A stretch of 64,000 bases of DNA. Origin: Isurus oxyrinchus. Lineage: Eukaryota. A program made the translations under genes and the position numbers. Location of the stretch: positions 66,216,001-66,280,000 of the forward strand of contig JANJGN010000020.1 of assembly GCA_026770705.1 (NCBI GenBank), given 5' to 3'. Numbering within the stretch: the first letter of the stretch is position 1; every line of letters starts with the position of its first letter. A model generated the notes under the pieces. It searched no databases. It saw nothing but the letters and a program-made list of their open reading frames with translations, and was not told where the DNA came from. Positions 1 to 64,000 of this stretch are shown piece after piece.

Positions 1-1343
1 GCAGCAATAGAGAGATTTAGAAATGACCCTTTACCCAGGGAAGCAATAGAGAGTTACAAATGACCCTTTAACAGGGGCAGCAGTGATACAGATAGTTAGA
101 AATTACCTTTTAAATGGGGCAACACCAACAGAGAGAGTTAGAAATGACCCTTTGACTGGGGCAGCAGTGATGCAGATAGTTAGAAATGACCCTATAACTG
201 GGGCAGCTGTGATACAGAGAATTAGAAATGACCCTTTAGCCCGGACAGCAGCAGTACAGAGTTAGAAATGACCCTTTAACTTGGACACCAGTGATGCAGA
301 GAGTTAGAAATGACTCTTTAACCCATTTAGCAGTGATACAGAGAGTTCAAAATGATCCTTTTACCGTGGCTGCAATAGAGAGTTAGAAATGACCCTTTAA
401 CTGGTGCCGGGGTGATACAGAGCGTTAGAATTGACCCTTTAACCAGGGCAGCTGTGATACACAGTTAGAAATGACCCTTTTACTGGGCAGCTGTGATACA
501 GAGAGTTAGAAATGACCCTTTAACCGGGGCAGCAATAGAGAGAGTTAGAAATGACCCTTTACTCGGGGCAGCAATAGAGAGAGTTGGAAATGACCCTTTA
601 AGTGGGGCACCAGTGATGCATAGAGTTAGAAATGACCCTTTAACCAGGGCAGCATTGGCACAGAGAGTTGGAAATGACACTTTAAACGGGGCAGCAATAG
701 AGAGATTTAGAAATGACCCTTTACCCGGGGAAGCAATAGAGAGTTACAAATGACCCTTTAACAGGGGCAGCAGTGATACAGATAGTTAGAAATTACCTTT
801 TAAATGGGGCAACACCAATAGAGAGAGTTAGAAATGATCCTTTAACTGGGGCAGCAGTGATGCAGATAGTTAGAAATGACCCTATAACTGCGGCAGCAGC
901 AATACAGAGTTAGAAATGACCCTTTAATTAGGGCACCAGTGATGCAGAGCGTTAGACATGACCCTTTAACCGGGAGAGCAGCAATGCAGAGAGTTAGAAA
1001 TGACCCTTTAACTGGGGCAGCAGCAATACAGTGAGTTAGAAATGCCCCTTTAACTAGGGCAGCAGTGATGCAGGGAGTTAGAAATGACTCTTTAACCGAG
1101 GCAGCAATAGAGAGAGTTTGAAATGACCCTTTACCTGTGGGAGCAGTGATACAGAGAGTTAGAAACGATCCTATAAACTGTGGCAGCAGTGACAAAGAGA
1201 GTTAGAAATGACCCTTTAACCGGGGCAGCAGTGATGCAGAGAGTTAGAAATGACCCTTTAACTGGGTAGCAGCAACAGAGAGAGTTAAAAATTAACTTTT
1301 AACTAGAGCAGCAATGCAGAGAGTTAGAAATGACCTTTTAACT
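1..1343. repeat. Minisatellite, 39/42-bp units (GAGTTAGAAATGACCCTTTAACYGGGGCAGCA(GTG)ATRCAGA), running off the window start
   Basis: About 33 diverged tandem copies of the GAGTTAGAAATGACCCTTT core. Confidence 0.95.
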
Positions 1344-1554
1344 GTTGGTCATTTACGGGGACACAGTCATGGGTAGCAGGTTTAGACAGGAACATAGCCA
1401 AGGTGACACGCTGCCTTTTGTGGTGGTGTGATCATTTGCTCAGGGTTGCAACTTGTGGTGGGGATTTGGGATGGAAAAATTATGTGAAGAGGATGTTGCT
1501 TTAAATCCCCTGAAGCAGTCAATAACTATTGGAATGGACAGAGGAGACAGGAAC

Positions 1555-2720
1555 AGCAGTAGTCCTTGCAGCCTGTTCTACCATTCAATTATATTGTGGC
1601 TACTCAGTACCTTAACTCCACTTACTTGACTTTGATCAAATAAACCTTACTCTTACCAATTGATCTCAAACTTTAAAATTTCATTTGAATCAATATCTAT
1701 GGTCATTTGAAGTGGAGAATTCCATAATTTCTACCATGCTTTGTGTTTAAAAGTGCTTTCTGATTTCATTCTTAAGTGGTTTAGCAAAATTTTAAGAATT
1801 GCCCCATTGTTCTGACTCCTCCACCCAACCAGAGGGAGTAGCTTCTCTGCATTCTCTATTGAGTCTATTTTTTTTATCATTTTAAATGCATCAATCTAAT
1901 TGCCCTCAACCTTTAAAACTGAAGAGAATATAACCCAAGTTTATGTAACGTGTCCTCCTAAATTAACTCTTTAAGTCCTGGTATTCTGGTAAATCTCTGC
2001 TGTACCCCCTCCAAATCCATTATATCCTTCCTAAGGTTCAACGCACAGAACTGAATGTAATACTCCATATGGGGTCTCATATGGGGTCTGACCAACTGAA
2101 GAAGAAGTTCCTCTCTTTTTACTACAAATCTCTTGATAAAGGCCAATTTTTGTTAGCTTTGTTGATTTTTTTGTGGTTATACATTAGCATTTATGATTTG
2201 TACATTTGCATACCCACATCCCTTTGATCTTCAGAGTTTGTGTCTGCATTTAAGAAAATGTTTATAGAACCATAGAATCTTACACGATAGAAGGAGGCTA
2301 TTTAGCTCATCATGCCTGTGCAAACTGTTTTTAATTCCATAACCCTGCAATTTGTCCTCTTGGTCTCCATGAATAATTACCATTTATAATTTCCTATGGA
2401 ACTTGAAATCACCATTATTTCAGGTAGTGCATTCCAGGTCTTAACCCTGTCTGAATCATAGAAAATTAAAGCACAGAATAAGGCCATTCAGCCTATTTTG
2501 CCACAGCTGGCTTTTTGAAAGAGCAGTCGTGCTTGGCCACAGACCCCAACTTCTATCTATAACCTTTCTTGTGTTCAAGTACCTGTCTGGCTCCCATTTT
2601 AAAATTATTTAAGGAATCGCCTTCCATCATCTTTTCAGGTAGAACGTTCCGGATCCTGACAACTCTGAATGAAAAAAATCCTTGTTTCCCTTCTAAAGAT
2701 TTCAGAATCTATAATCTCTG
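1555..2720 (-). mobile_element. Degraded CR1-type LINE 3' fragments
   Basis: Minus-strand translation LVRPHMEYYIQFCALNLRKDIMDLEGVQQRFTR, typical of the CR1 ORF2 C-terminus; several adjacent 3'-UTR remnants. Confidence 0.75.
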
Positions 2721-2736
2721 AGTTATAACCTCCGGT

Positions 2737-3065
2737 GAGGTGGTGGCATATTGGTATTGTCACCAGGGTAATGCTCTGGGGAACTGGGTTTGAATCCCAC
2801 CATGGCAGATGGTGAAATTTGAATTCAGCAAAAATCTCAAATTAAAAGTCTGATGATGACCATTAAACCACTGCCAATTGTCGTAAGAAAACCCAACTGG
2901 TTCACTAATTAATGTCCTTCCTTTAGGAAATCTGCCATAGCCTGGCCTAGGTGTGACTCCAGACAATTGACTCTTAAATGCCCTCTGAACAAGGGCAATT
3001 AGGGATGGGCAATAAATACTGGCCTAGGCATTGACGCCCATGTCCCGTGAACGAATAAATAAAAA
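2737..3065 (+). mobile_element. tRNA-derived SINE with LINE-derived 3' tail
   Basis: A-box-like TGGCATATTGG, B-box-like GGTTTGAATCCC; tail AAGGGCAATTAGGGATGGGCAATAAAT..GCCCA..TCCC..A-rich end matches the LINE 3' ends at ~25842-25913 and ~35059-35134. Confidence 0.85.
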
Positions 3066-3900
3066 CTCACCAGAGGGGCTTGTTTTTCTCTCTCTTTCTT
3101 CTGTATCTCTCATTATTTTAAACCTTATTATGTCACCCCTTAATCGTCTCTGTTCCAAGGAGAACATTCCTAATCTTTCCAACCACTCCTCATAACTGAA
3201 CACCTTCATCCTTGGTAACATCCTGGTAAACCTCATCTGTGTTCTTTCAGTGGCCTTCACATATTTTTCTGAAATGTGATGCCAGATTTATCCACAGTAT
3301 TCCAGCTGAGGCCTGATCAGTGATTTATAAAGTTCTAGCATCATCTCTTTGCTTTTATATTCTGTCTCTATTTGTAAACCCATATGATTTTTAACCACAC
3401 ACCAATTTGCCCTCCAACCTTTAAGGATTTGTGTATATGGACACCAAGATTTTTCTGCCCACCTATACTTTTTAAAATCGTGCTACTTTTGGTATATTAT
3501 TTTTCCATATCTGTCCGCCCAAGATGGATTACTTCACATTTCTCTGCAGTGACCACCATTTAACATGCTGCAGCTCATTTCACTTTCATGTCTATGTCAT
3601 CCTGAAGTCTATAACTATCCTCGTCACTCTCTACTTTGCCAAGTTTTGCATCATCTGCAAACTGTATGATTTTGTTTCATGCACCCAAGGGTAGGTTGTT
3701 TATTAAAATTCAAGAGTAATGAACCCAAAACTGACTTTTGCGCAATGCCAATGCAAACCAGCTCCCAGTCTGAAAAACATCCATCCACGACCATCCTCTA
3801 CTTCCTGTCATTGAATCAATTCCATATCCTTACCATTTTCCCTTTAATTCCATTAAATGGCATAATTGCCATTTTCTTAACAAACTTCCTGCTTTTCTGA
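3066..3900 (-). mobile_element. Degraded CR1-type LINE fragment
   Basis: Minus ORF 3024-3260 RFTRMLPRMKVFSYEEWLERLGMFSLEQRRLRGD; FADDAK-like RT motif near 3645-3660. Confidence 0.8.
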
Positions 3901-4227
3901 TTTGTCTTTTGTGCATCTGAAGTAGATTATCTCAGACCTCCTCACATTGATCTGTATCTGTCACCATTTTGCCCAATCAATGCTGTATGTCTATAGCAGC
4001 AGGAAATTGTCAGACTCAAGATCTTAAATAAAATCAATTGAAGTATACTGAGGGCCCCTGTAAAATCTTGTATATGTTCAGATTTTAAAGAGAAGTAAAC
4101 TCAAATAAACATAAAATTCAAATAAATGTAAATTTAGTTGGAAACTGGTGCTTCAAGAAGTGCAACATCACTTCGTCCTGGGAGGATGGAAAGCTAACTG
4201 TAATGACAAGGATTCATCGTATTGTAA

Positions 4228-4560
4228 AAAAAAATAAAAACAAAAAAAATGCGGATGCTGGAAATCCAAAACAAAAACAGAATTACCTGGAAAAACTCAG
4301 CAGGTCTGGCAGCATCGGCGGAGAAGAAAAGAGTTGACGTTTCGAGTCCTCATGACCCTTCGACAGAACTTGAGTTCGAGTCCAAGAAAGAGTTGAAATA
4401 TAAGCTGGTTTAAGCCCCTTAAACCAGCTTATATTTCGACTCTTTCTTGGACTGGAACTCAAATTCTGTCGAAGGGTCATGAGGACTCGAAACGTCAACT
4501 CTTTTCTTCTCCGCCGATGCTGCCAGACCTGCTGAGTTTTTCCAGGTAGTTCTGTTTTTG
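4228..4560. mobile_element. Penelope-like element pLTR insertion with inverted duplication (hairpin)
   Basis: 15-bp TSD TTCATCGTATTGTAA at 4213-4227 and 4561-4575; arms 4272-4414 and 4418-4560 are near-perfect reverse complements; hammerhead motif in each arm. Confidence 0.85.
4462..4500 (+). ncRNA. Minimal type I hammerhead ribozyme motif (variant core CUGUCGA); mirror copy at 4332-4370 on - strand
   Basis: A(G/A)UU-CUGUCGA-A-GGGUC augag GACUC-GAAAC-GUC-AACU: stem I, stem II, palindromic ACGU stem III and GUC cleavage triplet, as in PLE minimal hammerheads; activity not shown. Confidence 0.65.
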
Positions 4561-4859
4561 TTCATCGTATTGTAATGCCCAAGTGCTGCCTCAGACATGA
4601 CACAATTGCACTTCTTTTAAAAGTGATAGCTGTGAAATGGGAAGTCGGTGTGATAAACAGGAATTGCAAACAAGGTGCAAGACATTTAATTTGAGTTTAC
4701 CTTATAATGTAACTGCTCTGTACTGGGGCAGGAATTATGGAATGTTATAGTTAGTATTGGTACTGTGATAGTGATTATGGGGTTGTCATTATTATCACTG
4801 GTTACAAGAATCAGTAACTCTGGACAGCATTAATAAGTTACATTGATTATTGGGGTATT

Positions 4860-5960
4860 AATACAAATATGCGAATTAGGATTAGGAGCAGACCACTCAA
4901 CCCCTTCAGCCTGCTGCACCATTTAATAAGATCATGGCTGATCTAATTGTAGCCTCAACTCCACTTTCCTTCCTACCCCCTATACCCTTTGACTCCCTTG
5001 TCAATCAAGAATCTATCTAACTCAGCCTTAAAAGTATTCAATGACCTGGCCTCCACTTCTCTCTGGGGAAGAGCGTTCCACAGACTCACGACCCTCGAGA
5101 AAAAATTTCTCCTCATCTCTGTCTTAAATGGGAGACGCCTTATTTTCAAACTGTCCTCCTAGTTCTAGTGTCTCCTACAAGGGGAAACATCTTTTCAGCA
5201 TCCACCCTGTCAAGTCCCCTCAGGATCTTATATGTTTCAGTAAGATCATCTCTCATTCTTCTAACCTCCAATCGAACAGGCCTGACTTGTCCAACCTTTC
5301 CTCATAGGATAACCCACTCATCCCAGGAATCAATCAAGTGAATCTTCTCTGAACTTCTAATCCAATTATGTCCTTCTTTAAATAAGGATACCAAGATTGT
5401 ACTCAGTACTCTAGATGTGGTCTCAAAGCCATATACAACAAAGCCAAAACATCCCTACTTTTATATTCCATTCCCTTTGCAATAAATAACACCTGATTTT
5501 GAATAGAGAGATTACATTCGCTGTTTTCCAAGCTAATGGGACATTTCCAGAATCTAGGGGATATTGGAAAATTAAAACCAATGCATCCCCTACCTCAGCA
5601 GCTTCTTTTAAGATCCTAGGGTAAAGTCCATCAGGACCTGGCCCTTGTCAGCTTTTACTTCTAATCATTTTCTCAATACTCTTTCCCTAGTGATTGTAAT
5701 TGTTTTAAATTCCTCCCTCCCTTTTACCTCTTGGTGAACACTTATTTCTGGGATGTTATTTGTATCCTCTACAATGAAGATAGATGCAAAATATCTGTTC
5801 AATTGCCATTTTCTTATTCTCGATTATTGATTCTCCAGACACTCTCTGTGGAGGATTAATGTTTGCTTTCCTTACTCTTTCTTTTTAAATACCTGTAGAA
5901 GCTCTTACTATCTGTTTTTATATTTATAGCTAGCTTTCTCTTGTACTCTAATTTCTCCCT
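4860..5960 (-). mobile_element. CR1-type LINE, 3' end plus an ORF2 segment (internally deleted)
   Basis: Reverse-complemented CR1 3' UTR (..caataagatcatggctgatc..), ORF2 C-terminus, then GPDGLYPRILKE-like segment at ~5600-5645. Confidence 0.8.
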
Positions 5961-6084
5961 CAACCCACCACTAATCTTTGTAGAATTGTATGCTTTTTCT
6001 TTCAATAATGTGACACTTAAATTTACAGTGAGAAATTAATATTACTAGATCAGTATTGAAATGTTATTTTATTCATTGGTTCCT

Positions 6085-7205
6085 GTACTAAGGTATTTTT
6101 TCAAAAAGCCTTTGATAAGATGTCCCAGAATAGACTAACGAAAAAGGTTAGAGAATGTGGAGTCAGGGGACAAGTGGCAGAATGGATTGCTAGCTGAGTT
6201 CAAAGACAGAAGGCAGAGTGTGGGAGTAAAGAGTAATTATTCATAGTGGCATAAGGTGGGAATGGTGTTCCACAAGGACTGTTGCTGTTCACAATTTTCA
6301 TTTACAATTGGACTTTGGAATCAAAAATACAATTTCTAAATTTGCAGATGACACCAAAGTTGGGGCGATAGACAATACTGAGGAAGTCTGCAACAAAGGA
6401 CAGGAGGACTGTAATAAACTTGCAGAATGGGCAAATAATTGGTAAATGAAGTTTGATACAGATAAATGTGAGGAAGTACATTTTGGGAAGAAGAATGCAG
6501 AGGTCACATTACTTGGAAGGTGTAAGTTTAGGTGGGGTAGAGGAACAAAGGGATCTCATCTAAAGTTGTGCTGCAGGTTAGTAAGGCCATTTTAAAAAAG
6601 CAAACCAAACACTAGCCTTTATTTTATAGAGGGATAAAATTGAAAAGCAGGCAATTTATGGTAAACCGTGTATCAAACCTTTGCTAGACCACATTTAGAG
6701 TACTGCGTGCAATTCTGGTCACCATATTGTAAAAAGGATATAGAGGCACTGGAGAGGGTGCAGGAAAGAGTAATACCAGAAATGCATGGGTATGCATATC
6801 AGGAAAGGATTGACAGGCTGGATCTTGAAAAAGAAGATTGAGGGGTGACCTAATAGAGGTCTTTAAAATTCTGAAAGGTTTTGATAGAGTGGATACAGAG
6901 AGAATTTGTGGGGTACAGCATAACTATAGGCCATCAATATAAGATAGTCACCAATAAATTAGGGAATTCACAACAAACTACTTTACCCAAAGAGCAATGA
7001 GAATGTGGAACTCACTCCCACAGGGAGTGATTGAAGCAAATAGTATTGATGCATTCAAGGAGGAGCTAGACAAGCATTTGAGTGAGAAGGGAATAGGTGG
7101 TTATGATGGTGGATTAGATGAGAAAAGATGGGAGGTAGCTCACGTGGAGTACTGGCTTGGATCATTTGGGCTGAATGGCCTGTTTCTGTGCTGTATATCC
7201 TATGT
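6085..7205 (+). mobile_element. CR1-type LINE, 5'-truncated (RT C-terminal half to 3' end)
   Basis: KAFDK, KFADDTK (6337-6358), RPHLEYCVQFWSP, MWNSLPQGVIEA; ends ggcctgtttctgtgctgtatat. Confidence 0.88.
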
Positions 7206-7527
7206 TCTATTAGTTATTGCAGGATGTTAAAGTTATTATGATTGTTGATGCAAAGGTATTAATGTTTTTTGTGTGTAATGTACATTCTTAAGGCATTATG
7301 ATAGAATTGAACAAAGCTGATTGAGGAAAATTATTCATTTTGGTCGAGGATTTAAACATAAGGTGATATTAAAAATTGAGAAAGTTAAGAATAAAATATG
7401 AAGTCAGGTGGGGCATTTTCACCTAAAGGTTTCCAGTCACTCCTTTAAAGTTTATTAATAGTCTTTTAAGTAAGAATGTCTGCAGTTCCATATGGTGCCT
7501 TAAAATATATTTTTATGTATGATTCAG

Positions 7528-7567
7528 GGACAATCTCTTGCGCAGGGCGGCATGTCAGGAAGCACAG
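7528..7567 (+). CDS. AGK: Acylglycerol kinase coding exon (40 nt; equivalent to human exon 3)
   Basis: ttcag|G GAC AAT CTC TTG CGC AGG GCG GCA TGT CAG GAA GCA CAG|gtaagg = DNLLRRAACQEAQ, matching the AGK N-terminal region as I recall it. Confidence 0.93.
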
Positions 7568-9104
7568 GTAAGGCAATCTCGAGTTATTGGACATTTTCTT
7601 GCTAGTTAGTTAGCCTCTGTAATTAATCCAAATCCTCTTTGCAGTCACTGAGGCATTAAGGCAGATGTTCAGTTTGTATCCTGGATATAAACCTGGTGTT
7701 GTAATTGGCCGCCCGCTATAGAGACTGCCCAAATTTTTCATTTCCAATGTTTTCCAATAGATATTGTGTGACTTTTATTACAGGTGGCTGATCCACAATG
7801 GCACTTTGCTCCTGGGTGAGAAGTAGAAAATCGACCCCATTAACTCTAGTGCGCGGGAGGAATAGCAAGAACTGTGGTGGCCAGGCTGATCAGATATATT
7901 CTCTTATGTATTATTCTGCAAGAAATAGCTTTACATTGCTTGGTTTAGTGATAGAATTACTTAAATGCTTGTGTGGTTGAAATTTCTATTGCCTATGAGT
8001 CTATGCCTAGGCATCAATCATGCACCTCTAGATTGTTGCCTGTATCTTACCTTGATGCATGAATGTTATATACTTTAGAATAACTTGCATAGACTGCATT
8101 AGGAAGTTTGATTTCAAATTAATTAATTTTAATCCATATTCTCGATGCAGAAAAAACCTTTGGTGTTTAAATCAGTGATACAAGATTACAAAAAAAGTAC
8201 AGATGTTGGAAATCTGAAACAAATAAAAAATGAAAAAAACTTTCACTTTTTCTAATATCTCATTCTGTGGACCAATGTCCAGTCTTTGTTTACACCTATA
8301 TGTAACTTCTTGCAATGTATTTCCATATTAAAGCACCCAAAAAAATGCAAGTTGTAGACTGAATGATGTTGATGATATATCCCTCTATCTACAATTAGAA
8401 TAAATCCCAAATCTCTAGTAGTATAATGGCCTACATAAGCATTGCATATCAGTTTCCTGTTTGCCTTGCTCTATCTTGGTTAAAGAACATTTAGAATATT
8501 CCAGTTTTTTGGGTTGCAAGGATAAAATTTATCTAATGTGCTTCATAATTCTTCGTTGAAGTGTGTTATGTTTTTGATACAGAGTTAGATTTAGGAAACT
8601 GAAGGTTATTTTGTGAAGTTCTAACTTTTTAAAAATCTTTGTAGTGGTTGTAATCACTGAGACAAAGAGGAACTGGGTTTGTTTATAAGTATTTCTTCTA
8701 AGGAAATAGGCTAACCATTAAAAGTGTTATCTGTTTGAGACAATAGGAATTGTTTAACCAACTCTTCTAGTTAACATTTACATGTGGTGTGTTGGAAGTG
8801 TTGCATCCATCAAGCACAGCTGCAGACTGACTGTCCACTCCTAAGTTGGCAGTAACTGGTTTTATTGGCAGCTTAACTGGTCAATCCCCAGAAATAGTCA
8901 GAGGTTAAGCCTTTGCCTTCCTGTCCATCTAAGAAAGAAACACAATCTGCCAAGACGGTCTGTCAGAGCTGATAATGAAGCCAAACCAAAAGGAATTTTT
9001 TTTTCTCCTTAAGCACAGTGGTGTCTAGATATATAAAATATGTATTTAGCCCACTAATTGGGATAGTGTGGCATGCTTTGTTTTCTGTGTTAGCATTATA
9101 GAAT

Positions 9105-9545
9105 AAATTTAGAGAGAGTGCAGAAAAGATTCATGAGAATGGTCGCAGGGATGAGAAACTTCAGTTACATAGATTGGAGAAGAGAAGGCTGAGAGGAGAT
9201 TTGATGAAGGTACTCATGAGGGGTCTGGATGGAGTAAATGGGGAGAAACTATTCCCATTGGTGGAAGGTTGAAGAACAAGAGGGCACAGATTTAAGGTAC
9301 TTGGCAAAAGAAGCCATGGAGACATGTGAAAAAAAAATTATTTATGCAGGGTGGCTAAGATCTGGAATGCACTACCTGAGAGTATGGCGGAGGCAGGTTC
9401 AATCGAGGCATTCAGGAGGGAATTGGATTGTTATCTGAAAAGGAAGAATGTGTAAAATTACGGAGAGAAGGTGGGGAGTGGCACTAGGTGAATTGCTCGT
9501 AAGTAGAGCCAGCGCAGACACAATAGCCTCTTTCTGTGCTATAAC
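9105..9545 (+). mobile_element. CR1-type LINE 3' fragment
   Basis: ERVQKRFMRMV..RRLRGDL..IWNALPE; ends cctctttctgtgctataac. Confidence 0.8.
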
Positions 9546-11536
9546 ATAGAAACATTGATTCTGTGAAGTTAAAATTTACTGTTTTTATTACCCTGCTCAT
9601 TCGTAGATGTGAAAAATAAATCAGCTGGTTGATTCCAAATTAATCTTATTTCATTAGTATTCATCTGCCTGCCATTTAGAAGATAGGGAGAATGCAAGTG
9701 AGATTACGCTATCCAGTTCACGTAACATGGGGTTTTCACTTGTTATGACCCTACCAGCTCATACTATCATAGGATATAAAGGTAACCTCTTGATTTTAAG
9801 GGACAATTGGTCTACTTATGGAAGAGACTGGTAATGTCAATCCCAAAAGACTATCTGGTGCAAACCTAAAGTTTTTAACAGTATGCTTGCCTAATTACAC
9901 ATTTTTTTTACCTGTCTATGTGTCTCCTTGCTCTCCATACCTTCTCAACAAATGAGGACTTTAAAGCATGACCTGTCTGTCCAGTTGACTCTTTCATGGC
10001 ATCAAAACCCCCTCCCATCTCTGCAACTGCAAGAGCATTTGGCTAACCATTAAACCAAGAAGGCGGTGGTTACCAATGTACCTTAGCCTACTTTGGCTAG
10101 TTGTACTAAGAATTATGCTTTGTTATACTACTTCGAACAACCTACTTCCACCTAATTGAAAAATGTGAGCAATCAATTTTTGCTGTTATTTTTGTAGGCT
10201 ATTATCCTACAGTTATCCTATATGGCTGTGTCAGCACCACAAACATGGCATTTCTAGGAATGTTTCAGTAGCTTTCTGTATATTTCCATAAACTTTAAGC
10301 TGATAAAGTTAGGCTGTCATCTGTGAGTATTGAACAGGCAGCTTTGCCTAATTCTGACATTGGTGTGTAGACTTGTTTTCTATTGCACTGTACCCTAGGT
10401 TACCAGCAGCTTGAAACGCCTGTGGCTTAGCTGTCTGGAGTGACAGCTGAGTCTAAATATTTAAAGTGTTCTGCTGGCTCCAAATTAAGGTCTTTAGGAT
10501 GTCTCAGAACTAAAAATATTTATTTAATTTCAATGCTGATTTGTTCTTTTTAATGCCAATTTTAACACTTCTGGGCATTCTAGTTGTGCATGACCTTAGT
10601 GCACCACTGTTGTTATCTTAAATGTAAACACATGCAAGATGTTGCATTTTTATAAAATATGGTGCATTTCTAGGTTCTATGTTTTTTCAGCTATTGTAAA
10701 CCTCATCTAACATTCCTCTTGTGTGACATGTATAGAATGCACGCTACCATTATTGTGGCTGCCATTTATATAATGGAAACTTAAACCCTGAAAGTTAAAT
10801 AAAAGTAAGCTGCTTATTTGTGATGTTTAAAGTTTGAAAGCATTATCAAGGCTGCAACTTGCTTTATGAGTTGGCGTGACTGTTAACCTATTTTTGAGGG
10901 TTTTCTTTTACTGCTTTGTAAAGTTTTGCTGACTTTATTAATATAAGCCTAAATGCCTCATTGTATCAGTCAAGGGATTGGATATTTTTCCTGAATATAT
11001 TTTTAAATAAATAAAATGAACAGTATGAGTTAAGTATCGGTTTACTGGTTAGAATTCCAACTTGTGTTGTTGGATGCATTTTGTGGTTGGTTTTGTGAAG
11101 TATTATTAATGGGACATTTTTTAACTTCATTATCAGCACTGAGCATTTTCTCATCAGGCGTCAGGCACAGTATGCTTCAGATGCTGAGTGAAGGTTCCTT
11201 GACTATAACCCAAGAACATGAGTCTCTATTCCAACCACAGAATAGAACTCCCAGTATATCATTTCTACTTACCAATTCAATAATTTATAGATTTTTCTTG
11301 TGTGAGACTGACATGCAAAGCAGTACCTGATCACTAAAATCTTGGTTTAAACTGCCCTAGAATCACTTTGTGCAGAATTTGTACAATCTATTGATCAGGA
11401 TTATACCCATGTCCCAGTGGTGAAAAAAACATTGTGTGAACCTGGTTATCTGATTTCCTGCTGATTCTAGGATATATTTTTGCTTTTCCTTCTTTGGTGT
11501 GTACATTCTCTGATCAACTGTTTGTTTTTTGTTCAG

Positions 11537-11616
11537 GAATATGGAAACCAGCTTCTACCGATCAGTGCAAGGGTGAAGAAAGCCACTGTCTTTCTCAATC
11601 CTGCTGCTTGCAAAGG
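11537..11616 (+). CDS. AGK: AGK coding exon (80 nt)
   Basis: T-rich tract + ttcag acceptor, gtgaga donor; EYGNQLLPISARVKKATVFLNPAACKG (start of the DAGK catalytic domain, FLNP motif). Confidence 0.96.
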
Positions 11617-12537
11617 GTGAGAGATTTCTTTAAGGCTTATCATGCCAGCTGTTTTTTTTAATTAAAGGATGGCAGTATTCCTTCTACTTCTCAGTAGAGA
11701 TACTGCCCATTATAAGTACATTTTATCAGTATTTATCAACAGTGTAGCAACAAAGAACAATATTTTACCACTATGTCAGTATTATTTTAGTCTGACCTAT
11801 TATGAATATGGAGCACTTTAAATCTTCCATTTTTATGTAGTGATTTTCACCAGCTCTAGCAACATATACTTGAATAACTTATGTTTTTAGTTAGAAAATT
11901 AAACTCTTGTAACCTTCTCCGCAGTCAGATGTAACAGTAACAAAATATAATCCCTCTGGCGCCTAAACATATTTACAGCATAATGAGTCAGGGATAGAAA
12001 CTTGGATGAACACTCAGACTAATTATTGAAATGTATTAAAGGCCTGATTATTTAAATATGTTACATTGGCATTAAGATGGATGCAATGTACTATACCACA
12101 CAAAGAAAGAAAGACTTGTATTTATATAGTGCCTTTCACAGCCTAACTTTTTGAAGTATTTTTGAGGTGTAGTCGTTGTTGTAATGTGGGAAACAATGCA
12201 AGCTAATTTGCATAAAGGACAGTTCCACGTACTGGGACTGGGTGAAATTGCAAATGTACTATATAAATGCTCTTTCTTTCTTCAATGACTATATGAAGTG
12301 GAAACCATGCTAAATATACAGTGTGAATCCACTGTCACTACAGCTTGGAGAGAGGTATCAGCAAACGCTAAGCAATAGATCTTGTTCTAGCTCATTTTTT
12401 TTCATTATATATGAATCACCAGAGCACACTTGATAAATTTGGTAAAAGCTCATGCAACTCAGCTGTTGGCACATCATTTGAAAGTAGAGCTCAAGAAACC
12501 GCTCTAATCTCTAACAATTAATTTTTAATTCCTTCAG

Positions 12538-12613
12538 AAAAGCAAGAAATCTTTTCGAAAAGAATGCAGCACCAATTTTGCATCTTGCTGGACTTGATGT
12601 AACAGTGGTTAAG
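12538..12613 (+). CDS. AGK: AGK coding exon (76 nt)
   Basis: ccttcag acceptor, gtgagg donor; KARNLFEKNAAPILHLAGLDVTVVK; phase matches the previous exon. Confidence 0.96.
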
Positions 12614-13124
12614 GTGAGGATTCAGTCAAAAAATTGGATTAAGTAAAGGTTGTACTAGGAGTGACAGAAGCCCAAAATGAAGTGACATCCAGTTGTGACT
12701 TGCACCATGAAATACAAAATAAATTTTACAGCACTGCAAATATAGCTGATTCACCCTCTTAAACTTATCAATCTAGGGTTTCCTAATACTGTACAATCAA
12801 ATAGATGAAAATAATGACATTTAATTCAACTCATTTGATTACTCTGAAAAATAAGTATTTATCTTAAGTTAGACCTTGAAATGTGATCAACATTTGTGCT
12901 GCTTAGAGAGAAGGTATATTAAAGAGAGATGCTGTGGAATCTTAATTTGCAATGGTTCAATTGGGGTTGTGATGTGAAGGGTTAAGTAAAGATTAAAATA
13001 TTGTTGTGCCTAATACAGCTGAATCACTGCAATAAGTTATAAAGGAGTGGCTTACTGATTGTACAAGGGAGTGTACAGGTGCAACACCACTGTCTATATG
13101 AGCCATATAGGGTTCCACTGTTTG

Positions 13125-13725
13125 AAAATGCAAAAGCAAAATACTGTGGATGTTGGAAATCTAAAATTCAAACAGAAAATGCTGAAATTCTCAGTAGGTC
13201 TGGCAGCACCTGTGGAGAGAGAAACGCAGTTAACATTTCTGGTCTGTGACTTTTCGTCAGAACTGGAAAAAGTTAAAAATGATAGTTTTTGAGAGAGTGA
13301 AACGGAGGAGGATGGGAAGAAAAACAAAAGGGGAGATCCGTGATAGGCTGGAGAGCAGGAGAGGTTAAACGACAAAAGCTTTAATGTACAGGGCCAAAGG
13401 GAGTGGTGATGTGACAAGTAAATAAACAAATTATATATCCAGAGGAGATGTGAATGGCAGGATCCTGAATAGCTCCCACCTGATAGCAAAGTCAAGAATA
13501 TAAGAGATAAAGAAGAAAAAAACTAAACCAGCCTTGAAAAACCAAAACAAAATAGGGGCAGCGGTTACAATGTAAAATTGTTGAACATGATGTTGAGTCC
13601 AGAAGACTGTAAAGTGCCCAATTGAAAGATGCAGCGCCATTCCTAAGGCTTGTGTTGAGCTTCATTGGAACACTACAGCAGGTGAAAGACAGAAGGGTCA
13701 GAGTGAGATCAAAGTGGGGAACATT
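13125..13725 (-). mobile_element. Penelope-like element 3' fragment with hammerhead motif (13228-13264, canonical CUGACGA..GAAA)
   Basis: Same pLTR terminus as 4228-4560; reverse complement reads AGTT CTGACGA AAAGTC ACA GACCA GAAAT GTT AACT. Confidence 0.75.
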
Positions 13726-14702
13726 CAACTCATTTTAGAATCATTAGCACCATATTATGCAAATCATTGCTCGCAAATAGTTGTCAGGATGCCTCGATTT
13801 TAAGGCAGACAAAGGTGCTTCTCAGTTGATCAGGATTATCCTGTGGAGCTGTGGCTGATTATTACCTCAGTGATATCTGAGGATGACATTTTAGGTATAA
13901 TGAGGTGAATGTATCCATCAAAGTAATCATAGAACACAACAATGGCATGTTGAAGCAGCATTTCACATGTCTGAAGTTGTCCTTCACTGTAGTAAAAGTT
14001 ACGACTGTGATTGTCTTCAGGAAGCTACGTAACTTTGTTGTAAAGGCCCTGGAGAAAGAAAGCCCCAGTTGCACAAGGGGATCACTAATAGGAGCAGGAC
14101 AAGTCTGAAGATATGGCAGAGTAGAACCCAAGGCCAGCTTTTGGCAAAGCAGCCAATCTTTTAATGTAAATTGCAAATGCTCCCACTGAATTGACAGCCT
14201 TGTCTACATCTTCCCATTCACTCTACAAGTATGCTTTCGCCTACAATGCATTAAATCTTTCCAGAAAATCACCAATAGTATATTTGTACTCCCGATGAAA
14301 TGTGCTCCGAAATCTTTTGAAGAACATTCTATGCACGTATTAAGATTACTTTTAATGTGGGAAAGCTTAACGTTTGTTTCCGTTGAGCTTTTCCTTTGGT
14401 GACCTTGCATATTTCAACTGGCCTTGGGGCCTCTCTCATAACTGTTCCACAGACACCGATAGAGTTGCCACACACATTGTGGTGAACTGAACGTTTGATG
14501 CAACTTTGTTAACATCTACAGCAAGCTGCTTGATAGTTTACAGTTATTGCACTAATGCTTGATGATTGGAAAGCATCTTCAACAACAACCTTTTAATGAA
14601 GCATAGATCCTTGACTCTTCCATCAAAGCACTATGCAATCTGGTCCTCTAGGCAGGTTCTTCCTTCTCTATCTCTACCAGCTGATTCTGTTTTCTGATGT
14701 GT

Positions 14703-15395
14703 GTGTCACTCAGTGCACTCCCTCTGGATTAGTGTCTTCAATCCCTCAAAGCACTTCCTTTGGATTTGTGCCTTCAGACACTCGATGCACTCCCTTTGGA
14801 TTCGTGCCTTCAATCCCTCGGTGCGCTCCCTCTGGATTAGTGTCTTCAATGCCTCGGTGCGCTCCCTCTGGATTGATGTCTTCAGTCACTCGGTGCGCTC
14901 CCTCTGGATTAGTGTTTTCAATGCCTCGGTGCACTCCCTCTGGATTAGTGTCTTCAATGCCTTGGTGCACTCCCTTTGGATTCGTGCCTTCAGTTACTCA
15001 GTGCACTCCCTTTGGATTCGTGCCTTCAGTTACTCGGTGCGCTCCCTCCGGATTAGCATCTTCAATGCCTCAGTGCACTCCCTCCGGATTAGCATCTTCA
15101 ATGCCTCGGTGCGCTCCCTCTGGGTTAGCGTCTTCAATGCCTCGGTGCGCTCCCTCCCGGTTAGTGTCTTCAATCCCTCGGTGTGCTCCCTCCGGGTTAG
15201 CGTCTTCAATCCCTCGGTGCGCTCCCTCCGGGTTAGCGTCTTCAATCCCTCGGTGCGCTCCCTCCGGGTTAGCGTCTTCAATCCCTCGGTGCACTCCCTT
15301 CGGGTTAGCATCTTCAGTCCCTCGGTGCGCTCCCTCCGGGTTAGCATCTTCAATCCCTCGGTCTGCTCCCTCTGGGTTAGCGTCTTCAATGCCTC
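14703..15395. repeat. 36-bp GC-rich minisatellite, about 19 copies
   Basis: Unit CCTCGGTGCGCTCCCTCYGGRTTAGYGTCTTCAATS (12-aa periodicity in the ORF track). Confidence 0.95.
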
Positions 15396-16891
15396 TGTGT
15401 GGATTTATCTGAACTCCTTTTGGGGAGGCATAGAATGATCTTGTGTGCGTTATAAAGTGCTGGTATGTCAGAATGCAGTGTGATGGCCAGGCTCCTCTGA
15501 GAAAATTAGCCAAAGAGTAAAGGAAAAACATATTAGGATAATGGCCTTATGAGCTGCCACCGTATATAGATTTTAGTTGAAGATGTGACCTATTTTGTTG
15601 CCATTGAATGAATGAGAAAACAGGTGGATGAGAAGAACTTTCATAAACCTTAGCTGATGTATGTTCGCATGGCTTTCTGCCTATATCTAGCATCCTCTAT
15701 AACCTCCCTTCTCAGAGCTTCCTCCTTCATATGGGGTTAGGTGACAGATGTTAGGAGGTCCTACCATAAATATTCTCTCCCTCTTGTAACCTGCCTTGTG
15801 CAGTCAGGCTAGTAGAGATCAGAATTGTTAACATGAGATATCAGAATGTAGCCCACGCAGGTTTGATGATGTGTACACACAATGTGCAGGGGAGACAAGT
15901 TTTTTGGGTTGAATGCCTGTAAGGGTGTGAGTAAAGGAACATTTCCGGGGGAAGGTAGGGCCTGCACCCTGTTACCTAGTTGGAATTCATGGTAAAATTT
16001 AGAAATATTTTATTACAGTGTGAGAGAAAGTAAAGTGTCATACATGCTTAATATACTGCATTAATGAATGGTAATGTGCTCTATAATCTTTGCTGAGCTG
16101 GTAAAGTTATTAAAATTCTTCTAGTACTGATTCCAGGTTCACTGCATTATGATGGTAGTATTCATACCAATTGCTACCCCTTCCCATTCTCCCTGGGGTT
16201 CCACAATACTCATTTCAAAAAAGGCCTACCTCAGCCTCACACCCTTCAATAGAACTTTGGTGGCCCTCAACTGAGAAATTATTTGTTTTCTAAATTCCTG
16301 CACCCCTTAGAGCTTTCAAAACTTCAAAGAATGCTGTCTGTCTCAGGATTTCACATTCTACCATAGCACCTGACTTCCTGTCCACAATATAATAATGAGA
16401 ATAACCCTAAAATAGCATACTTGATTGTGCATTAAAGATCATGCAGTTACATTTCTTGTACTACCCTACTTCTGATCATGCATAATCCTGACGTTGAACC
16501 AATAGCATTAACTTTAATAACATGGTCTTGTTACCCTTTGGGCATTTTCCTCTATTTCTATTCTCTGTTGCAGACCAAGTATGATTAACTTTGTGACAGA
16601 ACATGGCAGTGTGGTGTACTGGGTAAAATCAGCAGAAAAATGTGGACAGAGATAGCAGCAAACCAGGTGTCATAAAGTACATCTGCTTCCATCATGGATC
16701 CACCCTTGCACCTGCCCTCCACCTTTCCAGGGAATCCATTTGATTAGTCATCCCCACGAAACAAACAGTCACATTCAACAATGTAAAGTTAATCCTTGAA
16801 ATAAATCTGCTAACCTATGCTAAAACCTAATCTCACCCCTAAACCTAAAGTCAATTTTCCTTCAACACTATCCTAGGATTTTATTTAAGAT

Positions 16892-18059
16892 ACAAAAACA
16901 AAAAATTGAAAAACTCAGCAGGTCTAACAGCATCTGTGGAGAGAAAAACAGAGTTAACGTTTTGAGCCCATATGGCTCTTCTTCAGAGCTAAAGAGAAGT
17001 AAAAATGTGATGAAATTTATACTGTTAAAGGGGGCTGGAGCAGGTGAAGCTGGATAGAAGCCCAGCGATAGATGGGCACAAAGGAGAGATTGACAAAGAT
17101 GTCAACTGTCTCCACAGGAACCAAAGTGAAAATAATCTCATTTTGAATTTGTAAGGTGAAAATCCTTTGCCTGGTGTTTGGTTAAGTCTGTGGGTTGTTA
17201 TTGCCTTAATGGAGATTAGTTTGGGAATTTGTTAAAAGTTATGATAGTAGTACTTTGTAGCCATGTATCTGTGTTTAATGTGTTGTAGCTTAATAAAATG
17301 TTTCATCTAGTTTAATATAAAACCTGATGAGAACTGATGGTCTGATTCCTGAATTTAGAGTCGCATCTCAAACATAACACTTAAAATTATAGGTTATGAC
17401 AATTGTTTAAAATTTCCCTCTGGGATTTTTAAATAACTCAGTACCAACTCTAAGTTACTTAAAAATCCAAGAGAGAAATTTTAAACAACTGTCATAACCT
17501 ATAATTTTAAGTGTTATGTTTGAGATGTGACTCTAAATTCAGGAATCAGACCACCAGTTCTCGAGGTTTTACATTAAACTAAAAGAAAAATTTTATTAAT
17601 TTACACAGGTTAAAATGTATATGCACATGGCTTCAAATTACTACGATCATAACTTATAACAAATTCCAAAACTAATCTCCGTTAAGGCAACTGCAACCCA
17701 CAGACTTAACCAAACACCAGGCAAAGAATTTTCATCTTATGAATTCAAAATTAGGTTCTTTTCACTGGTTCCTGTGGAGACAATTGGAGGCATACATGCC
17801 TTTTGATCTCATATTGCCAAAGCAATGCCCCCACATATTGTTAGCCTTCCATCCAGCTTCACCTACTCCACCCCCCCCCAACCCCCAACAGTATAAATTT
17901 CATCACGTTGTTACTTCCCTTTAGCTCTGAAGAAGAGTCATACAGACTTGAAATGTTAATTCTGTTTTTCTCTCCGCAGATGCTGTTAGACTTGCTGAGT
18001 TTTTCTAGCATTTTCTGTTTTTGTTTCAGATTTCCAGCATCCGCAGTATTTTGCTTTTA
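16892..18059. mobile_element. Penelope-like insertion forming a ~1.17-kb fold-back with an internal non-PLE palindrome
   Basis: 13-bp TSD TTTTATTTAAGAT at 16879-16891 and 18060-18072; outer pLTR arms with hammerhead motifs at 16952-16990 (-) and 17923-17961 (+); inner inverted arms ~17104-17440 / ~17452-17785. Confidence 0.8.
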
Positions 18060-18733
18060 TTTTATTTAAGATGGCGTGGCAGTCAGCAAGATGGGAGAGT
18101 TCAGTGGAGACTGCCAGCAACTTGACAAGAGTTTAAAAATATACTAATTACAGGAAATCACTTAATTGATAGCACATTTGTGTAAGTTTGAACAGTAAGA
18201 ATTGTATTAGTTGTCAAAAACATTTCCTAATTTTGCAGTGTCTAATGATTAATGAAAAAGCCAAATTGGAAAGAAGATGAGAGATCAAGAACTGGTGTTG
18301 TACGAATTTCTAACTCCTGGAAGTGACTTAAAAAAAAGTGGCATATTTTCTTCCTTGGTTTACAAATTCCACCTGGTTACAAAGTTCATCTTTCCACATC
18401 CTGTTGTCTGTTTGTTTCTTGCTATCCTCATCAATCTCACTGAGGTCTTTCAGCTGTGTGTTTGATGTCCCTCTCGTTACCTTTTGTTTATTTTTCCCCC
18501 CCAGATTTTATATTGTTTAATCTTTCCTGTGCAAGCTACAGAATGTCTGAGTTCCTGACTTTTACGTGTAATTTGTTTGCTTGATTGGTAATTGGATTTA
18601 ATAATGTTTGGGGATTTTGTGTAAAATGCAGTAAAATGTGTTGCATGTTCGGGCTTGCTTAGCTTCTGGTTGTTTTACTTATCTGGGTTGCCCTGTACAA
18701 TTCATTGCGATCTTGTCCCTGTTCCTGTTGCAG

Positions 18734-18826
18734 ACTGATTATGAGGGCCAAGCAAAAAAGCTGTTGGAACTGATGGAAGACACTGATATGATTGTTGTTG
18801 CTGGAGGGGATGGCACCTTACAAGAG
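18734..18826 (+). CDS. AGK: AGK coding exon (93 nt) with the ATP-binding GGDGT motif
   Basis: ttgcag acceptor, gtatgg donor; TDYEGQAKKLLELMEDTDMIVVAGGDGTLQE. Confidence 0.97.
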
Positions 18827-19379
18827 GTATGGCCAAAATTTGATGTTAGTGCTTTGCAGACATGCGTCCACATGGCACTTAACAAAACTTATCTACTCTG
18901 AGATGGCACACAGGTGGCAGGAAGTGAAATTGCAAGACCGACTAGAAATAATTTAATCACAAGTCCTAACTAGTGAAAGTATAGTACTTGGGCAAATCAG
19001 TGTGTATGCATGGGAGTGCAAATTTGATTCTGTATAGGACAAAAATCTATGCTTTAGTAGAGATGAGCCAGGTGGTGACCAGAAAGCAACTATGGGAGAA
19101 TGATCCTAAGCTACCTCATAGCAGATTGGCATTGGCTGCAGCTGCTCTTCAAACTGAGGATTGATGCACATGGGAAAGGGGAGTATCTGCTGTGGCTGAG
19201 TATGGAATAGCATCGACAGGTGTTTTGCAGCAACTGTTTGATTGTAATCTCAGCAATCGATCTGCCCACTACCATATTTGATGTTGCTGCAAAAGCTTCA
19301 AGTAGAATTTCTGTAAATTCAGTATTCCCAGGATGAAACTTTTTTATGTTGTTTCTTCTTGGTGACCTGGCATCTACCC

Positions 19380-19447
19380 GGCAATGTGGAAAACTGTCCA
19401 CAAAAAGCAGGGCAAATCTAACCTGGCCAATTACTGCCCCTTCACTC
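19380..19447 (+). mobile_element. 5' piece of a CR1/L2-group LINE interrupted by the Copia element
   Basis: VHKKQGKSNLANYCP continues after 24576 as SLLSIISKVMEG, as in the uninterrupted copy at 33617-35134. Confidence 0.85.
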
Positions 19448-22400
19448 TGTTAAGTTCCAGTAGTTGTTTAGAAATGAAGACTGAAACCAAGACAGACTCC
19501 TTCAGACAGAGTTTTATTGCTTGTCATAAAACTCTCCAAAGATACCACCAGTCTCAGCTGTTATCCCTTTTATACAACCAAATGGGTACTTAGTTAAACA
19601 ACCTAATAATTAGCAATAGAACTTTTTCAACTGTTTCCTTCCCTAATTCCCCTCTTCTTAAAAAGAAAGTAACCCTTAAGGTTATATAATCACAAAAATA
19701 ATGGTAATAACAAACATCAATATATATTTTTATTCAACAAATTGACCTTATCCCCCTCCTCAAAAAGAAACACATCTATAGGTATGTTCACACAAAAGAA
19801 GTATTTTTCCTTAAAAAAAAGTCCCTCTTTGAGGATCTCTAGTAACTTCTTGGAGCTGGCTCCTCTTTTGGTGAAGCAGTCAGATAATTGGTAGCTGCTG
19901 TCGATCCATTTGATCTTGGCAACCTCCTTATTCTCGAGTATCTGTTTTAATTTTGCAATGTCAATTTGCAGTCTCTCCTTGTTGACACACTTCGTAGAGT
20001 GAACATTTTCCCAAAGTGACTTATTTATTATCTATAAGATGTTTGATAGGTACCATTCCTGAATACCCTTTTCCATTTGAAACTTCTGCCAATATCTTTG
20101 ATATAAGGAATGCCATATCTACCACCTCAACAAAGGCGAGAGTCTCCGCTGCTAACGTACTTTTTACAACTCTTCGTATCTTTTTAGATTCCCATGCCAA
20201 AGGGCAGCATTTGCCTTTTTCCCCTGATGAGAAATATTATAAATCCTCCAGCACGCGAAAATCCCAACACATGGATTTGCATAAGATGCATCACTGTACA
20301 CAATCAGTTTCATGTTTCTAATATCATCCAAAGATGGAAATTTCAAAACACACTACTCCATTTTTAATTTTGTCAGTGTTTTGTTATTTTCTTCAACCTT
20401 GGGATCGTTCATTTTGGTGCTCAATTCCAAAACATTAAAACTGACATCTGGCCTTGTTTATTTGCCTAGCCAATTGTGTTGCCCAATTAGACTTCTGAGT
20501 TCCTCTTTTTCTGTTTCAGAAGCCGTTGTATCTTTCTGGGAGGAGGCCCTACCATGACTAATTGCAATGGGATTGACGTTCTCTAAATAGGATTGCTGAT
20601 GTAAACAGATGTGTGATCCGCTCTTTGATTTCCAATCCAATGTACTTAAACGCACCAGAAGCCTGACTTCCAATTTTAAACTCCATTCTGAGCCCATTAA
20701 TGACAACTGTTTCAAATTAGGTACTACCACCTCGCAAAAAATCATCTACATGCATCATAAAGATGCCTGCAAGTTTTCCTCCATGGTGCCAAAAAACATT
20801 GTTCGGGTCTGCTTCCAACTGAAGACAGCCCAACTTTAACAAAACTGAACTCACTGAGAAATACCAAACTCTGCCGGCATTATTTAAACCATATACACGT
20901 TTATTTAGTTTCCAGAGAGTCCCTTCTGTGGTTGGTGCCCCTTTTGGTGGACGGAGAAAAACTTCCCTTTGAAGTTGGTGTACCTGCAAAAAAGCAGCTT
21001 TAATGTCAATGGACTTACGTTTCCAAGCATTTGTAGCTAATAGAGCTAAAAGATCTTCAGCACAACTTTCCATGCCATGGGTAAATCTGCTCTCATGTCC
21101 CAGTCACCCAATTTTTCTTCAAACTCTTGTGCCACAGGCCTGGCCTTAGTTTTATAAGTCCCATCAGGAAGCACATTTTCCGTGCATGTCCATCTGTGAG
21201 ACAGAACTGATTGCACCTTATCTGGCACCTCTGTGTATTCCAAATTCTTTCCAACTATGTAGTTCCTGCTTTTTGGCCTCCTTTATTAATTTATCGTCTA
21301 ATTTGTTTGAAGCTACTAAGACTTCGCGATCACATGGGCTTCTGCTCCTTGTAGTGTTACCAGTCTGTGTCATATTACTTGACCTTGTTAAGCTACACCC
21401 TCTATTCTGCCTTCTATCATGCTCCGGACTGTTACTGTTTTATCTTCCTCTCCCATTTATAGATGTTCTTTCAACAATTTGCGATCTCTTCCTAGAGGCA
21501 TGTTCACCCTCAGACCCACTGTCTGAATTGATACTGTGTTTCCTTGCCTTCCATTTTTATACTTCATGTTTCCAATCCTTAGGCATAACCTCTTGTTCTT
21601 TACATCATACGTTTAACCAGTTTTTATATTTTCCAGTGGCCTTCCCTGCTCTATCTACAAACATCGCATCCCACCATTGACTGGCCCCTCCTGGCAAGTA
21701 TGTACCTTTAGTGCCAGCTTTCAGCAGTTAGCCTCTGGAACAAATTGCTCCATCTTCTTTGTCCAAATTACTGTCTCCATCTTCAAATACCCTGTCAACT
21801 CAGTCCTCACAAACATGCAACATATGGGTATGAGAAGAACATGGTTCCTCGTCCCTTCCTAGAACACTTGCCGAACCTGCAAATTTGTAGTCCATGCCAA
21901 CTGACCTTGATGTGTGTACCCGAATAGTCTGGTTCCCATGTTTTAACATGACTGTTTTACCATTTTGCCTATAATCTTTCATGGGCCTTTACACTCATTA
22001 TGTCCTTCTCTTTCATAGTATACCATGTCTCCCTGATTGAAAATAGTTTCCGATGGACATACATTGTGTCTTAGAGCTTGCAGAATTCTCTGAAAGTTCA
22101 GCTTTAAGGAACGCTCTTCTATTCGCATGTAGTGTATTTAATTGCTCTGAAAAGGTAGAGCCCTCCCAAGCTGGGGGATGATCACTCAGGATTGAAGGAA
22201 TTTTTGGGCTTCCACCAAAAACCAACTGATATGGACTGTGGCCTCCCTACCATCGGCAGTGAATTCTTGGCATGGACAGCCCGTGCTTGAGCTGATAATT
22301 TACAGTTTGGTCTGTCCACCAATGTTTAATGAAACATCGCACCTGTAACTGCGTGATTCCTTTCACACACTCCATTACTAAAGGGCTTTCAGCTGCAGTA

Positions 22401-24576
22401 TTCATAACTATTATATTCATATTTTTGCACATATCTCGAGACTTGTCTTGAGCAAACTCCCCCTCCTCCCCCAGCCATTATCAGTGAGGAATTTCGCTGG
22501 TGGTCCCAAACCGGTCCCTATCCACTTCTCCATTACCTGATCCACAATTATTTTCTTTTTTTTTCACTGTATATGATTGTCGACTGGCTAAACCTTGTTG
22601 CCAAATCTAAGAAATGTAAAATAAAATTATATACTTTTCTTTATCCCACACCTTTAAATCCGTCGCCACAATTTCATTGAAATCCCTCGCTAAAGGTAGA
22701 TCCACCGTCGGCCGTGACGATGTCCTTCTGTATTTCTTACATATGTCACATCTATCGCTTATCTCCTCTATAAGTTTAGCATACTCTCCATCCCTTAGCA
22801 AAATTTGTAATCTTTGCGAAGGAGGGTAGGCAAACTGCTGATGCAATTTTAACACAATTTGTTTTTTGTCTTCCAAATTTCTATCCCCTGACTCTAATAA
22901 CACTTTTTTAAATCTCTTTTAGTAAAAAAGTTACAGTAGAGTCCAGATTGCATAAATTGTAAATCCTCAGGTTTTCCAAATACAATGGCCATGTCATTCT
23001 TCATACCCAGCTTCATTTGTGCTTTCTTCATTGATGGTCTGCTCAACAATAATGGTATTTTTCTAGACACTACATCCATACTGATAAACTGATTGACCCC
23101 AGCTATCTTACAGGGAATCACTACCCTTTTTAAAGATTTTAGGGTACTATCATCTCCAAATCTAAAACTGGTGGAACTCTCAAATTCTTTAGCCTTATTC
23201 CAACCCTTGTCATTTAAGGAGTCCATGTAGCATTTTAACCAGTCTATTCCACAGACCGTAAATGTACATCTGCTATCTAGTGCTGCACAGTTGAAGGATT
23301 CTGCCTCCAAGACATTCACTACCGGGCTGAAACTTCTTGTAACTAATACAATGTCCTGTTTGGTCAATATCTCCATCTTCTATCTCATGCTTAATTTTGA
23401 ACACCTTACTATATCGTTTAGGACAGTCCATTGCATAATGGTATTTTGAATCACATCTAAAACATCCGATTGACCATACCCTGGGCATTTCTGGGGTTCG
23501 TTCTTGTGTCATAAATCCCTAATTCTTTTCTCCTGCCATAACTGTTCAAGGTGTTTCTGTCCCCATTGCTTCTAGTTACAAATCTCCTTTCATACTGACA
23601 CCTGCGTCCTGTTTCTAAGCGATCTCACCATCCCATTAACATTGTATCCTCCATTTTCTGTCTTACCACCGAATGGCTCATTTGTGCCATGAATGCTGCC
23701 GGAAAGGAATGTTTTTCGAGGAATTTTGTTTTTTGAGTTTCTGACATCTGTTCTGACAACTAGCGCTGTGTGGCTTTCTGCAAACTTAACTCCCATTAGA
23801 ACTAGAAGCCTGTCAATGTTCGGTACTTTGGCACAGTCTAGTAACTTGAACACCACCAATTGGGGAATTTCTAGATGGAACTTTTGCAACCTTGCATATA
23901 GTCTACTGAATTCCATTATGTAATCTTCTATGGAGCTTTCTTCTAACTTTCTAAATTTCTCAAAATCAGACCATGCTTCATAATCACTTGATAAATCATC
24001 TTTTTGATAGATCTTATCCATAAAATAATAATGATTTCAAACCTTCATCCATGTCCAAATGCTCAGCTCCAAAAATATTTTGCACCTTATTTTGCTTTTG
24101 TATGATAACAAAAGTGCCAAGGCCATTCCCTGTTTTTCCTTTGGCGCTTTGACTCATGTCCACATACTTCCTTTGCTCGCAGGGTTCACTCTCAGAAAAC
24201 ATTGGTGGGTAATCATGCCCTGACACTCTACATTTTTATTCAGCCATTCTCCTTTTTACTTTGAGTGACTCCAAACCACTCTGCTCTTAAAGTTGACTCC
24301 AAATACAGTCTTTTATCTGAAGAAAGCTTAGTTTCCAATCTTTTACTTGCAACAGCAATCATTCTCTGCTACCACTATTAAGTTCCAATAGTTGTTTAGA
24401 AATGAAGACCAAAACCAGACAAGACTCCTTCAGAAAAGGTATTATTGCTTGTCATAAAACTCTCCACAGACACCACTGGTCTCAGCTGTTATCTCTTTGA
24501 TATAACCAAATGAGTACTTAGTTAAACAATCTAATAATTAGCAATTGAACTTCTTTAACTATTTCCTTCCCTAATA
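19448..24576 (-). mobile_element. Full-length but decayed Ty1/Copia LTR retrotransposon (GalEa-like)
   Basis: ~200-bp LTRs 19448-19648 and 24376-24576; minus-strand order gag (CFRCDSKYHYAMDC knuckle), protease (ALDSRCT), integrase (LHQQF..CDIC), RT (KARPVA, DIKAAFLQ, HVDD, TRPDV), RNase H (YSDASYAN, LSDCFTK); many stops and frameshifts; degenerate 5-bp TSD CACTC/TAGTC. Confidence 0.92.
24357..24374 (-). promoter_or_regulatory. Primer-binding site complementary to initiator tRNA-Met
   Basis: Minus strand TGGTAGCAGAGAATGATT, 1 nt after the 5' LTR; 16/18 match to the complement of the iMet tRNA 3' end (TGGTAGCAGAGGATGGTT). Confidence 0.88.
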
Positions 24577-25913
24577 TAGTCTACTCTCGATCATCAGCAA
24601 AGTGATGGAAGGGGTTGTTGGAAGTGCTATCAAATTGCACTTACTCAGCAATAACCCGCTCACTGATGCTCAGTTCTGGTTCTACCAGGGCCACTCAGCT
24701 CCTGACCTCATTACAGCCTTGGTTCAAACATGGGCAAAAGAGTTGAACTCCAGAGGTGAGGTGAGAGTGACTGCCCTTGACATCAAGGCAGCATTTGACC
24801 AAGTGTGGCATCAAGGAGCCCTAACAAAACTGGAGTCAATGGGAATTGACTCTCCACTAGTTTGATTCATATCTAGCACAAAGGAAGATGCTTGTGGCTG
24901 TTGATGTCAATCATTTCAGTCCCAGGTCATCACTGCAGGAGTTCTTCAGGGTAATATTCTAGGCCCAGCAATCTTCAGCTGCTTTATCAATGACCATCCT
25001 TCCATCATAAGGTCAGAAGTGGGGATGTTTGATGATGATTGCACAATGTTCAGCATCATTTGCGACTCCACAGATACTGAAGCCGTCCATGTTCATATGT
25101 AGCAAGACCTGAACAACGTCTTGGCTTGGGCTGATAAGATGCAAGTAACATTCATGCCACACATGCTAGGCAATAGCCATCTCCAACAAGAGAATCCAAC
25201 CATCGCCCTTTGACATTCAATGACATTACCATTGCTGAATCCCCACTACAAACATCCTGGGGGTTACCATTGACCAGAAACTGAACAGGACTAGCCATAT
25301 AAATACTGTGGCTACAAGAGCAGGTCAGAGGCTGGGAATTCTGCAGTGAGTAATTCACCTTCCAGCTCCCTAAAGCCTGCCTACCAACTACAAGGCACAA
25401 GTCAGGAATGTGATAGAATACACTCCACTTGTCTGGATGAGTACAGCTCCAACAACATTCAAGAATCATGACACCACCCAGGACAAAGCATCCCACTTGA
25501 TTGGCACCCCATTCAACATCCACTCCCTCGACTACTAACACACAGTAGCAGCAGTGTGTACCATCTGCAAGATGCATTGCAGGAACTCACCGAGGCTCCT
25601 TCAACAGCACCTTCCAAATCTGTGACCTCTACCACCTAGAAGGACAAGGGCAGCAGATATGTGGGAAAACCACCATGTGCAAATTCCCCTACGAGTCGCA
25701 CGCAATCCTGACTTGGAACTATGTTGTCTTCACTGTTGCTGGGTCAAAGTCCTGGAAATGCCTCCCTAACAGCACTGTGGGTGTACCTACACCACATGGA
25801 CTGCAGTGGTTCAGGAAGACAGCTCACCACTACCTTCCCAAGGACAATTAAGGATGGGCAATAAATGCTGGCCTAGCCCGCCACACCCACATCCTGTGAA
25901 AGAATTAAAAAAA
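24577..25913 (+). mobile_element. CR1/L2-group LINE RT to 3' end (decayed)
   Basis: AQFWFYQGHSAPDL..ALDIKAAFDQVWH..; 3' tail ggatgggcaataaatgctggcc..aaaaaaa. Confidence 0.9.
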
Positions 25914-26937
25914 CACTCATCCAGGAAGTTGGACTGTCCAGTTTGGTGCTACAGGTACTGCCAACTCCATGGATAATTTAGTACCATATCTGGATATTAT
26001 GGAGTGGAAAGCTTGCTTCATCAAGAATGCCTCTTGCCCTGTCTTTCTTCTTCTTCCTGTCGCCACCCAGCTCAAATTCCTCCCTTTCCATTATAATTTG
26101 TTAGAAGTTACAATTCAAACCATAGAGATTGTGATTCATTACCAGGACTGAGAGATTGCAGGAAGGAGTGAATCAAGTGGGTGTAGTATATAGCAGTTTG
26201 CCATGCAAGATTGCAGCCAGTTTAAGGATTAAATAGAGTTCCTCACTAGTGTCTTCTACTATTAATGATTATCTTGAAAATTCAGTTGTTTTTTGTTCTA
26301 TTTTACTGTTATACTTCATCAGGTGAGAGTGGCTTATGGGTTAGATATGGAAGATGGGAGAGAAACTAGTTTGGAAGAGTTTTGAAAGGACATGAATTTT
26401 GTTTTGCCTCTAAACCCAGATTCAGATTAAATGGTATGTACGTTCATTCTGCTTTTCACACGCACTAGCTCATTGAGAAAACGACAAATGGAAATAACAC
26501 GAAAAATATTTTATTCGGTCAGAATGACCTTTAGTGCTTGTGACGAACTGACCATCTCCTTCACAACAGTGCTGATCCCTTTTTATGTGATTGACCAATT
26601 CCTACCTTTCCCCCCACTAAATACCCATGACTGGATAGATACTTAATGTGCAGCCACTGCTGATGGTTACTTCCTCTGATCCCCTTTGATCTTTTTGTAA
26701 GCAAAATCTATGCTTTGCAGACATGAAATTAGTTTGAATTAAAAAGGTGTTGATCTTACAATACACACCTGTATAAGAATGGATGATTACCTGCAAGAGT
26801 CAAACATGCATGTGATGCTGTCAAGTCTTTGTTGGCATGTTGCAGTTGCAGGTGTTATACTAGCTGATACTATATTGAATTTTATTGCTCAATCTGAAAA
26901 ATGTGTGTTGGTGGGGAACAAACGCTTTACTTTCGAA

Positions 26938-27159
26938 TAAAAACAAAAAACTGCGGATGCTGGAAATCCAAAACAAAAACAGAATTACCTGGAAAAACTC
27001 AGCAGGTCTGGCAGCATTGGCAGAGAAGAAAAGAGTTGATGTTTCGAGTCCTCATGACCTCAGTTCTGTTGAAGGGTCATGAGGACTTGAAACGTCAACT
27101 CTTTTCTTCTCCGCCGATGCTGCCAGACCTGCTGAGTTTTTCCAGGTAATTCTGTTTTT
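26938..27159. mobile_element. Short Penelope-like pLTR insertion with inverted duplication
   Basis: 14-bp TSD GCTTTACTTTCGAA at 26924-26937 and 27160-27173; nearly identical to the 4228 element; hammerhead motif 27062-27100 (+). Confidence 0.85.
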
Positions 27160-28134
27160 GCTTTACTTTCGAAGCAGGGTCCAGGAGAGGGGGGATGCGG
27201 AAGATTCAAAACACCAGGGTCTATGCCCTGGTGGGCCCAGGCTCAAGTCCTCCTTTTCTATATACACAGTCGATGCCGTGGATCATTAGTTCACTGTTCT
27301 GCTAATAAAGCAACTCTTCTTTCCTACCACGTCCAGCTTATTTCCTCCATCAGTGACAAGCGGATGTGAAAGGTGGTGCAATGCAGAGAGGGTGGGGAGC
27401 TTGATTGACGTGAGGTTTTGGTTTAGTGGCCCTGCCCATCTATTGAACATGCATACAGGATTGGTCGGGCTGACCCAAGTGGGTACAGACATGCATGCGG
27501 CAGGCAGAGGTGTTGAAGCGCTGGATACAGCACCAGGCCCTGGGAAGGCAAAATGTAACTGTGATTTTAAATTAACTGCTTCATGTATGCAAAGAATTCA
27601 ACTGTGCAGATTCTGAAATTTAATAAGGGATCATATTTGGTTCATTACTTTTCCTCTCAAATTCCTCACCTATTTAGGCCTATAAAATACAATTTGCTGT
27701 TATGTTCATACAGCAGCCAGCATATTCCAAGTAATTCGGAATTATATTTTGAGATGATGGGTTTTTTTTTAATATTAATTGGACACCACTATTACAGTGC
27801 ATTTTAAGTGATCCTGAATACCCAGCTCCCGGTAGACAACCGTTGATTGTGATCGTATGGACTTTAATTCGGAACCTGCAACTTTGAAAGGCCTCACTGG
27901 AATGGGTCCCAAAACTAAATAAAAACAGCTCTGTTTTTTAAAGGAAGCAAATAACTGATCCTCAGATGATTGCTGCTGTTCTTTTATTCGTGTTGTTTTG
28001 TGTTACGGGAGCATTTTACAGCTTCCAAGCAGTGGAATGCAGTCATTGTTTAATGAATAAAAGAAACATTCTTTGAAGCTGTGGTGTAGTTAGTCAGAAA
28101 ATTCATTACATGTAAAATTTATCCAATGTAGTCC

Positions 28135-28442
28135 TCCTCCTTCAGGTATCATGCCCCAAAGGGGCATTGGCAACCATGAACTTCCATTGGATTGGTCCAT
28201 GATTATGCTTGACAAAGACCTGCATGGTTTTCTATTGGCTTCTTCAGTATGACTGACCAGGAAACTCTCCCACTCTCACCATCTGCCATCAGGCGTATTG
28301 GAAGGATTTACAGGCTGATAATCAACCTGTTTGGCCATATTATAACCACACCTTACATGACCCTCAAGCCTTGAAGTGGGACTTGAACCCAGAGCTTCTG
28401 GCCCAGAAGTAGGGACACCATCACTGTGCCACAAGACCTCCT
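28135..28442 (-). mobile_element. tRNA-derived SINE
   Basis: Minus strand head TGGCACAGTGATGG..GGGTTCAAGTCCCAC (A/B boxes) followed by a ~230-nt body. Confidence 0.65.
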
Positions 28443-28787
28443 AACCAATGTAGTAATCCACATTTTAGATACCAGGGTGTGTAGCTCTCTTTGTGCAGAA
28501 GGATAGTTCTTGACTCCAAATTACAGAGGTTAAATCTTACAAATGACGGGACAGTGAATGGCAGCCCATCTTTCAGTCAAAAGATATGAAGTGAAAGATT
28601 TGGCTGTTCAAATGATTTGTGTAAAGACTTTTAGAGCATAAAAATGAATGTGGTGCAGGGAGTTTTGATGAGTTGATTGTTCATTTATTACCATTTAACA
28701 TAGGTTTAACAGAACATATTCAGTTGTAATAAAATTGGTATTTGTGCAAAGAAATTGAAACCCCAAAATAAATAGAATTGTCAAACG

Positions 28788-28888
28788 TATTTAAATTCAA
28801 TAATTTAAATTCAATAATAATTCAATAATATTATAATATATTTATTATAATTCAATAATAATAATTTAAATTCAATAATTTAAATTTG
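28788..28888. repeat. AT-rich low-complexity tandem repeat (AATTCAATAAT)
   Basis: Repeated ttaaattcaataat/ataat units. Confidence 0.8.
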
Positions 28889-29014
28889 TTACAAACGTGA
28901 TCAATGGGCTTGGAAACAGGGAGAAGCAGTAGGGCCCATGATTTCTCTCCCTGACCTTGTTTAGAAGTATTTATGCTGGACGAAGCTTTCACTTTTTTTC
29001 TCTTTTGACATTAG

Positions 29015-29047
29015 GTAATAACTGGGCTTCTTCGCCGAGAGGATGAG
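29015..29047 (+). CDS. AGK: AGK coding exon (33 nt)
   Basis: pyrimidine tract + ttag acceptor, gtaagc donor; VITGLLRREDE. Confidence 0.92.
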
Positions 29048-29620
29048 GTAAGCATTTCATGTCACAGTTCATGGTCCAAGCTTCCACTGGTATGCATAGA
29101 ACAAAAATCATAGTTCTTATTTGTGAGTTCTGCCACTTTGACAGTTTACTGATATGACTGATACATTTATGTTGAACACAGTTTCAATTGGCAAGCTTTT
29201 ATTTTGAAAAATCATTTTTTCTCATTTCTGTAGCAGAGTTTGAAGTTCAGTGACACGTTTCAGTTGCGACATCTATTCTGCTTGCTTCTGCTAACCTTGA
29301 ACCAGGGTTTAATATAAAAGCAAGGAGGACAGTACATTTCTAAAGAAAAACGCATGGTGGGAGGAAGGTGCCTGTGTTTTTAAGAACATGTATTCACACC
29401 TTTTAAAGCACAGAAGCATATTCATATTTTAAATGTTTAAACTATGATTTGAGGAGAGAAAACCAGTGTTATTCAGTGACAGTGTCTCCCTATAAAATAC
29501 AATTTGCTGTTACTGATCACAAGACATCGTGGTCATGAAAACATTCATTGTCCCTAGTGTTCTGGTTAAAGGAAATGGGGAAAACTACCTTTTTATATTT
29601 CATGTTTCTGCTCTTTTTAG

Positions 29621-29715
29621 GCTGTCTTTAGCAAGATTCCCATAGGATTTATTCCATTGGGAAAGATGAACTCCTTGAGCCAGGCTCTGTATCCTACCAA
29701 CAAAGAACAGGCCAG
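29621..29715 (+). CDS. AGK: AGK coding exon (95 nt)
   Basis: ctttttag acceptor, gtaaat donor; AVFSKIPIGFIPLGKMNSLSQALYPTNKEQA(R), containing the GFIPLG motif. Confidence 0.96.
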
Positions 29716-30707
29716 GTAAATTACAGCTAAAATTCTGAGTTACTTTGATGAGGAGGTACAGATGATGGGAGATGGTTTGGCTGTAATAAGCTAACATATT
29801 CTTAGGTTTGTGTCCAACTATGTTTTGTACAGATAATCAGCTTTCCCCTCGGTTTCCTGTGGGTAGCAGAACATTTTACTTATGGTGACCAGTGTAGGAA
29901 TTGTTACCAGAGTTTATGTGGCGTTGATTGCTAATACTCTTGTGTTATTGTGTAAAGGACTGACCAGTTTGAAAGGAGAGGGGAGGGGAGGTGTACACCT
30001 TTACAATTCTCCTTTATTTCCAGTCAGTATTCACTTATTGCATTGTAACATCGGCTTCTGATACTCTCCTGTTTCCCAATGTCATCGCTAAAATGAGCAC
30101 AAGGACAGGCTGAAGGCTGGAATTGCAGAGAGTCCTCTTGACTGTGTTGCAGCTAATTCAAAAATTAATTTCTTCTTCCTTCCAATTTTCTCCCTTCTCA
30201 TGAAGACACTGGCTCATGGTGTATGTTTATAGGCACTACTCACTCTCCAGCACATCAAGGGTTCACTTTACACATGTGAGCTGGACACCCTATTGATAAG
30301 TTACTAAGACGTGGGCAGCATCCTAACTGAGGATGATTTTATTTTACCTGATGCCCTTGCTATTAACAGGAGTGACTAGGTGGCATTCTGGAGGGGACAC
30401 TCTGGTTAATTTGTTTTCTTTTGTCATCTCTCCTTCCTTTCCCTGCTTGAGCATGAAGGCCAATTATAAACTCTTCCCATAGTCCAGACGGAGATCAGTA
30501 TTTAAAACTGATTCGGTCCTGACTTATGTGGCTTTGTTTCACACAGTTGATGCATTAACCAAATAAACCAGCACAGGACTTCAGAATTATTTGTACCCTG
30601 AGCATTTGTTTTCAATGCATGATGTTGAATATTGCATTTTAATTGCTGTAGTTCAACTCTAGCCTCCATTGCATCCTGGTCATATTTTTCTCTGCTTTGT
30701 GTTGCAG

Positions 30708-30777
30708 ACACATTTTAAATGCTACGCTTGCTATCGTGAAAGGAGAGACTGTTCCCTTGGACATACTGGAAATAAAG
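30708..30777 (+). CDS. AGK: AGK coding exon (70 nt)
   Basis: ttgcag acceptor, gtaaga donor; HILNATLAIVKGETVPLDILEIK. Confidence 0.96.
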
Positions 30778-31035
30778 GTAAGAAGTAATTCCCAGCAATT
30801 TTCATTCTTGTGTGATCTTACAGAACAAGATCCAGTAGCTAGAAGTACCCAGGGGTTTATTTTTCCATTTAAGACAATTTGGAAAAACACTGATAGATCT
30901 CCCCGGCATTGTGAATGGGTAGCCCAGGAACTAGAGTAGTGTTTACTGGGTGATCATGCTGAGCTAGAATATGAAAGCAGTTTATGTATTGCCATCATAC
31001 AGCAAATTTAGTGAACAAATATAAGATGACTGCTT

Positions 31036-33310
31036 TGAGGTAAAAATATTACACGCCACTGAATGATACAGCGGCAATGGAGGTAAAAATATTACACTGC
31101 TATTGAAAGATACAGGGGCAATGGACGTAAAAATATTACACTGCTGTTGAAAGATACAGGGGGCAATGGAGGTAAAAATATTACACTGCTACTGAAAGAT
31201 ACAGGGGGCAATGGAGGTAAAAATATTACACTGCTACTGAAAGATACAGGGGGCAATGGAGATAAAAATATTACACTGCTACTGAAAGATACAGGGGGCA
31301 ATGGAGGTAAAAATATTACACTGCTACTGAAAGATACAGGGGGCAATGGAGGTAAAAATATTACACTGCTACTGAAAGATACAGGGGGCAATGGAGGTAA
31401 AAATATTACACTGCTACTGAAAGATACAGGAGCAATGGAGGTAAAAATATTACACTGCTACTGAAAGATACAGGAGCAATGCAGATAAAAATATTACATT
31501 GCTACTGAAAGATACAGGGTCAATGGAGGTAAAAATATTACATTGCTACTGAAAGATACAGGGGGCAATGGAGGTAAAAATATTACACTGCTACTGAAAG
31601 ATACAGGGGGCAATGGAGGTAAAAATATTACACTGCTACTGAAAGATACAGGGGGCAATGGAGGTAAAAATATTACACTGCTACTGAAAGATACAGGGGG
31701 CAATGGAGGTAAAAATATTACACTGCTACTGAAAGATACAGGGGGCAATGGAGGTAAAAATATTACACTGCTACTGAAAGATACAGGAGCAATGGAGGTA
31801 AAAATATTACACTGCTACTGAAAGATACAGGAGCAATGGAGGTAAAAATATTACATTGCTACTGAAAGATACAGGGGCAATGGAGGTAAAAATATTACAT
31901 TGCTACTGAAAGATACAGGGGCAATGGAGGTAAAAATATTACACTGCTATTGAAAGATACAGCGGCAATGGAGGTAAAAACATTACACTGCTACTGAAAG
32001 ATACAGGGGCAATGGAGGTAAAAATATTACACTGCTACTGAAAGATACAGGGGCAATGGAGGTAAAAATATTACACTGCTACTGAAAGATACAGGGGGCA
32101 ATGGAGGTAAAAATATTACACTGCTACTGAAAGATACAGGGGGCAATGGAGGTAAAAATATTACACTGCTACTGAAAGATACAGGGGGAAATGGAGGTAA
32201 AAATATTACACTGCTATTGAAAGATACAGCGGCAATGGAGGTAAAAACATTACACTGCTACTGAAAGATACAGGGGCAATGGAGGTAAAAATATTACACT
32301 GCTACTGAAAGATACAGGAGCAATGGAGGTAAAAATATTACACTGCTACTGAAAGATACAGGGGGCAATGGAGGTAAAAATATTACGCTGCTACTGAAAG
32401 ATACAGGGGGCAATGGAGGTAAAAATATTACGCTGCTACTGAAAGATACAGGGGGCAATGGAGGTAAAAATATTACACTGCTACTGAAAGATACAGGGGG
32501 CAATGGAGGTAAAAATATTACACTGCTACTGAAAGATACAGGAGCAATGGAGGTAAAAATATTACACTGCTACTGAAAGATACAGGAGCAATGCAGATAA
32601 AAATATTACATTGCTACTGAAAGATACAGGGGCAATGGAGGTAAAAATATTACACTGCTACTGAAAGATACAGGGGCAATGGAGGTAAAAATATTACACT
32701 GCTACTGAAAGATACAGGAGCAATGGAGGTGAAAATATTACACTGCTATTGAAAGATACAGCGGCAATGGAGGTAAAAACATTACACTGCTACTGAAAGA
32801 TACAGGGGCAATGGAGGTAAAAATATTACACTGCTACTGAAAGATACAGGGGCAATGGAGGTAAAAATATTACACTGCTACTGAAAGATACAGGGGGCAA
32901 TGGAGGTAAAAATATTACACTGCTACTGAAAGATACAGGGGGCAATGTAGGTAAAAATATTACACTGCTACTGAAAGATACAGGGGGCAATGGAGGTAAA
33001 AATATTACACTGCTACTGAAAGATACAGGGGCAATGGAGGTAAAAATATTACACTGCTACTGAAAGATACAGGGGGCAATGGAGGTAAAAATATTACACT
33101 GCTACTGAAAGATACAGGGGCAATGGAGGTAAAAATATTACAGTGCTACTGAAAGATACAGGGGGCAATGGAGGTAAAAATATTACACTGCTACTGAAAG
33201 ATACAGGAGCAATGGAGGTAAAAATATTACACTGCTACTGAAAGATACAGGGGGCAATGCAGATAAAAATATTACATTGCTACTGAAAGATAGAGGGGCA
33301 ATACAGATAA
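31036..33310. repeat. 44/45-bp minisatellite, about 50 highly homogeneous copies
   Basis: Unit AATGGAGGTAAAAATATTACACTGCTACTGAAAGATACAGGGG(G)C. Confidence 0.98.
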
Positions 33311-33616
33311 TCATAATTTTTATCCACCACTTTTTACAGAAAATTTTTAATGTACAAGTAACTTTGTTCTTCCTTCCTCAAATGCTCTAATTCTCATCAC
33401 CAGTTATTTGCATTTTATTTTTATTCTGCCATCCACAGTGGGTTTCTAGTACTTTATTTGTTTATTATTCTACTCCTACATCCGAAAGCCTTCCTTTTTG
33501 TTTTCCATCTTCCCCAAGGTTAAAAAATATTTTATTCTCTACCTTACGTTCCATGGTGATTGCGGTTGGAGCTGAAACTATCATTTGTCCAGGCAATGAT
33601 ACTGAATAGTACTGTT

Positions 33617-35134
33617 CTGGCATTAGTACTGGAGACTTATGCTCCAGAACCTGCCGCGCCCCTAGCCAAGCTGTTCCAGTACAACTACAACACGGGCATC
33701 TACCCAACCGTGTCGAAAATTGCCCAGGTATCTCCTGTACACAGAAAGCTGGACAAAACTAACCTGGCCAATTACCCCCCCAGCAGTCCACTCTCGATCA
33801 TTAGTAAAATGATGGAAGGGGTCTTCAGCAATGCTACCAAGTGGCATTTGCTTAGCAATAAACTGCTCACTGATGCTCAGTTTGGGTTCCGCCAGGGCCA
33901 CTCAGCTCCTGACCTCATTACAGCCTTGGTTCGAACATGGACAAAAGAGCTGAACTCCCGAGGTAAGGTTAGAGTGACTGCCTTTGACATCAAGGCTGCA
34001 CTTGACTGAGTGTGGCATTAAGGAGCACTATCAAAACTGGAGTCAATGGGAAACAGGTGGAAACTCACTGCTGATTGGATTCATACCTAGCACAAAGGAA
34101 GACAATTGTAGTTGTTGGAGGTTAGTCAGCTTAGCCCCAGGACATCACTGCATGAGTTCTTAGGGGTAGTGTCCTAGGCCCAACAATCTTTAGCTGCTTG
34201 ATCAATGACTTTCCTTCCATCGTAAAGTCAGAAGTGGGGATGTTTGCTGATGATTGCACAATGCTCAGCATCATTCGTGACAACTCAGATACTGAAGCAG
34301 CCCACGTCCAAATGCAGCAAGACCTGGACAACATCCAGGCTTGGACTGAAAAGTAGCAAGTGACATTTGCACCACACACTTGCCAGGCAATGACCATCTC
34401 CAACAAGAAAGAATCCAACCATGGTCCCTTTACATTCAATGACATTATCATTGCTGTATTCTCCACTATCAACATCCTAGGGGTTACCATTGACCAGAAT
34501 CTGAACTGGACGAGCCATATAAATACTGTGGCTTTAAGAACAGGTCAGAGGCTAAGAATCCTGCAGTGAGTAACTGACCACCTGACTTCTCAAAGCCTGT
34601 CCACAATCTGCAAGGCACAAGACAGGAGTGTGATGGCATATTCTCCACTTGTCTGGATGAGTGGAGCTCCAACAACACTCAAGAAGCTTGACACCATCCA
34701 GGACAAAGCAGCCCGCTTGCTTGGCACTGCATCCACAAACATTCACTCCATCCATCACCGACGCACAGTGTGTACCATCTACAAGATGCACTGTAGAAAC
34801 TCAGCAAGGCTGCTTAGACAGCACCTTCCAAACCCACGACCACTATTATCTAGAGGGACAAGGACAGCAGACACATGGGACTACCACCACCTAGAAGTAC
34901 CCCTCCAAGCCCCTCACCATCCAGACCTGGAACTATATCACTGTTTCTTCACTATCACTGGGTCAAAATCCTGGAATTCCCTCCCTAACAGCATTGTGGG
35001 TGTACCTCCATCACATGGACTGCAGCAGTTCAAGAAGGCAGCTCACCACCACCTTCTAAAGGGCAATTAGGGATGGGCAATAAATGCTGGCCTAGCCAGT
35101 GAAGCCCACATCCCTTGCATGAATGGAAAAAAAA
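33617..35134 (+). mobile_element. CR1/L2-group LINE, 5'-truncated, same family as 19380-25913
   Basis: ORF track 33560-34009 and 34630-35070 (AQFGFRQGHSAPDL, FDIKAA, MFADD, SWNSLPNS); shared 3' tail. Confidence 0.92.
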
Positions 35135-35904
35135 GGTTTCTCCCGCTGCTGAGTCTTTAATTATCTATATACCAATTGGTCACATGTCGTGGTCCAAGCC
35201 TGGCTTGCTGATCAATTCTGGTGGCAGTGCCAAGGGTTACAAAGGAGCACTGTGTGGACATCCCCTCTTGGCTGGCCCAATTGCATACATAAGCATTGAA
35301 TATCATGCTGCACTATGGTACTGTAGTTCCACAGAAGCCATGTGACAATTCTAACTTCTATAATGTATCCCTCTCACAGCAGCTGCAAAACCCAAGGCCC
35401 AGTTGAAATGTCCAACTTAAGAAACAAGTTTTTTTTTAATATAACATTTGCCATCTCCAACAAAGTATGATGTCTGCAATGTGACTGACGTACACTAAAC
35501 TAGGTTTTGGCAAAGTTACATTTTGGACAGGAATATCTGCTTTTAACGCGATCAATAATCCAGACATAAATTACTTTCAAAATTGGACTAATTTCCAGTT
35601 TTTTTTTTTTTTGCTCAAAGTTTCTGCTCAAATTTATTTGCATTTCACCGAGCATAATATTTGCAATGAAACAGTGAAATCAGACAGTATTTTAGAATGT
35701 ATTTGTTTTAAATTTTGCATTAAAAGTTTTCCTTGATACTATATGTTTAAGAGTAGTAATGGGGTGCAGTTTCACTATCACAACTAAAAATGGGTTTCTC
35801 ACAAAAAAAAGCATTTTTGATCAGAAAGTGGAATTTTCTGAAATTAGTTCCTGCTGAAATTGTGGGACATCTAGTGAGCTGGGAACCTTTTGCCAACTCC
35901 TTAG

Positions 35905-37290
35905 AAGTTGCTTCACCTTTCTCATGCTTCACTCACCTTCAGCACCACATTCCTGCTGCCAGCTTACACCACAGCATGGGTGCAACTTTGCAGCTGCACC
36001 TTGTACTTCTGGCTAAGAACAAGAGAAACAGCAACACCAATAGCACCAGCTGCCTTTTCCTCAACCACATGCCAAGCCACAGGGGATAGGAAACAGACAC
36101 TGAGATCCAGCTCTAAGCATGTTTTGCTGAGATTTTTTAACTGAGCATTAACGTCCCACCTCTAGGTCCTCAACAAATCAGGGATGGTGTATGGGATAAT
36201 GCACTGTATCTGTCAAAGGAAGGATTTTTCATTAAAGAGAACATGGCATAGGTTAGAATGGCTCAACTGGATATTGGTTTATGAGGTTGCAGCGATGGAA
36301 AGGAGACCTGGTAAAGCTGCTCCCTGGGTGTCTTGCTCCTCCCTGGAGCTCCTGCTGAGGTACTGCAGTGAGGTGATCTTTCCCAAGGATGGGTGGAAAT
36401 AGACAGCCTTTCCTCCAAGCACATGGATGGAAATGGCCAAGGAAGTCAGCAGGAGAAGTGTGGTGCCTCCAACCTGGAGAAAGTGCACCAAGAGGATCCA
36501 GGACTTTGGAAGGGTGGGAAAGGTGAGTGACAATACCTAGTCACAAGCCCCATACTCTGACTTTCACGGCATTCTCCTGCACAGCACTTCTCAGAACAAC
36601 ACAGCTTGCAGCTCCACTCATTCGCCTCTCTTCAAGTATCTCACATGCCCATCCAAGGAGCCAACACTTACCCTCATACTTGCTTTCTCAGACCCATGCT
36701 TCACAGTCATCTTACACAAGTGTTGTTTTTCCCTGCTACCCACAAAAGCCATTGCTAACACCCTAACTCTGCTTTCTGTCCTTGCTGGAGAAAAAAAGCA
36801 CACAGTCTAAGGGAGAGGCCAAGACTTGAGGGTTGGGGTGAGGGGCTGCCCTCCAGTGATGAGCGCCTTGACAGCCACTGGCAATGTGTGCCCACCTGGT
36901 ACACTGGAAAGGAGGTCTTCCAAGAGACTGGCAGCGGTGACCTGCTGTGAGAGCCTGAATCTCCTGAGTAACAGGGAGCTGATTTCAAGAGAGCAGGTCC
37001 TATGCCTGTAAGACCTTGTGTTGAGGGGTTGGGGTCGGGGGGGGGGGGGGGGGGGGGGTTGGTGGGGTTGGTGGGGTTGACCTCCTTAGAGCTGGATCTC
37101 AATGTCTGCCCCCTCTGCCCTGTGGCATGGTATGTGGCTGAGGAAAAGGCAGCTGGTGCTGTTGGTGTTTCTCTTGTTCTTAGCCAGAAGTGCAAGGTGC
37201 ACCTGCAAAGTTACTTCTATGCTGTGGCGTGGGCTGGCAGCAGGAATGTGGAGCTGAAGGTGTGAAGTACAAGAAAGGTGAAGTGACTTA
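35905..37290. mobile_element. Putative non-autonomous Harbinger-related element with ~200-bp inverted repeats
   Basis: 35911-36117 is the reverse complement of 37086-37283; inside lies a decayed Myb/SANT-like segment (36295-36523, ..TWMEMAKEVSRRSVVPPTWRKCTKRIQDF..|gtgagt) resembling the ORF at 48397. Confidence 0.6.
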
Positions 37291-37690
37291 TAAGAAACTG
37301 GCAAATACCTGTCAAGCACTCTCTGAGAAGGATTATTGTGAGCAGCAGCCTCTTATCTGGCCAAGGCTACTCTGGCTGATTTTGGCTGAATTGTGCTAAA
37401 AGACAAGTGCAGCTTAGTGGAAACTCCGGATCCCTCTCTTTTATATTTTTACACGTTTGCTCACTCATGCAATAGCACCTTCAATAAACAGCCTAAAACA
37501 GTCTGATCCAGTATTTCTTAAAATTGTTGCTTCTTTTATAACTGGCTTTTCTCCAGTTTTTTTCTCCAGTTTAAAATGGATTAAGCTTAGGAAAGGTAAG
37601 AGTTCTAGTTTTTATTTAAAGTACATAAATAATTTAACTTTATTTTTACTGTATTTAACTTAAAGTAAGGTTTTTTTTCCAACTAGAGGC

Positions 37691-37885
37691 ATGGCAGGGC
37701 AGCTCGGTCCCGTGTTATGTACCGCCTGCAACATGTGGGAAGCCATGGATCCTCCTTGCGCTCTGACTGACCATGTGTGCAGGAAGTGCCACCAGCTGCA
37801 GCTACTTGAGCTCCAAGTTTCGGAGCTTGAGCGGCAGCTGGAGGCACTGAGCTGCATCCGTGAGGTTGAAATTTTCGTGGATATC
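37691..37885 (+). mobile_element. CR1 LINE ORF1 N-terminus (CxxC..CxxC zinc finger and leucine zipper), fragment
   Basis: MAGQLGPVLCTACNMWE..CRKCHQLQLLELQVSELERQL, homologous to minus ORF 59298-59549. Confidence 0.8.
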
Positions 37886-38339
37886 AGCCAGAGTAGCTCA
37901 AAAGCTTGAGGAATTTCAAGCACAAATTACAGCCATGTAAACTGAGTTTCTGCAATCTTTTGCATGAATTTAAAAAAACACCTGGCTAGAAGCCAGCTCT
38001 GCCCAAAAAACTGGCCATGTTCCAAAATTGAATTGATCATTGGGACGTTTCCACTAATTGTGCTCATTTGTTGGCTTTTGAGGAGGCTCTAAAAATAAAG
38101 ATTTTAAAATTGAGAACTAATACATTGTAGAAGACTTTGCATACATTTTTGTATGGATTAATTAAGTTAACTAATGTACACCAACAAAAGTCATAAATTG
38201 TTCTGTATAATCATTTTTAAGTAATTTTTAATTAAAATCGGGTTATTCACAGATATTGGACTAGACACATTGGGAGAAATTTTCATAGGTAAGGGGAGAC
38301 AGGTTTTGGGGTGTTTGGGGAGTTAAATCCCAAAAAGTT

Positions 38340-41300
38340 TCTGGGGGCGGTGGGACCTGTACAAGGCGGATGGGTTGCACCTGAACCGGAATGGGACCAA
38401 CATCCTTGCGGGGAGAACTGCTAGTGCTGTTGGGGAGGGTTTAAAACAACTTGGCAGGGGGATGGGACCCTGAGAGGCAGTTCAGCAGGGGGAGATGAAC
38501 AGCCAAAGTTAGATGAGAGAGCAAGTGAGTGTGGAAGGCATAGAAATTATAGGCCAGTTAAGGCACAAGGGAGTTTGGCAAGGTTGGATGGTATTTATTT
38601 TAATGCAAGGAGTCTGACAAATAAGGCAGATGAGTTGAGGGCACGAATTAACACATGGAAGTATGATGTCGTTGCTGTTACAGAGACATGGTTGAGAGAG
38701 GGACAGGATTGGCAGCTCAATATTCTAGGATATAGGGTCTTCAGGCGAGACAGGGAAGGAGGTAAAAGAGGAGGGGGTATCACAATATTGATCAAGGAAT
38801 CAATTACAGCAGTAAGGAGGGATGACATCTTAGAAGGCTCCTCAAATGAAGCCATATGAGTAGAACTTTAAAAACAAAAAAGGAGCAGTCACATTGCTGG
38901 GAGTGTACTATAGGCCCCCAGACAGTCAAGAGAGAAATAGAAGAACAGATATGTAGGCAGATTTCAGAGAAGTGTAAAAATAATAGGGTAGTAATGGTGG
39001 GGGATTTCAACTTCCCCAACATTAACTCGGTTAGTTATAGTATGATAGGTTTAGAGGGAGCGGAATTCTTAAAATGAATCCAGGAGAGCTTTTTTAAGTC
39101 AGTACATAGAAGGTCCTACAAGAGAGGGGTTGGTCTTGGACTTAATTTTAGGGAATGAAGCCGGGAAAATGGTAGAGGTATCAGTGGGGGAGCATTTTGC
39201 AGATAGTGATCATAACTCCTTTAGATTCAAGGTGGTTATGGAAAAGGACACGGGTGGGCCAGGAATCAGAGTTCTAAATTGGGGAAAGGCCGATTTTAAT
39301 AAGATCAGATATGATTTGGCCAGGGTGTACTGGGAGCAGCTACTTTTAGGTAAATCTGCGTCAGAGCAGTGGGACTCATTCAAGAAGGAAATAGGGAGAG
39401 TACAGGGCCAACATATTCCAGTAAAGACAAAGGGTGGGACCAACAAATCCAGGGAACCCTGGATGTCGAGGGACGTACAGAAATAGATAAAGAGAAAAAG
39501 GGAGGCTTATGGCAGATACCGAGGGCTCAGAACAGCGGATGCCCTCGAGGAGTATAGAATGTGTAGGGGGGACATTAAAAAGGAAATTAGGAGACCAAAA
39601 AGGGGCCATGAAAAAGCATTAGCAGGTAAAATAAAGGAAAATCCAAAGTTATTTTACAAGCTCATTAAGAGTAAGAGGATAACTAGGGAAAGATTAGGAC
39701 CCATTAAGGACCATAGTGGTAATTTGTGTGTGGAGCCGGAAGACATAGGTAGGGTTCTAAATGAATACTTTGTGTTGGTGTTCACAAGTGAGAGGGATGA
39801 CGTGGATATGGAAATTCGGTAGAAGAACTGTGATATAATTAAAGCAATTAGCATAGAAAGGGAGGGAGGTTCTAAGTAGGCTTAAAAGTAGATAAATCTC
39901 CAGGCCTGGATGAAATGTATCCCAGGCTGTTGAGTGAGGCAAGGGAGGAGATAGCAGGGGCACTGGCAGTAATTTTCAATATCTCCATGGCCACAGGAGA
40001 GATGCCAGAGGACTAGAAGACAGCCAATGTTGGTACCGTTATTCAAGAAGGGAGGAAGGGATAAACCAGGGAACCACAGGCCATTCAGCCTAACCTCAGT
40101 GGTGGGGAATCTGTTGGAAGCAATTCTGAGGGACAGAATTAATCTACACTTGGAGAGGCAGGGATTAATCAAGGACAGTCAGCATGGTTTTGTTAAGGGA
40201 AGGTCATGGTTGACCAATTTGATTGAATTTTTTGAAGAGGTGACCAGGTGTGTAGATGAGGGCAATGCATTTGACGTAGTTTACTCGGACTTCATCAAGG
40301 CTTTTGATAAGGTCTTGAATGGGAGACTGATAATGAAGGTAAGAGCCTATGGGATCCAAGACAAATTGGCAAATTGGATCCAGAGTTGCCTGAGTAGCAG
40401 GAAGCAGAGAGTGATGGTCGAGGGATGTATTTGTGACTGGATGCCTGTGTCCAGCGGGGTTCCACAGGGATTGATGTTACATCCTTTGCTGTTTGTGGTA
40501 TATATAAACGATTTAGACTTGAATGTCAGATGGTTGATCAGTTCGTGGATGAGACAAAAATTGGTGGGGTGGTAAATAGTGAGGAGGACAGCCTTAGATT
40601 ACAGGAGGATATAGACGGGCTGGTCAGATGGGCTGATTGGTGGCAAATGGAATTTAATCTGAATAAGTGTGAGGTGATGCACTTGGGCAGGACAAACAAG
40701 GCATGGGAATACATGATGAATGGTAGGACCCTGGGACATACTGAGGATCAGAGGGACCTTGGTGTGAATGTCCACTGGTCCCTTAAGGTAGCAGGACAGA
40801 TACATAAGGTGTTTAAGAAGGCATATGGGATACTTGCCTTTATTAGCCGAGACATAGAATATAAGAGCAGGGAGATTATGCTTGTCCTACCACCCCCCCA
40901 CTCCACCCCCCCCCCCCCCCCCAAAAAAAAACAGCTTATATTTCACCTCTCTTCTATTTTTACTTAGTTCTGTTGAAGAGTCATACGGAGTCGAAACATT
41001 AACTGTGTTCCTCTCCACAGATGCTGCCAGACCTGCTGAGTTTTTCCAGGTATTTTTATTTTTGTTTTGGATTTCCAGCATCCGCAGTTTTTTGCTTTTA
41101 GATTATGCTCGAACTGTATAAAACGCTGGTTAGGCCACAACCAGAGTATTGCGCGCAGTTCTGGAATCCACATTATAGGAAGGATGTGATTGCACTAGAG
41201 AGAGTGCAGAGGAGATTTACCAGGATGTTGCCTGGGCTGGAGAGTTTTAGTTATGAAGAGAGATTGGATAGACTGGGAGCAGAGGAGATTGAGGGGGGAC

Positions 41301-41675
41301 ATGATTGAGGTGTATAAAATTATGAGGGGTATAGATAGGGTCAACAAGAAGGAACTTTTCCCCTTGGTGGGGGGATCAATAACCAGGGGCCATAGATTTA
41401 AGCTAAGGGGCAGGAGGTTTAGAGGGGATGTGAAGAAGAATCTTTTCACCCAGAGGGTGGTGGGAATCTGGAACTCACTGCCTGAAAGGGTGGTAGAGGC
41501 AGAAACCCTCAGAACTTTTAAGAAGTATTTGGATGTGCATTTGCAATGCCATGGCATACAAGCTATGGGCCGAGTGCTGGAAAATGGAATTAGAATAGTT
41601 AGGTACTTGTTTGACCGGCACAGACTCAATGGGGTGAAGGGCCTTTTTCTGTGCTGTAGGCCTCTGACTGTATGA
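38340..41675 (+). mobile_element. CR1 LINE: end of ORF1 (SGNH esterase), full ORF2 (APE endonuclease + RT, disrupted), 3' end
   Basis: DGLHLN; YFNARSL..VTETW, GDFNFP, SDH, QHGFVKGRS, KAFDKV, PQG, DETK; interrupted by a PLE insertion at 40883-41099. Confidence 0.93.
40883..41099 (+). mobile_element. Penelope-like pLTR inserted into the CR1
   Basis: 10-bp TSD AGATTATGCT at 40873-40882 and 41100-41109; hammerhead-like motif 40966-41004 (CTGTTGA..GAAAC). Confidence 0.85.
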
Positions 41676-41889
41676 CTTCATGTAAAAATAACTTAGCAAC
41701 TTAGAATACTGATTTTGGTAGGCATGAAAATTCATGTTTGTTTTAACCTCACATTCCTTCTTCTGTTTTTCTTGATCCTACTCTTTTACTACCTTGCCTC
41801 TCACCACAATTACTTCTCTCTGTGTTCCCTTTTCCTTTCTGTGCAGCTGTTTCTCCAACTTTTTGATTCATGATCTATTCATTTCAAGA

Positions 41890-42495
41890 TTGACTCTTCA
41901 CTCTATCTCCCTGCCCCTCTCTCTCACTCTGTCTTTACTGCCCCCCCTTACTCTGTCGCATTGTCTCTTTCTCTCTCTTTGTCTCCCCACCCCTCTTGCT
42001 CGTGCTCTCTCTCTCTCGCTCTGTCCTCCTGCCTCTCACTCTCTCTCTCTTTCTCTCTGTCTCCCTGTCTATCTCTCTCACTCTGTCTCCCATCCTCACT
42101 TTCACTGTCTCTTACTCTTGTCTCCCCATGCCACTCTGTCTCCTTATCTCTTTCTCTCTCTCTCACACTCTCACTCTGTCTCCCTGCCTCCCTCTCACTC
42201 TGCCTGCCTGCCTGCCTCTCTCAATCTGTCTGTCGGCCTCTGTCTGTCTCTCTTCATCTGTCTTCCTGATGCTCTCTCACTCTGGCTGTCTGTCTCCGAC
42301 CCCCTCCCCAGTTCCCTCTCACTCTATCTTCTACCTCTCATCGATCTGTCTATCTCTGTCTCTCTCCACTTGTCCTCTGTGCTGCTTTCCCTGTCTCATT
42401 TTTCTATCTCACTTTCTCTTCTTCCTGTTTATCTGACTGTCATCTTTCTCTGTCTCTCTCCATACTGTCTCTCCTTTCTCCTCTTTTCCTCTTTC
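41890..42495. repeat. CT-rich low-complexity / degenerate microsatellite
   Basis: Almost purely pyrimidine on the + strand. Confidence 0.85.
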
Positions 42496-42499
42496 ATGA

Positions 42500-44110
42500 C
42501 TTTCAAAAGACATATGACAAAGCTTAAGTCCATGGGATTAATGTGGCAGCGTGGCTAAACATGGTTTAGCAACAGAAATAGTGGTCATGGTGACGGTTGT
42601 TTTTCAAATTTGAGGAAAGTATACAGTGGTGTCCTTCAGGGGATCAGTATTAGGACTACTGCTCTTTTTGATATATATAATAACCTGGACTTGGGTATAT
42701 AAGGCATAGAGCTGGATTAGACACTTGAGGGTGGCCCCCCCGCACCCTAGCCACCTGTGCTTGGCTGGCTAGCCCCAATTTATATTTTCAGGCAACAGCC
42801 CTTTAATTAGTATGAAGTGGTCAGTCTCTAGGAGGAAGTCCTGCTTCATAAAGCTGCTGGCAATTGGACCCCAGCAGTTCTGTGCCACACCAGGATTGGT
42901 GGCTACTGCCGGTACTCCAGGAGGGAAAGGGAACCACAGATGCCACAAAAAACAGGGAAGTCCGTGATCTCAGCGGGACCAGGATTGCAGACCCCGATGA
43001 AGTGGGTAGCATGAAGGGGGCATGTTAGACAGGGTAGGGCAGAGAGGGAGAGTGGACATGGGAGGCAAAACTGGTGCTCTGTCAAATCGGAGCGGTGGCA
43101 GGATAAGGCCCTTAATTGGACTTTATCACCCACTTAAGGGCCTCTGTTGAGCCACAGGCTGGCAGTCCACTTGATACCTCCCCTGCCATCCATGAAATCG
43201 TGGCAGGGGTCAAGCAGGCTAATGATGGCACAGTGATGTCATTTACAGGCCCACCCTCCTGTTTTCCTGCCCATGGGTGGCCCATAAAAACCTGTCCCAT
43301 AATTTAAAAGCCTGTGGATGACACAAAACTCAAAAGTCTAGTAAGAAATGAGAAGGATAGTAACAGACCTAAGGAGGACATAGATAGACTAGTGAAATGG
43401 GCAGACTATTAGTATACTAAATTTAATACAGAGAGTGTGACGTGTTACATTTAAGATTGAGGAAGGACATTATAAACTAAATGGTACAATTTTTAATTTT
43501 TGAAAGTAGAAGGCTGTTTTAAAAAAAAACCATACAGGATCTTTTTCCTTAATAGAGGAATAGAATGCAAAAGCAAAGAAGTTATGCTTTATATGTTACT
43601 GGCTATGCCCTAGCTGGAATAATGTACAATTTTGGGCACTTAAGTTTAAGAAGGACGTCAAGGCTTCAGTAAAGATGTAGAGGAGATTTGTGAGAATGGT
43701 ACCAGGGATGCAGGACTTAAATTACATGGAAATGTTAGAAAAACTATTTTAATTCCCCATAGAGTAAAGAAGGTGAAAGAAAGATTTAGAAAGGTGTTCA
43801 AAATTATGAGGGATATTGACAGATTAAATAATGAGAAACTGTTTGTGTCAGAAAGGTCAGCAACCAGTGGACTCAGATTTGAGAAAATTAGTGAAAGAAG
43901 CAGAAGTGCGCTGATTGCTTTTTACACAATGTACTGCCTGAAATGGTGGCAGTATTTAATAATAGTTCTTTAAAGGGAATTGGACAAATATTTGAAGAGA
44001 TAAAAACTGTAAGCCTATGGGGAAAGGGCAGGTCAGTGAGACTAATTGAATAACTCTACCAAAGAGCAGCACAGACAAGGGGCTGAATGACCTCCTCCTG
44101 TGCTGTTTTA
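42500..44110 (+). mobile_element. Old CR1 fragment interrupted by a putative Harbinger-type MITE (42709-43298)
   Basis: CR1 RT sequence stops at ..ggcata and resumes ataatttaaaagcctgtggatgacacaaaa; insert has degenerate GRGCTGGATT / AACCTGTCCC ends and a 3-bp ATA duplication. Confidence 0.6.
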
Positions 44111-44221
44111 CCCCTTGCTTTTCTTTCCACTTTCATGCCAGACTATTTTAAACAATATTCTGAGGAATTTCTCCTCATACCTGATTTCTTTTTGAGAGTA
44201 TTGTGTGTGCTTGCTTGCCAT

Positions 44222-44474
44222 TGTAATGTAATGGTGTCGGCAGAGCAAGGGTTAACGTGCGATTGGAGAATAGCACCACTCACTGTATGATGTATAGAGT
44301 CACATGGTGAGAGACTCAGAATCTAGAAGAAGCCTGCATGGGGACAGCAGCACCATGCATGGAGTAACTGGGATCTGAAAATAGTTAAACACTACCAATA
44401 AAAATTATTTATGTTTAAACATACAAGTCTCAAGATCTCATCACTGAGACACCAAACGAAGCCATGACACAACA
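44222..44474 (+). mobile_element. Possible solo LTR
   Basis: ~250 bp, TGTAATG..CACAACA ends, internal AATAAA; no TSD found. Confidence 0.4.
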
Positions 44475-44714
44475 GAGAGGAGTTCCCTTACTGGCTTATT
44501 CCCTGACTTCCCTCAGTCTGTTTTACTCTTGGGCTTGTCACTTTCTTACTTTATTTCTAATTCTTCCTCTTTCTTGCTTTTCTCTTTCCCTCTCTTTGGA
44601 AATTTCACCTGCTCACCAGTTCTCTCCCTGCTTCTCATTCTTCTCTCACTCTAATGTCCGATGGTCCTTTTCTCTCCCTTTCTTCTTCTCTTAGCCCTCC
44701 CTTCTCCCTCTTTT

Positions 44715-45037
44715 CTCTTCTCCTTCCTCTCTGTTCCCTCCCCCTCCTTCCTCTCTGTTCCCTCCCCCTCCTTCCTCTCTGTTCCCTCCCCCTCCTTCCT
44801 CTTTGTTCCCTCCCCCTCCTTCCTCTCTGTTCCCTCCCCCTCCTTCCTCTCTGTTCCCTCCCCCTCCTTCCTCTCTGTTCCCTCCCCCTCCTTCCTCTCT
44901 GTTCCCTCCCCCTCCTTCCTCTCTGTTCCCTCCCCCTCCTTCCTCTCTGTTCCCTCCCCCTCCTTCCTCTCTGTTCCCTCCCCCTCCTCCCTCTCTGTTC
45001 CCTCCCCCTCCTCCCTCTCTGTTCCCTCCCCCTCCTT
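44715..45037. repeat. 24-bp polypyrimidine minisatellite (CTCTCTGTTCCCTCCCCCTCCTTC), about 13 copies
   Basis: Near-exact tandem units directly abutting the 5' truncation point of the next LINE. Confidence 0.95.
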
Positions 45038-45039
45038 CA

Positions 45040-47480
45040 CCCGATCAAATTGGCAGAGGTAGCCCCGAGCAAGAATTTATATGATGTATTCGGGACAGTT
45101 TGTTAGAACAATATGTTGTGTATCCAAGCAGGGATCAGGCTATTTCGGATCTGGTAATATATAATGAAGCAGGGTTAATAAATGATCTCAGAGTAAGAGA
45201 TTCCCTAGGAAATAGTGACCATAACATGTTAAAATTTAGCATTCAGTTTGAGATTGAGAAACTTGGGTCGGAAACAACTGTGTTAAACTTAAATAAAGGT
45301 AATTACAAAGGAATATGGGCAGAGTTGTCTGGAGTGGACTGGGAAAGGAGTTTAGCAGAAAAGGCAGCTGATGAACAATGGCAAACATTTAAGAAAATAG
45401 TTTATGACTCACGACAAAGATATATCTTTGTGAGGAAGAAAGATTCTAGGAAGGGGATAAACCAACCATAGTTAACCAAAGAAGTTAAGGATAATTTCGA
45501 ATTGAAAGAAAAAACATACAATGTGGCAAGGATTAGTAGTAAACCAGAGGATTGGGGAAGTTTTAAAAATTAACAAAAGATGACCAAAAAAAATAAAGAG
45601 GGAGAAAATAAACTTTGAGGGTAAACTAGCAAGTAATATAAAAACGGACAGTAAGAGCTTCTTTAAATATATAAAAAGGGAGAGGCCAAAGTGAACATTG
45701 GCCCCTTAGAGAATGAGGCTGGGGAAATAATGGGGATCACCAAATGGCAGGGGAGTTGAATAAATACTTTACATTAGTCTTCACAGTACAAGACACTAAT
45801 AGCATTCCAAAAATACTAAATAATCAAGGGCAAAAATGGGGGAGGAAATAAATACAATATCTATCACTAGAGAAAAAGTATTAGGGAAACTAATGGGGCT
45901 AAAGGTCAATAAGGCCCCTGGATCTGATAGGTTGCATTCTAGGATATCAAAGGAAATAGCTACAGAGATAATGAATGCACTGGTAGTAATCTGCTAAAAA
46001 TCCTTAGATTCTGGAAAAGTCCCGGAGGATTGAAAAACCGCCAATGTAACACCCTTATTCAAAAAGGGAGGGAGACAAAAAAACAGGTAACTATAGGCCA
46101 CTTAGCTTAACATCTGTCATTGGGAAAATATTAGAATATTATAAGGGATGTAATAGCAGAGCGTTTAGAAATGCATAATTTAATCAAGCAAGTCAGCATG
46201 GCTTCATGAAGGGGAAATCATGCCTGACAAATTTATTAGAATTCTTTGAGGAGGTAACAGGCTGGATAGATAAAAGGGAACCAGTAGATATAATGTATTT
46301 GGATTCCAAAAGGCATTCAATAAGGTACCGCACACAATGCTACTCAATGAGATAAAAGCCCATGTGTTGGGGATAGTGTATTAGCATGGATAGAGGATTG
46401 GCTAACTAATAGAAGACGGAGAGTTGAGATGGGGGGACATTTTCAGGATGACAACCTGTAAACTAGTGGAGTACACAGGGATCAGTGCTGGGACCATCAT
46501 TCTTTACAATATATATTAATGACTCAGGTGAGGGGAGTGAATGTACTATTGTCAAGTTTGCGGATGATGCAAAAATAGGTGGGAAGGCAAGTGATGAGGA
46601 TGACACAGAGTCCACAGAGGGATATAGACAGGTTAAGTGAGTGGACAAAAACTTGGCTGATGAAATATAATGTGGCAAAATGTGAGATTATGCACTTAGG
46701 CGGGAAGAATAGAGGAGCTGAATATTATTTAAATAGAGAAAGACTCTCAAAAAGCTGCAGCACAGAGGGATTTGGGGGTCCTCATGCATGAATCGCAAAG
46801 GGCTAGCATACAAGTTCAGCAGATAATAGGGAAGCAAATGGAATGTTGGCCTTTATTTCAAAGGGAATGGAGTATAAAGATAGGGGAGTCTTCCTAAAGC
46901 CATACAGGGCACTAGTCAGGCCACACCCAGAATACCGTGGACTGTTTTGGTCCCCTTATCTAAGGAAAGATATACTGGCGTTGGAGGCAGTCCAGAGAAG
47001 GTTCACTAGATTGATCCTGGGTATGGAGGGATTTTCTTATGAGGAGAGGTTGAGTAGGTTGGGCCTGTACTCATTGGAGTTTAGAAGAATGAGAGGCGAC
47101 CTTATTGAAACATATAACATTCTTTGGGGGCTTGATGGGGTAGATGCTGAGAGGTTGTTTCCCCTCATGGGAGAGTCTAGGACCAGTGGGCATAATCTCA
47201 GAGTGAGGGTTCGCCCATTTAAGACAGAGATGAGAAAGAATTTCTTCTCTCAGAGGGTAGTGCATCTGTGGAATTCTTTACCACAGTGGACTGTAGAGGC
47301 TGGGCCATTAAGTATATTCGAGGCTGAGATAAACAGATTTTTAATCAGTAAGGGAATCAAGGTATATGGGGAAAATGCAGGAAAGTGGAGTTGAGGATTA
47401 TCAATCAGCCATGATCTCATTGAATGGTGGAGTGGACTCGATGGCCCGAATTGCTTACTTCTGCTCCTACATCTTATGGT
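45040..47480 (+). mobile_element. CR1 LINE, 5'-truncated within the endonuclease region
   Basis: LGNSDHN, QHGFMKGKSCLTNLLEFFE, KFADDAK, ORF 46843-47394 C-terminus; ends cctacatcttatggt. Confidence 0.92.
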
Positions 47481-47657
47481 TTATCTTCCTCCCCTCTATC
47501 ATCCTACCTTCCTCCAACTCCTTCCTCCCTTCCTCTCCCTCCTTCCCTCTACACCCTTCATCCCTTTCTCCTTCTCATCCCTCCCTCCCTTCCTCCCACC
47601 GCTCCCCCTCCCCTCCTCAGCCTCCTCCCTCCCCTCCTCTGCCTCCTCCCTCCTCTC

Positions 47658-47697
<40 letters not shown>

Positions 47698-49462
47698 CTT
47701 TCTCCCTCCTTTCTGTCTTCCTCACACAATTACTTTGGAATTGAAGCTTGGATGACTCATGCAAAAGCACAGTTAGCAAATGGGTTGAAACTTGTTGACA
47801 GGCATGGTGAAAACTGTACCATAGGAAGTACATTTTACTGTTGCAGGAGGCGCGAGATATATTTAAGGATGCTTTCCATAAAGATAAAACTCATGCTGAA
47901 GGCTTAATTTATTGTAGCAACTTCTCAGCATGATAGTGCAGTGAGCACGGTTATTTTGCAGGAGATTAGTTCAATTGAGCACCTACTTAACACAAGCTTA
48001 TGAAATAGGAGCAGAAGTAGGCCATTTGGCATCTCGAGCCTGCTCAGCCATTGAGTAAGATCATGACTGCTTTGCTTGTGTTTCAAATTCCACATTCCCA
48101 TCTACCCACAATAATCTATATTGCAGGATTTGCACAAAGTGTGGTGGCGTTAGGGAGAAAGGACATTTTACCTGCCAGCCGCACTGGCAGGTTTTCGCAC
48201 TGTAGCGTTCCATTCCCGGCACATCCCACTTCATTAATAATGTATTCCCGGTAAACTCGCTGCATTGCTGGCAGGATGGCCTCAGATTCGCCTGCCCCAA
48301 TATCACCTCAGGCCTTCAATAATTGGGTGCCATATTTAAAGGGCCCCCCTGCACAGAGCTAGCACTCTTGAAGGGATCGGAAGCTGCTGCAAAGTCATGG
48401 CTGCCAAAGGGAGGAAACATGCTGCCCCCAAATTTAGCGACGTCTCCCTCGGGTGCCTGCTGAACACAGTTGAGGCCCGTCGTGAAGACCTCTACCCCTC
48501 TTTGGGTGAAGACCAGCGAGCAAGGTTACCATTTGAGCATGGGATGTGGTGGCAGAGATCATCAGCGCCAACACCGTACAAAAGAAGTCAACCAGCCAAT
48601 ACCAAAGAGGATAAATGATCTTCTCTGTTCCGCCAAGGTAAGTCACTCTTCTCATCACTCTCAACTCTCACTCACAAACCCATCAAATATCCACAGGGAT
48701 CTCACTCACTGCCAACAACCTCACCGCTCACATTCTCACATACACCTTCATCTGCCACATGGATCGTGTTCTCATCCCGTCCATGTCACTATTCACCACC
48801 CACACTTGCCAGGCATCCTTCTCATCTGGCCTGGCAGGCGTCATACCTCAGCTGCTGGAGATGCAAAGGCAAGCTCGGGAACATCAGGAAGGGATGTCCA
48901 CTGCACTCCTCAGATTGTAAGGCATGACTAAGGAGTCTGTCTGCCTTCAGTTTGAGGTGATAGCGCTGGCAAGCTCTGGCATGCAGTCAACACTGTAGGA
49001 TGGCAGCCACCATGGAGACTTAGTCCAGGACATCGGTCCTGCACTACTACACGGGCTGAACTCCATCACTGATGCCGTAGTTGGCCTCCAACAGTGGAAC
49101 TGCGGGAGGGATGTGGGGCAGCTTGATTTCACTCCATCTTCCCCTTCTCAAGGAGTCAGCCAGGGGCCTTCGAGCAGGAATAGGAAGGAGGATCAGCAGG
49201 TGCACACACCGGGGTCATCCACCCTGGTGACTCCAGGAGTGTCTAGCCCATCCGAGTCCCCTCTTCTTGTGACTCCAGCAGCTCCAAATCCACAGGCCAA
49301 GGAGGGTGCCACTGCCACCTAGCAGGACACCGAAAGCTGGCGTGGCCCTCCAGAGGACATGGCCAAGCTCATCACCATACGTAGCAGTCAGCAGGCTGCC
49401 TCCACCTCCACTGTGGATGTCCGGGGACATAGTGGCAGGGTTAGGAAGGTTGAGAAGATGTA

Positions 49463-49711
49463 ACTCTTTTAGAGTTAAAACAATTAAACTAAACTAACAA
49501 AATAAGGGATAAATCAAGCACAGCCCCTAAGTCAGGTCAGCTGTAAAACCAAGAACAAAGTTTAAAGGAAACTTACAAACATTAAACCAAGATGTGATTA
49601 AAGGGGTCGATAAAGCACCCCAGTCCCCGCGGTGCCCACCGAGCACGGAAGGCCTCGAGAGTGCCAGCAGACACTGCGTGCTTCCTCTCCAAGGACACCC
49701 GGCCGCAAACG
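49463..49711 (-). mobile_element. Tx1-type (L1 clade) LINE 3' fragment
   Basis: Minus translation VCGRVSLERKHAVSAGTLEAFRARWAPRGLGCFIDPFNHILV*, then a T-rich ~120-nt 3' UTR ending CTCTAAAAGAGT; 11-bp TSD GAGAAGATGTA (49452-49462, 49712-49722); clade call from recalled C-terminal similarity. Confidence 0.72.
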
Positions 49712-49722
49712 GAGAAGATGTA

Positions 49723-49979
49723 ACTCTTTCGAGTACAAACCCGTTTCCATCTGTTCCTATTCAGATGAAGCTACATTGTTTCATAGTTTGCCATTGTGAG
49801 ATTTGAACTCTTGATCTTGGGGTTACAAACCCAGTACCGTAACCACTTGGCTATTTAGGCCAAGCAAAATATTTGTTCAATGTCTCTTCCATTTCATAGT
49901 TTTGCTATTGTGAGATTTGAACTCTTGATCTTGGGGTTACAAACCCAGTACCATAACCACTTGGCTATTTAGGCCAAGC
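49723..49979 (-). mobile_element. Dimeric tRNA-Thr(UGU)-derived SINE
   Basis: Two heads GCCTAAATAGCCAAGTGGTTAYGGTACTGGGTTTGTAACCCCAAGATCAAGAGTTCAAATCTC (A box, TGT anticodon, B box); one tail ending CTCGAAAGAGT; 14-bp TSD ACGGAGAAGATGTA. Confidence 0.8.
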
Positions 49980-49994
49980 TACGGAGAAGATGTA

Positions 49995-50132
49995 ACTCTT
50001 TCGAGTACAAACCCATTTCCATCTGTTTCAGATGAAGTTACATTGTTTCATAGTTTGCCAATGTGAGATTTGAACTCTTGATCTTGGGGTTACAAACCCA
50101 GTACCATAACCACTTGGCTATTTAGGCCAAGC
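49995..50132 (-). mobile_element. Monomeric tRNA-Thr(UGU)-derived SINE
   Basis: Same family as 49723-49865; flanked by ACGGAGAAGATGTA at 49981-49994 and 50134-50147. Confidence 0.82.
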
Positions 50133-53100
50133 CACGGAGAAGATGTAGTTGCACAGCCTGGGAACAGTTGTTAATCACTTGTACCTAATGTTCACTGTTG
50201 TAAATAAACTCTCAAGAATGTTACCTTGCCTATGGCACTGTGTTATGAGCAGTGTTTGTGTCACTCAGATGTGAAACCTTGGTTCCTGCAGAAGATAAAG
50301 GCAGGTGTCCCAGTCCAGGGCCTCTTCTCTGTGTGGTGTGTAACCTTCAGACCAAATTGATGGTCTGGCTTCACATTCACTGAACACATTACTGATGCCT
50401 GCACCTCGATGGTGCTCATCATTGCTGCCAGAATGTCATGGCCAGGAGCCACAGAATTACATAATTCTCTCTGTGTGCTCTCAGCACCTTTGAGGTGGGG
50501 CTGACCTGCTCCACCCACCTTTCCAGCATCTGAGACTGGTGACACTGTGCTCCTGAAAGGATCAGGTACTGAAGGCTGACAAAGGATCAGATGCCTTTCA
50601 AGTTTCACAGCTGCGTGTCCATGATGTGATCCTGATCACAGAGCGCAGGCGAGCTGCCCTCAGCCAAGTAGGGGTCAGACATTCACAGAGACAATGTGAA
50701 GATCTGTGGAGCGCCCTCACTGCATGTTGTCATCATCCTCCTGGAATCTAGCGACTATTAGGACCTCCACGACATGACCCAGAGCACTGAGGGTATGTCC
50801 ACTGCCATCAGCCAAACAGGAGTCAAAAATTCATAGATGCAAGTGAGGATGTCAGGACTGTCCTCAATGCATCTTGTTGTCATCCTCCATGAATCTTGTG
50901 GCTATGAGTGCCTCCCGAGCGCGCCTGCCTCACCTGACCAGTGCAATGGTCTCATCGTCGGTATCCTTGCTGTCAAGGACCTCACCATCATCGCCTTCAG
51001 CATTCTCCTTGTCGGAAGATTCGTGCAGCTCCTCCACCTCCTCCTCAGCCAGGTGTCCCCCACCCCCTCATTGCAGCGGCAGATTGTGAAGCTCGCAGCA
51101 AACGCAATGATGCATGAGACACTCAGTGGACCCTACTGCAGTGCTCCACCGGACCTGTCGCAGCACCAGAACCTCATTTTCAAATGCCTATTGTTTCCTC
51201 CAAAGTCCAGGTCATGGCATGAGCCTCGTTATGCCGTTGCTCTGCTGCAGTCTGAGGCTGCATCAGCCATGCCCTCTCTGGGTAGCCCTTGTCCCCGAAG
51301 ATCCAACCCTGCAGCCTCCCTGGACCCGGAATATGTCAGGGATCTGAGACCTGCTATGGATGTAGGAGTCATGGACATTTCCTGGGAATCATGCATAGAC
51401 CTGTAGGTTGCACACCAGCTGAAAATTCAGCGAATGGAAGCCCTTGTGGTTGACGTAGTTGTTTGTTGCCACAGAGATCTAAGCGCCACATGAGTGCAGT
51501 CGATGGCACCCTGAACCTGTGGAAAACCAGAGATCCGCGCAAATCCCAGCGCTCTTATTTCCTGGCTTTCCTGATCTCGGACGAAATGCATAAAGTTCAG
51601 TTCCTTCGCGAAGGTGGCATTCATGACCTCTGTGATGCACTTGTGCATGGAGGCTTGTGAGATTCTGTACAGGTCACCTGTTGAGCCCTGGAAAGAGCCA
51701 CTCACCTAAAGATTGAGCGCTGTGGTCACTTACATGGCCACTGGCAGTGGATGCCTGCCATGACCCTGTGGCGCCAAACCCTGCGGCAGGTGGAGTATGT
51801 GACTGACCAGCCCACTAGACATGCTCAGTCTTCACTGACATTGATTCTCAGTCATCTGCAGGAATGACAGGTGCCGTCTATAGACCCTAGGTCTAGCAAT
51901 GTGCCTACAACGATGACTCGCTGTGGATCTTCAGCTGCGTGTGCAGCAGGCCGTGCTGCCCTCTCATCCTGAGGGAGGTGCTCCCTTTGCTGACCCAGGA
52001 CCTCTGCCACTCTCCTTCTCTAGTGTTTGTAAGCCATGAGGCATACTGCTAAATCACCAGGCTCCATGATCCTGATGCCCTGCTCCTGCAGAATCAGAGA
52101 GAGACGAGTGGGTTAGCATAGGCGTAACAGGAGCCTCTCTTGGTTAAATCTGAAGGCCCTTCATGCATGCAGGTGAGTGCTGGCCACCACTTGGATGGCC
52201 AATGTGTAGTGCGCTCATTGGCTGTCCGAATCCCCACCCACCTCTGCCCCACTCCACTTGACCAGTAGGTGGCAGCTTTGGCCATTGGACTACATGCTGT
52301 GCTCTCAGCTCAGGCACAGGCATTCTCCTAACCCACACTGCAAGACTGTGTTATTAAGCTGGAACCATGATGGATTCTGGTCCAAACATTAATAAAGACA
52401 TTGCAAGGGGCTGTGAGTGCCTCCACCACTGACTGCTCCACGGCCACTTTTCACAAGGGGATTTTACAACTTGCCCAGTCGGCCAATTGCTCTGCTGCCC
52501 CCCAAAATGTATATTAATTTGCAGTCTGTGTGCACAAGGTGAAAAGTTCTGGAACATTTGATGGTGCTTTCATCTTTTGCATTGCTTGAATGGGCAGAAA
52601 AGCTTCAGCGGCCCGACTCCAACCGTGTACAATGGCCTCAGCTGTGAAAGAGTGCTCACTTTTGACAAGCTTTTCCAAGTACATGGCCACTTCCCTCACC
52701 CCGCACTTCCCCAACCCACCTACACGTGCTTGAGTATTTCCTTCCGTCTGTGCTACCTTGCCCTTTACCGTCACCTCCTCCCCACCCCCAGCTTGACCCG
52801 CACTGGAGCCCTTGCCCCAGCACCGCACTGAAAGCCAGCTGGGAAAAAGCCTGTGTCCCCCACGAATGCGCAGTGCCTCTTCTTTGATGTTGAGCGGGCA
52901 ATGCTCACGAGCGCTGTGTAAGGTTGTGTGCACTCCTCCAAGTTCCTTCAAAGTTCAGGTCACCAGGTGCACACCTTTTAAAGGCAGTGGTGAAGCGCGC
53001 TGTGCTGAAGTCACAGTCATGTGGGTGGTATATTTGACGTGGGGGACTGATTCCGGTGAGCGGGGCTTATAATTAGATGCAAATGTATTAAACTGACGTT

Positions 53101-53311
53101 CCCAGTGTGCAGTCGTGGGAAACACAGCTCGCCATCGACGGGTGGAGGATGACGGCATGTTGTTTCCACAGTCCCGCCCGCTATGATGCCTGACGCCAAC
53201 GGGGGCTGGAAAATTCCGGCCGCAGTGTTTAGTTTTGTTGATGGGTGTTTGTTGCTCAAGTTAACTGTGCAATTCAGGTTCTGAACCTAACTTCTCCTAT
53301 TTTATTTTTAG

Positions 53312-53391
53312 GGTGATAAAGACCGTCCAGTGTTTGCAGTGTCTGGACTGCGATGGGGAGCGTACAGGGATGCATCTGCTAAACTCACCAA
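53312..53391 (+). CDS. AGK: AGK coding exon (80 nt)
   Basis: tttttag acceptor, gtaaga donor; GDKDRPVFAVSGLRWGAYRDASAKLT(K). Confidence 0.95.
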
Positions 53392-53924
53392 GTAAGAGAG
53401 ACAGTAAGAGAAAAGCGTAAGAGAAGCATTAAAAAGCACAGTGTAAAAGACAGGCCTCGGCCGTGAATGCTTCACCTTAAAGCTTAAAAAGTATCCGAGA
53501 CTGGAAAATACCCTGTGTCTATAATAACTCTAGAGTACTGCTCACAATCAGCAGCTAATTTATTCTGGTGCTGACATCTTTCATCAGTATCTGCACCCTG
53601 TCATTTTGAACACAGTGATAAAATAAGTGTATATAAATAAAAGAAAAGAACAGCCAGACACTCATGGCAAAATCAATTAGCCTTATAGTGATTGTACATA
53701 TTTCGCAACCATGATTCCACAAACTGCATCACCTCAGCACTGCCAGAAGGGTGAGGTGCCAATTGAAAGAGAATCAATTCCACATATAAATGGTGCAAAT
53801 ATGTGAATATTATGCATGAGCCAGAGCTGCAGTGGCTAGTTATCAGAAAGGCCGATGACAAAGTGTCTGGCAGATTCCTCACAAATTAATCTCTTGACCC
53901 TGCAATGTGATATTGCATGAAAGA

Positions 53925-54230
53925 AGAGAACTTAAGAATGTAAAAAATAGGAGCAGGAGTATGGCATTCGGCCCCTTGAACCTGCTCCACCATTCAATAA
54001 GATCATGGCTGATCTGGTTGTGGCCTTAACTCCACTTTCCTGCCTGTCCCTTGTAAATCAAAAACATCTCTAACTCAACCTTGAATGTATCCAATGATCC
54101 AGCCGCCACTGCTCACTGGAGAAGAGAATTCCAAACACTGAGAAGAAAAGTTCCTTCCCCCCTTTTAAATTCCTGTTTAAGATGGGAGACCCCTTATTTT
54201 GAAACTGTGTCCCCTAGTTCTAGATTCCAC
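53925..54230 (-). mobile_element. CR1 3'-end fragment
   Basis: Reverse-complemented CR1 3' UTR similar to 4860-5180. Confidence 0.75.
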
Positions 54231-54527
54231 AAGAGGCTAAAAATAATGGAGATTTAAGATGGGGCAAAAACAAATTCATTTTCACATTTACAAGTATAAA
54301 GCAAAGCATTAGTTTTCTGCATTACAGCAGTGACTACATTTTCAAAAGTATTCTAAAATTGGTTGTGAAATGCTCTGGGACATGCAGAGGTCCTGAAAGG
54401 TGCCATATAAATGCTGTGGAAGAGTGAATGTGTCCACTCTTTACTGTAGCCTGGTTCCTGTTGTTCCCGGTGCTTTATCATGAGTATTTCATCTGTTCAG
54501 TTGTGCTTCAATTTTATCCTTCTGCAG

Positions 54528-54585
54528 GTATTGGTATCTAGGTCCTCTCAAAGACAAGGCATGTCATCTGTTCAGCACATTTAAG
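54528..54585 (+). CDS. AGK: AGK coding exon (58 nt)
   Basis: ctgcag acceptor, gtgagt donor; YWYLGPLKDKACHLFSTFK. Confidence 0.96.
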
Positions 54586-54882
54586 GTGAGTGATTGTTTT
54601 TAATGTAGAGATTTTTTAATCCTCCTATTGTTTGGGTTTTGATGGTATTATTGGCAGCGTACAAACGTGAAAGGCCTCATACATATCTTATGCACTTGGC
54701 AAAATTATACTCTTAACAAGGCACTTTTTCAAAGGTTTACATTGATGAGATTGGACAGCCCCTTCTTCCCCTAACTTAGAGCCTAGACCGAAAGAACTGG
54801 TTCACCCATTATTCTCTTGATTGCTACGTTAACTAGAATGAGTGACACTTAACATTTAGGTGGGGCAGATAAGAACAAATTA

Positions 54883-55254
54883 CAGTAAAATTCCTGTTAT
54901 TCCAGCACTCTTCTAACTGGAATTCCCTATTAACTGGAATTCTGGGGTCGGATCTATTTTTGACTGGAGATGTCAAACTCTCAGGTAGTTGTTCTTGGTG
55001 GCCTGCCCTTGCTCTGGTTTCAGCCACCCACTTTTCTGCAGGACCATGTTCTCTCGGTGCTGCTCATTCAATTTGCTCACTGCATCCCCCACCCCCACGT
55101 CCATACTTGTGAGTCCTCAACACCTGCGTGATCAAACTGGAGCTTTATGATCGGATGAAAACGTGGAACTCACCTTACGCCTTAGTTAGCTGGTGTATTT
55201 GATTAACCGTTGCTTCCTGTTCCTAGAGTGTGCTGGATAACGGAGATTTTCCTG
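54883..55254. mobile_element. Tc1/mariner-pogo (Tigger-like) MITE
   Basis: TA on both sides; left TIR CAGTAAAATTCCTGTTATTCCAGCACTCT vs reverse-complemented right end CAGGAAAATCTCCGTTATCCAGCACACTCT. Confidence 0.75.
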
Positions 55255-55379
55255 TACTTTTGACTTATCCTGCCTGAATCTGATGGATCAATAACAGAAA
55301 CAGCTGTTTAGAAAAAAGAAAATAAATCTGATTGTAGGGAGGCAGTTTAATAATACAAATCAAAATTGTAGTACGTGTA

Positions 55380-55738
55380 TGAAAATCCCTCCATGACCTC
55401 ACCACTCTCTATATATGTAACCTCCTCCAGCTTCTACACCCTTTTGTATCCTCTGTTTCTCCAATTCGAGCTTCTTGTGCGTCCCCCACTTCCTTTGCTG
55501 CACCGATGTCTTCAGCTGTCTAGGCCCTAAGCTCAGGAATTCCACATGTGAATCTTTTTGCCTCCAGCTCTCCCTCTTTTAAGCTGCTACTTAAAACCAA
55601 TCTCTTTGACCAAGCATTTGGTCACCAGTCCTAATGTCTCAACTTTGGCTCATTGTCAATTTCTGTCTGATTATGCTACTGTGAAGCATTTTGGGATGAT
55701 TTACTTCTGTAAAGATGCTTTAAAAATGCGAGTTGCTG
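55380..55738 (+). mobile_element. Old L2-type LINE 3' end
   Basis: ..cttcagctgtctaggccctaagctc..ttaaaacc..ctctttgaccaagc..gtgaagcattttgggatg..taaa tail. Confidence 0.6.
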
Positions 55739-55865
55739 TTTACATTTAATTGTATTTGAAGGTTTGGATCAGGTTTCTTGAGACCACAATGTTGTATTGG
55801 CTTCTAACCGGAGCCAAATGCAGCCATTGTTAATTGCAGGCTGTATGCCTGTGTTTACTATCTAG

Positions 55866-56013
55866 GAATGGCCACCAATCCGCCAGACCTCCATCGCATA
55901 TCTCGGCCCCACAGAAAGACTACCAGAGCAATCAGAAGAGAAACCACCAAGGCCCAATCTGTGGCAACGGATATTAAGGAGGCTGGAATTATACTGGGCA
56001 ACCCCCAAAGAGG
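55866..56013 (+). CDS. AGK: AGK coding exon (148 nt; equivalent to human exon 12)
   Basis: tctag acceptor, gtaagg donor; EWPPIRQTSIAYLGPTERLPEQSEEKPPRPNLWQRILRRLELYWATPKE. Confidence 0.94.
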
Positions 56014-56181
56014 GTAAGGTGGCTTGAATGCTTTAAATCTTATTGTTCCTTTTAGTACTGATGAGGTATTGTCATCTTGCTATGTTTACATGTTATTAAT
56101 TATATATGCTATTCATTTTTTGTACTTTGGGTCAAAGTGCAGGTGCTGAATATCCTTGCTTTGTTATAGATTCGCACCTTC

Positions 56182-57220
56182 CAGCATGGTCCAACCTTTT
56201 TGCATGAGGGGCCACATTTCAATTTTTTCCTGACTCAAGTGGCCAATGATCAAATTTCAGAAAGTTAAAGTTTGGCACAAAATTAAACATGAATTTCAAA
56301 AAAAAAAGAAAAGAAACAGCTTTCTGAGCAAAAATCAAAAATGTCGAAGCAATAAATTGATCATTTTTAAAAATGACTAATTAATAAAGATGACCATTAG
56401 AGAGTGGGTGCGTGTCCGGCTCACACTCAGCCTCGGGGTGCTCACTCACTCACCCTCACCCACTGTGTGAGTGGCGTCAGAGTGTGTGTTGGTGTTTGGG
56501 GTTGAGGGTGAGTGAGAATCCTGAGATTGGAAGTGAGCCAGACACATAACACACAATCTCACACANNNNNNNNNNNNNNNNNNNNNNNNNNNNNNNNNNN
56601 NNNNNNNNNNNNNNNNNNNNNNNNNNNNNNNNNNNNNNNNNNNNNNNNNNNNNNNNNNNNNNNNNNNNNNNNNNNNNNNNNNNNNNNNNNNNNNNNNNNN
56701 NNNNNNNNNNNNNNNNNCACATTGTCTCACATACTCATTCACTCTCTCACACTCTCACTCATTCTCTTGCACAAACTCACTCTTTCACACAAATTTACTC
56801 ATGCCTGCCCGGCCCAGGAGGTTTGGAGGTTAAAACACTGTGGAGAGGTTCAGGATGGCTGTGAAAGTGCCAAGACTCTTCCTCCCCGCCCTTGTCTAGC
56901 ACTCGAGCTGTCCTGGGTCCCACTATTGCTGCAACTGCCACTCCACCATCTTGACTCCTGTATACTCCTGTATACCTTTAGGGATTTTGTCTCCCCCCCG
57001 CCCCCCCACACAACCTTTCCCCTACTCCCAGAAACAGCCTCTCAGTACCCCCTCCCTGCCCCCTCCCAGAGCAGACAGTCTCTCTTCCCCTGTCCCCGCT
57101 CCCCACCCCCAGCACTCACTAGTGAGCCTTTCAGCATCAGCTCCTTGCAGATTCTTTCACTTGCACTTACCAGTATTCTGTACACCGAATAGAGAGGCAT
57201 GGTGGGCCTGATTGTGGCCC
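56182..57220. mobile_element. Possible hAT (Charlie-like) non-autonomous element spanning the assembly gap
   Basis: Starts CAGCATGGTCCAACCTTTT..GGGCCACATT; ends ..GGGCCTGATTGTGGCCC where it is cut by a CR1; right TIR not seen. Confidence 0.4.
56566..56717. other. Assembly gap (152 N) within CA-rich sequence
   Basis: Run of n characters. Confidence 1.
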
Positions 57221-57221
57221 A

Positions 57222-59760
57222 AGGAATTCCAAAGATTCACAACTCTCTGAGTAAAGAAACTTCTCCTCATCTTGGTCCTAAGTGGGCTTCCCCCTTATTT
57301 TGAAATTGTGCCCCCTAGTTCTAGACTCCCCAACTAGGGGAAACATCTTACCTGTATCTACCCTGTCTATTCCTTTAAGTATTTTGTAGATTTCAATGCG
57401 ATCACCTATCATTCTTCAAATTCTCTTCGAAACTCTGAAGAATACAGCCCCAGTTTCCCCAATCTCTCTTCATAAGACAGTCCCGCCATTCCTGGAACAA
57501 GTCTGGTGAACCTTTGTTGCACTCTCTCAATGGCAATAATATCCTTTCTGAGGCAAGGGGACCAAAATTGCACACTGTACTTCAGGTGCAGTCTACCCAA
57601 GCTTCTATACCTTTTTGGGATTTTTGTACCTTGAAGGAATGTATAGGTGCTGTAAGTTATGTAAGAGTTCTTTGAAGACTATCCATTGCCTATGTACAGT
57701 CATACCTTTTAATGTATTTTCCCAATCCACCTCAGCCAATTTGTCCCTCATGCCTTCGTAATATCCTTTATTCAACTTTAGCACCCTTGCTTCAGAGTGA
57801 ACTGCCTCACTTTCAAACATAATGTAAAATTCTATCAGATTGTGGTCACCTATCCCTAAAGGTTCTTTTACAACAAGATTATCAATTAACCCTTTTTCAT
57901 TTCATAACTCCAGATCTAAAATAGTCTGTCCTCCAGTCGGCTCCTCAACATACTGCTCTAGAAAACCATCCTTAACACTCCAGAAACTCGTGTTCCACAG
58001 CATTAATGCTCAATTGGTTTACTCAGTCTATATGCAGATTGAAGTCACCCATGATTACTGTATTGCTGGTGCTACATGCTTCTCTCATCTCCTGATTAAT
58101 ACCATGCCCCACATTACCACTACTGTTTGGTGGCCGATAAACAACTCTAACCAATGTCTGCTGCCCTTTGCTGTTTCTTAGCTCCACCCACAGATTCCAC
58201 ACATTGTTCTTCCGATCTGAGATCCTCCCTTATCCCATTCCTTATTATCAGCACAACTCCATCTCCTTTCCTTTCTTGTCTGTCCTTCCTAAATGTCAAA
58301 TATCCTTGAATATTCAGTTCCTAGTCTTGGTCACCATGCAGCCATGTTTCCATAATGGCAATTATACCCATTTACCTCTATTTGTGACTTTTGATCATAT
58401 ACCTTATTGTGAATGCTGCGTGTATTCAGGTAGAGTACCCTTAACTTTGTCTTTTTGACAGCATTTCACATTCCAATCATACTCAATGACCTGCTTTGTT
58501 CCTCCTGCCTTCTGGTCTCACCACTACTTACTGTTACCAATTTTACTTTCTTCCACTTTGGGCCACCTCTCAGCTTCCCCGCTCCCCCACCGCGCCCAAG
58601 CTAGTTTAAACCCACCCCAACAGCACTAGCAAGACTCCCTGCATGTATATCAGTCCCAGTCCTGTTAAGGTGTAACCCAACCAACTTGTACAGGTCCCAC
58701 CTGCCCCAGAACCAGTCCCAATGCCTCAGCAATCTGATGTCCTCCTTCCTACACCAGTTCTCCAGACATATTTAATTGACCTATCCTATTCCTATGCTCA
58801 CTAGCACATGGCACTGGGAGTAATCCTGAGATTACTGCTGCTGAGGTCCTGCTTTTTAATTTCCTTCCTAACTCCCTGAAATCTGCTTTCAGGACCTCAT
58901 CCCTCTTCCTGCCTACGTCATTGGTAACAATGTGGACCACGACTTCTAGCTGATCTCCCTCCCCCTTAAGGAGGTCCTGCAGTTGCTGCGTGACATCTTT
59001 GACCGTGCCGCCAGGGAGGCAACACACCATCCTAGAGTCACGTTTACTGTCGCAGAAACACATGTCTGATCCCCTGACTATGGAATCTCCTATCATTATT
59101 GCCCTTCCATTCTTCTTCCGCCACCCCCCACCCCACGCCACCTCCTGTTTAGCTGAGCCGCCTGTGGTGCCACAGGCTTGGCTCTGGCTGCACTCCCCTG
59201 AGGAACCATCCAAAATGGAAAGCTGATGAGCTAGCAGGATAGACTCAGGGGGCTCCTGAACTACCTGCCTGGTTTTCTTAGACTGCCTAGCGGTCACTCA
59301 TTCCCTCTCCGGCTGTATGCTTCTGATCTGTGGTGAGACCACTTTCCTAAATGTGCTATCCACGTAGTCCTCTGCCTCGCAGATACACAACAGTGACTCC
59401 AGCCACCACTCAAGTTCTGAAACTCGGAGCTCAAGTTTGTGCAGCTGGTGACACTTGGTGCAGATGTGTTTGTCTGGGACACATGGTGTGTCCACAACTT
59501 CACACATACCACAGGGTGTACACTCCGCTTGGCAGAGTTGACCTGCCATCCCGTAACTCTCAAAACTATTTATTATAGTTGGAGTAAGTAGAATTACTAG
59601 TACCTTAACTTTACTACACTTATGCTAACTTTATCTTAATTTGGTTTACTTTATTACTTCATTTCACTTTGACTTGATTTAATTTTACTTCCCTATTTTT
59701 ATTTAAACACACTCCCCAACAGCAACTTCTCACTAACCAATGAACTTAGAGTTCTCCTGT
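57222..59760 (-). mobile_element. CR1 LINE with 5' UTR, ORF1 and endonuclease, with a large internal RT deletion at ~57600
   Basis: ORF1 zinc finger/zipper 59549-59298 and esterase GDSIVRG (58749-59297); endonuclease region ~58430-57600 fused directly to RLHLKYSVQFWSP C-terminal segment. Confidence 0.88.
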
Positions 59761-59789
59761 GTTGTCACTCCTAGATTTTTTTTTCAAAC

Positions 59790-62740
59790 TCAGCCCGCTG
59801 CCCAAATAGAGGTGCCCCCCGCAGGTCCACCTGTCTCCACTCCCGGAAGGTGAGTCTTGGTTGAAGCGAACATGCAGCCTTGCAGTGTGGGTTAGGAGAA
59901 TGCCTATACCTGAGCTGAGAGCACAGCATGCAGTCCAGTGGTCGAAGCTGCCCCGAGTTGGTCAAGATGGCGTGGAGCGGAGTGCACTACATACTAGCCA
60001 TCCAAGTGGTGGCCGGCACTCTCCGCTTGCGTGAAGGGACCTTCAAACTTAGCAAAAGAGGTTCTTAGTACACCTGTACTAACCCACACGTCTCTCTCTT
60101 TGATCCTGCAGGAGCAGAGCATCAGGATCATGGAGCCTGATAATTTAGCAGAATGCCTAATGGCTTGTAGAAGAGAGAGGTGGAGGCACCTGGCTCGGCA
60201 AAGGGAGGAACACCTCCCTCAAGATGAAGGGGTGACAGAGCATGCTGTGCACACAGCTGAAGATCCACAAAGAACCGTTGCTCGTAAGCGCCTTGCTAGA
60301 CCCAGGGTTTATGAACGGCACTTGTCATTCCTTCAGATGACCAAGAGCCAGCATTGCCGAAGACTGCACATGTCTAGGGACCTGGTCAGTCACATATGCC
60401 ACTGCTGCAGGATTTGGTGCCACAGGGGCATGGCGAGCATCCACTGCCAGTGGCTGTGAAAGTGACTGCGGTGCTCAATTTCTATGCCAGTGATTCCTTC
60501 TATGCCTCCAGAGGTGACCTGTGTGGGATCCACACACCACGTGTATCCAAGAGGTCACAGGCACCATTTTCACAATGGCACAAACTTTGTGCATTTCACC
60601 CAGGATCAGGAAAGCCAGGAAGCAAGAGCATTGGGAATTGTGCAGATCTCTGACATCTTCCAGGCTCCAAGTAGGCTGCTGGGTTGGCTCCTCAGGTACA
60701 AGGCTACCCACAGAGGACGTGGCTGATGACTATGGCAAAGCGACGGTATAATGAGGCTCATGCTGCAATCCAGACTTTGGTGGAGCAAACCATAGGCATT
60801 TTGAAAATGAGGTTCCAGTGCCTCGACAGGTCGGGTGGGGCACCGCAATACAGTCCCCAGAGTGTCTCACATATCATCGTGCTTGCTGTGCGCTCCACAA
60901 CCTGGCACTGCAAAGTGGGTGAGGACCTGGCTGAGGAGGAGATGCACGAGTCCTCTGATGAGGACGGTGAAGGGGATTACAGGGATGTGGTCCTTGAAGG
61001 CAAGGATGGCGGTGATGAGGTTATTGCACTGGCCTGATGAGCCAGGCGCACTTGGGAGGCCCTCATAGCAGCAAGCTTCATGGAGGATGATGACAAGATG
61101 CAGTGGGGACAGTTCTGACATCCTCATCTTGAACCTGTGAACATTTGACTCTTGTGTGGCTGATGGCAGCCATGGAGACGCATTGGAGGCCCTAATAGTC
61201 GCTAGATTCCAGGAGGATGATGACGACATGCAGTGAGGACATTCCATAGATCTTAACTGAGCCCCTGTGAATGTCTGATTCCTGTCTGGCTGAGGGTAGC
61301 TTGCTTGTGCTCTGTGATCAGGATCATATCATGGAGACGCAGCCGTGAAACTTTAAATGCATCTAATCCTTTGTCCGCCTTCAGCACCTGAGCCCTTCAG
61401 GAGTACAGTGTCACCAGACACATGCTGAAGAGATGGAGGGCCAGCCCCAGCTCAAAGGTGCTGAGAGCACACAGAGAGAACATTGGAAATCTGTGATACC
61501 TGTCCACAACATTCTGGCAGCAATGACAAGCACCATCGAGGTGCAGACATCACTAGCGTGTCCAGTGAGTGTGAGGCTGGACCATTATTTTGATCTGAAG
61601 GTTACACACTGCACAGGGAAGAGGCCCTGAACTGAGACACCTGCCTTTATCTTGTGCAGGAACTAAGGTTTCACATCTAAGTGACACGAACATTGCTCAT
61701 CACAACAACGAGCCCACAGTCAAGGAGACATTCTTGGGAGTTTATTCACAATAGTGAATATTAAGTACAAGTGATTAACACCCATGCCCAGGCTGCGCAA
61801 CATCTCCTGTGGCTCAGCTGGCAGCATTCCTGCCTCTAGTGCCTGACAGTTGTAGGTTCTAGCTCGACTCCAGGCCTTGAAGAGAGTTAAGGAAAAGGAA
61901 TATTCACAATGTGGCCTATCAGCCCATGAACCCTTACCTTAAAGGGTCACATCCCCTTAACCTTCCTAACCCGATTGATATGCACTGTCTGTGGTGACCT
62001 TGTCGGGTGTCCTCTGGAGGGCCCGGGCCTGCTTTCTAGGTCCTGCTGTGTGGCAGTGACACCCTGCTCAACTGTGGAGCTGGAGCTGCTGGGGTCACAG
62101 GAAGAGGGGATTTGAACGGGCCGGACACTCCCTGATGGCCCCGTGGCATGCACCAGCGGATCCTCTTCCCTGTGGGTACCCGAGGACGCCTGGCTGACTC
62201 CTTGAGAAGGGGAAGTTGGAATGAAATCAAGCTGCCCCACACCCTGTTCGCATTGACACTGTTGGAAGCCAACTATAGTATCAGCAATGGAGTTCAGCCC
62301 ATGCAGCAGTGCAGGACCAATGTCCTGGACCATGGTCTCCATCCTACCAGTTTTGACCCCAGTGCATTGGTATGCTGGTGCTATTACCTCAGCCTGAAGG
62401 TGGACGGACTCCTCCATTATGCCTTGCAATCTGAGGAGTGCAGCGGACAACCCTTCCTGATGTTCCCGAGCTTGCCTTTGCAGCTCCAGCAACTGAGGTT
62501 TGACCGAGTCCAGAGGCTCCTCATCTGACTCGGATTCAGCAGATTTCTGGCCTCCAGCCGTCCTCTGAGTGCCAGAAAGCTGAGAAGTCCCTGCCGCCGC
62601 CTGCTGTGGATCAGACGGTGCTTTGCGCTCACCAGATTATGACCCCGAGACTACTCTAGAACTAGGTCCCAGAGAGGTGTATGTCTGCGCTGAGGGAAGG
62701 TATGGGTGCACCCTGTGATGGTTGTTCAATTAGGGTGTCA
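59790..62740. mobile_element. PIF/Harbinger copy 2 (decayed, partial), inverted relative to copy 1
   Basis: Transposase on + from ATG 60130 (MEPDNLAECL..YNEAHAAIQTLVEQTIGILKMRFQCLDRSGG); Myb/SANT-ORF C-terminal exon on - (61947-62492); colinear with 48840-52130. Confidence 0.87.
61808..61947 (+). mobile_element. Short tRNA-headed SINE inserted in Harbinger copy 2
   Basis: TGGCTCAGCTGG (A box), GGTTCTAGCTC (degenerate B box), ends AAAGGGT; flanked by ACATCTCC / ACATCCCC; absent from copy 1. Confidence 0.6.
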
Positions 62741-63782
62741 TCAGTTTGTGTATAAATTTTCATTTAAACTGTATGGAAGCCAGAGGCCTAAGATAATTAA
62801 AAGCAAAATGAAAACCAGGCTTCTGTGTAAAAAGTAAAAGAACAAATAGATCCTTGATAGTTGCTTTGCAGAAGAGATTTCTGTTTGCTGCCATTGCAGC
62901 TGGCAGGTAAATGCCTTTTCCCTTCCCGGTATCGTACTTTTGCAAAACTGGGACGATTCCACCCAATGAGTTCCTGAAACACAGGCCTGGTGTCTCATGC
63001 ATGAAGCACCATTGCCAAATTCCCCTTGACCTCCACCTCCCACTAAGCCTCCAGAATACTCTCCATCCAGTGTTTGGCCAAGTTGAGCCTGCCTCAGCAC
63101 TGCAGCCAACTCCTATTTTCTGATACTGCTCTAAGTAATCACTGCCATCTTGTTGTCCATTCACTTAGCCTGTCTATACCTCTTTGCAGCCTCTTTGTAC
63201 ATGTGGGTGAGAATTCTTGGGATATCCTGAAATTTTCACCCATGGAAAGGAAAATATTTTCTTTGCATGCCTGGGGAACGAAAAAATTGTGAACTTCATT
63301 GGGATGAAATTGTTGGGAAAAAACAGTCCAAACATGATATTGAAAGAAGAGGAGGAATCAAAATTGCAGCATATAATGGGAGGGGAAAGAAAGAGGACTG
63401 TCAGGTTGAAATAGGTGAAAGATGGGTGGAAGAGAAGAAAACTGTCAAACAACTAAAAGAATATGTAAAGTGTAAGAAACCTTGGACAAATTAAGCAGGT
63501 TCACAAAAGTGACAGAGACAATAGTAGACATGTCACATTCATTTGTTCTCCATGATAAGCAACTGAATGGACCGTGAAGAGAATAAAAGTTTGGGCACCC
63601 TTCCTATAAAGAGATCTAATATTAATGTTCAAAACTAAACTAATGAAAATAGGAAAGAAAGATCGAACCTCAACAACTCCTCGCTTATAATGCAATGCAT
63701 CTCCAAAAAGTAGGTGACAGCTATTCACATTAATGAGAAGACTTCTTTTGTAAAGGAACTGTCAACATTAATTCATTATCAG

Positions 63783-64000
63783 TAACAACAGCTTGCATTT
63801 ATATAGCGTCTTTAATGTAGAATAAACATCCCTAGATACTTCACAGGGGTCTTATCAGACAAAATTTGACAGAGCCACATAAATAAATATTGGGACATGT
63901 GGATAAAAGTTTGGTTGAATAGGTTGCTTTTAAGAAGGAGAGAAAATTAGCAAGGTGCCGTGGTTTAGAGAGGGAATTCCAGAACTTAGGATCTAGGCAG
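63783..64000 (-). mobile_element. L2-type LINE 3' end
   Basis: aacaacagcttgcatttatatagcg..ttggttgaataggttgcttttaag..gagggaattccagaacttagg, reverse complement of the type at 55380-55738. Confidence 0.65.

Follow-up and report, generated by a model that had tools for sequence, protein, structure and literature searches.

Retrotransposons of the Tx1 clade that insert at set places within DNA transposons are known from Xenopus and from crocodilians. In Xenopus, Tx1L, which has a sequence-specific APE endonuclease, inserts into Tx1D (PMC1950540, PMC1919474, PMC4494074). In crocodilians, Tx1-Mar LINEs and the SINEs SINEU-1 to SINEU-3 are inserted in Mariner-N4_AMi, and Tx1-9_AMi of the alligator prefers three Harbinger families; a Tx1 family was there regarded as target-specific when more than 20 % of its flanks lay in one repeat (Kojima 2015, PMC4494074). 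That a Tx1 LINE can nest, together with its SINEs, at a fixed position of a DNA transposon has, on the accessible text of that study, already been published (PMC4494074). A further precedent is provided by the stringent-type SINE/LINE pairs, which have a 3′ stem-loop (Ohshima 2013, PMC3747384).

The locus described here lies in a 64-kb stretch of DNA from the mako Isurus oxyrinchus, the whole of which is referred to as the window (Table 1). As in the Tx1-Mar/SINEU system, a Tx1 LINE and SINEs prefer a common site within an old DNA transposon, SINE copies in tandem enclose the target-site duplication (TSD) in the manner of sequential insertion, 5′ additions resemble those made by template switching, and the inserts lie opposite to the host, as at one of the two crocodilian hot regions (PMC4494074). 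However, SINEU heads are U1/U2 snRNA and the elements end in poly(A), whereas the mako SINE heads are of tRNA type, in SINE-B probably so, and poly(A) is absent; for SINEU-1 the study found no LINE resembling it at the 3′ end, whereas the mako LINE and SINEs have a terminal hairpin in common; and the SINEU host is a Mariner, the mako host a Harbinger (PMC4494074). Targeting of Harbinger transposons by a Tx1 LINE is shared with Tx1-9_AMi, but, on a comparison of descriptions only, the latter inserts some 300 bp from the 5′ end of its Harbinger hosts and the mako site is internal, at the stop codon between convergent ORFs; the accessible text names no partner SINE for Tx1-9_AMi, whereas the mako stack has SINEs (PMC4494074). 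With Tx1L the mako system shares the clade, a target inside a DNA transposon, presumably a sequence-specific APE endonuclease and, in one register, AGTT after the nick; Tx1D is, however, a non-autonomous piggyBac-type element (PMC4494074) and not a Harbinger, and, unlike in the mako, no SINE partner is mentioned for Tx1L in the available portions of three reports (PMC1950540, PMC1919474, PMC4494074). Like the stringent-type pairs, the mako SINEs appear to borrow LINE machinery through a common 3′ structure with compensatory changes, but none of the pairs in Table 1 of that review names a Tx1 partner, and, unlike in those pairs, the common 3′ part in the mako is only about 13–18 nt, ending at the last base without a repeat tail (PMC3747384). 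Against the Xenopus and crocodilian precedents, three things are new: heads of tRNA type, a hairpin as tag, and the site itself. The accessible text of a report on coelacanth composite insertions (PMC4255032) and of PMC5753468 contains nothing on this system, and a literature search, outside which lay Repbase, Dfam and the supplements of PMC4494074 (with the Tx1-9_AMi target alignments), found no description of it. Our best model, which we hold with good confidence, is target-primed retrotransposition by a sequence-specific Tx1 protein, in which a minimal 3′ hairpin would be recognised and the regenerated target re-cut.

Table 1. Features of the two Harbinger copies and their inserts (positions in the window)
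Feature	Position	Strand	Basis or remark
Host H1, decayed Harbinger-type DNA transposon	48840..52348		Span alignable to H2; probably extends left to ~48150
H1 last exon of presumed Myb-like ORF	48840..49463	+	Frame homologous to open frame in H2; ends RVRKVEKM-stop
Target-site copy 1, 11 bp	49452..49462	+	Continuous with Harbinger flank
5′-truncated Tx1-clade LINE	49463..49711	-	Identity to P0007 C-terminus; P0007–Tx1L link
LINE 3′-terminal hairpin, 5 bp, 3-nt loop	49463..49475	-	Terminal-stem search
LINE stop codon	49582-49584	-	Followed by ~120-nt 3′ UTR without poly(A)
LINE ORF2, last 42 codons	49585-49710	-	Aligned to P0007 C-terminus
Target-site copy 2, 14 bp	49709..49722	+	First 3 bases = LINE 5′-end sequence
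SINE-A, dimer right arm	49723..49865	-	tRNA head; tail hairpin of 8 bp; 4-bp hairpin (GAAA loop) at the terminus
SINE-A, dimer left arm	49866..49980	-	tRNA head and different 28-nt tail
Target-site copy 3, 14 bp	49981..49994	+	14-mer match
SINE-A monomer, 139 bp	49995..50133	-	4 substitutions and one 5-nt loop indel vs dimer right arm
Target-site copy 4, 14 bp	50134..50147	+	Sole copy with original Harbinger flank across nick
AATAAA in spacer between convergent Harbinger ORFs	50203..50208	+	Present in H2 too
H1 frameshifted Harbinger-type transposase remnant	50850..52000 (limits approximate)	-	DDE_Tnp_4 E 0.009, under curated cut-off
Host H2, second decayed Harbinger	59875..62504	-	DDE_Tnp_4 27.4 bits, E 3e-6, over cut-off 24.8
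SINE-B 5′ target-site copy	61800..61808	+	8/9 bases = 3′ copy
SINE-B, 139 bp	61809..61947	+	A and B boxes at tRNA spacing; homologous site, same relative orientation
SINE-B terminal hairpin, 6 bp	61930-61947	+	Closed by AAAGGGT; terminal-stem search
SINE-B 3′ target-site copy	61949..61957	+	Homologous to H1 11-mer

The two hosts, which lie 12 kb apart and resemble one another (74–78 % by blastn; 78.5 % identity over 2548 columns), are assigned to PIF/Harbinger on their DDE_Tnp_4 transposase similarity. No convincing pair of TIRs, a PIF/Harbinger trait along with a 3-bp TSD, was found in H1, both copies being decayed and internally deleted, and the H2 transposase frame had no meaningful match in the PDB. 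A second ORF with a Myb/SANT-like domain is a trait of PIF/Harbinger elements (PMC9179366). The H1 insertion site falls within the stop codon of what we presume to be this ORF, for which neither Pfam nor the Atlas supported a Myb domain. A frameshifted exon at about 48397-48638 may be Myb-like, judged by eye.

An earlier note on this DNA had described a motif occurring four times and separating three same-orientation inserts at one target base. Both observations were reproduced: the exact 11-mer GAGAAGATGTA has four matches (49452, 49712, 49984 and 50137) against a shuffle mean of 0.03, none of 100 shuffles reaching four, whereas the count with one mismatch allowed (5 vs 1.29 expected) is weak on its own. 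Three of the four copies belong to the 14-mer ACGGAGAAGATGTA (49709, 49981 and 50134; repeat family D12). The 11-mers separate intervals of 249, 261 and 142 bp, all terminating in AAAGAGT on the minus strand, which correspond to a 249-bp LINE 3′ fragment, a dimeric SINE-A and a SINE-A monomer, all antisense in the decayed Harbinger; the junctions can be placed in either of two registers 1 nt apart, so that the TSDs measure 11/14 or 10/13 bp. The two SINE insertions previously counted stand as two intervals, but the middle insert is dimeric, its two units, each with a tRNA-like head, being joined head to tail, which gives three SINE heads, and the earlier reading had overlooked that another Harbinger copy (~59.9–62.5 kb) carries an independent, fourth insert at this site. 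It had also named as a ground for rejection that GAGAAGATGTA might be part of the element consensus. The 11-mer is instead host sequence: in its left copy the Harbinger frame runs on, and H2, the homologous Harbinger, has its own diverged variant. Copy 4, as the only one retaining the original flank, is the presumed re-usable target.

The LINE fragment is identical to the C-terminus of P0007 at 30 of 42 residues (71 %), and P0007 matches Xenopus Tx1L ORF2 with an E value of 1.5e-138 (41 % identity over 99 % of P0007 length), as against just ~1e-6, over residues 9–181, for human L1 ORF2p. This two-step link supports membership of the Tx1 clade, as first proposed; Xenopus Tx1L gave no direct match to the fragment, so the connection runs through P0007 only. 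A homolog search with the 42-aa fragment itself recovered none of five candidates, Pfam did not recognise it, and tblastn found no other Tx1 sequence in the 64-kb window. Two of the six HMMER matches with E ≤0.001, P0005 and P0006, were dropped as repeat-rich chance matches on reading. A relative, P0009, has an N-terminal Exo_endo_phos domain (E 2e-17); the truncated window copy carries neither the APE endonuclease nor the RT domain. It begins inside ORF2 and is flanked by 11-bp (or 10-bp) repeats, as expected of a 5′ truncation with TSD. In the protein alignment the truncation point is preceded by Tyr in four of four homologs and followed by Val in three and Ile in one, which fits C-GTT. The three bases CGT by which the 14-bp repeats exceed the 11-bp one come from LINE coding sequence, the duplicated GT(C) lying on this conserved Tyr-Val codon boundary, and so the LINE preceded the SINEs in H1, in agreement with the order first suggested. 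The insert is also younger than its host, since its CpG o/e is 0.84 compared with 0.16–0.39 in the Harbingers.

Site specificity, argued previously from H1 alone, has gained an independent replicate in H2, where SINE-B sits in the orientation seen in H1 and no more than 3 nt away from the H1 position. In H2 the junction has flaws: the TSD copies agree at 8 of 9 bases, and the 5′ side is 3 nt short relative to H1, so that the register is exact on the 3′ side only. SINE-B resembles the H1 inserts with local scores of only 14–17, matched by 74–211 of 300 shuffles, although flank of the same length scores 155, and this indicates that it was not co-inherited with them but arrived independently. Away from the site, the only extra stretch of at least 12 bp in the alignment of H2 to H1 is 15 bp at the alignment edge. 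By our own arithmetic under a uniform null, the chance of one insert falling at the same base and orientation is ~2e-4, or 1.4e-3 within 3 nt. In the 64 kb, which contain no empty Harbinger copy, both Harbinger copies are filled and all four such inserts lie at this site. The alternative that we take most seriously, unlikely though we consider it, is that targeting is real but depends on a local structure or short motif not confined to Harbinger, the transposon merely supplying many copies of it. The Tx1L endonuclease is reported to recognise ~10 bp (PMC1919474), the H1 nicked strand reads, in one possible register, AGTT after the nick, as in the Tx1L target (PMC1950540), and the H1 and H2 sites differ at 4 of 11 bases, so that recognition would be tolerant. 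Yet all four inserts of the 64 kb are in the two Harbinger copies, and GATGTR and RRGATGTR occur 56 and 25 times in the window, these sites counted, with no related insert elsewhere. Indeed, blastn found no further LINE, SINE-A or SINE-B copy in the window.

SINE-A is short (139–143 nt), non-coding and bounded by the 14-bp repeats, has AAAGAGT and the terminal hairpin in common with the LINE, and is identified as a tRNA-derived SINE by its tRNA-related head, in which 45 nt separate the A box from the B box. The best of its three heads matches the Rfam tRNA model at 50056-50127 (28.8 bits, E 0.0011), the others at 49910-49967 (E 0.056) and 49789-49860 (E 0.17), none of them reaching the gathering score of 29; ARAGORN did not call the head a tRNA gene. 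By the box consensuses, the window contains 23 A-box matches, and a B box at tRNA spacing accompanies four of them, namely the three SINE-A heads and SINE-B, the last with a perfect A box and a one-mismatch B box but negative with the Rfam tRNA model. Rfam scans detected no snRNA in the inserts and poly(A) is also absent, so the system, on these sequence features, behaves like SINEU yet is not SINEU. The tail of the dimer left arm ends in the sole T4 run of the inserts (49866-49869). Its two best blastn matches lie at corresponding places in two CR1-like copies, 5786-5803 and 45742-45770.

The outer SINE-A monomer could instead have arisen, which we judge rather doubtful, by local duplication of a dimer unit followed by head-to-head recombination, with one event fewer and site specificity unaffected. 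The monomer matches the left head across its first 71 nt and is right-arm-like thereafter, as in a recombinant, and the divergence of head and tail does not differ significantly (1/72 vs 4/67, Fisher p 0.20). Two steps would nevertheless be required, one via just 14 bp of homology; the substitutions and the indel separating monomer from right arm, the latter in the loop of a conserved 8-bp stem, are expected of distinct sources; and the published reading of SINEU-3 is sequential tandem insertion around the TSD (PMC4494074). Fewer events would also be needed if the array had come from transcripts reading through tandem arrays that already existed, or from a single reaction with template jumping, the 11/14-mers being carried in the RNA. 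The monomer and right arm lack a T4 terminator, so that Pol III transcripts must enter flanking target sequence, and the dimer itself resembles a 5′ template addition, but we consider this improbable, the internal repeats holding the CGT of this LINE copy's truncation point, which would be missing from a transcript made at another locus. That the 11-mer belongs to the element 3′ ends, or that the H2 coincidence reflects chance or one old inherited insert, is very improbable and already largely refuted: the same 11-mer follows all three H1 inserts and the sample is small, but it lies in the Harbinger frame, SINE-B is adjoined by H2's own variant, and, while the flanks share 78 % identity, SINE-B is unlike the H1 inserts. 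Two further candidates were dropped. Capture of a piece of CR1 ORF2 as the dimer left-arm tail is not established, its best ungapped match (24/36) being reached by 13 of 200 shuffles; and GT as SINE sequence (monomer start CGTGGCT vs SINE-B start TGTGGCT) fails in that the SINE-B bases are A box and the dimer inner arm lacks them.

All four inserts lack poly(A) and terminate in AAAGRGT, the last 4–6 bases closing a hairpin, and the SINE-B hairpin shows a compensatory change (by eye, among three distinct sequences); MAFFT did not place the hairpin arms in common columns, and sequence common to LINE and SINEs amounts to the 7–10 terminal bases only. There are 53 AAAGRGT words on both strands of the window, of which five close a stem of at least 4 bp, four of these being the inserts. 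A satellite occupies window positions 1-1400; outside it, 4 of 31 words close such a stem, all of them the inserts. This test was devised after the pattern had been seen; the background frequency of terminal stems is 0.015 for at least 5 bp and 0.0046 for at least 6 bp. The hairpins are weak (-2.7 to -7.0 kcal/mol), a competing fold winning in one of four 30-nt ends, and only the terminal stem stands out, the whole folds of the LINE 3′ UTR (z 0.17) and SINE-B (z -0.34) being no better than those of shuffles.

The TSDs, the common position and orientation, the Tx1 homology, the precedence of the LINE over the SINEs, the shared hairpin and the independence of SINE-B are apparent from the sequence of two host copies and one LINE fragment in one 64-kb window, and it is on this sample that our model is built. 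A Tx1-clade LINE with a sequence-specific APE endonuclease would nick this Harbinger family at a single position, namely where the second ORF reaches its stop codon, in the spacer that separates the pair of convergent ORFs. Reverse transcription would start at a fixed RNA 3′ end, marked not by poly(A) but by a short terminal hairpin whose stem is closed by AAAGRGU and which the reverse transcriptase may recognise. Every insertion would duplicate 9–14 bp and leave an intact target on the 5′ side of the element, and later insertions would therefore stack outward: in H1 first the LINE fragment, then the SINE-A dimer and probably last the monomer. Two unrelated SINE families of tRNA type, SINE-B probably so, would have this hairpin tag in common and exploit one Tx1 protein or a sister of it, perhaps that of this very LINE acting in trans, SINE-B having used the same site in H2. 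More tentatively, and with rather less than even confidence, we propose that a terminal hairpin of ~13–18 nt without poly(A) is a portable tag of this Tx1 lineage, and that at least two unrelated tRNA-SINE families gained it independently and became single-nucleotide site-specific parasites of Harbinger. If so, it would be, to our knowledge, the smallest cis signal for trans-mobilisation by a site-specific APE-type LINE.

Repeated site-specific retrotransposition is recorded at this locus in compact natural form, and the record points to the RNA signal read by a Tx1 protein, a matter left open for crocodilians (SINEU-1, for which no LINE tail was found, and poly(A) ends). Should the hairpin tag hold genome-wide, template choice in trans by target-specific APE LINEs would be testable with a 15-nt element, and Tx1 proteins would be candidate agents of RNA-templated insertion where a defined site is wanted. 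The locus also matters for repeat annotation, since stacks of this kind resemble composite SINE subfamilies or parts of a Harbinger consensus. After insertion the Harbinger stop codon is TAA in H1 and TGA in H2; since the site would thus leave both ORFs translatable, passengers could ride active Harbingers.

The 11-mer GAGAAGATGTA, which the earlier note had described as separating three inserts in a Harbinger transposon, here the decayed Harbinger-type element H1, is indeed present in four exact copies in the 64 kb, with 249, 261 and 142 bp between successive copies, against a mean of 0.03 in shuffled sequence (0 of 100 shuffles contained four copies). In three of the four places the repeat is 14 bp long. 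On the - strand, each of the three intervals has AAAGAGT as its last bases, immediately ahead of the repeat. The observation is real, and is better supported than it was from the first reading because of an independent insertion, SINE-B, in a second Harbinger copy, H2.

Coordinates of the inserts, their hosts and other repeats
Feature	Position	Strand	Description
11-mer copies	49452, 49712, 49984, 50137		outermost copy 50137-50147
H1	~48840-52348		Harbinger-type element around the stack
LINE (innermost insert)	49463-49711	-	protein's last 42 residues, stop and ~120-nt 3' UTR
SINE-A dimer (middle insert)	49723-49980	-	left-arm tail 49866-49895
SINE-A monomer (outer insert)	49995-50133	-	
H2	59875-62504		inverted relative to H1
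SINE-B	61809-61947	+	139-bp insert in H2
Internal tandem duplications	50653-50915; 61055-61300		130-147 bp, near transposase 3' end of both Harbingers
GC-rich stretch	52350-53230		right of the H1 part in common with H2; possible transposon end ~53200-53221, no left partner
Presumed CR1-like LINE, decayed 3' part	45085-47470		directly left of H1; tail again at 48003-48098 and 53945-54040, flanking H1 on both sides
Motif in CR1-like ORF2 copies	5786-5803; 45742-45770		resembles dimer left-arm tail
Apparent 5' part of another LINE	57900-59870		interrupts H2 at ~59870; matches at 37778-38454
42-bp satellite	7-1344		33 copies
Palindromic/inverted-repeat family	4227-4562; 13125-13281; 16889-18065; 26936-27164; 40897-41106		some near-perfect hairpins: 4270-4562, 96% self-complementary; 16889-18027, 80%
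Minisatellites	14709-15399; 31037-33302; 44720-45038		units 36, 44 and 24 bp
1.35-kb repeat	24578-25913; 33785-35132		two copies, 81% identity
Gap	56566-56717		152 N

The two hosts are 78.5% identical over 2548 columns; DDE_Tnp_4 is found in H1 at E 0.009 and is above the cut-off in H2, and a search for a Myb-like ORF and TIRs gave no confirmation. The internal tandem duplication is older than the split between H1 and H2, as it is common to both copies. SINE-B lies at the homologous position in H2, in the same relative orientation as the H1 inserts, and has a 9-bp target-site duplication (TSD; 8/9 identical). The 3' junction of SINE-B lines up exactly with those of the three H1 inserts; at the 5' junction H2 lacks 3 nt relative to H1, and the position is thus certain only to within 3 nt. 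Beyond the insertion site H2 has extra stretches of at most 15 bp only, and under a uniform null the probability of one insert hitting the site by chance is 2e-4 to 1.4e-3. Local alignment of SINE-B with the H1 inserts gave scores of 14-17, reached by 74-211 of 300 shuffles, against 155 for an equal-length Harbinger flank; judged by these scores SINE-B is unrelated to them, and so was not inherited along with the Harbinger. By box consensus it carries an A box followed at tRNA spacing by a B box. Only four of the window's 23 A-box matches are paired in this way, and the remaining three belong to the SINE-A heads; an Rfam scan of SINE-B returned no tRNA. The reading frame that ends at the site is the same in H1 (RVRKVEKM-stop) and H2 (RVRKVKGM-stop), and the junction formed by insertion contains a stop codon in each; not too much should be made of this, since the stop is missing from the corresponding place in the 5'-side copy of H2. 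No further copies of the LINE, SINE-A or SINE-B were found in the 64-kb window. That a short motif is targeted instead of Harbinger is a reading we regard as rather doubtful, if still deserving consideration.

A protein search with the LINE fragment (1.84 billion representatives) gave six matches at E 0.001 or better, four of which align with it end to end; the other two, repeat-rich and similar by chance, were discarded. One of the four homologs led to a protein, P0007 (one match among 481 candidates), which has an RVT_1 tail and a zf-RVT domain; the fragment shares 71% identity with its C-terminus. P0007 in turn matches Xenopus Tx1L ORF2 across 99% of the P0007 sequence, with 41% identity (E 1.5e-138; four matches among 8000 candidates scored) and human L1 ORF2p weakly (E ~1e-6). 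The proposed Tx1 affiliation of the LINE thus holds as a two-step, homology-based assignment, because comparison of the fragment directly with Tx1L gave no match.

The middle and outer inserts are tRNA-headed members of one family, SINE-A. Two SINE insertions had been claimed, and two SINE-A inserts are present; the middle one, however, is a dimer and not a single unit, consisting of a left arm, in which the head is joined to another tail of 28 nt that closes with the sole T4 run of the inserts, followed by a complete unit. The monomer differs from the right arm of the dimer by four substitutions and a 5-nt indel; an 8-bp stem is common to both, and the indel falls within its loop. Origin of the outer monomer by local duplication, with which a Fisher test is compatible (p 0.20), seems to us unlikely. 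The LINE had been placed first in the series and the SINEs after it, and this order is borne out by the outer repeats. In all four aligned homologs the residue before the LINE truncation point is Tyr, followed by Val or Ile, in agreement with C-GTT at the LINE 5' end, so the GT of the 14-mer, and probably its C, is LINE sequence; as the outer repeats carry it too, SINE-A is the later arrival. Chance agreement with the codon boundary has a probability of 1 in 16 to 1 in 64, counted once because the monomer 5' junction is inseparable from the dimer head. The repeats do not tell which SINE-A unit came first. The observed/expected CpG ratio is 0.84 in the LINE fragment, over 127 nt, versus 0.16-0.39 in the host; since CpG is kept in the one and depleted in the other, this short fragment probably entered an already old Harbinger copy.

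Poly(A) is absent from all four inserts, each of which ends in AAAGRGT, its last bases pairing with a stretch just upstream. The LINE has a terminal stem of 5 bp, and the two SINE-A units each have one of 4 bp enclosing a GAAA loop. The stem of SINE-B measures 6 bp, and in it an A-to-G change is offset by T-to-C in the opposite arm. The window contains 53 AAAGRGT words on both strands, of which five have a stem of at least 4 bp: the four inserts and one in the satellite at 1-1400. At any window position terminal stems of at least 5 and 6 bp have background frequencies of 0.015 and 0.0046, figures to be read with the stems being weak, three distinct sequences only being represented and the test having been devised after the pattern was seen. 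Compensatory changes in 3' stem-loops are a known signature of stringent SINE/LINE pairs (PMC3747384); the table of pairs in that source names no Tx1 partner. The - strand of the 42-bp satellite holds 22 of the 53 words, and its sharing of the 7-mer with the insert ends is probably coincidence.

We consider it most probable that a sequence-specific Tx1 endonuclease nicks the Harbinger position, that reverse transcription initiates at the hairpin-marked RNA end and that the short TSD restores the target, SINE-A and SINE-B being mobilized in trans by the same or a sister Tx1 protein. Targeting of a short motif and local duplication are both compatible with most of this model. Fewer events, arising from read-through RNA, are very improbable, and chance, or a repeat encoded by the element itself, is more improbable still. 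Under the favoured Tx1 model, SINE-A transcripts, having no terminator of their own, would run on into target sequence, which could aid precise priming. The dimer left arm, from head to T4, may be a complete Pol III transcript joined by template jumping; PMC4494074 describes similar additions at the 5' end. Should cleavage require the sequence on either side of the nick, the outermost 11-mer copy would be the sole remaining target and the stack would grow outward. With the register set one base earlier, the nick in H1 is followed on the nicked strand by AGTT, which is also what is reported for Tx1L (PMC1950540); this agreement is suggestive only.

The biochemical precedent is Tx1L in Tx1D (PMC1950540, PMC1919474). 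Crocodilian Tx1-Mar LINEs and SINEU elements have common sites in Mariner-N4_AMi, tandem SINEU-3 copies sandwich a TSD and Tx1-9_AMi has its preferred site about 300 bp from the 5' end in three Harbinger families (PMC4494074). The shark system works like Tx1-Mar/SINEU but differs from SINEU in its tRNA heads, lack of poly(A), common hairpin and internal Harbinger site. The kind of system is known, and the shark case is a new variant with tRNA heads, a terminal hairpin and an internal Harbinger site. A literature search outside Repbase, Dfam and subscription papers found no published description of this Tx1/SINE/Harbinger system; as those sources lay beyond it, the LINE and SINE families may already be catalogued.

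The other repeats in the window seem to be of the kind found in cartilaginous fishes. Among those near the stack, the GC-rich stretch may represent the real end of H1 or belong to another element. Pfam gives no support for the element left of H1 that we take to be CR1-like. The likeness of the dimer left-arm tail to the CR1-like motif is not above chance (13 of 200 shuffles had an equal score); the tail may derive from read-through of a SINE copy sitting inside CR1. The 44-bp minisatellite array comprises 51 copies with 96% matches.
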